A stretch of 64,000 bases of DNA from Azolla caroliniana (taxonomy: Eukaryota; Plantae; Polypodiophyta): positions 20,584,001 through 20,648,000 of the forward strand of contig JBHGNT010000012.1 in NCBI GenBank assembly GCA_043228905.1. Direction: 5' to 3'. Numbering within the stretch: position 1 is the stretch's first letter; each line of letters starts with the position of its first letter. Positions 1-64,000 of this stretch are shown here, in pieces. Both the position numbers and the translations under genes were made by a program. The notes beneath the pieces were generated by a model, which saw only the letters and a list, made by a program, of their open reading frames with translations, ran no database searches and was not told where the DNA came from.

Positions 1-411
1 CTTGATCGCCGCAAGCTGGTTCACGAATCCCATGAACGTGCTTACGTGTTCCACCATACTCTCGCCATCCCGGTACTTGAGGTTCACTATCTTCCTCATC
101 AGGGAGGTCCGGTTCAACGCATTCTTCCTCTCGTAGAGGCCCGACAGCTTCCGCCACATCTCATATGCGTTGGTGTCGTTCGCCACATGTTGTAGAACGC
201 TCACGTCTACGTATTGCCGAATGGTTGCAACGGCTTTCCGGTTCAGAAGCCTCCATTCCGACTCAAGTACTCCCTTCGGTATTTCCGACCTGTCAATCGG
301 TTCGTACAGGTCCCGAACAATCAGAAGATCCTCCATCTTGATCTTCCAGTCGGCGTAATTCTGCGCATTCAGCACCATCATCCCCGGCTGCCCGCTGCCG
401 CCGCCTTCCAT
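1..411 (-). CDS. Ty1/copia gag, N-terminal part (runs off the window edge)
   Basis: ATG at 411-409 reads MEGGGSGQPGMMVLNAQNYADWKIKMEDLLIVRDLYEPID, a typical copia gag start. It lies directly downstream of a tRNA-iMet PBS. Confidence 0.85.
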   Translation of the reverse strand, partial: MEGGGSGQPGMMVLNAQNYADWKIKMEDLLIVRDLYEPIDRSEIPKGVLESEWRLLNRKAVATIRQYVDVSVLQHVANDTNAYEMWRKLSGLYERKNALNRTSLMRKIVNLKYRDGESMVEHVSTFMGFVNQLAAIK

Positions 412-426
412 TTTCTGCAGCAGTTC

Positions 427-438
427 GCTCTGATACCA
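427..438 (-). promoter_or_regulatory. Primer-binding site, tRNA-iMet
   Basis: The minus strand reads TGGTATCAGAGC, 3 nt after the LTR terminal CA. Confidence 0.9.
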
Positions 439-441
439 AAT

Positions 442-1044
442 TGATGGAAATTAATCGACACTTTCCAAACTTCACCTCTCGGCCACAACCAAGGAAACAC
501 ACAAATCGTTGTTGCAGAAAATGGGAAATGCGAAAAATAGAGTGGACACACGATTTAACGTGGAAAACCCTGTACGGGAAAAACCACGGGAGTACAAGAC
601 TCCAAACCAAAAACTATGCACAGAGAAATATACAATGGCGAGCTTCAAGGCGACGACCTTGAGCTCGCTGTCCTCGCCACAGGCGGCGGAAATACACAGA
701 GGCGTCGACCTCTTTCTCTCTCACGCTCTATCTCTCTCACGGCTGCTCTCTCTTCACTCCTCTTGAGTGGAAAAACAGAAAAATGAGAAGCAACATAAAA
801 ACTGTTTGCCCTAAGTCATATTTATACACATATGACTTTGGGGCTATTTACAACTATAGCCTCAAGGGCCCTTGGCAAACATATTCACGGATATGTCCCC
901 GCATCCGGATCTCTCTCCGGGTACATTCGTCATCCGGCTCCGAAGCCGGGGTCTTCATCATCCGGTTCCGAAACCGAAACCGGACTTGTCGGCATTCATC
1001 TCTGACATCCGACCATCCCATCCGAAGGGACCGTAATCCCAACA
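442..1044 (-). repeat. 5' LTR of copia element inserted into a gypsy pol
   Basis: TGTTGGGA...CATCA termini on the minus strand. The end motif (cat[c/t]cg[a/g]agggacc...cccaaca) recurs at ~17980-18006, ~47188-47212 and, reversed, at 40344. Confidence 0.8.
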
Positions 1045-3350
1045 AAATATTAGTGGTCGGACATCTATGTGGGCCCTACGGCCGAAGACCGTCACCAACA
1101 AAGATCGATGCGATTCAAGCTATGGAGGAAGTATGCGAGTCAACATCTGAAGTCCGAAGGTTTCTCGGTGCATGTGCATTCTATCACATATGGATTCCGC
1201 ACTATGCACATATAGCGGACCCGCTCTACCACTTGTTGCGGAAAGGTAAGAAATTCGAATGGAAACCGGAACACACCAAAGCCATGAAGAAATTGAAGAA
1301 GACACTTCGGAGGGCGGAAGCACTTAAGAAGCCGAGCTATGACCGACCGATCACGAAAACGGTTGATACAAGTCCAACCGGTATCAGGTGGGTCATCAAT
1401 CAAGCCGACTCGGATGGTTCGCAGTATCCGATCCGATTTGGAGCAAAGGTTCTCAACGAAAGGCAACGTGGATATGCACAAGTCAAAAGAGAACTGTGGG
1501 GAGTCGTGTCGGCGATAAAATCGGATCGGAATTATTTGATCGGAGCCGAAGTGGTGATCGAGACGGATTGTCTTCCGATACTCGGGATGATGCGGTGTTG
1601 TACGATACCAGATGTAGCTATGCTAAGGTGGGTTGCATATGTCAAGTCTCTTAATCCGGAGGTTCGACACATCTCGGGGAAGGAAAACGCGGTAGTGGAT
1701 ATGTTATCAAGGGCTCGGTTCGGAGACAACATAACCGAATCGGATAATGAAGAAGTTTCCGAAGACTACTTCTCGTCGGAGCACATATGCCGAGTGAACG
1801 TAATCCGAGAATTCCGGGAAGAAGAATACGAGGGAGAAAGCTTGATGATCGGAAAGATGTTACAAGAGGCCGAGGATTCAACAAACGATAAAGGAAGAAG
1901 AGCCGAGATCCGAAGGAAGAAGAGGCAGGTCCAAAAGTTCTTCTTGGAAAACGGATTAATATGGAGGGCGCCGAAAAGACCGGATGGTATACCACTTCGA
2001 GTAGTCGGGACAAAAGAGCAACGAAACCGGATAATGTCCGAGTTTCACGAATCCGATTGGGCTGGACACCGAGGAACATGGGCAACATTTGTGAAGATCA
2101 AGCAAAAATATTGGTGGAAGAAAATGTACAAAGATATCACGGAGTTTACCGAAAGCTGCGAGAAATGTCAAGTCTACTCCGGGGTTCGACATCGAGATGA
2201 GTTACATCCGACATTCTCACCGACAATCAACTTCAAGTGGATGGTCAACATAGTGGCCATGCCGACCGGGATCGGACAAAAGAAATACTTGGTATTAGCT
2301 CGGGAAGATCTCACGAATCAAGTAGAAGGTCGAGCGCTTCAGAGGAAAACGTGTTCCGCGGTATGCCAATTTCTTTTGGAGGAAGTATTTTGCAGGTACG
2401 GGTGCGTAGGACAAGTGATTGCGGACCGGGGAGAACTCGACTCGGACAAAGCTAGGGGATTCTTCGCCAAACACGGAGTTCGGTTATCGCTGACAACGGC
2501 ATACAATCCGGAGGCCAACGGGAAAATCGAACGAGGACATAGTCCGATCGTAAAAGCACTTGCGAAGGCATGCGATGGAAAGGTGAAGGACTGGCCGCAG
2601 ATGCTTCCGTATGCACTATGGGCGGATCGGACGACGCATAGCTCCATAACCGGTTACATGCCGGCAGAACTCATGACCGGACAAGCACCGGTAATGCCGA
2701 CGGAAACCGCGATCGCGACATGGACAGTGCTACCGTGGAAGGAAGAGATGAGCCGGGAAGAACTACTAGCGGTCCGGATACGACAACTAGAGGGAAGAAC
2801 GACAGACATAGCGGAAGCAATACGCCGACAACAAGAAGCACGATTAAGGAACAAAAGCCGGTTCGACACAAAGCACCGACTACGACCGAGGAGGATTGAA
2901 GAAGGAGACTGGGTGATCGTCTATGACAGTAGTTTGGACCATCAACATACAACGATGCGGAAATTCGCGAAAAGGTGGTTCGGGCCATACGAGGTTCGGA
3001 AAGTCTTCGACAACGGAACGTACCGACTGTCCGAGTTGGATGGAACAATACTACGAGTGCCTATAGCCGGGAAGCGGGTGAAGATTTTCAAGAAGCGGAC
3101 CGACGACAAACCCTATGTGATCCAAGCCAAGGCCGACTATGAGGAGCAATCAGACGAAGACCACGGGGATGCGGGAAGCGAAGAATGTGAATTACAACTC
3201 ATAGTCGACATAAGGGGAGAATCGGAGGAAGCTTTGGGTGAAGACGGATATGGGGAATCGAGAACTTTGGCACATACCGGAGGATGTGCGGGTTCGGAGG
3301 GGGCGAGTGTCGTAGTGTATTCCACACACTACGTGAAAACCATAAAATAA
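1045..3350 (+). CDS. Ty3/gypsy pol, 3' part: RT end, RNase H, integrase (HHCC, core, GPY/F)
   Basis: RRFLGACAFY, DTSPTG..YAQVKRELWGVV..TDC (RNase H), HESDWAGHRG..CEKC (zinc finger), ADRGE..YNPEANGKIERGH (core), WFGPY. The first ~87 aa of the 783..3350 ORF are translated LTR sequence. Confidence 0.9.
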
Positions 3351-4011
3351 TATATCCGAATTTAGATACATATAAATAAATAAATAATATATCAAAAGAA
3401 TTTATCACATGCATAGGGCAAGATTCAAACCATGCACCTCCACGTAGATAAACCCCAACTTTACCATTGTAATAACTTATCTTTAGTGTTATAAATATAG
3501 ATTTAATACGTATAAGACCTTTATTTACACATACCTTTATTAAAAGGTAAAAATCATGTATTCTTTAGAGTGTGAATATTTTATTTACACGTGACATTAA
3601 AAGTGACTCATGCACATCTAGCGTGCACGAGCCCTATATTTAGGAAATGACAAAACATCACATGCACATTTAGTGTGCATGGGTACTTTAGGTGAAAAAG
3701 CATGAAGCCATGCTTAGCCTCTTCCATCTTTATATAAGGAGGAGAAAAATATGTATATGGTTGTTGATTAATATACAAGTTTTGATCAATCTAATATATT
3801 TGTGGGATTCACGAATTTTGCCATCTAATTGCTCTTATAATCTAAATATTGTTTTAATTACACTAAACTCGTGGGATTCACGAGATTGCTATCTTACTTC
3901 TCTTTCCACTATTCATAACTAGCCTTAAGTTGTATTCCTCTTCCTCCTAGTCCAAAACCTCGGCGGTTCCCACCCGACTCACGCAACGATCCGGAGCCGA
4001 AAGGCACGACA
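3308..4011 (+). repeat. 3' LTR of the gypsy element
   Basis: TGTCGT...ACGACA inverted termini, preceded by the purine-rich PPT GGAGGGGGCGAG. TATA-like TATATAAG at ~3731. Confidence 0.75.
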
Positions 4012-5082
4012 GCGGAGCGGAGAGAGTCGGCACGCCGAGGTGTGCGGCACGCAAAGTGCGGAATCCGGCATGCGACCGGGAGCGCATCCGGGGAATATAC
4101 GAGGCGGACAAAGGAAGAGCAACCGGGTCGGCGACGGCGTTCGGGAGGACCGAACGGGGAGGAAAGCACGGGCATCGGATACGGCGGGTCGGATGTAGTC
4201 GGTGGTTCAAGGACCCACGGTGGACATGGCGGACCGGATGGCGCCGACGGTTCGAGACCATTCGGCGAGGATGGTGGGCCGGAAGGCGGCGGTGGTTCGT
4301 GTGGACGGGGTGGTCTTGCTCGAAGTGGAAGACAAAGCCGGGCGGCGGCCCCACGAGGACGCTAAGGACTCGGTCGGTCGTCGTGGCCGAAAATCTCGTG
4401 TTCTCTCCCCTATGTTTTGGCACATACCGGAGGATGTGCGGTTAGGTGGGGGCGGATGTCGTGAAGATTTTCCTCCACAAGCGGAAACCCAAGCAATGAG
4501 AGCCAAAGAGCGATGTGCAACGTTGCACACGTACATAATGTATTTGTAATAGTAATAAAGGTATAAAGGTGATGTGGTTGTACGCACATCCACGCGAGAG
4601 AGAGAGAGAGAGAGGTACTATGCGGTACATAGGTACCTAGTTGTTTGTGAGGAGGTGGGAGTTAAGGGGCCATCAATCTCACCCTCCCCCAAATCAAGGC
4701 AAATATCCCCTTTGAATGAAAGGGGATATTTTAGTCTCACTTTTGTAAGCGGTCTTCCTTCCTTGTTCTATAAAAGGAGAGAGAAGGCACCATTGTGGGG
4801 GTTACCTATTTTGAGTGTGCGAGGTATACCACGTAGGTCGAGCGTTAGGGTTAGGGTTAGGGTTTCGAGTAGTCGTTTGGTGCGGCCATGGCGGCCACCA
4901 TTTGTTGTAATCATTCATTTCTTAATAGAACTTCTTGTTGAGTATCTTGATTGCATCTTCTTCTTCTATCATAATGTCATATGTGTTCTCTTCTCCCCGT
5001 GAGCTAATCTTTCTCCTCCACTCCCTAGTCCAAGACCCCCGTGGTCCCGCCCTTCTACACGCACGCGCGTAACTACGCGACA
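4012..5082 (+). mobile_element. 3' end of a gypsy-type element, probably non-autonomous: GC-rich internal region, PPT and 3' LTR (4457-5082)
   Basis: PPT AGGTGGGGGCGGA, then LTR TGTCGTGA...CGCGACA. The LTR resembles those at 43235-44068 and 48875-49632. Confidence 0.75.
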
Positions 5083-8000
5083 GTGGGCACAAGTACAACA
5101 ACTTGTACCCAATGATGGCGATCAATCCAAAAGGGGCCATAAATGTAGCCAAAAAGGCCTACCTGAACTTATGGCATGGCCGGCTCGGCCATATGTCTCA
5201 AGCTGGACTCGATCGGCTGATGGCGGTCGGCTACATCCTGAAACTTCAAGCAAAGACGGACTTCTGCGAGCATTGTCGATACGGGAAACAGACCCGCAGT
5301 CCGCAATCTCTTCATTATGAGACAATACGTCAGCCCTAGAGCTCATGCACACAAATATATGTGGGACGATGCCCGAAAGATCTCTAGGGGGCTCCCAGTA
5401 GTTAATCACATTTGTCTATGATTGGACATGGAAGGTCTACGCCTATACGATTAGGTCGAAAGACGAAGCGCTTGAGATCTTCGCTCGATGGTTAATCAAA
5501 GCGGAGAACCGGTCAGGACATAGAGTGAAGATACTCCATTCCGACAACGGAGGCAAATATACCTCCTGAGCTTTCAAACAGTACTTGTCCCACAAAGGGA
5601 TTTGGCATCAAAAGACCGTTCTACACACCCATGCAAAATGGAGTGGCATAACGGATCGACCGAATGGTTCAAGAGAGGATGACAACAATGCTCCAACAAG
5701 CCAGACTGAAGCTGGAGTTTTGGGCCAAAGCATTGCAGACGACAGTTTACCTGATAAGTCTATTGTCGTCAAAAGCAATCAGGCTCGAAGTGCGAGAAGC
5801 ACTATGGTTAGACAAACAACCAAAGCTTCAAATTTTCGGTTGCGAAGCTTACGCATTCATCCCTCGAGAGAAGAGGACCATGTTGGCTCCCCATGTAACA
5901 AAATCCATATTTCTCGGTTATGGAAGGGATGGGGATTTTGGCTATCACCTATGGGACCCAGAGAATCGGAAATTGATCTGAAGTCGTGACGTCGTCTTCA
6001 ATGAAGACTCTATCCTTTCTAAGCAGAACCAGTAGAACATAGCGGGCAAAAAGGTCTTGTTCAAAATCAACAGAGAAGTCGTAGAAAGACTGACCCATTG
6101 GGCTGAATCGGAGATTCGACAAACAGTCGAAATCGACCAAGCCGACAATACACCTTTTGACTCCAAATTGGTAGGAGGTTCGCTACTCAAACTCGAAGAG
6201 AAAGCCATCAAAGACAAAGCCGAATCGACAAGAGTCCAAAAAGGCAAAGTCGACAAGATGAAAGTCGGAAACAGAGTTGACCCGACTGAGACACCCAAGG
6301 CCAAAGGGAAAAACAAATCAAAGTCATTTAAGTCTCTCCATCTCGAAGAAGGGGAGAATGCGGTGACATCGTCGAAATCCTATCACAGTGGCGAGTCATT
6401 AGAAAGGAGTCTTGACATAAGTGGTTCAACAAATGTCGGGTCAGCCGATAGAGACGATCAAAGGATCCAAACCGATCATTACGACAGTCAGGACATCTGG
6501 ACGAAATCGAAGGCCGACAGAGTTCCGGGCCTCGACTACATCAACTACATGGATGCAGGCGAACTAAGCACATACAAAGAAGCTATACACCCAATGCCAA
6601 AACATGGCTCCAAGCCATGAGATCCAAGATGGACTCGATCAAAGAGAACAATACATGGGAGTTGGTCGAACTACCAACAGGAAGAAAGCCACTACCTTGC
6701 AAATGGGTATTCCAATACAAATATGTATCTGATTCAGAGAAGCCCAAGTACAAAGCTTGGCTCATCACGAAGGGATTCAAACAGGAACACCGGATTGACT
6801 ATGACGAGATATTCTCTCCAGTAGTCAAGATGAACACCCTTTGACTCTTACTCGGGGCCGTGGTGACAGAGGACCTAGAGCTTGAGCAACTCGACGTAAA
6901 GACGACATTCCTACACGGAGGCTTGGAAGAGGACATTTACATGTCCCAACCGGTACGGTTCTTGGTGATGGGGGAGGAAAGTCACCTCATATGTCAATTG
7001 AAGAAAACCCTATATGGCTTAAAACAAGCGCCGAGGATATGGTACCAGAAGTTCGAATCCTACATCCGATAATTTGGTTACAACCAGTCCGACTCCAACC
7101 CATGTTTATACACTCGGAAATTGGCCGATGAGTCTTGAATTTATTTGATCCTATATGTTGACGACATGTTGATTGCAATCAAGTTGAAATCAGAAAGCTA
7201 AAGCAGAGCCTTCACGACAAGTTTGCGATGAAGGAACTTGGACAAGCCCGACATATATTAGGCATGAGGATTGAGCAAAATCGGAAGACGAAGAATCTCT
7301 AATTCTCCTAGTCTGACTACATTCCAAAGGTGTTGAGGCACTTCAATATGGAGAACGTGAAGCAAGCACCAACTCCACTTCCAATGTCGATCCAACTATC
7401 AAACAAAGACTCTCCTTTGATTGATAAGGAGAGAGAGCTAAATGGAAAGATACCCTATGCATCGGCAGTAGGAAGTATCATGTACGCGATGGTGGCGACC
7501 AAACCTGATCTTGCATATGTCATGGGGGTCATCAACCAGTACATGTTGAATCAAGGTTGGAAGCATTGGGAGACCGTCAAACACATTTTAGGGTACCTAA
7601 AAGGAACCGAAGATGCACAATTGATCTTCGGATCGGCAAACCCGACCGTAGTCGAAGGCTACACCGACTCCGATTACACCAAGTTTGGGATAATTGGAAG
7701 TCGACATCAGGCTATATCTTCACCTATAGAGGTGGCAGTGTATCATGGAGGTCAAAGCTCCAAGAGTGCATGGCCCAGTCTACCACAGAGGCCGAGTACA
7801 TAGCCGCGTCGGAGGCAGTGAAGGAAGTGATCTGGCTGCACCAACTAACTGCCAATGTTTTGGCTACAAGCCAAATCGATCGACAAGTGCTAACCATCTA
7901 TTGCGACTCACAAAGCGCAATACACCTCATCAACAACCTTGTCTATCACATGAGGAAAAAGCATATTGAGGTGCAGTATCATCACATCTAGGAGCTGATA

Positions 8001-8127
8001 ATTGAAAAGAAGCTTGAAGTCCGAAAGATCGACACTGAGGTGAACATCGTCGATTGCCTAACGAAACCACTCCCAGATCAACACTTCGGAACAAGGAGGA
8101 CCGAGCAAAAGAAAGCCGAACGAGGAG
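5083..8127 (+). pseudogene. Decayed Ty1/copia pol (GAG-pre-integrase, integrase, RT, RNase H)
   Basis: LWHGRLGHMS..CEHC, FGCEAY, NNTWELVELP..CKWV, QLDVKTTFLHG, LYGLKQAPR, STTEAEYIA. Many stops and frameshifts. Confidence 0.9.
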
Positions 8128-8673
8128 TCATTCTACACTTAGTTGCCACTACTGTTCGGTTGTGGATTGTTGCCACTATTCGATCCGATGGAGTTCACTC
8201 CTCCTCCACTTCCGCCATTCTACACTTAGTTCCCGCCACTATGCGTTCCAAGCATCATTTGCCACTGTTCGATCTGAAGGAGTTCACTCCTCCATTGCCA
8301 CCATTCTACACTCAGTTGTCGCCATTGTTCGGTCCTAGATTGCAATAACTATTTGATCCGATGGAGTTCACTCGTCCATTGCCACCATTCTACACTCAGT
8401 TGCTGCCAATGTTCGATTCTGGATTGCAATAATTGTTCCTTTGTTGATTATCTTGTGTATTGTTGTGTATAATCTTGTGTATTGAGGAATAATTTTGTGT
8501 ATTGTTGTTGCCCATAGTCATCTTAGCTCGTTCCCGACGGTGGTTGAGTAGCTTTCACTCCGCTGCAACAAACATAAACTTACCAATGGTGGGATCGCTC
8601 TTGTGAATCACCTGTTTGCATGTGGTTTAGTAACTAGCTACGTGTCTTTTTTTGTGGAAATTTACTAATGAAT

Positions 8674-8935
8674 ATGTCAAGCCAAATGGAAGGGGAATGA
8701 GGATGTTTTCCAATACCCCTCATGGATCATTAGGATAGGGATGACGCTACCAGGACACAACAAGTGATACGAAAGTATTGGGAAGAAAAAAAAGGAAACA
8801 TCGTCAATTGTTGAAGGATACGAAAGCCACATTCACTAAAAGTAAGGATAGTATTGGTTGCGATATAGGTCTAAGTAGCGTACATGCACTCTCATTTGGT
8901 TAGGTGCATCAACGCCTCGATGTCGCAATACAATA
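8674..8935 (+). pseudogene. Transposase remnant of copy A (N-terminus, then an internal deletion)
   Basis: ATGTCAAGCCAAATGGAAGGGG...AGTAAGGATAGT aligns with the start of the 62709 ORF (MSNQMEGEEG...KGKDS). The sequence after ~8853 is absent from copy B and may be the C-terminus (inference). Confidence 0.7.
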
Positions 8936-9540
8936 GCTACTCATATTTATACACAATTAGTGCTAATGTGTATGGAATTTGTAGCTACAAGGAGATCATA
9001 CCAATTTTCTTGTAAAACAAGCAAACCACATGTATTGCAAAAAAACAGTTTAATAAAATCGTTTGGGAGACTATCTTCTTTCTTATATATAGTTTTCTTT
9101 CTGTTCTTGTTTCTTAATAAAATCATTTGGGAGTCTTCTTTTTGATATACAGTCTTCTTTTTGTTCTTCTTTCTTAATAAAATCATGTGTCTTTTTTATA
9201 TGCAATCTTGTTTCTGTTCTTCTTTCTTACAAAACAGTTTAATAAAATCGTTTGGGAGTCTTCTTTCTAATATATAGTTATACTTATTGCAACTTTCCGT
9301 CTTAGTGTCTGTTCAATGTGCATAATGACGATTATGTTGTTTGGAATACATTTTCGCAATGGTTTTATTACTCTCAAGTGAACCATGTACAAGTTCAAAC
9401 AGTTTGCCTAATTCGAAGAAAAAGCAACAAAATGGAATCAGAAATCGTGTACCTACTCTTAAAATTACATTGTAGATAATTTTTACTCAAAACAAGCGAT
9501 TTAATTCTTCATTCATTAATCTGTCATCAAATTACATATT

Positions 9541-10556
9541 TATAATACACCATTGGCAATGTCTACAAAGCGCCTATAAACAACTAAGCTCTTGCTAGTC
9601 AGTGGAACTTCGCTACATATATGATCTGCATACCGAGCTTGGTATGGAGTCCACAACCATACAATTAGTTGGCAGCTCAATGTTTTCACCAAGTAGTTAT
9701 CAAGCATTTCCTCGGGTACAATGAGACAACATCTGCAAAGGTTGAAGTATTGCCGGAAATGTTATGTATCCACGATCAACGTATTGTCGGCATTATATTT
9801 GGGCCAAGTATCCCGAAAATTAGAGTCTTTTGAATCTTGCATTATCCTTCTGCTCACATTTTTCTCGTGTCCACTGACCCTTGAAATGTTGTCGCCACTT
9901 CGGGAAGAATCTTTCAACACACTTCCACACATTTAAACGTGGGTTTTCACTCCAAATAAACAAATCAAAGTATTGCACAACCCACTCTAGAAATTGATTC
10001 GCGTCCCTCCTTGGCTGCATATATCGCACACTCATCAGGACTTTATCAAGCTCCAATATCAAGGCACTTCTTTTGTGTTCTAATGGTTTAGGTTTCCATT
10101 CTTGCAACGAAGCTTGTGTTACACCAAGTATTGGTAGCACACGATCAATTTCAATCAACTCAGGTTCTGTCGAAACAATTGGTGTCCTTTTCTTCTTCAA
10201 ACCCCTAGTCAACTATATCGTTGGGTCTGGCTTCACCTTGTATTGCTATTGTGCAGTCATTGGGTCTGGCTTCACACTGTTTTGCTCTTGTATAGTCGAT
10301 TGTGTAATCAGTCCTAGCATTACCTCTGTGCATGTAGATACTTCTCTGGTCGATATCAACCCACTTGTATCATGTGCTACATCTACCTGTAAAATCAGAT
10401 CATCTGTGCAACATGCTTGATCTACTTGCGTGACAAGATCATTTGTGTCAGTTGCTACATCTACTTTCAAAATGGGGCTCTCTAAACATGTAGCAAAATC
10501 AACAGTTTCCACAGTGCCATCAGCCTTAGGAGCAATAGATTCAAACCCTTTACACT
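9541..10556 (-). pseudogene. Cargo exon encoding a NIF/FCP1-homology (HAD-fold) phosphatase-like domain
   Basis: KRSALILELDKVL..RRDANQFLEWVVQYFDLFIWS..FKGQWTREKC..WPKYNADNTLIVDT matches the NIF pattern LVLDLDxTL..RPxxxxFL..FxxxxWS..NTLLxDD. Acceptor ttgcag lies at 10557-10562. Stops and one frameshift are present. Confidence 0.65.
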
Positions 10557-10799
10557 CTGCAACATAAGAAAACACCAACATATTCACACTCACAAAGTAG
10601 CTAATAGTCTCACAAAACAACATAATGAACATAAAATATTCTGCAACAAAATAATAATATTATCTTAATATCCATCATAGAGTTCCATTACATAATATGG
10701 ATCAAGCAACAACCAATCTAAGGTTTTACTTGTCCAAATAGATCATAGAAAATCTTCATAATTTTCTAGGAAAATAACCAACAATCATATCCCACTAAT

Positions 10800-13219
10800 C
10801 AGTAATTGGCAGTAATTAGCTCCAATTCAAGAGCCCCTTCACTGAGTAATTGTTCTTGTCCTCAATTGTGGCCCCTTCTTTAGCCTTTTTCTAGCCGGTT
10901 GCCCATTTAGTCCTACTTCTTTCACCCATTGTGCAAGTGTGTCCTCCTCCGACAACCTTTCTATCACCTCAACAACAGCTTGCACGCCAGTCGCGTCTTG
11001 CACTAGCTTTTCAAGTACAGTGGGATCTGGTGGGACATCATCAGCAATTGAGCTCAGTGGGGTTGAATCAAGCATTGTAGCTAATTAGCTGATACACTAT
11101 AGGCTGGCAGTAGCTAATTAGCCACTACACTTTATACCGCTTTGCTAATTACCTACGTTGTAGCTAATTAGCTACGACACTACTGAACCATAACAACTAA
11201 ATAGCTACCACACTTTATACAACTTAGCTAATTAGCTAAGATGTAACTAATTATCTACTACATTATAAAGACAAGCAACAATTTTACCTATCAGTTTTCT
11301 GCACTCATTTGGGAGAGTTGTATTGCAATCCCCCAAACAGACTACAGCAATGCAACAGGCATATTGAAAACAAACGATATGGTATGTGTGCTAGCAAGGT
11401 CGTAGGTATACCAACAAAGTAGCAACTTTGTCCTCTACGCCTAAGCTGCAAGCGATGCAACGTGCTTGAACAGTCAATATATTGTTGCATGGTTCTCCTT
11501 CGTTTGGTAAGGAAGCAAGAATGTTGAGGTCCAATTCTTGTGTACTCCCTACCATCCCCTCTTCAAAATGTAGTTGCATCTTAAGGCAGCTAAGTACCTG
11601 TTCTTGACGGGAGTATTGTTTTTAGAACACATGCGAGAAATTTACCGATTTATCATACTTTAATGAGGAAGGTAGAACAACAAGAAACAAGAATCATTAA
11701 CTTACTTGGAGGTTCTCCAAATTGTAATCAGCGATAGTATTTACACCTAGAAGGTTCAAGTTCATTAAAAGAACCTAAATCTTTGTCTGTAGTTGTATTT
11801 TCCAATGGCGATCCAACGGACCCTCAATTTCGAGCTCATATTGAGCAACCTATTCCACATAATGCCTCACTAAGCACATTTTCATGTACAAGTTATTTAT
11901 AACATGTTACATACTAGCAAAACAATAGCTACCTGAATCTTATTTATTATTGTTATCACTACCAAAGTGACTTTGCTCACCATCACAGTTGCCAATGTTG
12001 CTTTCTCTAAATCAGTCTTTGTTGCCTCCAATGTCTCACAGGCTTCATGGACATTTTTCAACATATAGCTAATCAATGTCTCACCTGTGTCATCGACATT
12101 GGCTTTCATTGTGTTTCGGTGTGGTGTATACTTGCGGGTTTGTTGGGGGTCGGCAGTTGCATCATCTACCGATGCCTCATCATAAATAGCCCTAGCCACC
12201 TTGTACATTTCAGGGTCTGTTGATTCCTTCGTTGTTTTGCAATACTCATATGCAAAAGCTCTAGCGAATGCAATAGACAACTTGTTGTTGACCGGGATCT
12301 CTTGATTTACTTTCTGGTGGAGCCTTATACAATCGTCAGACAACTCCGATCGTACATGCTTGAGCTTCACCTTGCCTTTCACTCTCGGCACTTTATAGAT
12401 TGACGACCAGTCTACATCACTAATCAATTTATCTGTTAGAACAACAATGTCAATACCCTCTAGCGACAGAACATATATGTTGTTAAAGTTCTCCTTTGTC
12501 TCACAAAACTTTGCAAAGTTTAGCACTCTAGGATATGGAGGGACGAGCCACCTGAAATAAAAAATCAATATATGTTACCTCTGCTCTACTCAGACATGTG
12601 TATTTAGAACCGTAATTGGTAGGGAAGAATCAAAAACAAAAAATCAGCCACATTCACCCAAATCCTAAATCAAGTTTGGGGGAAGTTTGTAAACACATAA
12701 CCATTGAAATCAGAAATGTGAATTGGTACAAAATTCCAACACTAAATCTAAAAATTTTAACAGTAATAAAAAATCAACTGCTTAAAAAAGCAGAAACCCT
12801 ATTTAGAAGCCTTAATCTAAAACCCTAATCAGAAATCAGCCGCTTAAGGAAATCAAAAACCCTAATCTGAAATATGTATGAAATCAACCCTAATCATAAT
12901 TGGTAGGGAAGAATCAAAAATAAAAAATCAGCCACATTCATCCAAATCCTAAATCAAGTTTGGGGGAAGTTTGCGGACACAACCATTGAAATAAAAAATG
13001 TGAATTGGTGCAAAATTCCAAAACTTAATCTAAAATTTTCAACAGTAATAAAAAATCAACCACTTAAAAAATCAGAAACCTTAAAAAGAAACCCTAATCA
13101 GAAATCAACCGCTTAAGGAAATCAGAAACCCTAATTTGAAATATGTATGAAATCAACCCTAATCAGATTTTTTGTCAATCAGAAACACACCTGTTGTTAC
13201 ACCCCGATCTTCGAGACAT
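10800..13219 (-). pseudogene. Cargo gene of copy A (unknown domain + RING-like), spliced and decayed
   Basis: MSRRSGCNNR|WLVPPYPRVLNFAKFC... has the same exon and intron positions as the 55612-59539 gene. CIAC..PC.H remnant at ~11340-11460. Confidence 0.75.
12555..13190. repeat. Intronic AAACCCTAAT (telo-box-like) repeats with a ~284-bp tandem duplication
   Basis: Recurrent gaaaccctaatc; the block taattggtagggaagaatcaaaa starts at ~12613 and again at ~12897. Confidence 0.7.
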
Positions 13220-14599
13220 CCTTGTTTGGGACTCCAATGACTTCGTCGTAATCGTTTTTTATAAAAGATGAACAAGCAACAAAGTTATCGTTATTAGAAA
13301 GGAAATTAATTAATTAATTAATGTGTAACTGATACATACCTGGACGAGGATCGAACTGGTGGTGTGTTGTAGCTCTGAAGGTGCAATGTCGATATCAAAG
13401 ATTTTGTGCTGCTGCGGAAGCTTTGTCTATGTTTGTGCTCAAAGTACTCTATCTGTTTGGATTTCGAACTCAAACTGAGGATTAACAGGAATTTGGTGAC
13501 ATTCAAGTCGAGTTTAGATGAGGGCACTGTTCCCCAAGTTCCACTACGTCAAAAACCAAAGTTCAAATTTTAATCAATAAAGCATAAAATTTATTAATAA
13601 AGCATAAAATTTTGTAAATGATCCTTATGATTTGCCCACAAAAAACGAGCTAAATAGCTATGGCCATTTTAGCAGCTAATTAGCTATAATAGTGTTTCCA
13701 CTCGCATGCTTTTACCCCCCTACCTCTTGGGATCAAGGAGTCGTCCTCCTTGTAGCCTATCCACTTCTCTGTTGTCGACCTTTGATTAGCAACTACCCCA
13801 AGCAATAGAGTATTCATAATTCAGATCTCACAATCCATCCGCCCCTAATTTTGTGGAGTATATTGGCTTGATCTTGTAGTGGCAATGACATAAACCGTCT
13901 CCAACTAAACCACACAAATTTTCCTTTTTTCTAGTACCATAATATATTAATTCTTGAAGATCTCTCTATGTTGAGCCTGATTGAGCACCCATATTTTGTA
14001 TCACCTTCAACTCCTCCTTTGACAACCATTTGTTAAGTTCTTAATTGTTAAAGCAATCCAATTACATATATGATGTTGAAATGGAAGAGAAGTTATTCTT
14101 TGGCACATTTTCTTTTGAACATGCTACCTCCAAATTAGCAATAGTTTGTTGTGTTTTAGATTCTATTATTGCTATTAAATTCAACAATACTTACTTGTAG
14201 TTATATGAAAGTGTCACCTTTACATCAAAGATGACAATAACTTTTCATGCTTCATATCCAAGATTTCGACTTGAGAGGTTCCCTAATACTTAAATTGTTT
14301 GTACTTGAGAAGCCTCTATGGTATGTTCGTTGGTGATGGGTAAAGTATTATTCGTCAACCTCTTTGTGACCTTGACATGCATATGCAAATCTATGTGCAA
14401 ACATCGTCCAAACTTCAATGTTTATGATTTGTTGCATATTATACAATTTTTTGAAAGTGTGTTGTAGCTCCTTTAAATTGCTTATGTGAAATTAGCTCCT
14501 TGTTTTTTACTTTAATAACTCTCATGTTTCATCATCCATTCTTTTAGTTATTCATAGTTGTCAAAATGTGCACGAGTGAAAAAAAACTTTTTTACCTCG

Positions 14600-17500
14600 A
14601 TGAACCTTACCAAAAGTATCAGGAAGTCACCTCCGTCAAATTTCTTCACGAATACACAGTGGTCGGCCTACATCTTGTGGTATCCCTGATCAGTCATGAA
14701 GGAGTCGAACTTCCGGTACCATTGCCGGGGAGCTTGCTTCAGTCCAGATAAGCTCTTCTTCAACTGGCACACCAAGTGCTCCTTCCCTTTCTTGACAAAC
14801 CCCTCTGGCTATTGCATGTAGATCTCTTCTTCGAGGTGACCGTGCAGGAACGCCATCTTGACGTCTAGGTGCTCGACCTCGAGGTCCATGCTTGCCGTTA
14901 TGCTCAACACAGTTCGGATTGATGTCATCTTTACTACCGGGGCAAAGATCTCATCAAAGTCCACTCCCTTCTTCTGCTGGAAATCCTTCACCATGATCCA
15001 GGCTTTGTATCTCGGTGGATTTCTGGTGTCTCCCTGTTTCAGTTTGTACACCCACTTCTTCCGGAGCGCACTCTTTCCTTTCGGCAGCTCCATTAGTTCA
15101 TATGTGTGGTTCTCATGCAAGGAATGCATCTCATCCTACATGGCACTCAACCATTTGCGGTTGTGATTGTCTTTCATTGCTTCTTCGAAGCTTTCTGGCT
15201 CCCCTTCTTCAGTTAGTAAAACGTGCTCTGCATCCGGAAATCTCAGGGGGGCCTTTCTCTCTCTAAGAGCATATCTCCGAACTTGGTTTCCGACCACCGG
15301 CTTCTCCGTCTGTTCTTCATCCAAATCCGATTAGGGGTCCTGTCTTATTCGGGTGTCCAATTCGTCTTCGCTCGGTCCGGTTTCTTGTTTGAATCTAGTC
15401 GGTTCATCATGGTCTTCAGCTGATATCCAGCTTCCGATAGGATGTATCCTTGCATCTTGCACCCAATCTTTATCAGTCAACCCGGAGTTCACTATCTTCT
15501 TCTCCGACTCCCAGTCGGCAATGGTCTCGACTCCGGAAAACCTTCTTGTTGACCAAGTCTCACACTCGGTAGCCGAACTCATCATCATTATTTCCAAGGA
15601 ATATGTATGGACAGAACTTCGGATCCAATTTCACTCTCTTGTCCTTTGCAACATGCACGTCAGCAAGACAACTGAACACCTTCAGATGCCGGTAAGACAC
15701 ATCTTTACCGGTCCATACTCTCTATGGTATGTCTCCGTCCAAGGGTGCTAAGGATGATCGATTTATCACATAGGTCATCGTCATCAGCACCTCATCCCAA
15801 AACTTCTTGGACAACTTAGCATGTGCCAGCATGCTCTGGACTCTCTCCATCACAGTCTAGTTCATCCTTTCAGCCAATCCATTCAACTCCGGTGTCTTCG
15901 GCACGATAAATTCAAGCCAGATTCCCTTCAACCGGCAGTACTCCTTGAACTACCCCTGGTATTCGCCTTCGTTGTTTGCTCGAACCGCCTTCAGCTTTCA
16001 GACAGTTTCTCTTTCCACTCTCGCGTGGAACTCCTTGAAGACAATTACTACCTAATCCTTCGTCTTCAATGGTGAGACCCACAACTTCCGGTTGTGATCA
16101 TCTATGAACTTCACGAAGTACTGCAATCCGGCATCTGACTTCGTGTCCACTTGGCATACATCGGTACGCACAAGTTCCAGCGGTGCATTCCATCTCATCA
16201 ATGGTCTTGTTCGAAAGGAGGTTTGGTTTTGCTTGCCGGCCAAGCAGTCAGTGCATCTCTCAAGATACACGTCTTTCACCTCCGGAATGAGGTCGTCCTC
16301 GGCAAGTCTCCGCATTCCCATCTAGCTCATGTGAAACAACCTCTTATGCCATAGCTCACCGGCAGTGTCTCCTGGCAAATCCGGGCATGCATTAGGTACA
16401 TAGTGTTGATCTTCCGGGATGGGCCATGATCAGGCTTCCTTTGCTGAACTTCATGACTCCATTTCGGATGCTACTTGTGTAGCCTTCATCATCCAATTGA
16501 CTAGCTGATATTAGGTTCAACCGAACCTCCGGAACGTGTCGAACATCTTTCAACAACAATTTGCACTCGGTTGACGTCGTCAACCACACATCTCCTATGC
16601 CGACAATTCAACATGCACCTTCATTTCCCATCCGGACATACTCGTGATCTCCGGCTCTATACAATGAGAAGCATTTCTGATCGAGGGCTAGATGGAACGA
16701 CGCTCCGGAGTTTACCACCCATGTCGTCTTGTCGTTGTTAAGGTGCAGCTCATTTTCATCGCAGATGAGAAGCAATTCTTTTTCACTTGTCACGATTACC
16801 GACGTTCCTTTTCAATCTGAACTTCTCCGGTTCGGGCCCTTCTTTGAGTTGGCATTGTCGGTTCCTTTCTCTTTCTAGAAGTGTTGGCAATTCTTTTGGA
16901 AGTGCCTCGGCTTCCCATAGTAGAAGCACATAGGCCTTCCCCTTGACTTTGACCTTGTCCCCGATTTGTCTCGGTTCTGGGGACTCCGATTCCGGCCTCT
17001 TCCCCGGTTATAGTCATCTTCTGTGAACAAGGCCTTCGGATCGGTTCCAGACTCTTGGTCCTTCCGGCGTGCTTCTTCATCTAGCAAGCTTGATTTTACC
17101 CTTGCTAGGGACAGATGTTTTCCTTCCGGCCCGACGATGTCCAAAGTGACAACCAACGTCTCCTAGCTATCTGGAGGGAACCGAGCAAGAGCAATGTGAG
17201 TACCTCGTCGACTAGAGGTACTTCCAACGAGGTTGTTTGGTTTATCAGCCCTTGGAAGGCATTCATGTGCCCCGCCATACTAGATCTATCTTGGTATCAG
17301 AGTCTCACTAACTTCTAGAATACAGAGATCCGATTCACAACATTTTTGCTCTCTAGCATGGTATTGATTTTCTCCCAGAGCACATGAGCCTTACGCTCTT
17401 CATTAAAGTTGTTGTACAAGCTCATGTTGATGAAGCATCGAATGTTTGCCCTCATCTTCATATGCATCACCTCCCAGTTCGCGGCATCGATCTTGTCCGG

Positions 17501-17730
17501 TCTTTTGTCTCCAAACTGTATCGGCAGCCAGAGATCTTTGACCACCAACATGTCCATCATCTTCAACTTCCACAATAGGTATGTTTGTTGAGAGGAAGTA
17601 GCAGTATGTTCGACTTCCACAATAGACTCCAACTGTCACTATGAGAGGAAGGGTACAATAAGAGACTCAGAAGCAACGACCTCAAGCTCTAGGTTCGCCA
17701 ACCGGCGATGACAACAGAGAACTTTCTGTA

Positions 17731-17773
<43 letters not shown>

Positions 17774-18006
17774 TTGTACAACGATAATGATAACTCTATT
17801 ATAATAATGATCACAACAATAACAGTATTGCCCTAGTTATATTTATACTTATATAACTTTGGGGCTATTTACAAATATGACCTCAACGGCCACGTTTGAA
17901 CATATTTACTAATATGTTCCTATTTGTTGGTTCATAACGGATCCAGCCAAACTCCTTCCAAATCCATCGAATCCAGATCCCATCCGGAGGGACCTATTTC
18001 CCAACA
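14600..18006 (-). mobile_element. Decayed Ty1/copia: 5' LTR remnant (~17650-18006), gag, protease, integrase, RT truncated just before YVDD
   Basis: WKLKMMDMLVVKDLW, CFYYGKPRHFQKNC, WVVNSGASFH, LELVRTDVC, HLDVKMAFLHG. The LTR end is cccaaca. Confidence 0.85.
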
Positions 18007-18049
18007 TTAAATTTACCCTTTATTTCTATTTACAATTTTCTTATGTGTA

Positions 18050-18390
18050 TGTGCAAGTCATTGCACATCCTCATTCTCGCATGTTCCACTCGATTTTCCC
18101 ACCGTTGCTGGAAATCTTCACAACAATGTACTTCTCTTGTGACAGCCACAATTACCTCTTTCTCTAGTCCTGGACAATGTGCATCCCTAGGATTCGCCTT
18201 GACTAACCCATATCCTTCATTGAGAAAGACTTGCTCAAAGCCTTCTTCAGCATTCCGAGCTTGATATGGCCTCGTTTGACAATCAACATGTTGTCCACGT
18301 ACAGTAAGAGAATGAGGAAGTCTCCTTCGTCGAAGTTCTTTGCAAGCACGTAGTGATCGGCCTGCCTTTTGTGGTACCCTTAGTCGTGTT
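18050..18390 (-). pseudogene. Copia RT fragment
   Basis: Minus strand reads DHYVLAKNFDEGDFLILLLYVDNMLIV (YVDD motif). Confidence 0.7.
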
Positions 18391-18409
18391 GGACTTTAGA
18401 GTATAATCC

Positions 18410-18929
18410 AGAGGAGAAGTGTGGACGGGGAAAAGATGGATCGGATGAATATTATGTAAATAGTAGTTATTAATTAAGGAAAGGATGGATCTGAATAGTT
18501 GTACCGATTCAGATCCGCACCGATTAGTAGCCAGTAGCCGATAAGGCATTGTTTTGTAATCTGTATTGGATGCCTATCAAAGGATCCGGATTGATGTATA
18601 AATCTTACGGAAGTAATAGAAGTTAAGTGTTTTTGCTTTTAATCTTATTGTATCTTGTTTACTTGCCTCTATGCTATAATTATAAATCCTACTTGTGTAA
18701 TAAAGATTTGAATAAGTGTGTGATTCCGGAAGGCATCTGGAAAGTAACCGGACAATGTTAAGGGAATAAGATCCGAATTATCATCCATATCTCTGACCAC
18801 CCCTTTGGAGACGTGTTCGGAAGGACACCCTCTGTTTGTGGCTAGTCTGGCCCAGGATAAGAATCCTTGGAGTGTTGATCGATTTGTCATCAAGATGAGC
18901 GCTAAGCCGGATAGTCCTCTTCTATAAAA
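18410..18929 (+). repeat. Probable PPT plus partial copia LTR (U3 up to the TATA box)
   Basis: AGAGGAGAAG followed by TGTGGA..., with CCGG/GGAT-rich U3-like sequence ending in CTATAAAA. No 3' end is visible. Confidence 0.4.
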
Positions 18930-20870
18930 ATGGCACAATCCTCAACTCCTACCAACATTCTCAACACACAGAAACTTTCATTAGTAAAGTTAAGAAAGCA
19001 AAACTATCGAATTTGGAGTGCTCGACTTAAATTATTACTCCAACACTACAAACTTTCGAATGTAGTATCTAGATTATCAACAAAACCTGATGCCCCTAGA
19101 CCTAATCGAATTATTTGGGAAGAGAAAGACCTTGTGGCAAAGATGGAATTGTTAGCGCATATATCAAATGTTCAAGGGGAAGCAGTCAGAAAACTACAAA
19201 CTTCACATCAAATTTGGGAAAAATTAAAGACACAATACGAACCAAAGACCGATGCAGCACAAGTGCACACACTACGTGCATATGTCACATTAACAACGAA
19301 AGAAGAATATGTTGTAGATAACTTCCTAGCAACTTGGGAAAAGAAACTGGATGATACAATCACCTTGGGTTTGGAAGTTTTTGACAAATTACAAAGATGT
19401 TTATTATTAGGTGTTTTGCCCTCATCTTGGTCATCTTTTGTAACTACACAAAAAAAAATTTAAAAAGCAATTGTGGAAGATCTCATGGGAGACATAAGAC
19501 AAGAAGAGTCGATGAGAAAGACAAGGGAAGAAAACACATCGACACAAGCAATCGCTATGGCAGCATATCGAACTCATTACAAAACACCACCAAGATACAA
19601 GAGTTTCAAGAGCCAATGGACTAATGCACCTATGACTAAAGGAGGAATGAAGTTCAGTAAGTCTTATTGCATCATTTGCAAAAGACCAGGCCACACATCA
19701 CAAGAATGTAAAGCAAAACAAAAGATTCAAAGATTACCAAGCAACATTCGTCGACCACAAGTGCACATTGTAGAAGAATTCGAGGAAGAGAGAAATGAAG
19801 ATGAAGAAGAAGAGGTTTATGTCGCCTTGATGGAAGAAAAGGATGAATATGAAGAAGAAGGTTACAACGACTTGATGCAAGTTTTCATGGCTGAAGCACT
19901 TGTCGTGGATATACCAACAAAGAAGGATGACAAATGGTATCTCGACACCGGACCAACGAATCATCTCACACATCGATCAGATTAGCTTCAAAGGTACACA
20001 CCTCTAATAAATCCAATAACTATTAGATTTGGAAATAATGGAGTAAGACAAGCATTAGGCAAAGGCCAACTTATATTTCATCTCCCCGGAGGAGGAAACT
20101 TCACCATCAATGATGTGTACCACATGCCTAGTATCACCAAGAACCTCCTCTCGATAAGTCAAGCAACTTCAAATGGAACCATCATCGAGTTTCATCATAA
20201 CCAAGTCATGATTCGTCATCTTCTACCAAATGGTCTCACAATATGAACTTCCTGCAAAAGACAAGGAGGGTTATATCCAATTAGTGTACATCCAACAACC
20301 CAATCAAAAATCGAAGTTCACACAATCGAAATCAAAAGACAATAGAACTCACCTTACTTTGGCATTACCAACTCGGACATCCACACCTTGTTGCAATGCG
20401 AACACTACAAACTCACAAGCTCACTCGAGTCCCAAAGGATATGTTTTACAAAATTGACTTATGTGAGGTGTGCTTGTTTGGCAAAATGGCATCATCAAAG
20501 TTTCCTACAAGTAATTCATGAACAGTCGACCTCTTGAACTCGTCCATATTGACATATGTGGTCTATTCCCAACTCAATCACTTTTTAAATCAAAATATTT
20601 CATTAGTTTCCTTGATGATTATACAAGGTTTATGATACTAATATTCCTCAAAAGCAAAGACCAAGCTTTCACTGCTTTTACAAACTACAAATCACTAACA
20701 AAAAAGGAACTAAATCTACAATTGAAATGTCTACAATATGATGGAGGAAAATAATATACATCTAACAAGTTTACAAAATTTTGTAAAGACCATGGAATTT
20801 TACAACAAATTTCTGTTCCTTCAACACCACAACAAAGTGGTCTAGCCAAACAAAAGAATCGAAGTCACCT
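18930..20870 (+). pseudogene. Decayed Ty1/copia gag-protease-integrase
   Basis: KLRKQNYRIW, zinc knuckle CIICKRPGHTSQEC, WYLDTGPTNHLT, PLELVHIDICG..YFISFLDDYTR. Confidence 0.85.
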
Positions 20871-21491
20871 TTTCTTGAATCCACAACACCAACACATATT
20901 AACCTTAAAAATGATACTCATGAAGGAGGTGAACAATTAGAAGATGATGTCGCCACAGTTCGCCAATCTCAGAACAACGTTGTTGTTGACGTACGCCGCC
21001 CTCCAAACAGAACCGCCACCATCGACTTTTGCCGCCAACAGAACCACTACTGACTTCCATCGTCGCCATCTCCCGTCAACAGAACATCGTTGTTGTTGAT
21101 GACCACCACCTCCCAAACAACACCGCCACCGATGCCACCTTTTTCCACCAACATAGATGCGTTGATAATGATAATTTCCACCCTTCAAAAAGAATTGTCA
21201 TTGGCCACCAACAAAAGAATGTTGTTGTTGTTATAGCCGCCAACAATCGATCGAAGAAAGTTGCCAAGATCATTGTCACCTCTCCCTTTGATGACCTCCC
21301 CGCTACTATAGATCGTTATGTGGTAATTCCTCGCCCTTTTATTCATGTTGATCAGCCACTACCTTTACCCATTGCATCTCCTTCGATCTCTCTTGCACCT
21401 CAATCCCTTGCATCTCCTCTCATCTCTTCTACTCCAAGAACTACTCCTGTTCGACTCCGTCTGCATAAAAAACCAACATTAAAATTTAAAG

Positions 21492-23523
21492 TTAGACGTT
21501 TGACTCCGCTATCAACCGTTCAAGTCCGACTTGAGACATATGGCCGAGTCGGCCATACCATAGGTTCGGGTCAATCTTTTTAGCTACGTTCACGGCCCCT
21601 TCTAGATTGATCGCCATCATTGGATACAAGTTGTTATACTTGTGTCTGCTTCCTATTTTCAAGTTTCCACAGCTGATCATCCATGTCGACTCATTGAGAG
21701 TCGTTTGGTACCCGTCTTTGGCTAACATGTCAATGGAGACCCGACTCCTTTTTAGTGCGAGTATGTGCCAGACTTAGTGCACGATAATTGTTGCCATTTG
21801 ACAATTGAATGGGTACTTCGCCTACTCCTACTATTTTGCATTCTTGCCCGTTGCGTAGTCTAACTATGCCACTAGCGACGGCCAAATAGTTCGAAAACCA
21901 TTTGATGTTTGGGCACGTGGAATGTGGTGCTGGAGTCCAACAACCACGTATGTGCGTCTTACGCACTGTAGAGGACTTCTCCGATCATCAATTCCTCTAA
22001 GGAGATGATTTCTCTCAAACAAGTATCGGCAACATTGACTTGGTTGCCGACTGGAGAGTGATTCGAGTAGGATTGTCCTCGATTCCGCTCGGATCTCCGA
22101 CCACTCTCTTTCCTCTTGATCGACCAGTTGTCGGAAATGTTGTGATTGGCTTTTTTGCAATGGGTGCAGAAGTCACCTGGTTGGTTATTTCTCAACTTCG
22201 ACCGTTGTCGGTCTCCCCTCTTTCTCAACCGATTGGTGTTCCGACTGGTTCTGTCGGCTTGTTCTCTCGATTGACTCAGTTGAGTGATACGCTTCTGCCG
22301 ACTCATCGATGGTGAGTGCCATCGATTTTCGCCAAATGTCCTCTGTGAGGACTTGGCTGACAGTTTCCTCTAGATTTAGATTTGGTCGGATGTTGGCGAA
22401 TGTCGTGCATAATACCACCCAAATCTCCGGCAAGCTCGATAGGAGGGCAAGGGCTTTAACTTCTTCTTCGAAGTTAATCCCTTGGGAGGAGAGTTTCGGA
22501 AACACTCGGCTGAAGGTGTTGATGTGGGAGGTTGCAGGATCCGACTCTCTCATCTTCATATTGAATAGTTATCGATGTTGGCGAATGTCGTGCATAATAC
22601 CACCCAAATCTCCGGCAAGGTCGGATGTTGGCGAATGTCGTGCATAATACCACCCAAATCTCCGGCAAGCTCGATAGGAGGGCAAGGGCTTTAACTTCTT
22701 CTTCGAAGTTAATCCCTTGGGAGGAGAGTTTCGGAAACACTCGGCTGAAGGTGTTGATGTGGGAGGTTGCAGGATCCGACTCTCTCATCTTCATATTGAA
22801 TAGTTATCGAATCAATATGAGTTTCAAAGAGGAGGACTTATTTTCGTACACTGCTACTTCTCCCATAATGAGAATGTTGTTGTCTCCTTGGCCATGCTGA
22901 AATAGACGTTTTCGGCCAAATGCACTCGGATGGTGGAGCACATGATTTCGTCTATGGATCTCCACTCTTCGGCTATCATCGACGCAGGTTTTTCACTGTG
23001 TCGAATGGCTTGAACCTGTCTTCTGATGATCAACACATCCTACATCATCTCCTTCCACAAGGCAAAATTTTTGCCATTGGATTTTCAGATTTCAACTCCT
23101 GTTCTAGATGTTGAAGCCATATTCTTTTTTGAAAGTGAGATGTTTTACTGACCTTGTCTTCTTTTTCAGCTTTCTCTGATTCTTTTGTTGTCGTCGAATA
23201 GTGGGTCGCTCTGATACCAGTTGATGGATATGATGTTCGATATGTATGCGGAAGTATGAGAACCTATAGATAGAAGTGCATAGCAAATAACACTGAAAAT
23301 ATAGCAAGAGAATAGATGGAATCATAGACATAACTTTAAGCTTTAATGGAAGCTTTCTCTATTTCTGTTCTCTCTCTCTCTCAGAGACTCAAGATACAAG
23401 AAGTAGTCAAGGAGCTGTCGCGGTTACAATGTTAGGTTATTGCTTATATACTAAGCCCTAACTATTTGGACATGCTCACACACTAGGATACAAAGTGGAA
23501 GGATTCGGCCTTTTATGCCAACA
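21492..23523 (-). mobile_element. Truncated copia: 5' LTR 23222-23523, PBS-iMet 23208-23219, gag, protease, GAG-pre-integrase
   Basis: TGGTATCAGAGC PBS; TIRVHLAENVYF; CTHCKKANH; LWYGRLGHMS. Related to the copia at 5083. Confidence 0.85.
22384..22810. repeat. Exact internal duplication in gag (~190 bp + 44 bp + ~190 bp)
   Basis: The block gtcggatgttggcgaatg...tagttatcga is present twice, separated by a partial third copy. Confidence 0.85.
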
Positions 23524-24626
23524 CATATATGTTACTATAATGGTTAAAGGTTAACACATAGACCAAGAAGTTGTGGGTTCAAATCCTTGTAAGCCAAAGT
23601 GTATGTCCTCATGACATTGGGAAGACCTCTAAACTCATTCTTAAGTGAAGTAGTATCTTTCACGACTTATTTCCTGGCAGTAAACCTCACACTATAAATT
23701 TTGCCAATAGTGCCTTACATTGCATCAGAGGATCTACCAAACCTAAAACCCCTTCAGAGGTCGACGCTATAATAGTTTTCCAAGCTACCTTCGGTCTAAC
23801 ATTCTTAAATCAGTAGAACCCCATAAGAAATTTCTAATCAACCTTTGTGACTTTGACAACAAAGATCTGGAGAATAACCAAGAGGGCAAAATATACCACA
23901 ATGACGAGAGTAATACTTTATTAGAAATAACTAGCCTCCCCACTAGTGACAAATTCTTAGAACTCCATAATGCAATTATAAATTACTCTAATTACAACAA
24001 ATTTGGATTAATCCAACTAACAATATACATGGATTAAATCGCTTTTACAAAAGGTGGATGGAGTAAATAACAATATTACAAAAAAGAGGGAGCAACATCG
24101 GAATGGGTTAAATGAAAGTAGCTTCAAGTTTCGATGGCACAAGCTCACGAACAATGATCGCCTCCATTTTTGCCATCATGGATTATTTCCATTCCCTTAT
24201 TTTTCTCCTTCTTGGACACTTTTAGCTACTATCGTTTATGTTACCTTCATCCAATCCAACACAAACATAAGACCAAACCTTTTACGAGCATGACCATAAA
24301 ATATCCCGTGGTAAATTGTACTGTAGTATTTACACACGAGGATAACTTACCATGGGATATTATATGGTTATGCCCTTAATACAACCCTAGAGAAAAAAGA
24401 AGTTGGAAAGAAGTGGCCCAATATCCACTCTCCCACTCAAAACTCAAAGATACCCTAATATGGTGACGAAGAAGGAATTAAAGAAGAAGACAAAAATACT
24501 ACCCAAACCCTAATACACAAGAGGAGGAAGAAAAAACTCCTCTCTAAGAACACAAAAGAAAACCAAAAATAAAAAGCTCCCCCAAAAATGACAAACCCCC
24601 TTTTTTGTCTCTCTCCCTTGCCTTCA

Positions 24627-24860
24627 GTGGAGATATACAAAAGGTTGAGTCCTCCCATGCATGCACCTACGAAGATTTACACCCTACACAATGAATGACC
24701 TTAACCATTTGGGTGGAGATAAAAAAAGGTTGATTCCTCCCATGCATGCACCTACTAAGATTTACACCCTACATAATGAATGACCTTAACCATTTGGGTG
24801 GAGATAAAAAAAGGTTGATTCCTCCCATGCATGCACCTACTAAGATTTACACCCTACTCT
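24627..24860. repeat. ~85-bp tandem repeat, ~2.7 copies
   Basis: gtggagat...aaaaggttga.tcctcccatgcatgcacctac.aagatttacaccctac starts at ~24627, ~24713 and ~24798. Confidence 0.85.
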
Positions 24861-26619
24861 TTTCCCCACACAATGAATAAGCTTAACCATTTGGCTACTC
24901 GCGTTTGTTATTATTTTTCTCTTGTCATGATATACAGATATTACTTCTACCCTCAAATTACCCTTCTTCTCTTTTCTAACCTAGCATATCATGACAACAT
25001 GAGAGAAATGAAAAATAAAATTAAGATCATAAAACCCAAGTAGTATCTCTAAATCAAGTTACATCTTTTAGGGGAGTTAAAGCTTATGCAATGACACCCA
25101 AAGTAGTGAAGGGAAGAAATCACTTGCCAATACTAACAATGCTTCATCTAGAATACCTCCCTTTTTTAATCTTTCCAAGTTTGCATTCAATGGAAAAGCA
25201 CAACCATGAAAATAGCTATTTGATCAAAATAAAGGAGAAATAGGAAGGATGAGATCTTGTTCGAGTCTAAAATAAAGAGTTATCAAAATTATTTCTAGAC
25301 TATAGGTGTGGACCATCCTCCAACTTTAACAAATGGCATGGTCTTATATCCGCTCCGAGTGAACATCAATCAACCTTCTTCATGTCTTTGGCTTCCTCAC
25401 AAGCACAACTACTGAAAATACCCACCTTGTCATAAGTTACCAATCAATCCTAAAGAAAAATGACCTAAGAGAAAATATTGATATAACCCAGTGTGGTATA
25501 AGTAAATATTGATGCTAGCTTTCTTTTTTTATTAAATATCAATAAATAGGAAGAGGATTTTGCAAGATGTTGGTCCTATAGAAAATAATCTAAGAGAAAA
25601 TTTCAATAAAGCCTCTAGTATTATGAATAATATTGGTTCATTTTTTATGGATATGGCAATATTTAAAAGAAGTACTAACGTAAAGGTAGTATCGATATTA
25701 TTCCTACAACAAGAGGAAAATTTAATATATTTTCCTTCATCATGAATCATAATGTAGGGATAATCATGAAATAGTTGCGCATCAGAATTTGACACTTGAC
25801 ACTCTTTGTGAATGAAGTGCCCCAAAAAACTTGAGAGTTCCACATTGTCAATGTTTTGACTCGTTTGTGCAACGTGTCAAAATCTTGGTTACAAATTAGT
25901 ACCACCGTCTATGCGTCAATATCTAAAAAGAATATATATGCAAACGTTTCAACATCGTACATGTATCATGGTTAAAATATGCACTTTGTTGTCTCGTCAT
26001 TTCCTAAATTTCTAGTAACATATACTTTGTAATATGGAACCAATGCATGCGGTTACTACAAAGAAGCATATTGTACATCGCTCATAACAATTGACGTATT
26101 TCTAAAGAGGAGAGATAATTATGAAAGTGAGCGCAAGTATTTGTGGTTGTATATTTTGTAAATGATAATGTTGAATTCCAATAATACAATTTACCATTAC
26201 AATTTACAATATGTTAAATAACATAACATTATTCTTAACGAATATATATCCATGCAATTTCGATAAGGAGTCAAGCTTTTCAAATGGATGGTAAAGTATC
26301 GAAAATAACTAGAGTGTAATATTAAGCGAGTTATTCATTGCTTCTCCTTTTCATACACCCGTTAAAAGAGTCATGAAACAATTTTTTCCTCGTGATGTGT
26401 TAACCACCTACGACAAATATTTCTCATGATAATGTGGGCCTTAATTATAATCAATCACAACATCTCCACGTCAAAATAACTCTAAACCCAGTTATCACAA
26501 TATAGTTTTATGCCAATTTATTTCTACTACTAGTAAACCATTCTATTAATGCAAAAAGCGGATAGGTAAGCCCTTCAATTCCAAAAGGGTTCTTTAACAA
26601 AAAGAAAGTACGTGTTTTT

Positions 26620-26760
26620 GAGCATTGGAAAGACTTAAGATATGTTATTTTGGTTCGTGAAGAGAATACACTTGAATGAGAAACTTCTTGTTTTGAATGA
26701 GCATTGTGAATACCTAAGACATGTTATTTTGGTTTATGAAGAGAATACACTTGAATGAGA
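26620..26760. repeat. ~79-bp tandem repeat, 2 copies
   Basis: gagcattg...taaga.atgttattttggtt..tgaagagaatacacttgaatgaga occurs twice. Confidence 0.7.
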
Positions 26761-27953
26761 TGCTTGTGGTAAAAGAAATGAGCTCCTCAAGAGAATGGCA
26801 AGTTTCAATGTGGTTTCCGGTCATATTTCATTGCTCAATGGACTCCAATGTTTTTTTCTTTTCCATGTGTACGGATACTATCCCAAAATAGAACATTGAA
26901 GTTAAATTTGAGCATGAAAAAAAGTAAATTTTATCTCCCTATTACACAATATCTAATGAGATGACTTCAGAGAGACATAGTCGAGTTGAAAGTTGTGTTC
27001 CTTATTTACATCAAGCATGTGTTCCCAAAAAAATATCTAGACCATATATTTTGTTCGAAAGTTGTGTTCCTTATTTATGTCAACCATGTTTTCACAAAAA
27101 AATATCTAGAGTCCATATAAATTGTCTACTTGCACATGGAGTACAATGAGTCTGGCACACCAACTTTTCTTTAGACACCTAAACCCCTTAAATTGACAAG
27201 GAAAGCATGGAAATGGATTCAACGCATCGATGTATTCAACGCACATGATGTACTTGTCCAAATACATCACTCATTCATTGTTCTGAACAATGGCTTCTAT
27301 ACAATTTTTTGCATTCAATTCATTGCTCTAAAGGAAGTCTTGTATAATTTATGCATTCATGATGCACATAATTGTTTCTCATGAGTACATGAAAAACCCT
27401 AATGAGTAACAACAAAAGCAACTTCGGATCAAGTAGCTTACACGAAATCATTGATCAGACAATATGATAGACTTGGTTCCATGGGTCGTATTTTGCGTCG
27501 GAGAACATTAATGTGCTCCATACCCCCTCCTCCTTCCTGTGAAACATCACATAGCCTATTTATATAATAGGACAAAGGAAATAGGGTTCCATGCTTACAA
27601 AGAAGCCAACAAATATTCTAACAAGGCACACATCACAACCAAACATGAATGTGCCACATCATCCTGCACTTTGAGCATAGCTCTAGCCACCTGGTGAATG
27701 ATTCACTTCATGAATTATTCTTTGTTAATCTCTCTTTCTCTTGACTAAATTTATGGAGGGGTGAGCTAGTGTAACTATTCTCACTAGATAAAGCTAAGTT
27801 GTAGCCTTTTCTAGAGAAGGTTAATGAATGCATCCTTACCAACTCTCCCCAAGTGTGAACTAATACTTCTTCTACTACCTACACACTTACAAGAAGTGTT
27901 CCTAAAACTTCTCCCCAATACTACTACTACTACTTGGTAGTGGTGGTGGTGCC

Positions 27954-29733
27954 ATGGCTTCTTCCTCCCCCTCTTCTTCTTCTTCTTCTTCTTCCTTTTC
28001 TTCTTCTCCTCCTCCCTCTTCCTCGTCCTCATCCTCCTCCTCTTCGGAAATAGACCCCGCCGCGGCATGCTTTCACATGGTCTTATTCCCATACCCGATA
28101 ACGGGCCACATCCGGCCCCTAGTGAGCTTCGGTCATGCCCTCGTCGCCTCATATAGCAAATTTTCACCAAATAACCCTCACATTAACCAACCCCAACCCC
28201 AACCCCAACTAAGGATCACAATCATCCACACCGAGGCGAACCTCCACAACATTAGAAAACAGGATAGTAGTATCAATGAGAGCTCCCCCGGTGTCCGGGA
28301 CACAAACCAAGTTCACCTCCTCTCGATCTCCGATGGCCTCCCGCTAGACTTTGACCGAGCCGTGAATTACCCGGCTTTCTTCATGTCGATCCAACGGATG
28401 GGACCCGCATTGCTGGCGCGCCTGGCCGAGATCCGCTCGCAACACGGCCACATCTCGTGCCTCGTGTCAGACCCTAACTACCCATGGATCCTCGATCTCG
28501 CACGAAGCATAGACCTCCCCTGTCTCCTATTTGTTACTGACTCCGCATCGGCTTTCGCTGCCTCTTTATACGCTCGGCGGCTCCACAAGGAGGGGTTTAT
28601 CGGAAACAAAGGTAGGTAATTGTTGCAAGTACTCCCCAAGGAAGTAGAAATGTCTATTATATTGAAATCGTTGATTGATTGATTGAATTGAATTGAAACT
28701 TGGGGTCAATGTAGGCCCGCTTCCGGATCGACCGATCGATTTTATCCCGGGATTGCCGGGATTGCCAGCCGACGTTCTCCCCTTTCCACCCATCCAGCTT
28801 AGCGAATTCTTCTTCGAGCTCCGACTAAGCATGTACGACAAGGTCAGCGGGGCGGCCGGGATCCTCATCAACACAGTGTACGAGCTCGAGAAGGAAGTGA
28901 TGGATGGCATAAATATCCCGAGGCCGAAGCCAGAGGCATCTTCAGTGCCCATATTCGCGGTCGGGCCATGTGTGGAAGGGGCCGAGAGGTTGGGGTCATT
29001 GGCATGTTCGCTATCGTGTGGCGGCGGAGGGAGAGATATGGAGGAAGAAAGGCAGGTGTTGGCATGGCTAGATGGGAAGGAGGCAGGGAGTGTGGTATAC
29101 ATATGCTTCGGAACATTTGCCCGGCCAATGGACGAGGAGTCACGACAGATCGGGGCGGCGTTACGGGCGAGCCGCGTGCCATACCTATGGGCCGGCCAAC
29201 GCGGTAGCGTGCAACTTAAGCAAATCTTGGACATGAATGGTGATGATGAAGGAAAAGATGGTGAGGGATTAGTGGTGGAATGGGCACCCCAAACCGAGGT
29301 CTTGCGGCACCGGGCTGTCGGGGCATTCCTTACACACTGCGGTTGGAATTCGGTGATGGAGGCGACTATGGCCGGCACCCCGATGATATGCTTCCCGTTC
29401 GTGTTGGACCAACACATGTCATGCCGGCTTGTGGTCGACAAGTGGCGGACCGGCCTCCGCCTCGACCGCGGGCACGACCTCCGGCCACGCTTAACCTCCA
29501 TGCTTTCCCAACTCGTGCCACGTCCTGGTGCCCCGTGTTGTCCATGTCCGTGTCCAGTGAGAGCACGTGCACGGGAGCTCCGTCGCAAGCTTCTTGACAC
29601 GATGAGGACAAGGTCAAGGTCGAGTTGGGTGTCCATTGACAAGGACGATGAGGATAGTGAGGTAGTCGTGGGTAGGCCGGATTTAGTAACCAATGGCTTC
29701 CACGCCTTTCTCGACAACCTAACTTGTCATTGA
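27954..29733 (+). CDS. Family-1 UDP-glycosyltransferase (plant secondary-product UGT), 2 exons: 27954-28611 and 28715-29733, ~558 aa
   Basis: Catalytic-His motif HMVLFPYPITGHIRP, ISDGLP and CLVSD. PSPG box WAPQTEVLRHRAVGAFLTHCGWNSVMEATMAGTPMICFPFVLDQ. The phase-1 GT-AG intron 28612-28714 joins the two ORFs in frame. Ser-rich N-terminus. Confidence 0.93.
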
Positions 29734-29972
29734 CACCCTAGATATCGGCATGAATTTGTGTTTTGTTTTGGTGGGTAGGTCGGATTTAGTAACCAATGGC
29801 TTCCACGTGTTTCTCGACAACCTAGTGTCATCGACACCGTTGATATCGGCATGAATTTGTGTTATGTTTAGGTGGGTAGGCCGGATTTAGTAACCATGGG
29901 CTTCCACGCATTTCTCGACAACCTAGTTCATCTACACCATTGATATTGGCATGAATTTGTGTTTTGTTTTGG
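29668..29972. repeat. ~102-bp tandem triplication spanning the UGT stop codon
   Basis: gtgggtagg.cggatttagtaacc...ttctcgacaaccta...ggcatgaatttgtgtt starts at ~29668, ~29771 and ~29872. Confidence 0.9.
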
Positions 29973-30059
29973 ATGATGATGATGGCATGGATTGTATGGG
30001 TTTTTGGATGATAATGATGATGATGATGGCATGGATTTGTATGGGTTTTTGGAGGATGA

Positions 30060-31465
30060 TGATGATGATGATGATGATCGTCATACATGTCACGTGATTT
30101 TGCTTGACAACTATCCATCATTCACAAGTGTGACAAGAGAAGTCCATTGACTTAGTTAGACAGCTCATGATATGTTATGTTTGCACTTTACCCCTTGTAA
30201 TAGAATATACTGTCTTTAAAAATGGAATCTTCACTTTGTCTATGGCTTGCACTATCTTTCTTTTTAGATGTAAGAAAATGAATATCATCTCTAGTGAATT
30301 GACTATTTTCTTTTATATAGCTTTTGTTGGGTAAGGTGGGCCTCAGTGTGACATCGACATAAATGTAATTTACCATGTTATTTTCTATTAATGTTATGTT
30401 TGTTTGCCGTAGTGCTTGGTAAATTAGAATTGTTAGGTAGTCCACATTTATGCATTCAATTAGATAGAGTACTATATGTTCCTCTTCAATGGCACTATGC
30501 GTACATATGTATATCATCTCTCCTTAAGCATAAGAGCAATCCTTAGGAACATATTGTCTATGAAGTGTATGTGGCCTATTGTTTATTTTTGCCCACAAAC
30601 AAAACTCCTTTCATTAGTTATTACAATTGAGAATGCTATATACATATCTCAGAAAGACTCGATAGTTCCATTTTATGTGGGCTTTTGGATGATGATCATG
30701 CATGTCACTTGACTTTGTTTGATAACCTATCCATCATTGGCAAGTTTGACGAGAGAAGTCCATTGACTTTGTTAGATCTCGTGATATTTGCTTGCAATGT
30801 ACCCCTTGTAATAGAATATACTATCTTTAAAATGAAATCTTCATTGTCTCTATTTCTTATCCATCTTTCTTTTTAGATTCAAGAAAATAAATATATCTCT
30901 AATGAATTGACTATTTTCTTTTATATAGCTTTTGTTGGGTAAGGTAGGTTTAAGTGACATCAACATAATGTAATCTACTGTGTTATTTTCTATGAATGTT
31001 ATGTTCATTTGTCATAGTGCTTGGTAATTAGAATTGTTAGGGAGTCCACATTGTGCATTCATTGAAATAGGGTTTAGGTATCACAATGCCTTACGACTTT
31101 CATGGAGTGTGTGTCGGCATACATCCTAGTATTGTTCTGGCTCAAGCAAGCTTAACTATCAATGCTTGAAGCATAAGGACAACCAGAAAATTCATGACTT
31201 ATGTTTTTATAATTTCTTCTCACTTTTTGCCTTAAAAAAAGTTTTACCTTATAGTAAATAATGAATACAAAAGTATGGTATTTACCATACTTCGAGGGTG
31301 TTTATCATATTCGAATGTTTGAAACATACTTGAATGTGAATGCACGTATGGTACGTATGGTTCATACTATGGCACCATGCATACATGCATATATCATCTC
31401 TCCTTAACCACAAGAGCAATCCAAACAAACATAATTTCCATGAGGTGTATGTGGCCTATTGTTAA
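30060..31465. repeat. Older ~0.6-kb direct duplication downstream of the UGT
   Basis: 30060-30585 resembles 30688-31465 (gagaagtccattgact, cccttgtaatagaatatact, gaattgactattttcttttatatagc, tgtatgtggcctattgtt). The second copy has a ~300-bp insert. Confidence 0.75.
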
Positions 31466-33460
31466 TGTTAGTAGAGTAGATTCTCTTGCTACACTTTCTT
31501 TTTCTTATAGGTCATGTTGCCTAAAGTCTTAGCATCATCATCTCTCTCTTTTTGAAGTGTTCCATGTATTCACTTTCTTATGTCGTGCATGGTTGGGAAC
31601 ATCTTTGTGACAAAAGAATTTAAGTATTCGATTCAGGCAAGACTCTCAAGCATGATCTTGATTTAAAGAGATTTGATCTTTTATGTGTGTCATATCAATC
31701 ACAAACAATCTAATTCACACAAGCACTCAAATTTATTTGACCAAACACGAGTATGTACAAGATAGTCATTAACGCATTTAGAGAACTAGAATGTAAGAAA
31801 TGATTGATCATGATCGAAAGGTTGGAAAATAAGGTTATGGGCCCTGCCTATGGGCTCTGCCAGGGTGCTTGTATCACGATAGAAGTCAGCAGTATACATT
31901 GCAGAAGAAGCAAAGAAATGGAACAAGCAAAAAACGATAATGATTCTATGAAGAAGAAAAGATGAGACAACAAAGTAGGAGGATCGTGAATTCTCGATTG
32001 CTTCTTTGTGTTTTCTTTGACTCACTACAAAGTTTTTTAGGCAACATCAAATCTTCAAAATTTCACGTCAAATAAATGCATCTCCTCTTAAATGAAATTC
32101 CTAACCATGTCACATCACATTGAAATAATATCAAGTGATTGCTTCATTTCCTTGAATTGTTTTAGTAAATAACAAGCATTTCCCCGAACGAGTTTGTGAA
32201 GATTCAATACATACATAGATTCCAACCATCACTTTTAGTACAACGAGAGTAAATTCTACAAGCATCTCACATCACCTCCAAAACTTTGGACATGTAGGAG
32301 CATCTTATTATAGTACATGCGCACCTTCACATGCCCATGCTCATTAAATTTTGATGTGTTCTTATGGGGATTATTATTTACTTCCAACAAAACATGTCAT
32401 GTTGATGGAGTTCTCTTGGGTCCATTTGAAAACTGGTATGTAGCATTTTTTCATAAATCACATGTATACACATGCTTACTAGAATTTCAACGTAGAGTTT
32501 GTTGGAATTCTAGAGGTAGTGGGTGTAATTGGGGCATTTGTCTCTTTTGCAATATTCTGCATAATTGCTAGTTCTCCAAAGGACAATATTTAGTATTAAT
32601 AATTCCTTTGTATCTAATGGTGGTTTTACATATTTCTTTTATACATGTTTCTTATACATTGGGGTCATTTTGACAATAAGAAAGGGTTCATTGAGAATAA
32701 ATGACCCCACATTCTTAAAATGTTCGTAGAGATTTGAGAGTATAAAAGTATGCATACATCTTATACAAGTATCAACAAGCTACCGTTTCAATTAATTTTA
32801 GGATTTACTTTTGCATTAGTTGGCTACTGATAAGGAAGGCCTCACTCTGTGCATTCATTGCATTAACAATTCTTCAATGACACTTGCGTAACAATCTCGT
32901 CAACTCTTTTCTTGTTCTTCTTTTCATAAATATAAACGTATTGCTTATGGAATATCAAAGCCAACTATGAATAAGTCAAAGACAAATGATATTTTATTTC
33001 AAACGAAATCGTGTAGACTTTCTAAAGCCATGTGATGAAAAGGCCAACACAGAAAAGGAGAATATGATGCCTTACCACTTAACTTATTTGGAATTGGAAC
33101 TCTACTACCATAACATCTCCAAAGTTTCCAATAGTGAGAATTGTTGGAAGTTAGGTCGTCAATGCGGAATGATCGAGAAGCATTCAGTTCTGTTCTGTAC
33201 CTGCGTATGACAGTTCGTAGGTCGTTGCACAGAGAGAGAGAGAGAGAGAGAGAGAGGCACAAAAGAGTCTTTATTTCATAAAGCAAATAATACAACAACC
33301 AACCTCACAAAGAGGTTACAAGGTCACTATATATAGTGACTGACTTAGGGCAACTACCCTTTATGCTAATTACATAAATGGCCAAAACGAGATAGTGTGA
33401 ATACGTCCATTATACACATGTATTCGACACTCCCCCGTAATGGGCGTATACATGGGTTAT

Positions 33461-33788
33461 CTAAGATTACAGGTATAGACTTAGGTTCTCGGACATATCA
33501 GCTTTGTTCGAGTCGGCAGGGTCCGAAGGCAGAAGACCGAACTGGTCGGGTCGGAACGGTTGAAGCCGATCATTAAGGAACTGATGTCGGTTGTCGGGAA
33601 CCATCCTGCTCTGTGTCCGGCTCTAAGATTACAGGTATAGACTTAGGTTCTCGGACATATCAGCTTTGTTCGAGTCGGCAGGGTCCGAAGGCAGAAGACC
33701 GAACTGGTCGGGTCGGAACGGTTGAAGCCGATCATTAAGGAACTGATGTCGGTTGTCGGGAACCATCCTGCTCTGTGTCCGGCTCTAA
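33461..33788. repeat. Perfect 162-bp tandem duplication in the copia 3' UTR
   Basis: ctaagattacagg...ctctgtgtccggct starts at 33461 and 33623, with tctaa microhomology at the junctions. Confidence 0.9.
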
Positions 33789-36700
33789 CCGGACTGGTTT
33801 GTCGTTACGCCCATCTGATGCCGAAGAGACCGAAAACGGTCTGCCGAAAGACACTTGGTCATTCCATCTGCGACATTGTCGGTTGTGGATATTTTCTCTA
33901 GACCGATTTTCCCTGAAATGACGCAGTCCCGAACGAAGTGATATCGAACGTCGATATGTTTGGAGGCGTTGTGGTGGACCGGATTTTTCGACAAGGCAAC
34001 AGCACCTTGACTGTCGCTGTAGACAACTGGAGCCGAGTCATGGTCGACTTGTCGAAACGTGTGCGCCAGCCGACCGAGCCACAAAGCTTCTTTTGTTGCG
34101 TCGGACGCAGCTACATATTCTGCTTCGGTCGTTGAGGTCGCTGTGCACTCCTGAAGTTTCGACTTCCACGAGATTGCTCCATTGCCGAATTTGAAGCAGT
34201 ATCCGGTTGTTGATTTCCGACTGTCTATACAGCCGGCGAAGTCCGAGTCGGTGTAACCGACTACGCCTGAGGTTCGGTTCGGACCGAAAAGAATGCCGTG
34301 GTCTTTTGTGCCAGCCAGATATCTGAACACATGCTTGACTGCGTTCCAATGCGATCGGCCAGGATTGTGCATAAATCTGCTAACGACTCCTACGGCGTGA
34401 GAAATATCAGGCCGTGTCGCGACCATCAGGTACATAAGGGAGCCGACTGCCAGTGCATACGGTACCGACTTCATATCTTCCCCCTCCGGGCCGATGTCGG
34501 GCAGTCTCGCTGAGAGAGCCGAAGATTCATTGGGAGCGGGGTTGAAGCAGATTTGGCTGATTGCATGTTGAAGCGTTCCAAGACACGTCGGATATAGTCG
34601 GTCTGAGACAAAAAAAGATGTCGTTTATCGCGATGCCGACTGATCTTCATGCCAAGGATGTGTCGTGCCGGACCGAGGTCCTTCATGGCAAACTTCAACC
34701 GCAGTTGCCGAATGAGATCGGCAAGTTCGCCCGCGTGGCGTCCAGAAATTAGCATGTCGTCCACGTAAATGATGAGGAAGATGGGTGATCCACCTTGAGC
34801 TGTGTTGGTGAAGAGACAATGGTCCTCATCGCTTTTGGAGAAGCCGATCGATTGGATGAAGTCGTCGAACTTCTTGTACCATTGTCGTGGTGCCTGTTTG
34901 AGGCCGTATAGACTCTTCCTGAGTCGGCAGACTAGATGTTCTTGGCCAGGTGCCACGAAGCCTTTTGGCTGCTCCATATAAATTTCCTCCTCAAGATCAC
35001 CATGGAGGAAGGCTGTTTTGACATCTAGCTGAATCAGCTCCAAGTTGTCGGCTGCCACTACGCCGAGTAGAAAGCGAAGGGTTGTCATTTTCACCACTGG
35101 TGAAAAAATCTCGTCGAAGTCGACGCCATATTCTTGTCGGAAGCCCTTCGCAACTAATCTGGCCTTGTACTTTGGGGTGGTTGAATCAGACGTCTCTTTT
35201 AGTCGATAAACCCACTTGCAAGGAAGAGCACGTCGGTTCCTGGGTAATTCGACCAGATCCCAAGTCTTGTTTGCTCGAATGGAGTGCATTTCCGACTCCA
35301 TCGCCAGATGCCAGGTGGCGGAATCGACAGATGTCGATGCTTCTTCGTAAGACGTCGGTTCGCCGGCGTCGGTGAAGAAGATTCCAGGAGAATACCTCTC
35401 CGGAGGTTGCGACAGTCTCTCGGATCGTCGAGGTATGATTGGACTGGTCGCATCGGGTATCGAGGTCGGATGGTCCGAAACCGAATCATTCGGCTGTGCC
35501 GAGTCAGAGTTGTCCGAGTCGGTAGTGTAAGGTTCAGCTACCCGTGAAGCTGACCGTGTGTTGAGAGCGGGGCCTTCTTGAAGGGTCGGTACATCGGAAA
35601 ATGTTACCCTTCGGACTTCGATCGGTTTTTCGACTGATGGATTCATAGCCGACTCGTTGAACACAACGTCCGAACTTCGAACGATTTGTCTGCGTTCGGG
35701 GTCCCAGAGTCGGTATCCCATTTCGCCGTCGGATCCATATCCAAGGAAAATGCATTTCCTGGACTGAGGTGCAAGTTTTCGGCGATCATCTTTCGGAATA
35801 AGGGCATACGCCTCGCATCCGAAGATCCTCAGCTTGTCGTAATTCGGCTTACTGCCGATCCATAGTTCCTGAGGAATTTGAAGTCCTAGAGGTCTACTTG
35901 GCGACATATTGATTATGTGTACTGTCGTGAGTAGAGCCTCTGCCCAGAAGCCATCCGACAGTCGGGAGTGTTGGAGCATGGAAACTATCCGTTCTTGGAT
36001 TGTCCGATTCATTCGTTCTGCAATCCCGTTTTGCTCCGGACTGTGTGGTGCCGTAAATTCACGTCTGATGCCGCGTTGTCGGCAGAATTTGACGAATTCT
36101 TCGGATTTGAACTCTCCCCCATTGTCGGTCCGAAAGCATTTCAGTTTTCGGCCGGTTTGATTTTCTACCATAGCGAGCCAATCTGAGAAGATCGAGAAGA
36201 CCCGATCTTTGGTGCGAATTGGATAAGCCCACACCTTTCGAGTCGAATCGTCAATAAAAGTGACGAAGTAAGAGGCACCGCCAAGAGACTGATGCGGCAT
36301 TGGGCCGCAGACGTCCGAGTGGACTAAATCGAGAGGTCTCGTTTCTCTTGGTGCTGATGTCGGGTGTGATGCGGCTACTTGTTTGCCATACTGGCAATGC
36401 TCGCAGAATTGATGGTCCGAGAAGGAGAGTTTGGGGATGTATCCGGCTCTAGATAGGTGCGTGATGCCGGCCTTGCTGAGGTGTCCTAATCTTCGGTGCC
36501 ATAGTGATGACACAGGAATATCCACCAGAAACAGGTTACCCTCTCTGAGTGTAACATGTAACGGATACAGTGAGTGTATCTTGGGTCCTCTAGCAAGCAG
36601 GAGGTTCCCCCTGTGGAGTGTCCACCCTCCCGAAGAGAAGCCGGCACGAATGCCGTCTTCATCTAGTTGTCCGACTGAGATCAATGGCCTTGAGAGCTCG

Positions 36701-37800
36701 GGTACATGTCGGACATTGTGAAGTACGAGTGTAGAGCCACCTGCAAGGTTGAGCTCTACTGTGCCGATTCCGATGATGTCACAGTGTTGTGAGTTGCCGA
36801 CTCGAACTGAGTCGGAGTGACGGATCGTATATTGCCGAAATTGGGACCGATGAGGAGTCACGTGAAATGACGCGCCCGAATCTAAGAGCCATGTGCTCGA
36901 TTCTTCAGTCGTGAGTAGAACTTCTGATCCGACTGGATTTTCGATTGATAGTATATTCGGGTCGTCCGGTAGTACATCAGCTGAGGAGCTGACGTAATTG
37001 ATCTCCTCATGCCGGCCACTCTTCTTGTTGTTCTTGTTCTTGAGTGCACGGCAGTCGGCTTTGATGTGTCCGGGTTTCTTGCAATAGTTGCAGGTTCGGT
37101 TATCCCGTGACTGGCTCCGTCTTCGTTGATTGTTCGGCGGCCGTGAGGAATCTCTTCCTCGTATGTTCGATCGGTCTGTCGAACCTTGTACTACGTAAGC
37201 GTCGTCTGTTGAGTCTTTGGCGAAAGACTTTCTCCGAGCTGCTTCGGTCAGGATTGCGCTCGTGACTTCGGAGTATTTGACAGCCGTGGTTGACGCGTTG
37301 CACACGGTTGTGACGAAAGTTTCCCATGATGAGGGAAGGCTGCTCATGAGTATCATTGCTCTGAGTTCATCCTCGATTGCCGTCCCCTGTGACGAGATTT
37401 GGGAGCTTATGCTTTCGTACTCGTTGAGGTGTGCTTGAACCGAATCGAATTCTTTCATCCGCAAGTTGTAGAGGCGTCGGATCAGAAACATCTTCGTTGC
37501 GGCGACCTTCTTTTCGTAAGTGTCCGACAGTGTTTTCCACAGTTCGAATGCTGTCGTACACGATTGCACCGTAAAGTATACCGACTCCGATAGGTGCATC
37601 CGAATCGTGGCGCGGACGATTCTGTCCAGCTTCTGCCACTCAATTGGTTTGTATCCTTCTGGTGGTTCTTCATTTTCGATGGGATCGATTTGTCCCTTGA
37701 CTATGAGATAGTCCTGCATTTGCTCCTTCCAGAAGTTGAAGTTCGATCCATCGAACTTTCGTAGACTCATTTCTGATGAGCCGGATGTTGATGCCATCAA
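33785..37800 (-). CDS. Copia gag-pol polyprotein (gag, CCHC, protease, integrase, RT, RNase H) with one frameshift at ~34490
   Basis: ORFs of 1109 aa and 229 aa; CNYCKKPGHIKADC, WLLDSGAS, HSDVCG..TDNGGEF..E, YVDDML, YTDSDFAG..EAEY. Confidence 0.95.
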
Positions 37801-38555
37801 ATGCGGTTTCGGTTGACGAAGCTCGGTTCGGAGTTGACTACGAACCTTGTTGGAGTGCAGCCAGTTGGCTCACCCGATATCGTTCTAGTCGGATTTGAAC
37901 CCGAGTCGGTTCGGCTTCGGAACTTGCTCGAATTGACTCCGGTAACTTGAGGGACAGAACCGACTGGTCTTCCCGAATGTTGCCGAGTCGGAGTGAGCCT
38001 GGTTCGCTTCGGATATATATGCCGAATACCGATTATTGAAACCGATTATTTGGACCGATTCTGCTTCGGTTGACTGCAGCAACGGGAGAGACGGATCCAA
38101 CTGATCCTCCCGAATGTCGATCAGCCAGATGAAGCACGAATTTGGGGTTGTTGTCTTAAGACCGATCTGCACTGAGTGGTTACAACGAGCAGCGAGCAGC
38201 GTTCAACGAACTTTTCGGATGCCGTTTAACCGAATGGAGCACGATCGTGTCAATGATGCACAAGGGGATTTCACCTCGAGCGGTTACGATCACTGGGAAC
38301 GGAGTACAACCTGCTGGCTTACTCCAAACAAAGATGATCTAACGCGATGAGATGCAAACCTGGTTTTTCTTCTTCTTCTCTCTTCTTCGAATGACGCAGG
38401 AAACCGAATGCAGAGACGACGGCCGACAGCGGATTGAGGGACCGACTACTGTGCATGCTCTGATACCAGATGTTGGAAGTTAGGTCGTCAATGCGGAATG
38501 ATCGAGAAGCATTCAGTTCTGTTCTGTACCTGCGTATGACAGTTCGTAGGTCGTT

Positions 38556-38590
<35 letters not shown>

Positions 38591-40343
38591 CACAAAAGAG
38601 TCTTTATTTCATAAAGCAAATAATACAACAACCAACCTCACAAAGAGGTTACAAGGTCACTATATATAGTGACTGACTTAGGGCAACTACCCTTTATGCT
38701 AATTACATAAATGGCCAAAACGAGATAGTGTGAATACGTCCATTATACACATGTATTCGACAAGAATTGCCAAAGTAACCTACCCTTAACATGTCTTTAC
38801 GCCCAAAATTGTCCTCAAAATGAAGGCCTTATGCATATACTAAACATGCCAAAAGGGCGATGCAAAGAAACCGAAATTGGCATGTGAGAAAACTCATTGG
38901 AATTGAGATTTGAATATTTAGTTATACAATTCCACTTTGCAATGATAGATGTCCACATATATCTTCACACTTGACAAGTAATGAAGCAATGCTTACTATG
39001 TTCTAGTTATTTTATGCAAAAGAAACACATTTAAACAACAATAATCCACTTTCTAATGGTGTATCCAACTAAGGGGAAAACCCCTCAATCATGAACCTCC
39101 AAATAATCACATTAGCTATCACACGTTGCCACACATTGTGGCCATCATAATTCCCCATTCTTTCACAAATCCCTCTACCATCGACTCATACCTTTAAATC
39201 AACTTATGATAAACATCATTTCTTGTTACTTTAGTAAGATACTTACTCTCTACAAAGTTCCAATTCGTCTTAATTGAGACTAAAGCAAATATGCAATCAA
39301 CCAGTGTAAATTTGGCAATGAATGCTTACCCTCAAATTGCAATGTTCAAAAGTCCAAAATACCCATTTATCCAATTGCACTTCTTGCCAAAGGTAAGAGT
39401 AGGAGGTAATATAAAACTATGAGAATCACAATTAAATGCACCACTTTAAGGCTTACCTAAAAAGCCCAAGTTGGTGACGTTCAATACAAGAATTTGTCCA
39501 TTTAACAAGACTCTCATTTGACTTCCTCAAACCAATTGGATAATCCAAATGTTTACAAATTTTACCATGGGAAATAAGAGGCCTACCTAACCAAGATCAT
39601 GTAGATTCTTATCTATCCCCAAAATGGGAACTCACCTATCCATGTTAATCTTCAAACATGAGCCGACTACAAATAGCTCACACACTTCTATAGTTTTAAC
39701 AATGCTATCGTATGTATAAGTATCCAAAAACTAGATATGATAATCTATTAATACTTGCACAAATGAGAATTTCTTGATGGAAACAAAATTCCTACAAAAT
39801 CCTTCTTGCCATATTATGTAACATTGTTAAATGGAATGTGTTGTAATCGCAAACAAAAACGAACCTAACAAATATCCTTGTTTTACTGATTTTTGATATG
39901 GAATGAATATATATGTTTTATTTCCAAACATATTACAACTTCCATTAGTTAAGTCAATGTGCATAGGATAATATACAACTCATATGTTACAGGACAACTT
40001 GCATGGCTACAAATAATCCAACATGTATAAAGAAATCAACAAAAAACTCATAATCACCGCATCATCCGATGAGCACAGAAGTACTCGACCACATACCCTC
40101 AACGTGAGCCTCATACGACCCAAATTCAACATAGCCATACTCCAATCTCTTCACGTGGCAACACCCATCTATGTGTTTGGTACCCTCGAAGGGAACAACC
40201 ACCGTGGTGGGTGATAAATCCACTTTGCATTGCCATCCACCATCTGCAGCATTAGAGAACCTCTCCATTTCAGAAGGAACTGGCCTCTAACTTCTTCACT
40301 CGCATTCGAGGGTCCTTGAAGGCTTTCAAACTCTTCTTGTAAC

Positions 40344-43234
40344 TGTTGAGAATTAGGTCCCTTTCGGATGGGCTGAATTCAGGACAAAGGAAAATGTAAA
40401 TAGGTTTGAGACGAGCCTACATAGGCCAGTTATGTAAATAGCCTGAAAGTTATCTAAATATAAAGATAACTAGGGAAAACCTTATGTCTGTGTGTTCAGT
40501 GTGATTGAGGTTGAGTCTTCTTGTTCGCTACTGTGTGAGTTGTATCTATAAGTGTGTAAAGCGCGTGCGAGGTCGTTGCCTTTGCTGTAGAATAGACAAA
40601 ACGTGAGAGAGACAATGAGAGTGCCCATGTTGTAATTGTCAAGGACACACCAAGCGTGGACTACAACGGAGCACAGATGATGGGGCTACGAGCAATGGAT
40701 GAACTTGGAGCTAGATGTGACAAGGCTAGGAACTCTAGATGTTGTGAGTGACATGAGGGCGACATGAAGACAGAAATAAAGATCAAGAAGACAAAGATGA
40801 CGCGAAACTAGAATACTAGATTGATGTGTCAATGACTGGTGTTGAATCCCTTGAAAGGGACCAGGGAGGTTAGAAGTATTTATATATGTTTTGAGATTTA
40901 ATATCTTTAGAATATACTCGTCTCGAATATGTCGTACAATATTTCTAGAATATACTACTGACTACTGATTCTGAAATGTACTTATCTGCTAGACTATAGA
41001 ATACTAAAGTACTGTATACAAATGCATGCTCATATCAAGATGGTTGAGCATGACATCTTGTAGTTATGAGGTTGCAGGTTCAATCCTCACTAACTACGTA
41101 TTTGACATTGTTATGTCGTGATAGTAACCGCCAGTAGGTGAGGTGTATGAACTCAAGTTGGTGCTTGTGTGTGTGTGTGTGTTTGTCTCGTTGTATAGAT
41201 CTCTCTTATAGTGATTTGTTCGGTGTCTGTGGGCACCCATGGTTTTTACCCTATTAAGGGTTTTTCCACGTTAAAATCTTGTGTAGTTTCATTTCTGTTT
41301 CTCTCTGTATTTGCTTGTACCCATTCCGTATTTGATTCGGTTGTGGTCGAGTTCTCGTTTTTCATATCAAACTGGTATTAGAGCATAGAAAAATGGAAGA
41401 TTCATTTGAGGGTATGCTCAAGCTAACTGGCTCCAACTATTCAGTGTGGAAGTCGAAGATGAGAGATATGCTAGTGTGCAAAGACCTATGAGTACTAGTA
41501 CAGTTCGGAAGTAAAAGGCTAGACAAGATTGATGCATCGACTTGAGAAGTGTTGCATCTAAAGGCCGCAACATACATCAGTTGTTTTATAAACATGAGTC
41601 TATACAACAGCTTTGACGATGAGAATAAGGCAGATGTCCTTTGGGAGAAGATCGACATAATGTTCGAGAACAAAAATTCCGTCAACAGAGTCCCAGTCTT
41701 CAGAAAGATTGCGAGACTCTGGTATCAGGATGGCTCCAGCATGGTGGAGCACCTAAACTCTTTTCAAGGGCTCATCAACCAAACCACCTCTCTAGAAGTA
41801 CCTCTAGTCAGCGAGGTACTAGCACTTTTATTGTTGGGATCCCTTCTGGATAGTTGGGAGACACTTATTGTCACACTGGGACTGGTTGGACTGGAAGGGA
41901 AACATCTGACCCTAGAGAAGGTGAAGTTGAGCTTGTTAAATGAGGAAGCTCATTGGAAGGACAAGGCGGCGATTTCCGACCCGAAGGCTCTAGTCACAGA
42001 AAGTGATACACATACAGGGAGAGGCCACAATTAGAGTCCCCAGAACTGAGAGAAGTCAAGGATAAGGTCGAAGTCAAGGAGGCCCACCTGCTTCTACTGT
42101 GGGAAGCCAAGGCATTTCTAGAAGAATTGCCGATACTTCTGAAATGAGAAAGGGGGAGCCGACGGTGCCGACTCAAAGAAGGGTTCGGATTGGAAAGGCA
42201 AGTCGGCTATCACAACAAGTGAGGAAAAATTGTTGCTCATCAGTGAGCAAAACGAAGTGAACCTTGTTGGTGATGAATCGACATGGGTAGTCGATTTGGA
42301 TGCGTCATTCCACCTAACCCCCGAGCGAAATGCTTTTCATCTTACAGAGCCGAAGATGTTGAATCTGTAAATATGGGAAATGAAGGAGCATGCCGAATTG
42401 TCAGCATTGGAGATGTGTGTTTGGTAACGTCAACTAGTGCTGAAAGATGTACAACACGTCCCGAAAGTCAGATTGAATCTAATTTCAGCCGATCAGCTCG
42501 ATGATGAAGGCTCCACGGGTAGCATCCGGAACGGTGTCATGAAGTTTTGCAAGGGGAGCCTGATCGTGGCTCCAACCCAGAAAACCAACACAATGTATTT
42601 GATGCATGCTTGATCATGACGAGAGGAAGTGATTGTGGCAGCTGACACAGTTGGTAAGATGTGGCACAAGAGGTTGTGTCACATGAGCCACAAGGGGATG
42701 CAAAGACTTGCCGATGATATTAACCTCATTCCGAAGGTGAAGAATGTGTAACTTGAGAAGTGCATAGATTGCTTGGCTGGCAAGCAGAATCAAACCTCCT
42801 TCCGAACAAGGCCCCCGATGAGGAAGAAGACGCCGATGGAACTTGTTCATACTGACGTATGCTACATGGACTCAAAGTCACATGCTGGTTCACAATATTT
42901 TGTGACCTTCATAGACGACTGTAGCTGGAAGTTGTGGGCGTCTGTGCTAAAGACGAAGGATCAAGTATTATCTGTCTTCAAGGAGTTCCAAGCGAGAGCC
43001 GAAAGAGAAATCAGATGAAAGCAGTCAGAGCGGACAATGGTGGTGAATACCGCAGGCAATTTGAAGAGTCCTACCGAACTCCAAATATTCGGCTCGAGTA
43101 CATAGTACCGAAAATGGCAAAGCTCAATGGGCTGGCCGAGAGGATGAGTCAAACCATTATGGAGAGGGTCCGAAGTATGTTAGCACATGTAAAATTGTCC
43201 AAGACCTTCTAGGCTGAGGCGCTAATGACACTGG
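40344..43234 (+). mobile_element. Decayed copia: 5' LTR 40344-41369 (with insert), PBS 41373-41384, gag-protease-integrase
   Basis: TGTTGAGA...TCA LTR and TGGTATTAGAGC PBS. Gag starts at 41393 and is homologous to the 14600-17640 copy; ELVHTDVC..RADNGGEY. Confidence 0.85.
40637..41107. repeat. Solo-LTR-like insert within the copia LTR
   Basis: TGTCAA...TTGACA termini and tattctaga-type repeats similar to 46058-46560 (reversed). No clean TSD. Confidence 0.5.
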
Positions 43235-45430
43235 TGTCGTGAGGATTTTCGGCTACGGTGAGAAAACTGAGTAGGACGAATAAAACGGGGATGTGCAACA
43301 TTGCACATGCACTTAGTAATTTGTAAATAGGAATAAGAAAAACAATGTATAAGGGAAAGGCGAAATCTAAGGTGCTAAAGTACACCAAAGATTTCGTAAA
43401 GTATAAATGTGATGTGCACCTAGGAGCACATGCACATGTAGGAAAAGAGAGTGCATAAAAGTAAGGGTGCGATGAGTAGTGGGCATGGTAGTGTGCGTGT
43501 GTGTGAAAATGAGAGGAGAAGGAGTTAAGGCCCCATCAATCTCTCCTCTTAAAATCAAAGTAAATATCCCTCTTTGAAAAGAGTGGAATATTTGGCATCT
43601 CCTTTTGTAATAAGCTCACCCTTTTTCCACTATAAAAGGGGGTGAGGAGGCACCATTGAGGGGTCACCATTTTGTCATTAGAGGTATATCGTTAGGGTTT
43701 TCTTCTTCATGTTATCCCTATTTCGTTTTGGGGTTTCAGTTTTAGGTCCCCCTTTCATATCATTTTCCTTTCTCTCGATTAGGGTTTAGTTCTTCTTCCT
43801 ATCCGGTTAGGTTTTTCTAGTTGTGCTTGAGTCCGGCGTAGATCGCCACGGTTGTAATCATATTGTTACTTTGAGCCTCGTAATGGAATTTGTTTGATGA
43901 ACCTTGTCTCGATCTAGCTCTTTATCTTTCTAATCTTCGCACATTGTTCCTTCCCTTTTGTGCTCGGAGGCTCGGTTAAGCTCCCATTTTCCCCGTTATT
44001 TTACTCCCTAGTCCAAGACCCCCTGTGGTCCTGCCCAAGCCAACATGCGCACGTGGATTTCCATGGCATCTTTGGTGAACCCAACATGAAAGGGCGCCAA
44101 GGGAGGATAATGATGGAGGAAGAAAATTTCGAGGAGATGATGTTGAGTATGATCATGAAGTTTTCGAAGGAAAGAGAAAGGTGAGATGCGGCTCAACAAG
44201 CTGTTGAGAGCGTGGTCAAAAAAGTCGCCCGTTTCAATGGGGACGAGGTCCCAAAATGTTTAAAAGCCTACAATGTCTAGATGACAATGAGGGGTGTGGA
44301 CAACGGAACAAGGCTAAAGTATTTTTGTCGGGTGATGGCCGTATCAATACATGAAGAGGTTAGAGAGCTTCAAGAAGCTCACAAGTCATGGGTATCCTTC
44401 GAGGAGGCTCTATTGGAGGCATACGGTTACGAAAAACCGAAGGGGCAAGGTTGGTGCGAGTTTGACCAATGGGTAGCATCTGTGAAGACTCATCAAAGCA
44501 CAATGCAAGCATTCCAAGAGTTCGAGCATTGTTTTGCTGAACTCTCGGAGTAGGATCGAAGATTGATGGGGGTGGATAAGGTCCTATTATTTTTTAAGTT
44601 GGTTGATTGAAAAGAAAGGATGGCCATTTTACTTGAACTCGAAGACGATGATGGAGCAAACGGCCTAAAAAAGGATTGGAACGAAGTAGGGAGGGTATGC
44701 TGGTGACATGATGAGAAGCAGACGGGGACATTGCCAGCCAAAATACGGCCCACGAGCGGCAATCAAAAGAGGGTGGCAAGTGATGACGCACTATCACCGA
44801 AGGAGGAGAGCTCATCACAGAAGGTTCTGGCGGTGCTTGACATAGAAGCATTGATAAGGGAGGCGTACGAGATCAAGAAGATGGGGGTCGAAGCTGAAGA
44901 AGGGTCTATTATGGAGTCGGGCTTGAGCAGACCGGATGACGAGGAGGAAGTTGCGTCCTTGAGGACAAAGGACGGGGCCTACTCGGAGGCCGAAGAACGG
45001 TATGATGGGAGACTGTGGAGCAAGCCACCCTCTCAACTTGCGGAGGAAGATCAACCGAGGATAAGGTTGAATTCGGGGAGGCGACAATTGCCGCTTCGGA
45101 AGAGGACCGATGGTTTCTTGCACGATGGCCTGAAACATCGGATGATGGAGAAGCGAACATAGTCAGAGCTTGCGCGATCGGGGATGAAGGAGAGGAGATA
45201 GCCACGGACAACGACGTCCAAACAGAGGTGGCTATGGAAAAGTCATCGATGATCGATGCTGCCGAAGATTTCTCCACACCAGTTCTAGAGACTTCGGCAA
45301 TTGTGCCCGAGAGCCAATGTGAGACCGAGACGGCAACAAGGATAATGAGGTAATTGGTAGTGGACGAAGACGAGACCCCTTGACACCAGTTCTGGAGATT
45401 TGGCGGTTGTGTTTGAGTGCCAACATGATA
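43235..45430 (+). mobile_element. Gypsy-type element 5' part: LTR 43235-44068, degenerate tRNA-Trp PBS 44073-44090, decayed gag-like ORF
   Basis: TGTCGTGA LTR start, then TCTT-TGGTGAACCCAACATGAA. The ORF pieces are homologous to 52007-53455 (FCRVMAV..HEEVREL..WVASVKTH). Confidence 0.8.
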
Positions 45431-45469
45431 CTGGAGAGATGGGAGGTGGCCGCAACGAGACGGTCGAGT

Positions 45470-46057
45470 AGTCTTGATGTGTCGTCGTAATAGCCATACT
45501 CGATCTCCAATAGCGAAAGAGGATGGAAGTCGATGACGATCCGCATAGTCTTTCTGTGTTTGTTGGGTGCGATGTAGATGGGTAGATAGTTTTGCTTGAA
45601 TTCGTCGTAGCCGCCCAAATGATCCTCTACACGAAGATGTGTGGGTAACTCAGGAGTTTCTAACACACACCAGTGAGGATGATAACCGGTATAAGTGTAG
45701 AATGATGTAACCCTAGGAGAGGAGTGGATAGAATTATTATAAGCAAATTCAACGAAGTGTAGAATATTTGCCCAATCATAACACTGAAGATACTATTCCA
45801 GCATTTGATTGGTATGTTCTGCTTGTCCATCTGGTTGGGGATGATAGCCAAAGCAGAGATTGCAAGTGACCTTGAGCATTTTGAAGAGATTCTTCCAAAA
45901 TTTAGAGATGAATTGAGGTCCATGATCACTGATGATACTATTGGGAAGACCATGATGCTGTGAAATATCTTCACACATAACAACTCTTGCAGTTTCTTCA
46001 CTAGGGATTTCTTTAGTACAAGGCACAAAATGTGCTATCTTAGTACATTGGTCTACC
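45470..46057 (-). pseudogene. Gypsy (chromovirus-type) integrase core fragment
   Basis: HGLPNSIISDHGPQFISKFW..YHPQPDGQAEHTNQMLE. Confidence 0.8.
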
Positions 46058-46560
46058 TGTCACATCTAGGATGTGACACGAACATCTGACCTATAACACA
46101 CCCAATATGTAGTATTAGATAAACCATTTGGAAACCCTTAAGTTATATGTAAATTGCATATGGTTAATATTGTATAGCCTAGCATATAGAATATTCTAGT
46201 CTATAGTATATTCTAGACATGTTCTATGGTATATTCTAGAGATATTTCTCGGGTATATTCTAGAGATATTTCTTAGGTATATTCTAGAGATATTTAATCT
46301 CATTGTATAAATATGTGTGTTCACCTAGATTATAATCAAGGTGAACAACACCAGTTGTGGAGTCTTTCAATTAATCAACTCATCCCTTTGATTATCTTCT
46401 ACGCTCTTGTGTATATTTTCTACCCATGATAGTTTGTTCACCTTCCCATCTTCGTAGCTCTCCTTCCCATTAGTCGTAGTTATGTCCGACCTAGCTTGTG
46501 ACTTATGACGGGAACTCAACGCTCCTTATGCACAACGCTTGGCCACTACCGAGCTTAGAA

Positions 46561-46776
46561 TGATACACAGAAAACGGGAAATAAAACACGACACAAAGAA
46601 GAGGAAGATACACAGGAGGTTTACGTGGAAAACCCCAAACTAGGGGGAAAAACCACAGCAGCCCACAGGCTGCAAACTGTCACTATGTAAGAATGTACAA
46701 TAGTGAGTTCGCTAAGGCACCGACCTCGTGCTCACGAATCTTCGCCACAGGCGGCGGTTACAACAGAGGCAACGAC

Positions 46777-46812
<36 letters not shown>

Positions 46813-47212
46813 AGTTACGCACTCTCTCTTTTCTTGCACCAACAAGAAATGATGACAACTCACTTTTCTAAAGGTTTGCCCTAAGTCATATTTATACTAA
46901 TATGACTTTTTCGGCTATTTACAAATATATCCACGATGGACTCTCAGAAACATATTTACCAATATGTCTCCTCATCCGGTTCATACCGGGTCTGCACCAT
47001 CCGGCTCTCCGTAGCCGGGTACTCCTCATACGGTTCATACCGGGTCTGCACCATCCGGCTCTCCGTAGCCGGGTACTCATCCGGTTCTCACCGGGTCAGC
47101 ACCATCCGGCTCTCCGTAGCCGGGTACTCCTCATACGGTTTCAGCCTCGGCCAAGTTTGTTCATAAGCACTGTCCTTCTCCCTTCCCATTCGGAGGGACC
47201 TGTCTCCCAACA
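46561..47212 (-). repeat. Copia solo LTR with three ~45-48-bp internal tandem units (46973-47140)
   Basis: Homologous to LTR 442-1044 (acgtggaaaaccc, gtttgccctaagtcatatttata, ggagggacc..cccaaca). The left boundary and TSD are uncertain. Confidence 0.75.
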
Positions 47213-50200
47213 ACTTAAGCCAGATAATGATAGCTGTAAAACAACTCCAACTTGAAAATGAAGCTCTTCGGAATTCTTTACGAGAACTTCAAGTCGGTGC
47301 CTCCCTATCCTCACAGTCCACGGAGCCTAGTGTCCCACCACAACCTAGCCCGGAGCCCATTTTTCTACCAACATCTGATCTAGCTTTCTCATTTTCTTGA
47401 GCCTAAGATTAGCCTCCCAGAAAAATTTGATGGAATGAGGTCACGTTTCCAATGTTTCATCACCCAAATTGGTCTAATCATTCGGCTACAACCTCAATGT
47501 TATGCAGATGGTTTTTGACAAGTTGGACTTGTGGGCACCCTCCTCTCCAATCCGGCCCTTTAGTAGAAACTTCGTCATCTCTATTGGAGGACTTTCCCAC
47601 CTTCCTCGCCGAGTTAGAGGCCACATTTGGAGAGACGGACTGAGGACGTACAACCCTCACCAAGCTTTATGCACTCGAACAAGGTTTGCGTGCAACTTCT
47701 GTCTATGCTTCAGAATTTTGACAACTAGCATGTGATGTCAACTGGGATGATCAAGCTTTAGCTTATCACTTTCGGCAAGGCCTTTGGAGCAATGTCAAGA
47801 ATCTTCTCTTGAACTTTCCCGAGCCCACCTCGTTATCCCAAGCGATTTCACAAGTAGTCCATTGTGACAATCATGTTTTTGAATTTTTCCAGGAAGAGCG
47901 CCAAACTTGGGGTTTGACTCATTCATTTCCATGACATGCCCCAGTCGTACAACCCCTAGTATCACTCCTGTCGGTGGCGTCACACTCCCCTTCTTTGGCA
48001 GATGCTCCAATACCAATGGAAATTGATCAAGCTTGATTTCGGCCATTGATGCCAAACGACAATTTCGAAGGGCTAATGGATTGTGCCTATATTGTGGTGC
48101 ATCGGGTCATCTCCTTCGCCATTGTCCTTGGAGTAATCGCCCACCATTCCATCGAGCCAACGGACCCCAACATCCGGAAAACGACATCGTCCGGTTGCAA
48201 TAGGAGCCATGCAACTGGACGTCTCCCGTCATCCACATTCTCGTGGTTCCATTTCTAGAATATCAAGCAATTTCATATTGGAGGTATGCCTTTCTTTTAA
48301 TTCCTGTTCCATTCAGCCTATTGCTTTACTTGATTCTGGAGCGTCTTCTTGCTTCATCAATGCATGACATTCACCCGAGCACATGGGATACTTGTCATGT
48401 CCCTCTCAAAACCCATTCCTGTTGAAGCCATTGATGGGTGTGCCCTCTCGTCAGGAGCAATTACCGAGACTACAATCTGATTAGGGCTTCGTGTGGGCTC
48501 CCACCAGGAGGAGCTCCCCTTTTGCCATATTGCATCGCCTCAACATCCAATTTTCTTAGGACTATCGTGGTTGGAGGCGCACAATCCAATAGTGGATTGG
48601 TGCAATCGCTCGCTCATATTTAGCGAGCCAGCATGCTCGCACACAACAATGAAGGTTAATTCAGTTTCACATTCTCCGGAGATGGTTGATTCCAACTTGA
48701 CCACACCACCCTTAGTTCATCACCTGCTCGTTGTTTGTGGAGCTACTTCTAACACACTTCACGCTATTCCCGAAAAGTATAAAGACTGTCCCGATATATT
48801 TGAGAAACATAATGCAGATCGTTTGCCCGAACACCGGCTCTACAACTGTCCCGTCGATGTTCAAGAAGGTACGTTGTCGCGTTATTATGCGCGTGCGTGG
48901 AGAAAGGCGGGACTAGGGAGTGACGGAGCGTAGGAAGTCGTGCTTCACCATTTCCGAGGCATCCTAGAAGCACACCGGAAGCAACCGAAGGGAGGGAGAC
49001 AGAGAGAGGGAGCGCACGCTTAACACCGACTCACGCACACACACGCACACACACACACACATGTCGACCCGACTCACGCCCTTATATACAGGAAATGCAG
49101 GAAAGGGAAAGCATCCGACACCAACAGAGACGCGAATATACACAGACAGACGCAAATGTATATATATAAAAGGAAGAATACATTCCCGGCTTCGAGCCGG
49201 ACCGAGGTAGGTTACAATAGTCGTCAGCTGCCAAGCCGCCGGTCGGGGAGCTCACGGGCTCGTCGCGCCGAGCGGGGTCTTGCGCAGGAGAGGAGCTGAA
49301 GCAAACCCTAAGCGAACACGAAGGGGGAGAGGAAGAAGAAGAAGAAAAGCAACTAACCTTAAATCTAACGGTATACCCTCTAACGCAAAATGGGCAACCC
49401 CTTTCACAAAGGGCGCTCCCTTCCTTTTATAGAACAAGGAGAGGGATGCGTTACAATGTGGGATAAATCCCGACTTACATGGGATCGTCTGTCCCGACTT
49501 GACTACTCTTCGGCGCCATAAAGGCGCCCTCGTTATTCACACTAAATGTACATGGGTGCGTACACACGCTGCACCCCGCCGATGTAGCCAATGTTTCCCG
49601 GTTTCCGCCTCTGGCCGAAATTCTTCACGAAATCCGCCCCCACCTAACTGCACGTCCACCGGTACGTGCCAAATCTGGTTGAAGGGTGAGAGATTTCGAC
49701 CGGTGAGAAACCGGTCTTCCGTAATCCGCATTCTGGCTCGCTGCTGGTTTGATCTGTCGGCTTCGGTTCTTCCTTTGCGCTTACCTCCCCGTTGGCTTGT
49801 TCGACCCGTCGATGGGTCCTCTGCCGCGATCTCCGTAGTACGCGTACTTCCGTTGGCCCTTGTTCGGCCGTATGAACGCCCCGCTCCCCGCCGTATGCCC
49901 GATGTCCTCCGCCGCCACCTTCCTTCTGCATGGTCTTACATTTCCGCGTCGGCTCGAACCGCCATGGTCTTCGAAACGGTGTGGAGGATCCCTTTTTTGG
50001 CCTTCTTCGCGCTACCTCCGAACCGCGCAAACTGTCTCCGCGCTCGCCTTCCCGCTCCGGCACCTTCGTGTGCCACGTACCCTCGTCCATTGTTTGGCAC
50101 TGCCTGTGCCGTACTCCGGTTCATTGCACGCCTTGTTGGCCCCCCTTTTCGGCCAGATTGTGCATCGCAGCTCACCCGCATACTAGTGTCCTTCGCATCC

Positions 50201-50704
50201 GAGGAACACCCCATAATAGCCCGCTTGGCCCTTCCCGTCTTCGTGCTGCTCCAACAGGTCCCGAGTCTTCCGCTTGCCGTTGTCCCCTCGCCCCCACCAG
50301 CTTGTCACCCGGGCTTGCCGTGTCAGTCTTCGCTACTTCGACGGAGCTTCCGACATCTACGAAGCGAGTGTGGAGGATCCTCCTCCGGCCTCTCTTGTCA
50401 TCCCCTGACTCCGACCCTGTGCAGTCCATTACGTCACCTCGTTCCCGACACCTCCCTTGTGCCGTCTTCCGCCCGCGCCGAACACCGTTCCGCAGTCACG
50501 CTTCGATCCGGCCCGCGATGGCCACTTGCGATACTCTTGTTTCGTCCTTTCCGGCCTGACACACCTCCCTGTCTTTACCCCTACCGGCTCCTTCCGAAAC
50601 CGTAACCGGCCGGTGAGGGTTTCACACTTCGTCCGCCCGTTTTACCGGCTCCCTATCCGCTACCCCGTGTCGTTAGGTCCCGTTCCCTGCCGCCACCGTC
50701 CTTC

Positions 50705-51730
50705 TCCCTAGGTCTCACGTTGCCACGTTGGCCGAACTGCCGGAGTCTCCGGATCGGTGTGAGGGTCCCATAGGACCGGACTCCGTTTCTATGCTTGCTG
50801 AAATTCGGGTGTCTTTTGTTTGAGTCCTTCCCTGACTCTCCTCGTGTCTTCCGCGTAGTCGGGTCCCGTTTCCCGCCGCCACCAACCTTCTCTCTTAGTC
50901 TCATGTTGCCACGTTGGCCGAACTGCCAGAGTCTTTGGTTAAGTGTGGGGATCCCGTAGGACCGGACTTCCTTACGCCCACTGACCTTGTCGGAAGGTCC
51001 GATTTGGTTCGTGGCCGCCTTGCCGGCCTAATACCTCCTTGCCGTTCGTCGCCTCCTGTCGGCCGATCACGTTCTCCTGCCGCCACCGATCTTCCCTATA
51101 GGACTCACGCCGGCTCTCGAGCCGACCGCCGGATCGGTGTGAGGATCTCCGTAGACCGCCCATCCGTAGCCCTTTTTCCCTTCGTCACCTCGCCACCACC
51201 GTCAGTATCTTGGTCTTACGTCAACTGCGTTGCCGACTGCCGAAGTCTCTAGAACCGGTGTGAAGGATCCTCCTTGGGCCTCCGTTTTGTCTTCTTGACC
51301 CTGTCCCGGGTCGTCCTTTTCCGGACGCCGAGAGGGCAGTTTACTCCGCACCCTCTCCCGTGGTACCGACGTACTGTCTCCTCGGCCTCTTTGTAGGCCG
51401 GCTCTTTTCCTCCCTCCTGGAATGGTCATCCGGGAGTCCGTTCCGCCCGGTTCTCGTCCGGGTCCGTCCGTCCTTCTCCGTATTGTCGGGTCCCGTTCTC
51501 TTGTCACCACCAGCCTTCTCCCTAGGTCTCACGTTGCCACGTTGGCCGAACTGCCGGGGCCTCTGGACTGGTGTGGGGATCCTGTAGGACCGGACTTCGT
51601 TCTCCTCTTCATCCCTTGTACTTCTCCCGAACTCGTCGCTTCTCTCCTTCTCGCGTACTTGCCTCCATCCTCCATCTCTTTCGGTCTCACGTTGCCACGT
51701 CGGCCGAACTGCCGAGGTCTCCGGATAAGA
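50705..51730. repeat. Dispersed GC-rich direct repeats within the gag-only element
   Basis: tctcacgttgccacgt.ggccgaactgcc at ~50713, ~50899, ~51527 and ~51686, with a degenerate copy at ~51215. Confidence 0.8.
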
Positions 51731-52006
51731 TGTGGCGTAACCGATTTCGCAACGTCTTTTTGCAACTCGTCCGGGCCACCGCCCCTTTTAGTGGTGTCGG
51801 TGGATAACATCTGCTCTGTGATCAATCAAGCCCCGCCTAAGCTTGATTCTCCAATGTCCGGAGTTTCGGCTCCAATGCCGATCTTGCCAGACTCATTCCG
51901 AACCTTTGATCACCTTCCTTTCCAATTCCCGACCTTCGCCTGGTCGGTCTTTCTCCCCATGTAAAAGAGGGCGGCTCGTCCCGCACCCTCTCCCGTATCG
52001 GCACCT

Positions 52007-53455
52007 TCATGCCGATTCTGGCCCCGATCGAACAATCCACGACCGGATCACGCTCCACCCGTACCAGAGCGTCGCGTGGTTCGGTCCCCGGTCTTGTCGT
52101 TCCTTGGTCTTCTTGTTGCCCCTTTCGTTGGCCATCTCCCATCCGTCTTCGCTGGCATCGTTCCAGGACTCCTCGGTACCGCCATCCATCTCCTCGGTCT
52201 TACAAGGGCATACGGGCCCGAATGCTGAGTTCTCCGGAATCGGGTCCGTCGGCTTTCGTCCGCTCTTTACCCGTATCGTCTCGCCGGTGATTCTTGGTCT
52301 TTCGCCACCGCCTTCCTCCGCCTGGGACTCACGTGGGCACTCGGGCCCGACTGCCATCGTCTCGGGAGCAAGTGTGGGAAGACACAAAGAATCGCCCGTC
52401 CGTTTTACGCCCTTGTCCGTAGCCACCGACTCTTTGTGGTCGGTGGTCGTCTTCTTACCGATCGCGCAAGCCCCGCCTGGGCTTGTTTCTCCGATTCCCG
52501 GGGTTTCGGGCTTACACGCCTGAAACCGCTGGTCCCAATGATCCGGTTCCGCGATCTGTATCTCGGCCTCGTCCTTGGCCGTTCTATCTCCGCAAGTCGA
52601 GAGGGCGTTTTGTTCCGCACCCTCTCCCGTGGTACCGTCGTACCGATCTTCCGCCGTCGCGTGGGGCAAGTCCGTCTCCTCAGTCTCGGCTTGCGGCCTC
52701 GATCTTTCCTCTTCCTCGAGCATCGCCTCGAGAGCTGCGTACGCCTCCGCAATCCGGGCCTCAACGCCGATCCTTGCCAACTCCCTTTGTCGTTCGGCCT
52801 CTTCCCGTTGTGATGGCACGCCGTTGCGCCCCTTCCTCTTAGCCTTCTCGGCTCGCTCATCATCTAGCCGTTGGCACACCCTTCCGACCTTCGACCAGTC
52901 CTCCGTAAGCCCATTCGCTCCGTCATCGTCTTCGAGCTCAATCCCGATGGCCTCGCGTTCCGCTCGGTCGATCGACCTGACGAACAACAGGACCATGTCC
53001 GCCCCCACCAAACCTTGTTCGAGCCGAGCAAGCCGTCGCTCGAACTCTCGGAACGCCTTGGTCGCGCCCCGATGGGTCTTTGCCGATGCTACCCACTGGT
53101 CGAAGTCGCGTCGTCCCTGGCTCTTCCGCTGTCCTCCGTATGCCTTCCGGAGCGCCTCTTCGAAGGCCTCCCACGAACTATGAGCCTCACGGAGCTCCTT
53201 TATTTCCGCATGCATCCGAATAGCCACGACCCGACAGAAGAACTCTAGCCTCAACGCCTCTTCTACGCCACGCTCCTCCATTTCCGCGTTGTAGGCTTCC
53301 AAGTAAGATGGGACTTTGTCCCCGTTGAAACGGTTGACTCTTTCGACCACTCGCTCAACCGCTTGTTGCGCTACTTCTCGCCTCATCACCACTCGTGCCG
53401 ACTCCAACACCACTTCGGCCACCATCTCTGCAAGGTCGTCGTCTTCCGACTCCAT
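52007..53455 (-). CDS. Gag-like protein, 482 aa
   Basis: Starts just downstream of the PBS; RFNGDKVPSYLEAY..SWEAFEEALRKAYG resembles a retrotransposon capsid. The C-terminus is low-complexity. Confidence 0.7.
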   Translation of the reverse strand: MESEDDDLAEMVAEVVLESARVVMRREVAQQAVERVVERVNRFNGDKVPSYLEAYNAEMEERGVEEALRLEFFCRVVAIRMHAEIKELREAHSSWEAFEEALRKAYGGQRKSQGRRDFDQWVASAKTHRGATKAFREFERRLARLEQGLVGADMVLLFVRSIDRAEREAIGIELEDDDGANGLTEDWSKVGRVCQRLDDERAEKAKRKGRNGVPSQREEAERQRELARIGVEARIAEAYAALEAMLEEEERSRPQAETEETDLPHATAEDRYDGTTGEGAEQNALSTCGDRTAKDEAEIQIAEPDHWDQRFQACKPETPGIGETSPGGACAIGKKTTTDHKESVATDKGVKRTGDSLCLPTLAPETMAVGPECPRESQAEEGGGERPRITGETIRVKSGRKPTDPIPENSAFGPVCPCKTEEMDGGTEESWNDASEDGWEMANERGNKKTKERQDRGPNHATLWYGWSVIRSWIVRSGPESA

Positions 53456-53470
53456 CCTCCCTTGCCGCCT

Positions 53471-53488
53471 TTCACGTCGGGTTCACCA
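53471..53488 (-). promoter_or_regulatory. Primer-binding site complementary to tRNA-Trp
   Basis: The plus strand TTCACGTCGGGTTCACCA matches the 3' end of plant cytosolic tRNA-Trp including CCA (from recalled sequence). There is a 4-nt spacer to the LTR. Confidence 0.8.
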
Positions 53489-54395
53489 AAGATGTTGCGT
53501 TACTACGCGCGTGCATGGAGAAACGAGGTGGGACCACCGGGGTCTTGAACCAAAGAGCAGGTGATAGAAGGGGAAAGAGAAAGAGAGAGATGCTCGGTTA
53601 CGTACGAGCAAAGAAACACAGGGACACGGCCCTGTCAACGCAGAAGACACGAATGGACACAGAGACAGAGAGACACGAATGTTTGTATATTAATGAATGA
53701 CAAATAAACAAGAGAGCATGGAGCGGCTACAACTGAACAGGCCGGCGAACAAATGTCGATGCCTGCTCGTCTGCGCACGAAAGGGGATAGGATGGAGGTG
53801 CTGCCAGAAGCACACGGGCGTTCCTCGAAGCAGCGCGAGCCTCCCGAAAACCTGTAGAGAAGAGCGATGGAGAACGAACAGAGGAGAAGCGTTCGGTTTC
53901 GGTCCGACAGCACTTCGTCCTCCTCCAAAATTTGATATCTATCTCCCCGCGTCTCCCTCTCTTTTATAGCTTCAAGAAGGGATCCGTTTCCCTCATTAAC
54001 TTCCTACCTACCGAATCTAACTACCTAGGATATACACTTGTACCTAATTTTCTATTATACACATTAAAGGGCGCGCACGCGTGAAGAGCCGGTTCACGCG
54101 CGCTATGCACCGATTGCGCTAAGGGACGGTTTTCTTCACGACAACGTGTCCACCCTTTGGTCCTATATATGCATTGTCTACACCAGAGCTAAAGGCCCTT
54201 TGAGTGTATCTCGATGAGAACCTCGTGAAAGGATTTATTCAACCTTCTAAGTCGCCAGCTGGGGCCCCCATATTATTCGTGAAGAAGAAGGACAACTTTC
54301 TATGCTTATGTGTAGACTATCGAGGTCTCAACAAACTCACCGTGTGCAACCGCTATCCACTCCCTTTGATTCCCGAACTCCTCGACCGGCTCCGT

Positions 54396-54502
54396 TGTCG
54401 CATTGTTATGCGTGTGTGTATAGAACGAGGCGGGACCACGAGGGTCTTGGACCGAGGAATAACCGAGCAAGAGTAGGAGCAAGGAAGACAATGTTTGTGC
54501 TT

Positions 54503-54545
<43 letters not shown>

Positions 54546-55097
54546 TACACAGAAACCGCAACCGAATGAAACAACGGAAACGAGACGAATGCGTATACGT
54601 ATATATATATACTCTGATGAAAAAGGGGTTACAACCGGCAAGCCAGTGAGCGACAAATCTCCTACGCCTATGCACACACACATAGAAGAGCGAGATGGAG
54701 ACTCCACCGGAAGCACTCGGGCGTTCCGCAGAGCAGAGTCAGCCTCCCGAAAACCTGCACAGAGCAAATACAGAGAAAGACGGAGGAGAAGAGCTCGGTC
54801 CTAGTCCGACAGCACTTCGTCCTCGACAAAAGTGATCCCCATTACAATTCCTCTCCCTCTCTTTTATAGCCCAAGGAGGGAGGCCATCACAACCCGTTAC
54901 ATCATCTTTATTCTCTGTCCTTTCGGACAGAGATACACCTTGATTTTCTACCTAACAAATGCGTGCTACCTAGGATATTCACATCAACCGACTTGTACCT
55001 AGATATATACATTACAACAAAACTTGTGCCTACATATAAGGGCTAGTTCACGCACATTATTCTCCGATTCCGCCTAGGGACGGTTTTCTCCACGACA
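54396..55097 (-). repeat. 3' LTR of another element of the same gypsy family; its internal region continues at 55098-55132 and 63882-64000
   Basis: TGTCGTGG...GCGACA on the minus strand, similar to LTR 53493-54143. PPT AGGTGGGGGTAGA lies at 55098-55110. Confidence 0.8.
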
Positions 55098-55679
55098 TCT
55101 ACCCCCACCTGACCGTGCATTCACCGGTATGCGGGTAAAAGCATGCGAGTGGAAACACTATTATAGCTAATTAGCTACTAAAATGGCCATAGCTAATTAG
55201 CTATTTGTTTAGCTAGTCTTTTTTGTGGGAAAATCAAATATTTGAAAAACTAATTTATGAAAAAACTCAAATATTTGAACTTCTATTTCAGACGTAGTGG
55301 AACTTGGGGAATAGCACCATCATCTAAGGTCGACTTCAATGTCATCAATTTCCTGTTTAGCCTAAGTCTGATTTTGAATGCAGATGGAGTACTCAGAGCA
55401 CGAACGCAGACGTAGCTCCCGCAACAACAGAAAATCGACATTGTAGATTGAGAGCTACAACACAGAACCCGCTCGATCATCGTCCAGGTATGTTTCAGTT
55501 ACAGAAACCCCAAACATTTGTTTTTTCTTTTTTACTATTGTCTGAACTTTGGTGCCGATTCATATTTCCCCAAAATCGAATAGGGCGAAGTCTTTGGAGT
55601 CCCATACAAGGATGTCTCGCAAATCGGGGAGTAGCAACAGGTGTGTTTATATTACTTTTTTTGTGTTTAATCCTGTCTT

Positions 55680-56240
55680 TAGTGATGATTGGGGTTTCTG
55701 ATTGAAATTTCTGATTAGGGTTTTTGTTTATAAATTTCTGATTAGAATTTCTGATTAGGGTTTGTGATTGAAATTTCTGATTAGGGTTTCTGATTAGGGT
55801 TTTTAATTATAAATTTCTAATTAGAATTTCTGAATAGGGTTTCTGGTTACAAATTTTGATTATAGATTAGAATTTCTGAATAGGGTTTTTGTTTATAAAT
55901 TTCTGTTTAGGATTTCTGATTAGGGTTTGTGATTGAAATTTCTGATTAGGGTTTCTAATTTAAATTTTTGATTAGGGTTTTTGATTATAAATTTCTGATT
56001 AGAATTTCTGAATAAGGTTTCTGGTTACAAACTTCTAATTACAGATTTTGATTAGGGTTTCTGATTTCAAACTTCTGATTACATATTTTGATTAGGGTTT
56101 CTGATTTCAAATTTCTGAATACAAATTATGATTAGGGTTTCTGATTTGCTAAGTTAAAGATTTTGCACCATTTTTGTTGTTGTTGATTGGGGTTTCTGAT
56201 TCTCACATATTCTGATTTTGCACTATTTCTGATTTCTGAA
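55680..56240. repeat. Intronic minisatellite of TTCTGATTAGGGTT (telomere/telo-box-like)
   Basis: Many degenerate copies of gattagggtttctg / aaatttctgattag, confined to intron 1 of the cargo gene. Confidence 0.9.
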
Positions 56241-57584
56241 ATGATATTTCAGATGGCTCATTCCTCCGTATACGAGAGTGCTAAACTTCGCAAAATTTTG
56301 TGGGACAAAGGAGGACTTCCACAACACCTATGGTCTGTCACTCGAGGGTGTTGACCCTGCTGTCCTAAGTGATAAATTGATCAGTGATGTAGACTGGATG
56401 ACAGTATATACAGTGCCTAGAGTCAAAGGCAAGGTCAAGCTGAAGCATGTACGAGCCGACTTGTACGATGACTGCATGAGACTGCACCAGAAAGTTCATC
56501 AGGAGATCCCATTCAACAATGAGTTGTCAGTTTCATTTGCTAGAGCATTTGCATATGAGTACTGCAAAACAGCGAAGGAATCCAGAGACCCTGAAATGTG
56601 TAGGGTAGCTTGGGCAGTCTATGGTGAGACATCGGTAAAAAGATGCCGAAAGATGGGGACCTTGGCACAAAAAATAGACAGATTTTGGAGCATGGCAGCT
56701 GTTGATGCAACTACCGACTCCCAGCAAGACCGGGGGCATACACCACACCGACACCCAAGGAAAGCCAATGTCGATGATACAGGTGAGACATTGGTTAGCT
56801 ATATGCTAAAAAATGTCCATGAAGCCTGTGAGACATTGGCATTTTTTAAGACTGATTTAGAGAAAGCCACAATGGCTTCTGCAATGGAGAGCAAAGTTAC
56901 TTCTGTTGTTACAACAATTAGAAATAAGATTCAGGTAACTATTGTTTTGCTGGTATGTGATTGTGTTATAAATAACGGGTAAAATGTGCTAATCAAGCAT
57001 TATCTGGAATAGGTTGCGCAACAGGAGCTTGAATTAGAGGGGCCACTGGATCCCCAACGTAAAATAGAACTGCAAATAGAGATCCCGGTTCTTTCAATGA
57101 ACCTGGACCTTCTAGGTGTAAATACTGTTGCAGATTACAATTTGGATAAGGTTCAAGTAAGTTAACGATTCCTGAGCAAAGTTGGTGTATCTTTCAACAA
57201 CAAGAATAATTAATCGGTAAATTTCTCTGTTGCGTTGAAGGAACAACACATTCATCAAGAACAGGTAGTTAGCTGCCTTAAGAAGCAACTACATTTTGTG
57301 GATGGAATGGTAAGCACTAGACAGGATTTGGACCTGAACATTCTTGCTCCCTTACCAAATGAAGTAGAACCAGAAAATGATTTATTGACAGTTCAAGCAC
57401 GTTGCATCGCTTGCGGGTTAGGTGTGGAGGACAAAACTGCGTCTTTGTTGGTTCACCTACAACCATGCAACCACACATACCATCTGCTTTGTTTTCAACA
57501 TGCCTGTCGAATTGCTGCATTCTGTTTGGGAGATTGCAGTACAGCTCTACCAAATGAGTGGAGAAAACTAACAGGTATACCATA

Positions 57585-58985
57585 CTGTAGCTAATAAGCT
57601 TAGTCTTTTCTAATTAGCTATCCTACTAGCTAATTAGCTACTGGCAGCTAATGAGCTACTAGCTAATTAGCTATGGTACTAGCTAATTAGCTAGTACCAT
57701 AGTTGTGTAAAAAAGCTAATTAGCTATCCTACTAGCTAATTAGCCACTGGCAACTAATTAGCTATCCTAGTAACTAATTAGCTACTACCATAGTTGTGTA
57801 AAGTAGCTAATAAGCTATCCTAGTAGCTAATTAGCTACTAGCAGCTAATTAGCTATCCTAGTAGCTAATTAGCTACTGGCAGCTAATGAGCTACTAGCTA
57901 ATTAGCTATCCTAGTAGCTAATTAGCTATCCTACTAGCTAATTAGCCACTGGCAACTAATTAACTATCCTAGTAACTAATTAGCTACTGTCATAGTTGTG
58001 TAAAGTAGCTAATAAGCTATCCTAGTAGCTAATTAGCTACTGGCAGCTAATTAGCAATCCTAGTAGCTAATTAGCTATGGTACTAGCTAATTAGCTAGTA
58101 CCATAGTTGTGTAAAAAAGCTAATTAGCTATCCTACTAGCTAATTAGCTACTGGCAACTAATTAGCTATCCTACTAGCTAATTAGCTATCCTACTAGCTA
58201 ATTAGCTATCATAGTAGCTAATTAGCTACTGCCATAGTTGTGTAAAGTAGCTAATAAGCTATCCTAGTAGCTAATTAGCTACTGGCAGCTAATTAGCTAT
58301 CCTAGTAGCTAATAAGCTATCCTAGCTACTACATAGTTGAGAAAGTAGCTAATTAGCTTTCATTGTAGCTAATTAGCTATCCTAGCTACTACCATAGTTA
58401 GTAAAGTAGCTAATTAGCTATCCTAGCTACTACCATAGTTAGTAAAGTAGCTAATTAGCTATCCTAGCTACTACTATAGTTGAGTAAAATAGCTAATTAG
58501 CTATCCTAGCTACTACCATAGTTGAGTAAAGTAGCTAATTAGCTACCATAGTAGCTAATTAGCTATCCTAGCTACTACCATAGTTAGTAAAGTAGCTAAT
58601 TAGCTATCCTAGCTACTACCATAGTTGAGTAAAGTAGCTAATTAGCTATCCTAGCTACTACCATAGTTGAGTAAAGTAGCTAATTAGCTACCATAGTAGT
58701 TAATTAGCTATCCTAACTACTACCATAGTTGACTAAAGTAGCTAATAAATTAGCTATCCTAGCTACTACATAGTTGAGAAAGTAGCTAATTAGCTATCCT
58801 AGCTACTACCATAGTTGAGTAAAGTAGCTAATTAGCTATCCTAGCTACTACCATAGTTGAGTAAAGTAGCTAATTAGCTATCGTACTAGCTAATTAGCTA
58901 TCCTAATTAGCTATCATACTAGCTAATTAGCTATCCTAGCTTCTACCATAGTTTAGTAAAGTAGCTAATTAGCTATCCTAAATAG
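57585..58985. repeat. Intronic array of the palindrome TAGCTAATTAGCTA with higher-order units
   Basis: Dozens of copies lie between the donor at 57575 and the acceptor at 59002. ~40-bp units (tcctagctactaccatagttgagtaaagtagctaattagcta) occupy the distal half. Confidence 0.95.
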
Positions 58986-59663
58986 CTGCCATGTTATTGT
59001 AGAATCTGGTGGATTAAGGACGGCACATGATGTGTCTGGTGTTGATGATGCTGCAACAGATGAGGATATTACTGCCAACGTGGCTGAAAGTAAGAGTCCT
59101 GTTATCACATCTCCTTCAGATCAGCTCCACCCTATTCTTTTGGAACAGTGTACTGAATTAGGCAACGATGTGAAATGCCATGAAATAGTGGAAAAAACAT
59201 GTAAAACTGAGGTTCACAACAACAGTGTTTATGAACACTTGATGCAACATTTCTTCGAGTCTGAAGACCTTGATTCAAACCCCACCGAGCCCAACTACTG
59301 AAAATGTCCAAACAGATCACTCTGTACTTGAAAAGCTAGTTCAAGAAACGGCTGATGTGCAATTAGCTGTTGAGGCGATGGGAAGGTTGTCGGAGGAGGA
59401 CACACTTGCGCATTGGGTGAAAGAAGCAAGGCTAAATGGGGAACCAACCAGAAAAAGGCTGAAGAAGGGGCCACGATCGGGAACAAGACCAGTTACTCGG
59501 TCAAGGGGCCCAGACGTAGTGGAGCGAAATACTGTTTAGTTGGATATGATTGCTAGCTTAGGGATTTTGCTAGGGTTTTATGAAGTTTTACTATCCTGTT
59601 GGACAAGTAAAACCTCAGATTGGTTGTTGCTTGATCCACATTATGTAATGGAACTCTATGATG

Positions 59664-62600
59664 TTGCTTGATCAACCTGGAATAACCGCGAACAACATGC
59701 AGAGATCGCAATTCGGGAATTCCTTGGCACTCCCAGGTCTTCTCCCTATTTACTTCATCTATCTTCACTTCCCAAAATTCACGTTTGATATCTCAGACTT
59801 GCGAGGAATAAACACTTGTGGCACTTGTTGACATATTTGTTCTTAAAAATTCAACTACATGTGATGCACAATTCATGTGCACACCATCTGTCTTTAGTTA
59901 TTCATGGGTAAGTGCCCGCTTTATAACAGCCCCTGCACCATCATGTTCACCTTTACCATGGCCAGACCCAAAAAAATTCCATCTCATCTCCAAACCTGTT
60001 ATAGCAGGATACCTCCCCACAAAATAAAATGGACGTCGAGCCTTGAATTGTGACACAGCTCCGTCAGACCAGACCCAATGTTGAGTAAGCTCGAAACGTT
60101 GAGCTAATAACCACTGCCAATGTAACTTAAAACAATGTTGGACGAACAAGGTATCATGCTTCTTATCATCGGAAATAAAGAAATGAATTACTTTTTTAAC
60201 ATCACCTGAAACTCGAAAATATGTTATGTGCACAAAAATGGTTACCTGAACTGAACACCAATGCATAGATTGAATTTCATTCTGTTGCATGAAAGTATAA
60301 TTCTCTGCGAAATCTACTACTGAGACTACTACATCATTTGGGAAATCAGATATGCAAGTCTTAAACTGATGGGCCTGCCATGAATAAATGAAGTTGTGTT
60401 TAATGAACTTTCCTAGAGATACTACAAACAGAGACACCAAATCCCTTGGTTTAAGCATCTTCCGAACTAGATCCTTTCTTTTACACACCTTTCCTTCGAA
60501 ATTGGTGTTCACTGACTCAAATAACTTCACAGAGATCAATATTTCACTACTCAATTCATTTGGACACCACCTAAATCTAGTAGGGCCACAATCTTGACAT
60601 AAACCCATGACACATTTATGAATATGGAAGATAGCGTCAGTTTCTCTCGGACACAATATTGAATCTAATAAATAACTCATGGAAGAGATAACGTGCTTAG
60701 ATGATTTACACTCCTCTTGCGGGCTTGATCGACAGATTGGGCACCCACATGTGCAAACTGTATTAGTTAGGGATGCGCTATGGTGACGTAGTAGATTAAC
60801 AGAGTCCTTCAGAAAACCCATCTGTACATGGTAAATGCAACAACATGTGTATCGATCCTTTAAGCGTCTCACAAAGTGTGGCTTAAGAGACTCGAATGTT
60901 CATAGTTGAACTTTGATAGTTGGATGCATTCGTTTGAACCTAATAAATAAATCGACCTACGTAATAAAGGGGAATTAGTTATTCTCGTAACTAGCTAACT
61001 ATCCTAGTAGCTAATTACCTATTCTAGTAGATAATTAGCTATCATGGTAGCTAATTAGTTGTCCTAGTAGCTAATAAGCTATCATGGCAGCTAATTAGCT
61101 GTCGTAGTAGCTAATTAGTTATCATGGTAGCTAATTAGCTGCTCTAGTAGCTAATTAGCTATCATGGTGGCTAATTAGCTTTCCTAGTAACTAATTAGCT
61201 GCTCTAGTAGCTAATTAGCGGGTCTAGTAGCTAATTAGCGGGTCTAGTAGCTAATTAGCTATCATGGTGGCTAATTAGCTGTCCTAGTAACTAATTAACT
61301 ATCATGGTAGCTAATTAGCTGGTCTAGTAGCTACTTAGCTATAATGGTGGCTAATTAGCTGTCCTAACTAATTAGCTATCATGGTAGCAAATTAGTTGGT
61401 CTAGTAGCTAATTAGCTATCACGGTGGCTAATTAGCTATCCTAGTAAGCTAATTAGCTATCATGGTAGCTAATTAGCTTTCCTAGTAGCTAATTAGCTGG
61501 TAATAACGAAATAGCAAACTAGCTACCAGTACAACTAATTATCTGGTAGTACCTAAATTAGCTATTGAGAATAGCTAATTAGTTATCATGGTAGTAGCTA
61601 TTGAGAGTAGCCAGTTACCTATGTAGTAACTATCATAGTAGCTAATTAGCTATCATGGTAGCTAATTAGCTTTCCTAGTAGCTAATTAGCTGGTAATAAC
61701 GAAATAGCTAACTAGCTACCATGATAGCTAACTAGCTACCAGTACAGCTAATTATCTGGTAGTACCTAAATTAGCTATTGAGAATAGCTAATTAGCTATC
61801 ATGGTAGTAGCTATTGAGAGTAGCCAGTTACCTATGTAGTAGATATCCTAGTAGCTAACTGAGGTAAATGTAACTGATAAGTTAATTAGCTTTTCTGCTA
61901 ACTGAGCTAATTAACTTTCCGAGTAGAGTCAAAACAAATGTTGAGATAAATGTAAATACCTGAGGTACATCAAGAAGATGAATGGGATGCTCCTCGTATT
62001 GATTTCTTCCAACACGTTTCCTGCATAAATCCTTTTTATTGGGTGAAACCCTACTCTCATTAGTCCAAAACATTGTGATTACATCCTTGATTTCAAATGT
62101 TATGGGTGTCATTGGCTTACATCTTGTAGTTAGCTTTAGTAGACTAGTTCCTTCACCCGAGGAAATTATACGGTTCATTGTATTGTACACTGTTTTTCTA
62201 CTAACACCAATTACCTTAGATAGCTCACTGATGTTTATATCGTCAACATCACTATTAAGTAACATCATTAGACTAGACCTTTTTAAGACAAGATCATCTT
62301 CTGACCTGCTCATGGATACGAAACTATTACGAAGATTATTTACTAAAATAGATGATATGTTTGCATTAAGACCATCACAATCAACTAAGTCCTTTATCGA
62401 TGGATCATTACATATTCCATAAAGTACTACCTTCTTTTCTTCATTGCTGATGTGCTTGGTTTGAACATTGAAATAGTCTACAACCTTTCTCTCTATGATG
62501 GTAGTCGCATTACTTACATTCTCAGCTAAACTATCCTTACCTTTACTGAGTGTGGCTTTCGTATCCTTCAACAATTGACGATGTTTCCTTTTTTTTTCTG

Positions 62601-62709
62601 CCCAATAGTTTCGTATGGCTTGTTGTGTCCTGATAACATCATCCCTATCCTTATGATCATTGAGGGGTAATTCTAAACACCCTTCTTCCCCTTCCATTTG
62701 GTTGGACAT
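59664..62709 (-). pseudogene. Sola2-type DDD transposase, 2 coding exons (62709-61960, 60956-~59664), with point stops and a 3' truncation
   Basis: FESLKPHFV..TCCCIYH, VVDFAENY..QNEIQSMHW..QVTIF, ISDDKKHD, WSDGAVSQFK, WNFFGSGHGKGEHDGAGAVIKR. The phase-0 intron splices in frame. Stops at ~60901, ~59899 and ~59794 are consistent with C>T changes. Confidence 0.85.
60985..61915. repeat. TAGCTAATTAGCTA array filling the transposase intron
   Basis: ~20-bp periodic units (gctaattagctatcatggta / gctaattagctg.tctagta) plus a duplicated block (~61450-61630 vs ~61640-61840). Confidence 0.95.
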
Positions 62710-62839
62710 GTTAAAACCCTAAATTTCCAGAAAAAAAAACAAGTATTAAAGATGGCTATGGGCAACAACAATACACAAAAATATTCCACAATACACAAGA
62801 TTAGACACAACAATACACAAGATAATCAATAGACAGAAA

Positions 62840-63530
62840 AGTTATTGCAATCCAAGACCGAACACTAGAGGATTTCACTCCGTTGGATCGAACAGTTGAG
62901 GAGGCGATCCAAGACCGACCAATGGCAACAACTGAGTGTAGAATGTTGCCGTTGGATGAGTGAACTCCGTCAAATCGAAATGTGGAAGCAATCCGGGACT
63001 GGACAGTAGCGGCAACTGAGTATAGAATGATGGCAATGGAGGAGAGAACCCCGTCAGATTGAACAGTTACCGATGATGCTTGGAACGCACATAGAAGGCA
63101 CTTGAGAGTAGAGTGGCACAGAGAAGAGAACCCTGTCAGATTGAACAGTTACCAATGATGCTTGAAAGGCACAGTAGCGGCCCCTGAGTGAGAGTGGAAA
63201 AGAGAAGAGAACCCCGTCAGATTGAATAGCTCTTTGATGATGCTTGGAACGCATAGTAGCGGCCCCTGAGTGTAGAGTGGCAAAGAGAAGAGAACCCCGT
63301 CAGATTGAATAGCTCTTTGATGATGCTTGGAACGCACAGCAACGGCCCCTGAGTGTAGAGTGGCACAGAGAAGAGAACCCCGTCAGATTGAACAACTCTT
63401 TGATGATGCTTGGAATGCACAGTAGTGGCCCCTGAGTGTAGAGTGTCACAGAGAAGAGAACCCCGTCAGATTGAGCAACTCTTTGATGATGCTTGGAATG
63501 CACAGTAGCGGCCCCTCAGTGTAGAGTGGC
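62840..63530. repeat. 83-bp tandem repeat (about 6 good copies plus degenerate ones) upstream of the transposase
   Basis: gagaaccccgtcagattgaa...tgatgatgcttggaa.gcacagtagcggcccctgagtgtagagtggc. The ORF starts recur every 83 nt. A related degenerate array lies at 8128-8430 in copy A. Confidence 0.9.
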
Positions 63531-64000
63531 GGTAGGTGGACTCGATAGGGTTTAGCAACAATGGTAGCAACTAACCCACAGTACTCAACTAGAGATGGCC
63601 TACGTGATGTGGCAAAGGATCATGCATAATAGACCTAGGAATTCGATATATAATTTATGGTACACATTTATGGTGCACACCAATTTATGTTGCACATTTA
63701 TGGCACTCATTTACATATGTAATGAAAACACTCTAGTATTTTCAATGGTAGTTTTTTGCATACTTAATTTATTAATGATGGCTTTTTACTAAAATGACTA
63801 TTTATCAATGGTAGCTTTGTGCATAGCTAATTAGCTATGTCAAGGACATAGCTAATTGTTTCCACTCGCATGCTTTCACCCATGCGCCTAAATAGACTGT
63901 TGCCGGAGAAGACCGGCCCACGCCTACCCTTCGTCCTCCGGATTGCCATTCACCCCGAACCGGTCATCCTCGTGCCGCTTTTTGAACGCTTTGATCCTTT

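What the first reader, a model, noticed from the sequence alone, without database searches (positions are those of the whole stretch)
9541..13219. Transposon cargo: unknown domain + RING-H2 + probably catalytically dead NIF/FCP1 (CTD-phosphatase-like) domain
Seen: exon structure and phases are conserved between two diverged copies, so this is a real element gene. Copy A additionally keeps a downstream same-strand exon with a NIF fold, in which DxDxT reads ELDKV and the distal DD reads DT. Established: NIF/FCP1 domains act on phospho-Ser substrates such as the Pol II CTD, and RING-H2 domains are typically E3 ligases. Inference: an E3 coupled to a pseudophosphatase could be a TE-encoded anti-silencing or transcription-modulating factor, analogous in role (not sequence) to VANC of VANDAL elements. 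The splice joining the RING part to the NIF exon could not be resolved, so they may be two genes.
Basis: partly seen in the sequence, partly recalled or inferred. Interest (0 to 1): 0.85.

Follow-up and report, generated by a model that had tools for sequence, protein, structure and literature searches.

The report
Sola2 transposon's RING–pseudophosphatase passenger gene
This is a broken copy of a many-copy cut-and-paste jumping gene, likely from a fern, whose family keeps under selection a second gene for a zinc-finger protein with a likely dead phosphatase-type domain, which likely works as a docking adaptor on the element's own repeats and would help the element escape silencing or jump.

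Summary
The locus is a decayed copy of a 9–12 kb Sola2-type DNA transposon: GGG…CCC ends, 4-bp target duplications, and a DDD transposase on the opposite strand in full copies. The left end has 295 exact matches in the genome. The NIF exon is family-wide (276 exact motif matches); window copy B lost it by deletion. The E of ELDKV (45 of 46 copies) and the T of DT (40 of 46) are fixed. Even so, the NIF, RING-like, coil and N-terminal exons show purifying selection between subfamilies (dN/dS 0.15–0.34). An AlphaFold model (pLDDT 95) gives the FCP1/SCP fold. The domain comes from the DLNG-type NIF subfamily, not from the CTD phosphatases, so a Pol II CTD substrate has no support. Ceratopteris relatives share E/DT. 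One Adiantum gene model holds N-domain, RING-like and NIF in one protein with D/DD intact. Conserved splice sites give an in-frame fusion of about 800 aa (open in 3 of 7 complete young copies), but no RNA confirms it. The RING match is below Pfam's cutoff. VANC-like anti-silencing is plausible (palindrome arrays in introns) but untested; a transposition-cofactor role is nearly as likely.

The parts
13693..13717 (-). Left terminal inverted repeat of copy A (GGG end). The right end is missing; a copia element lies beyond about 8130.
   Evidence: 295 exact genome matches, control 0
13340..13452 (-). Predicted first coding exon (exon 0); ATG mutated to ATA in this copy; selection not shown
13191..13247 (-).
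12552..13190 (-). Intron 1 with telo-box-like (AAACCCTA) repeats
11933..12551 (-). Exon 2: unassigned helical N-terminal domain; 63-nt in-frame deletion in this copy
   Evidence: dN/dS 0.17 for its first 150 codons; homologue in Adiantum P0048, hhalign probability 98.8
11706..11849 (-). Exon 3: predicted long helix or coil; one stop in this copy
   Evidence: dN/dS 0.15; colinear and intron-less in P0016
11288..11621 (-). Exon 4: RING-H2-like zinc finger; acceptor mutated and a stop inside in this copy
   Evidence: ligands kept in 26-31 of 31 copies; dN/dS 0.34; Pfam below cutoff
11077..11287 (-). Intron 4 remnant with AGCTAATTAGCT palindromes (arrays up to 1.7 kb in young copies)
10830..11076 (-). 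Remnant of exon 5 (3' part); its acceptor and internal donor are deleted in this copy
9540..10556 (-). Exon 6: acidic repeat linker, KRKR/KKKR basic patch and NIF/FCP1-like domain; stops and a frameshift in this copy
   Evidence: Pfam NIF; dN/dS 0.22; AlphaFold pLDDT 94.8 and Foldseek
10039..10053 (-). HAD motif I reading ELDKV (nucleophile position is Glu)
   Evidence: E in 45 of 46 copies, D in none
9765..9770 (-). HAD motif IV reading DT (second Mg-binding Asp is Thr)
   Evidence: T in 40 of 46 copies, D in none
8130..8900 (+). Remnant of the transposase 5' region and subterminal repeats of copy A; most of the transposase is deleted
55133..63881 (+). Copy B: young-subfamily element with both ends and target duplication ATGC; exons 0-5 at 55384-59539; NIF exon and transposase C-terminus deleted at about 59665
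59666..62718 (-). Copy B transposase remnants: HTH-bearing first exon at 61885-62718 and part of the Sola2-type catalytic exon
   Evidence: motifs compared with PMC3627910 Additional file 10

Best explanation
The locus is a decayed copy of a Sola2-type DNA transposon, likely of a fern, whose family carries a second gene under purifying selection that is predicted to encode one protein of about 800 residues (N-terminal domain, coil, RING-like finger, likely catalytically dead NIF domain) that likely docks on the element's own palindrome arrays and would act as a non-enzymatic adaptor keeping the element active against host silencing. Shown: element anatomy, copy number, selection on four domains, NIF fold (model), fixed E and T, origin from the DLNG-type subfamily, same domain order in an Adiantum gene model. 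Inferred: splicing of RING to NIF through the conserved phase-1 donor in exon 5; loss of catalysis (from the Fcp1 mechanism); nuclear localisation; use of the NIF pocket as a peptide or phosphopeptide reader, as in the non-catalytic FCP1-like core of Tim50 (recalled). Speculative: DNA binding by the N-terminal domain, ubiquitin ligase activity, and the anti-silencing outcome.
For: Element: TIRs, exact 4-bp duplications in 5 of 6 two-ended fetched copies plus copy B, and a transposase with the DFAENYTF / SDGAASQFK / GHGKGEHDG motifs that match the Sola2 alignment. Selection, young vs old-2 consensus: N-domain 0.17 [0.09-0.30], coil 0.15 [0.04-0.40], RING 0.34 [0.15-0.73], NIF 0.22 [0.12-0.40], transposase 0.14; off-frame controls for NIF and N-domain 1.3-1.6. 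Three-way counts: NIF p 1.8e-10, RING p 6e-5. Dead site: E in 45 of 46 and T in 40 of 46 copies. In Fcp1, Asp170 is the nucleophile and Asp298 a direct Mg ligand (PMC4436666 passages). Fusion: donor AAA|GTAAGA and acceptor TTGCAG|AG are both phase 1 and stand in the subfamily consensuses (one acceptor base unresolved in old-1); the fused frame is open in 3 of 7 complete young copies; Adiantum models P0048, P0077 and P0158 hold RING-like and NIF in one chain. VANC-like anatomy: 18-87 perfect palindromes per element, 0 in flanks, at most 1 in shuffles, in introns of both genes; a 13-residue tandem peptide repeat in the linker. VANC targets also form intronic tandem repeats (PMC5735166 section 9).
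Against: No transcript shows any junction, so a RING-only form ending at the exon-5 stop (618 aa, open in 4 of 8 young copies) and a separate NIF gene starting at the conserved MLVFS remain possible. The Adiantum models are automated, and P0048 has intron-like text in its linker. The RING is below the Pfam cutoff. The N-domain has no assigned fold or DNA-binding feature, and no sequence link to VANC or PMD was found. The palindrome also sits 33-59 nt from the left end and 56 nt from the right end in several copies, which fits transposase or cofactor binding equally well. Old copies measured against their own consensus gave 0.43 (NIF) and 0.57 (N-domain), not 1, so hidden substructure or mutation bias lowers the ratios somewhat. 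One RING off-frame control was 0.68. One decayed copy (L100) reads DLDKV. The ancestral DLNG-type proteins have no activity data in what I read.
Confidence: 0.4

Rival explanations
1. Transposition cofactor: the protein binds the subterminal and internal palindromes and/or the transposase and helps synapsis, integration or transposase turnover, like CACTA TnpA (recalled) or maize MURB, with no effect on silencing.
For: The palindrome lies next to both TIRs. The gene is retained with the transposase in all three subfamilies. MURA binds MURB (PMC12973397 passages).
Against: Most palindromes lie in intronic arrays kilobases from the ends. RING-like and NIF domains suggest handling of host proteins. 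No interaction test was run.
Confidence: 0.3
2. Two products: a 618-aa N-domain/RING protein ending in exon 5, and a separate or alternatively spliced NIF protein, acting together or apart.
For: Exon 5 stays open for 167 codons in all three consensuses and ends in a stop in young copies; a Met precedes the NIF exon in all subfamilies. The spacer between exons 5 and 6 is highly conserved in DNA.
Against: The 3' part of exon 5 shows no significant selection (ratio 0.63, p 0.14), while the part before the donor does weakly (0.39, p 0.044). There is a strong T-rich acceptor before the NIF exon, and the Adiantum models are single chains.
Confidence: 0.2
3. The NIF domain keeps some hydrolase or phosphate-binding chemistry, using Glu or the second Asp, rather than being a dead reader.
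For: The motif II Ser, motif III Lys, the Asp at motif I position 3 and the first Asp of motif IV are all retained. The Asp at position 3 is an Asn in the DLNG relatives.
Against: The nucleophile and a direct Mg ligand are both replaced, in this family and in the Ceratopteris relatives.
Confidence: 0.07
4. Neutral hitchhiking of captured host exons (Pack-type cargo).
For: Most old copies, including this one, are broken.
Against: dN/dS 0.15-0.34 between subfamilies, conserved splice sites, and the same domain order in another fern genus.
Confidence: 0.03

Closest known systems
Sola2 DNA transposons (alignment in PMC3627910 Additional file 10, part 1 of 2 read)
   Same: DDD transposase motifs, short TIRs and 4-bp TSD. 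Sola2 elements are known to carry passenger genes (Fanzor1 in amoebozoa).
   Different: Plant host. TSDs are not restricted to AWWT (AGAG, TATG, TGTA, ATGC seen). The passenger is a spliced RING-like/NIF gene facing the transposase tail to tail.
VANDAL/VANC anti-silencing MULEs, including Ulp1-bearing KIU (PMC5735166 abstract and section 9; PMC13317346 passages)
   Same: Accessory gene retained by the element, motif arrays as tandem repeats in introns, tandem peptide repeats, and a captured protein-modification domain.
   Different: Different superfamily. No DUF1985/DUF287/PMD match. DNA binding and demethylation are untested here.
DLNG-type plant NIF (FCP1-homology) proteins; Adiantum MCO5553172.1; Ceratopteris KAH7437414.1
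   Same: Same NIF subfamily. MCO5553172.1 has the same domain order; the Ceratopteris proteins share E and DT.
   Different: MCO5553172.1 keeps D and DD. Whether these fern genes lie in Sola2 elements could not be checked.
FCP1/SCP CTD phosphatases, UBLCP1, CTDNEP1 and Tim50 core
   Same: Fold: Foldseek E 1.6e-7 to 7e-4, TM about 0.5-0.63.
   Different: 12-20% identity, no DxDxT, no BRCT or UBL domain. The host's own CTDSP/CPL genes fall on a separate branch.
PMD-phosphatase modules MAIN/MAIL1-PP7L and MAIL3 (PMC7156037 passages)
   Same: A TE-related domain paired with a phosphatase-type domain, in cis or in trans.
   Different: Host genes with a PPP-type phosphatase; no homology to this protein was found.

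Membership tests
Sola2 transposon | DDD transposase with DF[AS]ENY, SDG..QYK and HGK..DG motifs | tested here: met
   Motifs at residues 221, 303-311 and 338-348 of the 619-aa exon, compared by eye; no profile score
Sola2 transposon | 4-bp target-site duplication | tested here: met
   5 of 6 two-ended fetched copies plus copy B; feature stated in PMC3627910
Sola2 transposon | TIRs with GRG ends (recalled from the original description, which was not held) | tested here: met
   GGG...CCC, about 24-bp imperfect TIR
Sola2 transposon | Phylogenetic placement inside Sola2 versus Sola1/3 | not tested
   No reference sequences were available as data
NIF/FCP1-like HAD domain (PF03031) | Profile match above cutoff and fold | tested here: met
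Active DxDxT CTD phosphatase | Asp nucleophile, DxDxT and distal DD | tested here: not met
   ELDKV and DT; D in 0 of 46 copies at either site
Active DxDxT CTD phosphatase | Branches with the CTDSP/CPL/FCP1 genes | tested here: not met
   Nested among DLNG-type proteins in a quick tree; the careful search did not finish
Pseudophosphatase | No measurable catalysis | not testable with these tools
   Inferred from the Fcp1 mechanism
RING-H2 E3 ligase | C3H2C3 zinc ligands | tested here: met
   Eight ligands kept in 26-31 of 31 copies; last pair spaced x3
RING-H2 E3 ligase | Profile score above cutoff | tested here: inconclusive
   zf-RING_2 E 0.033 and 0.24, zf-rbx1 E 0.08, all below cutoff
RING-H2 E3 ligase | E2 binding and ubiquitin transfer | not testable with these tools
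   The usual Trp, Pro and linchpin Arg (recalled) are absent from the sequence
VANC-type anti-silencing factor | DUF1985/DUF287/PMD-like core | tested here: inconclusive
   No Pfam hit; model pLDDT 55, too poor for a fold test
VANC-type anti-silencing factor | Short motif amplified as tandem repeats in the element's non-coding regions | tested here: met
VANC-type anti-silencing factor | Sequence-specific binding and loss of methylation | not testable with these tools
   Needs experiments

The most novel reading that the evidence does not exclude
Fern Sola2 transposons evolved, independently of VANC, a single self-addressed effector: it binds the element's palindrome arrays, reads a phosphorylated host silencing or transcription factor through a dead NIF pocket, and ubiquitinates it through the RING finger, so the transposon carries a phospho-reader E3 against host chromatin control.
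Probability: 0.15. Interest if true: 0.85.

Novelty: new variant of a known kind. Interest (0 to 1): 0.58.

Why it matters
Few transposon counter-defence or accessory proteins are understood, and the studied ones (VANC, MURB, TnpA) come from flowering plants. This one sits in a rare plant superfamily (Sola and Ginger together 9 of 3203 active clusters in PMC12973397). It has young copies over 99% identical to each other with open frames, a candidate DNA target, and a natural pair of D/DD (Adiantum) and E/DT versions of the same domain. That makes both its function and the change from enzyme to pseudoenzyme directly testable.

Tried and rejected
RNA: no RNA holder was listed. Three runs were laid on a young and an old copy. 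None gave a joint at a predicted intron, and contigs of run X1 (kind unknown) ran through introns. This is no evidence for or against splicing or expression. N-terminal domain: no Pfam hit; no usable Atlas hit; no longer homologue among 791 candidates; AlphaFold model pLDDT 54.9; no Foldseek match at E<=0.001; VIA rows reflect only generic helical hairpins, best Z 9.2. Its fold stays open. PDB sequence search of the NIF domain: only UBLCP1 at E 0.95. Idea that the exon 5/spacer region is a separately amplified repeat (high depth): not supported in this genome, with 274 spacer-motif, 276 NIF-motif and 295 left-end matches, and NIF within 1.5 kb in 27 of 30 spacer loci. Exon 5 showed no significant similarity to the linker of the Adiantum proteins. 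Helitron, CACTA, MULE and hAT were rejected on the ends, TSD length and transposase motifs. One search's spliced-frame test had two exon limits off by one and was redone; the exon-1 row was in the wrong frame and was also redone. The original Sola paper and the Fcp1 structure paper were not held. No complex prediction was run.

Full report
Observation. The window holds two copies of one element in opposite orientation, A (13717 to about 8130, minus) and B (55133-63881, plus), about 80% identical in exons. Copy A is a dead copy: ATG>ATA in a predicted upstream first exon, two lost acceptors, stops in exons 3, 4 and 6, a frameshift in the NIF domain, and loss of the transposase and right end. 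Copia sequence lies on both sides (for the left-end side; sequence).

The element. The NIF exon found 558 candidates in the 523-Mb genome, and all 150 scored were matches. Of ten 20-kb stretches, six held both ends: elements of 9.1-11.9 kb with GGG...CCC termini, five with an exact 4-bp duplication; copy B adds a sixth. Full copies carry, tail to tail with the passenger gene, a two-exon transposase whose 619-aa exon has the motifs of the Sola2 alignment in PMC3627910 (Additional file 10, part 1 of 2 read). It has no Pfam hit, as PMC5751038 reports for Sola (passages). Exact motif counts are 295 left ends, 274 spacers and 276 NIF motifs. Of 30 copies with the RING exon, 28 have the NIF exon. 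Six of the young copies compared are over 99% identical to each other, and two more (including copy B) about 98%. The host is inferred to be a fern: the closest named relatives are from Ceratopteris and Adiantum, and PMC6786969 notes abundant SOLA elements in Azolla (passage).

Selection. The 47 projected copies fall into a young group (9) and two old groups (10 and 28). Between majority consensuses (young vs old-2), dN/dS is 0.17 for the N-domain, 0.15 for the coil exon, 0.34 for the RING exon, 0.22 for NIF and 0.14 for the transposase, each with a bootstrap interval below 1. Off-frame controls were 1.1-2.2 except one RING frame at 0.68; the non-coding spacer and 3' region gave 1.98 and 0.82, and two short intron controls gave 1.46 and 0.45 with wide intervals. 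Three-way counts agree (NIF p 1.8e-10; RING 6e-5). Exon 0, exon 1, the 3' part of exon 5 and the exon-6 linker are not significant. A caveat: old copies against their own consensus gave 0.43 for NIF and 0.57 for the N-domain, so substructure or mutation bias contributes.

The NIF domain. Pfam NIF is above cutoff. The AlphaFold model of a young copy has pLDDT 94.8 and matches UBLCP1, CTDNEP1, Tim50 and SCP1/2 at E about 1e-7 to 1e-5. Position 1 of motif I is Glu in 45 of 46 copies and the second motif-IV residue is Thr in 40 of 46, with Asp in none. One decayed copy picked up by the NIF profile reads DLDKV (1 of 74 element rows, with duplicates). In Fcp1 these positions are the nucleophile Asp170 and the Mg ligand Asp298 (PMC4436666 passages), so loss of catalysis is likely; the passages I read cover Ala and Asn, not Glu, at the nucleophile. 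A profile search gave 1,626 relatives; the best 150 mostly read DLNG...DD. In a quick tree of 153 rows (careful search unfinished) the element's domains join Ceratopteris proteins that also have E and DT (SH-aLRT 99), next to the Adiantum P0048 group (92), and apart from the host's CTDSP and CPL genes. So the change predates the split from the Ceratopteris lineage (inferred), and the Pol II CTD idea has no direct support.

One gene or two. A phase-1 donor 87 nt into exon 5 is present in all three consensuses, and so is the phase-1 acceptor of the NIF exon (one base unresolved in old-1). Joining them gives open frames of 794, 807 and 833 aa in 3 of 7 complete young copies. Reading through exon 5 gives a 618-aa RING-only form, open in 4 of 8. 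Adiantum model MCO5553172.1 has the N-domain (hhalign 98.8%), the RING-like finger (E 8e-10 among 232 held proteins) and a D/DD NIF in the same order, and two more Adiantum models join RING-like and NIF. These are automated models. A relative without intron 2 confirms the exon 2-3 junction. I favour a fused main product with possible alternative termination.

Mechanism. A gene that is selected only while inside a transposon should serve the element. Each element holds 18-87 perfect AGCTAATTAGCT palindromes, with none in the flanks. They lie in introns of both genes and beside both ends. This recalls VANC targets (PMC5735166, abstract and section 9) and the Ulp1-bearing KIU variants (PMC13317346 passages), but also cofactor-bound subterminal repeats and MURA-MURB (PMC12973397 passages). 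I commit to a non-enzymatic adaptor on the arrays that protects the element from silencing (0.4), with a transposition cofactor as the main rival (0.3). DNA binding, E3 activity and any effect on methylation are untested.

Novelty. Ten literature searches (listings only unless cited above) showed no report of a NIF or RING/NIF passenger in Sola elements. The original Sola description and Repbase entries were not available, and the supplementary domain tables of PMC12973397 were not read, so a prior annotation is not excluded. An earlier unreviewed note of this scan describes what appears to be the same family; it is not independent support. Verdict: a new variant of a known kind, interest 0.58.

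Noticed in passing
L061:4280-4690 (exon 5 3' part and spacer): Runs X1 and X2 show 20- to 100-fold higher depth here, with loose ends into A-rich and microsatellite sequence, as if this piece were separately amplified in those samples. Exact-motif counts in this genome do not show such an excess.
   Followed up: partly
L052:4766-5014; window 10557-10830: The non-coding spacer between exons 5 and 6 is more conserved in DNA (about 90% young vs old-2) than the flanking exons; possible regulatory element.
   Followed up: partly
L078/L079 (G000:C15:261700 and 234883): Two identical-scoring single-exon DLNGV...DD NIF genes 27 kb apart, the closest non-element NIF found in the genome, but on a separate branch from the element's domain.
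   Followed up: partly
P0094, P0150, P0154: Angiosperm gene models that join a DLNG-type NIF domain to Transposase_32, or to weak Ulp1 and HMG-box matches, suggest repeated capture of this NIF subfamily by other plant transposons.
   Followed up: no
window 12552-13190 and 55641-56252: Intron 1 is built of telo-box-like (AAACCCTA) repeats, 7-15 per element.
   Followed up: no
L052:5154-5238: A 39-nt (13-residue) in-frame tandem repeat in the exon-6 linker varies in copy number among young copies (open frames of 353, 366, 379, 392 aa).
   Followed up: no
window 63108-63605 and 8140-8430: 83-bp tandem array upstream of the transposase, near the right end.
   Followed up: no
window 27906-29730 (+): Host gene that looks like a UDP-glycosyltransferase (recalled motifs; not scanned).
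   Followed up: no
window 663-3347 (+): 895-codon open frame, not examined.
   Followed up: no
window 34474-37869 (-): 1132-codon copia-like gag-pol frame; 199-bp identical direct repeats at 33231 and 38564 suggest a young insertion.
   Followed up: no

What the first reader, a model, noticed from the sequence alone, without database searches (positions are those of the whole stretch)
55133..63881. Sola2-type DDD transposon with a spliced transposase and a convergent cargo gene in a plant genome
Seen: 25-bp TIRs starting GGG, a 4-bp TSD, and an intron-containing transposase with three candidate catalytic Asp (DFAENY / SDG / HGKGEHDG). Established: GRG termini, a 4-bp TSD and this motif set fit Sola2, which was described mainly from animals and protists. 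The plant Sola elements I recall are Sola1-type. Inference: this is a poorly characterised plant Sola2 lineage with a two-gene layout, which standard CACTA/hAT/MULE libraries would likely miss.
Basis: partly seen in the sequence, partly recalled or inferred. Interest (0 to 1): 0.85.

Follow-up and report, generated by a model that had tools for sequence, protein, structure and literature searches.

The report
Fern Sola2 transposon with accessory gene
This is a broken copy of a young, many-copy Sola2 jumping-gene family in a plant (likely a fern) whose intact copies carry a second, conserved gene with a RING finger and a predicted dead phosphatase domain, and that gene's protein likely binds repeat arrays inside the element and would help it resist host silencing.

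Summary
The 25-bp TIRs and ATGC TSD are real. The TIR has 553 exact matches in the genome, and 32 of 32 paired copies have a 4-bp TSD. The spliced 863-aa transposase matches the published Sola2 alignment along its length, with D(83)D(41)D spacing. The window copy is dead: three stops and a ~2.3-kb deletion. Four of 32 copies keep all eight tested exons open. The convergent gene is not random cargo: orphan N-domain, coiled coil, RING-H2 and an FCP1/UBLCP1-like domain lacking the catalytic DxD (deleted in the window copy). It is under purifying selection, spliced in one run, matched in one Adiantum protein, and lies convergent to distant Sola2 transposases. Family-specific tandem arrays fill the introns, as in VANDAL/VANC. 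Best reading: an accessory anti-silencing factor (mechanism about 40%, untested); a transposition cofactor is the main rival. Sola2 in plants is not new: two conifer genome papers list it. I found no description of this two-gene layout in print. The scan already noted what is probably the same family on other DNA of this genome (e1-10618503).

The parts
55129..55132 (.). left target-site duplication ATGC
   Evidence: 32 of 32 paired copies have a 4-bp TSD
55133..55157 (+). left TIR, 25 bp, starts GGG
55164..55203 (.). two subterminal copies of the 14-bp palindrome TAGCTAATTAGCTA
   Evidence: sequence; motif counts
55384..55487 (+). accessory gene exon 1 (ATG; premature stop at codon 21 in this copy)
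   Evidence: donor supported by a spliced contig in run X1
55584..55640 (+). accessory gene exon 2 (57 nt, in frame)
   Evidence: found through spliced joints in run X1
55641..56252 (.). intron with AT-rich ~13-bp repeats
56253..56934 (+). accessory gene exon 3: orphan N-domain (first ~140 codons, dN/dS 0.10) and start of predicted coiled coil
   Evidence: no Pfam match above cut-off and no PDB match
57013..57156 (+). accessory gene exon 4 (predicted coiled coil)
   Evidence: preceding intron spliced in X1
57241..57574 (+). accessory gene exon 5 with RING-H2-like finger
   Evidence: Cys/His pattern in sequence; weak Pfam RING hits below cut-off; match to Adiantum proteins; dN/dS 0.37
57575..59002 (.). 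intron filled by a tandem array of the TAGCTAATTAGCTA palindrome; 0.87-2.1 kb in 24 of 25 copies measured (one 6.4 kb with an insertion)
   Evidence: splice inferred from phase only
59003..59539 (+). exon B1, low-complexity linker or alternative last exon (one frameshift in this copy); use uncertain
   Evidence: dN/dS of the distal 145 codons 0.77, CI includes 1
59665..59673 (.). junction of a ~2.28-kb internal deletion with a 7-nt filler; removes the FCP1/NIF-like exon and the transposase C-terminus
59673..60956 (-). transposase exon 2 (truncated): Cys-rich region and RNase H-like DDD core, Asp codons at 60314, 60065, 59942; stops at 60902, 59900, 59795
60957..61959 (.). transposase intron with tandem array of the same palindrome
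   Evidence: join supported by homologues
61960..62709 (-). transposase exon 1 with an HTH-like segment
   Evidence: Pfam HTH_11 E=6.5e-5, just below cut-off
63039..63530 (.). 83-bp tandem repeat upstream of the transposase
63824..63837 (.). subterminal palindrome at the right end
   Evidence: sequence
63857..63881 (-). right TIR, 25 bp
63882..63885 (.). right target-site duplication ATGC

Best explanation
This is an internally deleted, dead copy of a young Sola2 cut-and-paste transposon family of a plant (likely a fern), whose intact 10-12 kb copies carry a spliced DDD transposase and a convergent, conserved accessory gene that likely encodes a VANC-like self-protection factor. Shown: TIRs, 4-bp TSDs, copy number, Sola2 motifs, open frames in some copies, purifying selection on the accessory gene, and its presence beside distant Sola2 transposases. 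Predicted from structure: an RNase H-like D465-D548-D589 core. Inferred from established DDE chemistry: the transposase binds the ends through its N-terminal HTH region, excises the element and inserts it with a 4-nt stagger at AT-rich sites. Inferred and untested: the accessory protein's orphan N-domain binds the family's own palindrome arrays in the introns and near the ends, the coiled coil oligomerises it along the array, and the RING-H2 finger and catalytically dead FCP1/UBLCP1-like domain recruit or remove host chromatin or transcription proteins so that the element is transcribed in spite of silencing. Odds by step: Sola2 95%; functional accessory gene 90%; anti-silencing through the arrays about 40%.
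For: Family: 553 TIR matches; 32 of 32 TSDs; 30 of 32 copies within 0.12-3.3% of the consensus; 10 of 32 with both transposase exons open and 4 of 32 with all eight tested exons open. Sola2: eight of nine short motifs read from the published alignment match at the expected place and in order (the ninth, a loose C..C pattern, hit an earlier Cys cluster), and spacing 83/41 equals my hand count for Sola2-2_HM. Model pLDDT 87; integrase, IstA and Mos1 cores at Z 9.7-10.1, rmsd 3.0-4.3, 144-169 aligned. Accessory gene: three GT..AG introns spliced in run X1; dN/dS between young and old subfamilies 0.10 (N-domain), 0.37 (RING exon), 0.35 (NIF domain), each with 95% CI below 1; Adiantum nelumboides MCO5553172.1 holds N-domain, coiled coil, RING and NIF in one protein; convergent NIF ORFs behind transposases 45-49% identical (L095, L097); the RING-H2 pattern gives 7 hits in 80 metagenome loci, 6 downstream and convergent, 0 upstream; 7 of 17 families with at least 2 kb downstream show a convergent accessory part. 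NIF domain: Pfam PF03031 E=2e-7 above cut-off, UBLCP1 best by profile (E=1e-14) and by fold; none of 42 aligned rows keeps DxD. Arrays: 7 of 8 transposase introns examined hold tandem arrays (one is this same family), with a different unit in each family; VANC targets form tandem repeats in introns and upstream of the transposase gene (PMC5735166 section 9).
Against: No DNA-binding fold was found for the N-domain: no Pfam or PDB match and only a weak Atlas lead to SWIM clusters (0.91, 137 features shared); it was not folded. The copies show C-to-T change at 2.75% of CG and 3.15% of CHG sites against 0.31% at CHH, so they have been methylated. The palindrome also sits just inside both TIRs, where a transposase site is expected. 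L101 has the accessory gene but no array in its transposase intron; I ran no control on host introns. Ten of 17 families with at least 2 kb downstream showed no accessory part, and L093 showed no NIF within 2.4 kb. The N-domain link between the fern group and the distant group is only suggestive (HH probability 38.7%, E=3e-4). The splices into the NIF exon and across the transposase intron have no RNA support here. X1 is only guessed to be RNA, is one study, and matches relatives of the copy laid.
Confidence: 0.55

Rival explanations
1. The accessory protein is a transposition cofactor, like the DNA-binding partner of Harbinger or TnpA of CACTA (both recalled): it or the transposase binds the palindrome at the ends to build the transpososome, and the intronic arrays are extra sites that titrate or regulate it.
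For: The palindrome lies 7-46 bp inside the left TIR and about 20-33 bp inside the right TIR. The N-domain is as constrained as the transposase core (0.10 against 0.17). The copies carry a methylation footprint.
Against: RING-H2 and a phosphatase-like domain are not needed for end synapsis. Animal and amoeba Sola2 elements are described with the transposase alone or with Fanzor cargo (PMC3627910 passage). 53 of 56 exact motif copies in the consensus are deep inside introns.
Confidence: 0.27
2. The arrays are minisatellite expansions of a transposase-binding motif and have nothing to do with the second gene; the accessory protein works at protein level, as a RING ligase or phosphoprotein decoy that controls the transposase or a host factor.
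For: Array length varies freely among near-identical copies. The nearest solved relative of the NIF domain is UBLCP1, recalled as a proteasome phosphatase. L101 lacks the array.
Against: Arrays recur in the same intron in six other families with unrelated units, more than drift would suggest, though no control was run. The most conserved part of the protein is the orphan N-domain, not the RING.
Confidence: 0.2
3. The second gene is a passively captured host fragment (Pack-type cargo) with no role for the element.
For: FCP1-like and RING domains are common host domains; the distal B1 and linker segments are not distinguishable from neutral.
Against: dN/dS 0.10-0.37 with CI below 1, retained introns, the same domain order in Adiantum and a convergent position beside distant transposases.
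Confidence: 0.04
4. The transposase belongs to another group (Sola1/DUF7869, Sola3, Zator) or to a new superfamily.
For: No Repbase or Dfam profile could be run; the Atlas lists DUF7869 clusters from rank 4.
Against: Motif-by-motif match to the Sola2 alignment; no Pfam DUF7869 hit although a separate DUF7869 family in this genome scores about 180 bits and has other motifs; 0 of 32 TSDs are TTAA.
Confidence: 0.03

Closest known systems
Sola2 DNA transposons (Repbase group; alignment in PMC3627910 Additional file 10, read whole)
   Same: All conserved motifs from the N-terminal R-x-x-P-x-K-K block to HGK-x3-DG, Asp spacing 83/41, 4-bp AT-rich TSD, short TIRs.
   Different: 10-12 kb, one large intron in the transposase, a convergent multi-exon accessory gene, intronic palindrome arrays, and a plant-clade C-terminal domain that my profile did not find in the animal homologues.
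Sola-2 in conifer repeat annotations (Cryptomeria PMC11539532, table passage; Cupressus bioRxiv 10.64898/2026.07.23.736688, section 7)
   Same: Sola2 is abundant in a plant genome.
   Different: Only coverage figures in the text I saw; no element structure or accessory gene. Cupressus Table 3 is an image, and the supplements and repeat libraries were not seen.
VANDAL/VANC anti-silencing Mutator-like elements of Arabidopsis (PMC5735166, abstract and section 9)
   Same: An extra TE-encoded gene; short motifs in unstable tandem repeats in introns and upstream of the transposase gene; motifs differ among related families.
   Different: Other superfamily; no DUF1985 or DUF287 match; binding and demethylation untested here; RING and pseudophosphatase domains.
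Sola1-1_Ec32 of Ectocarpus (PMC12477816, passages)
   Same: A large Sola element with an accessory gene on the opposite strand, proposed to act on its own DNA.
   Different: Sola1, not Sola2; its accessory protein is a ParB-like domain plus amino-methyltransferase, unrelated to this one.
FCP/SCP/UBLCP1 (NIF, PF03031) phosphatases
   Same: Pfam hit above cut-off, fold match to UBLCP1, Tim50 and SCP1.
   Different: Motif I reads E-L-D-K (D-x-N/Q in most relatives) instead of D-x-D-x-T, and motif IV reads D-T-E: predicted inactive.

Membership tests
Sola2 | DDD transposase with the Sola2 motif set and spacing | tested here: met
   Motifs read from PMC3627910 Additional file 10 match in order; D465-D548-D589, spacing 83/41, equal to my hand count for Sola2-2_HM. 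Comparison by short patterns and by eye, not by profile.
Sola2 | 4-bp target-site duplication | tested here: met
   32 of 32; 73% AT, AWWT 1 of 32; feature stated in PMC3627910 and PMC10741241 passages.
Sola2 | TIRs beginning 5'-GRG (rule recalled; the original paper was not held) | tested here: met
   All 32 copies begin and end GGG/CCC; copies were found with that pattern, so only the position of the boundary, fixed by the TSD, is an independent test.
Sola2 | RNase H-like catalytic fold | tested here: met
   Model pLDDT 87; integrase, IstA and Mos1 cores Z 9.7-10.1.
Sola2 | Clusters with Repbase Sola2 transposases in a tree or profile search | not testable with these tools
   No Repbase or Dfam library; my tree (51 of 52 rows) holds only database homologues, four of them named.
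Sola1 (DUF7869-type; the link between DUF7869 and Sola1 is recalled) | PF25273 match and its motif set | tested here: not met
   No hit; a separate family in G000 scores about 180 bits; HH probability 0.06% against one member.
Sola3 | TTAA target (recalled) | tested here: not met
   0 of 32.
VANC-type anti-silencing system | Family-specific motifs in tandem repeats in non-coding regions | tested here: met
   7 of 8 introns examined hold arrays, units differ by family; no host-intron control.
VANC-type anti-silencing system | VANC domains (DUF1985, DUF287) | tested here: not met
   No such Pfam hit in any exon. This excludes VANC membership, not a similar way of working.
VANC-type anti-silencing system | Accessory protein binds the motif and causes loss of methylation | not testable with these tools
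   Needs binding and methylome experiments; the copies show a CG/CHG methylation footprint.
FCP/SCP (NIF) phosphatase | NIF fold | tested here: met
FCP/SCP (NIF) phosphatase | Catalytic DxDx(T/V) motif | tested here: not met
   ELDKV in both subfamilies; UBLCP1 shows DIDYT. The need for both Asp is established knowledge, recalled.
BAH domain (transposase C-terminus) | BAH fold and sequence signature | tested here: inconclusive
   8 of 50 VIA rows are BAH-containing chains over residues ~477-595, Z 5.8-6.7, rmsd 2.7-3.8, 79-96 aligned; no sequence support (HH 1.3%). The domain was not folded alone.

The most novel reading that the evidence does not exclude
Streptophyte Sola2 transposons have kept, across fern and more distant plant lineages, a dedicated accessory protein that reads family-specific tandem arrays in the element's own introns and brings a RING ligase and, in ferns, a dead CTD-phosphatase-like decoy to them, while the transposase ends in a BAH-like chromatin reader. 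This would be an independently evolved, sequence-addressed anti-silencing system outside the Mutator superfamily, built from look-alikes of host silencing modules such as BAH-PHD-CPL2 (seen only in a search listing), with a young family of hundreds of copies to test it on.
Probability: 0.3. Interest if true: 0.85.

Novelty: new variant of a known kind. Interest (0 to 1): 0.52.

Why it matters
Sola2 makes up tens of megabases of conifer genomes in repeat tables, yet I found no structural description of a plant Sola2 element. This family gives one: ends, target preference, gene models and four copies with all tested exons open, so transposition can be tested directly. If the accessory protein binds the arrays and relieves silencing, sequence-specific anti-silencing, so far shown for Arabidopsis VANDALs, would have arisen again in another superfamily with other domains, and sister families with different arrays would offer natural protein-target pairs. 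If it is a cofactor instead, it would be a second gene needed by a Sola element.

Tried and rejected
Original Sola paper and Yuan and Wessler 2011 were not held, so the GRG and TTAA rules are recalled. Ten paper searches found no description of a plant Sola2 with a RING/FCP1-like accessory gene or a BAH-tipped transposase; Repbase Reports, Dfam, most subscription journals, bioRxiv supplements and repeat libraries were not searchable and may hold one. No RNA holder on record was listed. The second read lay did not cover the splices into B1 or the NIF exon or the transposase intron; X3 laid nothing. BAH by sequence gave nothing. Foldseek on the whole transposase gave only weak RNase H-family hits, NurA first. 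P0161 alone found nothing in the PDB. The N-domain found no named relatives beyond Adiantum, and the fern-group profile alone did not reach the distant loci. No TIR-plus-TSD pair was found in the metagenome loci. A search of G000 with a sister-family transposase returned only this family. My first model, two separate plus-strand genes, was dropped after the Adiantum protein showed all domains in one chain; how B1 is used stays open. Sequence look-ups of earlier findings gave nothing. No complex prediction was sent.
Full report
1. Observation. The element runs from 55133 to 63881, with 25-bp TIRs that differ at one base and an ATGC duplication. The TIR pattern occurs 553 times exactly in the 523-Mb genome, the reversed control 0 times. 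Of the first 100 listed matches, 62 form 31 inward-facing pairs, each with one left-type and one right-type end. I fetched all 31. With the window copy, 32 of 32 carry an exact 4-bp duplication; mismatched flanks agree at 0.8%. The duplications are 73% AT, AWWT in 1 of 32, TTAA in 0 of 32, with a weak symmetric preference in the flanking bases. Twenty copies are 10-12.2 kb, five are longer through insertions and six are shorter. The window copy has lost about 2.28 kb at 59665/59673, which takes away the transposase C-terminus and the last exon of the second gene, and it has three stops in transposase exon 2 and one in exon 1 of the second gene. It is dead. The family is young: 30 of 32 copies lie within 0.12-3.3% of the consensus, the window copy at 1.44%. 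Ten of 32 keep both transposase exons open; four of 32 keep all eight tested exons open (the 57-nt exon was found later and not in that test).

2. Transposase. Two exons give 863 aa in the consensus. The join is supported by homologous proteins that run across it, not by RNA. The published Sola2 alignment (PMC3627910 Additional file 10, read whole) shows the same blocks in the same order. Eight of nine short patterns taken from it match at the expected place; the ninth is a loose Cys pattern. The three Asp are 83 and 41 residues apart, equal to my hand count for Sola2-2_HM. A model of a 97%-identical database protein (pLDDT 87) aligns to integrase, IstA and Mos1 cores at Z 9.7-10.1. Pfam gives no family for the core, as stated for Sola in PMC5751038 (passage). 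A separate DUF7869 family in the same genome has different motifs and no profile similarity. In a tree of 51 of 52 rows (one dropped as too short), the query lies in a 38-row clade (99/95) with the Klebsormidium and Ceratodon proteins, apart from Mytilus and Liolophura. Only four rows carry names and the root is a midpoint, so this points to an old streptophyte lineage but does not prove it. Residues ~477-595 of the model align to BAH-containing chains in 8 of 50 rows (Z 5.8-6.7), without sequence support: a lead only.

3. Second gene. The first three introns are spliced at GT..AG in contigs of run X1, which also revealed a 57-nt exon (one study, RNA status guessed, relatives of the copy laid). 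The exon deleted from the window copy matches Pfam NIF above cut-off; all 30 Atlas hits are NIF; profile and fold searches put UBLCP1 first. Its first motif reads ELDKV, and none of 42 aligned rows keeps DxD, so it is predicted to be inactive. All six named clusters among the ten looked up are from Ceratopteris or Adiantum, which is the basis for 'likely a fern'. One Adiantum protein, MCO5553172.1, matches the N-domain (E=1.6e-23), the coiled coil and RING (1.6e-11) and carries NIF, so these exons form one gene. The RING exon joins in frame to either B1 or the NIF exon; the direct join gives 778 aa. Against a majority of 11 older copies, dN/dS is 0.10 for the N-domain (CI 0.05-0.19), 0.37 for the RING exon (0.19-0.73), 0.35 for NIF (0.21-0.57) and 0.17 for transposase exon 2; distal B1 (0.77), the linker (0.53) and the rest of exon 3 (0.46) have intervals that include 1.

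4. Linkage elsewhere. In 80 metagenome loci with related transposases, L095 and L097 have a convergent NIF ORF right behind the transposase (phmmer with the fern exon alone, E=2e-17 and 3e-10; Pfam). A RING-H2 pattern hits 7 times: 6 downstream and convergent (four families), 1 downstream on the same strand, 0 in 193 kb upstream. A conserved N-terminal domain precedes it in five families and resembles the fern N-domain (HH probability 38.7%, E=3e-4, 86 columns; control 1%). Seven of 17 families with at least 2 kb downstream show some part of the gene; ten do not, and many of those loci are short or decayed.

5. Arrays. The palindrome TAGCTAATTAGCTA stands just inside both TIRs and in long arrays in one intron of each gene (56 exact copies in the consensus, 3 of them subterminal). 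Array length varies widely among near-identical copies. Seven of eight transposase introns examined in related loci hold tandem arrays; one is this family, and the other six have different units. L101 has none, and no host-intron control was run. In Arabidopsis, VANC binds motifs in unstable tandem repeats in introns and upstream of the transposase gene (PMC5735166 abstract and section 9). Against a fully effective anti-silencer, the copies show CG and CHG transitions about nine to ten times the CHH rate.

6. Mechanism. Cut-and-paste by a DDD transposase with a 4-nt stagger follows from the TSDs, the fold and established chemistry. For the accessory gene I favour a VANC-like role (about 40%): the N-domain reads the array and the RING and dead phosphatase act on host proteins. 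A transposition cofactor (27%) or a protein-level regulator unrelated to the arrays (20%) remain open. Passive cargo is nearly excluded. No binding, activity or methylome data exist here.

7. Novelty. Sola2 in plants is already in print as a repeat class: 56.7 Mb in Cryptomeria (table passage) and the top DNA transposon superfamily in Cupressus (section 7). Unspecified Sola is reported in Azolla and Ceratopteris (passages); reviews name Physcomitrella Sola1 or Sola (passages) and say Sola is absent from angiosperms analysed (passage). An accessory gene in a Sola1 element is known from Ectocarpus (passages). Other passages read: PMC4455052, PMC3985635, bioRxiv 2021.09.26.461848. My ten searches found no account of this layout; Repbase, Dfam, repeat libraries and bioRxiv supplements were not visible and may hold one. 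Verdict: a real Sola2 member with an undescribed, conserved two-gene design; new variant of a known kind; interest 0.52.

Noticed in passing
window ~8128-13717 (-): A second, older copy of the same family (exons 75-89% identical to the young consensus) with an exact left TIR at 13717, most of the transposase deleted and no right TIR found; it ends in a Copia-like fragment.
   Followed up: partly
window 27906-29733 (+): Host UDP-glycosyltransferase gene in two ORFs (Pfam UDPGT E=9.5e-23).
   Followed up: no
window 663-3350 (+), 33785-37869 (-), 18915-19985 (+), 49400-54800: Gypsy-like and Copia-like retrotransposon ORFs; the Copia-like one at 33.8-37.9 kb has long open frames. Labels are from the look of the sequence, not from a family search.
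   Followed up: no
L077-L088: Five copies of 15-25 kb carry large nested insertions with retrotransposon-like ORFs yet keep both TIRs and the TSD.
   Followed up: no
G000, e.g. L206-L209: A separate high-copy DUF7869-type transposase family, many copies with 927-aa open frames; earlier scan notes tie a Sola-like family here to a ParB-methyltransferase gene, which I did not check.
   Followed up: partly
P0001 residues ~477-595: Transposase C-terminal domain is conserved across the plant clade, was not found in the animal homologues and resembles BAH domains by structure only.
   Followed up: partly
consensus 3' region between the two genes; L171:1985-2494: A 255-bp unit between the converging 3' ends occurs in one to four copies by gap length in different elements.
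   Followed up: no
P0031: An animal-side homologue has a weak OTU-like protease match at its C-terminus (E=0.039), so other Sola2 branches may carry other ubiquitin-related domains.
   Followed up: no
window 59666-59672: The 7-nt filler at the deletion junction repeats a sequence about 40 bp upstream, as templated repair would leave.
   Followed up: no

Follow-up and report, generated by a model that had tools for sequence, protein, structure and literature searches.

The 64,000 nucleotides of Azolla caroliniana analysed here, the window, raise one main question: why does a DNA transposon carry, inside introns of both its genes, long arrays of the palindrome that lies beside its terminal inverted repeats (TIRs)? 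We propose that these arrays are rapidly growing and shrinking clusters of the end motif, and that they would probably act as binding platforms for an element-encoded protein that keeps both genes transcribed despite CG and CHG methylation. Judged from sequence, this proposal has about an even chance of being right.

A defective member of a young Sola2 family

Positions 55133-63881 hold a broken copy of a young, many-copy Sola2 DNA transposon (Table 1), with 552 exact ends of the family in the genome and intact copies of 10.7-12.6 kb. Bao and colleagues are said to have reported in 2009 that Sola2 TIRs are short and start with GRG, and the window TIR, with its GGG start, agrees with this. The 4-bp target site duplication (TSD), taken as a Sola2 criterion from PMC3627910 (in excerpt), was read from the flanks of 20/20 fetched loci (19 distinct insertions) and of the window copy. 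When the window-family translation was compared by eye with the published Sola2 alignment (PMC3627910 Additional file 10, in excerpt), the Sola2 transposase motifs were present: the catalytic DFAENY, SDG..QFK and HGK..DG.G blocks, and upstream SR..P.KKD and C.C..H, alongside the shared short TIRs and 4-bp TSD. The transposase has a helix-turn-helix-like stretch (HTH_11 at E 5.6e-5, short of the curated cut-off), and Pfam matched no family to the protein. The window copy is defective, with a ~2.4-kb deletion near 59665, a TGA in the transposase and, in the cargo gene, a stop at 55444 and the loss of exon 7 (NIF domain); the family itself is young and intact, with an 862-863-aa transposase in 10/20 loci and an open cargo in 5/7 tested. 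An older relative in the window, copy A, keeps one TIR and a cargo with its NIF exon, while its transposase is mostly deleted and its far end lost. We found no description of this Sola2 element in the literature covered, subscription papers and Repbase being outside its scope.

Table 1. Positions of the element, its genes and its repeats in the window
Feature	Positions	Strand	Remark
Copy A, older subfamily	8128..13719	-	70-85% identical by segment
Copy A array remnant	11073..11288	-	interrupted by deletion
Left TSD, ATGC, 4 bp	55129..55132	+	identical to 63882-63885
Left TIR, 25 bp, GGG start	55133..55157	+	
Two exact subterminal palindromes, left end	55164..55203	.	starts 55164, 55190
Cargo exons 1-6 (55384-55487, 55584-55640, 56253-56934, 57013-57156, 57241-57574, 59003-59089)	55384..59089	+	
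Cargo intron 2, separate variable array	55641..56252	+	12 x AAACCCTA on minus strand
Cargo N-terminal domain	56254..56721	+	confident model
Cargo RING-like zinc finger	57400..57565	+	approximate bounds; weak Pfam matches, E 0.096
Cargo intron 5 with palindrome array	57575..59002	+	GT..AG; 1 CG
Junction of ~2.4-kb deletion	59660..59675	.	cargo NIF exon, shared 3' region with motif cluster, transposase C-terminus gone
Sola2 transposase exon 2, catalytic core, truncated	59673..60956	-	TGA at 60902-60900
Transposase intron with 20-bp-period palindrome array	60957..61959	-	GT..AG
Transposase exon 1 with helix-turn-helix-like stretch (aa 147-185)	61960..62709	-	
83-bp tandem array, upstream of transposase	63003..63530	.	
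Right subterminal palindrome (63824) and half site (63849)	63824..63857	.	larger inverted repeat around 3-bp loop
Right TIR	63857..63881	-	
Right TSD, ATGC	63882..63885	+	

The second, cargo gene is under purifying selection (dN/dS 0.14-0.52 in eight comparisons). Its product joins an N-terminal domain, a coiled coil, a RING and an FCP1-type (NIF) phosphatase, a combination also found in fern homologues, which give RING matches. For the N-domain we found no fold match by Foldseek in the PDB, by VIA-align (best Z 2.6) or in BFVD; ESM Atlas hits stayed below 0.9 and a PDB sequence search returned coiled-coil matches only. The missing match is no evidence that the fold is new. The NIF assignment is firmer, with 30.7 bits in Pfam against a cut-off of 21.8 and 30/30 ESM Atlas matches being NIF, while a single-sequence structure model of the domain was unusable (pLDDT 36). 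Because the DxDx(T/V) motif that is catalytic in FCP1/SCP phosphatases is replaced by ELDKV in L007 and by DLNGV in two fern homologues, the cargo phosphatase is likely inactive. Pfam returned only NIF and weak RING for the cargo and its homologues, with no match to a VANC-type family, and the searches made gave no sign that the cargo derives from a transposase. We rejected the idea that the main form has a long exon 6 running to a stop near 59538, because dN/dS in the tail of this exon is about 1.

Arrays of the end motif and their turnover

The exact palindrome TAGCTAATTAGCTA occurs 40 times in the window, where none is expected (100 shuffles), and no site within 2 mismatches lies in the 49,629 window bases outside the two elements. 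The original prediction had placed perfect copies just inside both TIRs, and this holds at 55164, 55190 and 63824, the first motif lying at most 7 bp from each TIR; the copy A site at 13673, also claimed as perfect, carries one mismatch. The arrays were correctly said to be confined to introns of the two genes, both lying within GT-AG introns: that of the cargo (57575-59002) has 30 exact sites, 44 within 1 mismatch and 51 within 2 (span 57588-58975), and that of the transposase (61959-60957) has 5, 22 and 32, respectively (span 61008-61798). Array sites outnumber end sites ~25 to 1. As to their removal by splicing, one contig of one run joins the transposase exons in frame across the array. 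No contig reached into or spanned the array intron of the cargo, which is supported by an open 7-exon gene model, and of this model introns 2 and 3 are spliced in contigs from three runs; the RNA nature of all these runs is guessed, none being recorded as RNA. Copy A does have a short array, as predicted, but not as a retained short form: the array abuts sequence matching 59269, with the acceptor and ~270 bp absent. Since it is a deletion remnant, we rejected it as evidence of an ancestral short-array state.

Array length changes quickly, by both gain and loss. It varies more than 2-fold among copies with ~99.8% identical exons, and is unequal in 63/66 pairs of copies separated by no more than 1 difference in 1190 bp (median length difference 140 bp). 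Because four other repeats, of 39, 83 and 255 bp and in cargo intron 2, likewise vary in copy number, tandem growth is general in the element. These observations would suit neutral minisatellites, in which the palindrome drives slippage or template switching during post-excision gap repair and the introns simply tolerate growth, as would the strong folding of the arrays and the lack of excess core conservation among new mutations, motif cores being mutated as often as spacers. However, over longer times the core stays while the spacers turn over. In five relatives (84-93% nucleotide identity in transposase exon 2) the arrays share 0-3% of 20-mers with the L007 array, their main conserved core is the palindrome, and the spacers have been replaced. 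Moreover, in the sister family L070 (60% amino-acid identity) a 1.19-kb array that is neither palindromic nor folding, and runs in a single orientation, nevertheless lies in the transposase intron too and matches the L070 end. We thus regard neutrality as unlikely; were it true, the arrays would be an unusually fast minisatellite system within a transposon.

The L070 array also bears on the transcript, which was predicted to fold into short hairpins. Short hairpins are indeed predicted in the two arrays of the window (z -8.0 and -11.0), together with long multi-unit stems, but the hairpin is not general, as the L070 array lacks such folding (z -0.64). An action of the arrays as RNA, their hairpins feeding small-RNA pathways, serving as decoys for them or limiting splicing, is accordingly very improbable, the more so since any palindrome array would fold.

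Mutation of the element copies is CG/CHG-biased, with 0.2-2.4 transitions per 1000 at CHH and mostly 4-24 at CG/CHG, and 86-91% of array cytosines are CHH, a share that is 83% for transposase exon 1 and 68-70% for four exons. The mutation spectra, an indirect test for loss of methylation in trans, hold no methylation-free footprint: CHG sites of the array spacers have an exon-like mutation rate of 8.5-17 per 1000, and the array-flanking and terminal segments show no consistent protection (one segment had 0/592 CHG).

The motif in a sister family, a MITE and a copia retrotransposon

What the array of L070 contains is a different motif, with zero AGCTAATTAG, 18 GGTAATTAGTA and 12 CTAATAGTGCT. 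Half sites A[AT]TAGC/A[AT]TAGT number 92/8 in the transposase intron of the window family versus 2/58 in that of L070, and 0/3 in the first 100 bp of L070. A 14-mer is common to the end and the array of L070, a length reached by 5/1000 shuffles, and 0/72 other 100-bp windows go beyond a 12-mer. End and array motifs match in both families, having changed together in the one sister family where the motif is seen to differ. The recovered 3' part of its second gene gave no NIF match. Five distant loci (32-42% identity, decayed or partial) had no intron array, own-genome searches for further sister families with P0003, P0001, P0022 and L070 DNA returned only the window family or nothing, viral contigs yielded none, and in genome contigs 3 distant partial loci turned up. 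We claim no helical phasing of motif spacing, which includes 20, 33, 42 and 52-53 but also 18, 38 and 29, and in the sister 18, 41 and 59.

A 297-bp MITE (40/40 scored positive, 1090 candidates; TSD in 9/10) retains the end motifs alone, at both ends; it moves with these only, so cutting can do without the arrays. The motif might be the end-binding site of the transposase, and the arrays a sink or loading zone that holds this protein at autonomous copies, to buffer its level or outcompete MITEs, with no role in transcription. The closeness of the motif to each TIR, the very existence of the MITE family, the excess of array sites and a putative recognition helix in the transposase that differs from that of the sister family (SRKTVYNTM vs SRKVLYDAI) all agree with such a sink, which leaves unexplained, however, both the conserved cargo and the motif cluster of a copia retrotransposon. 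We grant it a small but appreciable chance. Furthermore, a transposase can itself activate its own copies (bioRxiv 10.64898/2026.08.24.746577, in excerpt), in which case the sink and the binding platform merge into one explanation.

Of the first 79 listed exact sites, of 19,622, 5 lie in the LTR of the copia family, where the motif forms a cluster ~55-130 bp into the LTR, at the predicted promoter, and 0 lie outside transposons. The original prediction had been staked on the motif not being common outside the Sola2 family, and this stood in part, the only other host among these sites being another transposon, which fits a shared binding protein. An LTR would have a use for an activator site, not for a transposase site. 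The spacers of the LTR and of the Sola2 3' region look related by descent, 1/1000 shuffles reaching their similarity, though the homology is weak (masked score 30 vs 26 for the best array window).

A host transcription factor could be shared instead, its site having been amplified as an enhancer by both transposon families. The presence of the motif in two unrelated transposon classes speaks for this, as do a TAATTA core conserved in both Sola2 families, which we take to resemble homeodomain sites, and the AAACCCTA array of cargo intron 2, presumably telo-box-like. Yet the motif changes along with the element end, none of the 79 classified sites falls outside transposons, and the LTR and Sola2 3' spacers seem to share descent, so that we think a host factor rather improbable.

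A candidate binding platform compared with known systems

The binding platform suggested by the original prediction thus gains from a motif kept while spacers turn over and from array and end motifs that change together in one sister family, and loses from the missing methylation-free footprint. In the mechanism we favour, TAGCTA half sites would be bound by a protein, likely as a dimer and most likely the cargo product, with specificity coming from motif density, as reported for VANC (PMC5735166, in excerpt) and TnpA (bioRxiv 10.64898/2026.08.24.746577, in excerpt). The introns would offer a compact element room for 50-130 sites at no cost to its coding sequence. Because the only cytosines of the motif are CHH, the sites would largely escape methylation in a silenced copy and hence remain readable, and the copia family would probably have taken up the motif to profit from the same activator. 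The binder may instead be the transposase, since the cargo N-domain lacks a known DNA-binding fold and the transposase has its helix-turn-helix-like stretch. A bolder version, possible but doubtful, is that plant transposons have evolved a third, independent system of sequence-specific anti-silencing, this one in seed-free plants, in which a Sola2 accessory protein (new DNA-binding fold, RING and dead CTD-type phosphatase) on methylation-proof palindrome arrays would act on RNA polymerase II or on silencing factors by ubiquitin, with co-evolution of motif and protein and hijacking by copia LTRs.

Known systems show both likenesses and differences: (i) A NIF domain is shared with the FCP1/SCP phosphatases, but the one here is joined to a RING, is encoded by a transposon and is likely inactive. 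(ii) Spm has CACTA ends and a 3-bp TSD, whereas the window family has GGG ends and a 4-bp TSD; the motif clusters at both termini, retained by a non-autonomous MITE, are of the Spm/TnpA type. The motifs of the Spm/TnpA and AtMu1 transposase activators are clustered at termini, family-specific, density-dependent and shared with non-autonomous elements (bioRxiv 10.64898/2026.08.24.746577, in excerpt), but those motifs are terminal, while most sites of the window family are intronic. (iii) Some Sola2 elements have a second gene, Fanzor (PMC3627910, in excerpt); unlike them, the window element has an N-domain/coiled-coil/RING/NIF gene and end-motif arrays in introns of both genes. (iv) Sola1-1_Ec32 of Ectocarpus (PMC12477816, in excerpt) is likewise a large Sola whose accessory gene lies on the other strand, but it is a Sola1 with a ParB-methyltransferase, and a word search of the main text found no mention of a palindrome. 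(v) VANDAL/VANC of Arabidopsis (PMC5735166, PMC10398659, in excerpt) is like the window element in its short family-specific motifs, tandemly amplified in introns of element genes and gained or lost among copies, in the tandem peptide repeats of the accessory protein, and in the motif being found in an unrelated transposon (AT9TSD1 there, copia here). VANDALs, however, are Mutator-like, whereas the window element has a Sola2 transposase; VANC motifs have one orientation and VANDAL TIRs are degenerate, whereas the window motif is palindromic and also subterminal beside intact TIRs; and VANC binds and demethylates, while for the cargo binding and demethylation are candidate roles.

With a young, intact family, a known candidate site and, in L070, a natural specificity swap, both binding and the cross-class hijack by a retrotransposon are directly testable. 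In flowering plants, sequence-specific counter-silencing has been shown for Mutator-like elements and for Spm (PMC5735166; bioRxiv 10.64898/2026.08.24.746577; in excerpt). If our proposal is true, a Sola2 element of a seed-free plant would do the same with an unrelated accessory protein, and the strategy would be one that evolves repeatedly.

Palindrome arrays in the introns of a Sola2 element

The 14-bp palindrome that lies just inside the TIRs is present in 40 exact copies in the window, compared with none in 100 shuffles, and all of its sites there fall within two related elements. A position check of both arrays agreed with the array and intron coordinates of the original prediction (see table). 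Copy A, the older-subfamily copy (8128-13719, minus strand), departs from it in two respects: the end site described as a perfect palindrome has 1 mismatch, and the short version of the array is indeed present but is a deletion remnant. The far end of this copy is truncated by the first Copia-like stretch (7000-8100).

Positions of the features (window coordinates unless a fetched locus, L, is named)
Feature	Position	Remarks
Window element	55133-63881	25-bp TIRs, ATGC target duplication
Cargo intron array	57588-58975	inside intron 57575-59002
Transposase intron array	61008-61798	inside intron 60957-61959
AAACCCTA array	55641-56252	cargo intron 2; 4-12 copies per element
83-bp array	63003-63530	5' of transposase; 6-11 units, varies between copies
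255-bp unit	L007 (a copy of the family), 3' region	between convergent 3' ends; 1-5 units, motif cluster in each, varies between copies
Copia-like reverse transcriptase	7000-8100, 14600-15000	either side of copy A; by eye
Copia LTR motif cluster	L061:4640-4790, L062:1703-2143, L063, L066, L085-L096
297-bp MITE family	L064:4602-4898, L097-L106
L070 subterminal repeat	L070:1790-1890	both-arm changes
L070 convergent gene	L070:6960-8892	apparently repeated small exons

About 2.4 kb is missing from the window copy, and stops interrupt both of its genes. Of the 40 best matches in the genome, 38 were retrieved, and the 20 for which one end was available were extended; all 20, two of which represent one insertion, have a 4-bp target duplication, and they measure 10.7-12.6 kb except for one of 9.0 kb. 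L020 and L021 are one insertion with identical flanks, found twice, inverted and ~135 kb apart on a single contig, representing either a duplication or an assembly repeat. Genomic matches were at least 96% identical in all 147 scored of 1400 candidates, and the terminal 25-mer has 552 exact genomic occurrences. Sola2 TIRs reportedly start with GRG, as Bao and colleagues are said to have described in 2009. The transposase, whose ORF spans 862-863 aa in 10 of the 20 loci when spliced at the originally predicted sites, shares motifs of a published Sola2 alignment (PMC3627910), and the element belongs to Sola2 rather than to VANDAL or Spm. Named homologues come from ferns, a liverwort and conifers, animal matches being distant; the fern Adiantum nelumboides is the source of 8 of the 10 cargo homologues looked up. 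The host is itself probably a fern.

That the arrays are spliced out, as originally proposed, is supported for the transposase, where one contig of X1 (a presumed RNA run from a related strain) joins exons 1 and 2 in frame, precisely where predicted, with 21 letters on the shorter side. Contigs of X1-X3 (presumed RNA, one study) show the removal of cargo introns 2 and 3, and the cargo array intron is predicted, because a 7-exon GT-AG model leaves 807-833 aa open in 5 of the 7 full-length copies tested and cargo homologues carry the same domains in one chain. The cargo protein comprises an N-domain, a likely coiled coil, a RING, an acidic linker in which a 13-aa repeat occurs 1-4 times, and a NIF domain whose catalytic motif reads ELDKV. 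The N-domain (~135 aa, 136 homologues, model pLDDT 93.5) gave no fold match in structure searches. Comparisons between subfamilies gave dN/dS ranges of 0.16-0.52 (N-domain), 0.27-0.41 (RING) and 0.14-0.36 (NIF), values that CG/CHG hypermutation may affect. Two fern gene models, P0152 and P0245, combine the N-domain with retrotransposon gag sequence, perhaps as a result of mis-joined annotation.

The motif in copia LTRs and a MITE

Genome-wide there are 19,622 exact palindrome sites vs 11 for the reversed control. Among the first 79 sites listed, 74 belong to five loci of the Sola2 family, one of which was assigned by its coordinates, and 5 lie in four LTRs of one copia family (40/40 scored matches, among 1150 candidates). 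In the 441-bp LTR, roughly four to seven motif copies, exact or variant, cluster close to the 5' end. The exact palindrome occurs in only 2 of 12 fetched LTRs, and the cluster is missing from two further LTRs that share this start. A 37-bp part of the LTR has a 92% match in the Sola2 3' region, and spacer homology is weak after masking; spacers differ between two subfamilies (72% LTR identity). The 297-bp MITE of this element retains the TIRs and end motifs and nothing else, with a TSD in 9/10; its left end uses the TAGCTATTTAGC variant, also present in the copia LTR.

The best fit, to which we give about an even chance, is that the arrays form a VANDAL/TnpA-like platform where a protein of the element would bind and sustain transcription. 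A pure transposase sink is unlikely, since both the motif cluster in the LTR and the conservation of the cargo point to activation.

Array turnover and the sister family

The measured copies represent the young part of the family, because they were picked as best matches. Their median exon divergence from the majority sequence is 0.14-0.21%, and array length is equal in only 3 of 66 near-identical pairs; the array introns range from 733 to 1814 bp in 37 copies and from 976 to 2061 bp in 27 copies that have both anchors, and two longer cargo introns (about 2.5 and 2.8 kb) were also found. Five relatives (84-93% identity) kept the palindrome and replaced the spacers (0-3% shared 20-mers), two of these arrays being short contig-end fragments. 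AAACCCTA, which resembles the plant telo-box, forms a second candidate protein-binding array.

L070, a metagenome contig carrying a sister family (60% aa identity), likewise has an array in the transposase intron, 1.19 kb long and with 0 copies of the palindrome core; its motifs run in a single direction and do not fold. Its end and its own array share a 14-mer (reached in 5/1000 shuffles; 0/72 other windows exceeded 12), and the longest match between this end and the arrays of the window element's family is at most 10. The subterminal inverted repeat is altered on both arms, TAGTGATGTC..GACATCACTA vs TAGCTATGTC..GACATAGCTA in the window element's family, with a reverse-complemented 3-bp loop. 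This comparison of end and array covers one sister family, and counts against both a neutral palindrome minisatellite, slightly less likely still than the sink, and an RNA role of the arrays, which is very improbable. None of the five distant loci examined has an array. The recovered part of the L070 convergent gene gave no NIF match.

Transitions per 1000 are mostly 4-24 at CG and CHG, 0.2-2.4 at CHH and 0-0.7 at A/T, a pattern matching that expected of CG/CHG methylation with little CHH; in Ceratopteris, CHH methylation is described as almost nil, with low CWA (PMC9477723). CG and CHG are scarce in the arrays, a scarcity that may reflect selection or may have arisen passively through decay and amplification. 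No protected zone at the arrays is visible in the mutation spectra, because the remaining array CHG sites mutate like exon CHG sites.

Comparison with known systems

In the platform mechanism, an element protein would bind the palindromes and, once bound, would sustain transcription of the element; from binding onward, we infer every step. That a host factor is the motif binder is doubtful, a shade more so than the minisatellite. No description of this element was found in the literature searched, and the supplements of bioRxiv 10.64898/2026.08.24.746577 may list further families. A Sola element with an accessory gene (PMC12477816) is available for comparison, with further background in PMC6786969 and bioRxiv 10.1101/2021.09.26.461848. 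Taken by analogy with VANDAL/VANC (PMC5735166, PMC10398659) and Spm/TnpA (bioRxiv 10.64898/2026.08.24.746577), this Sola2 element likely works as those systems do.
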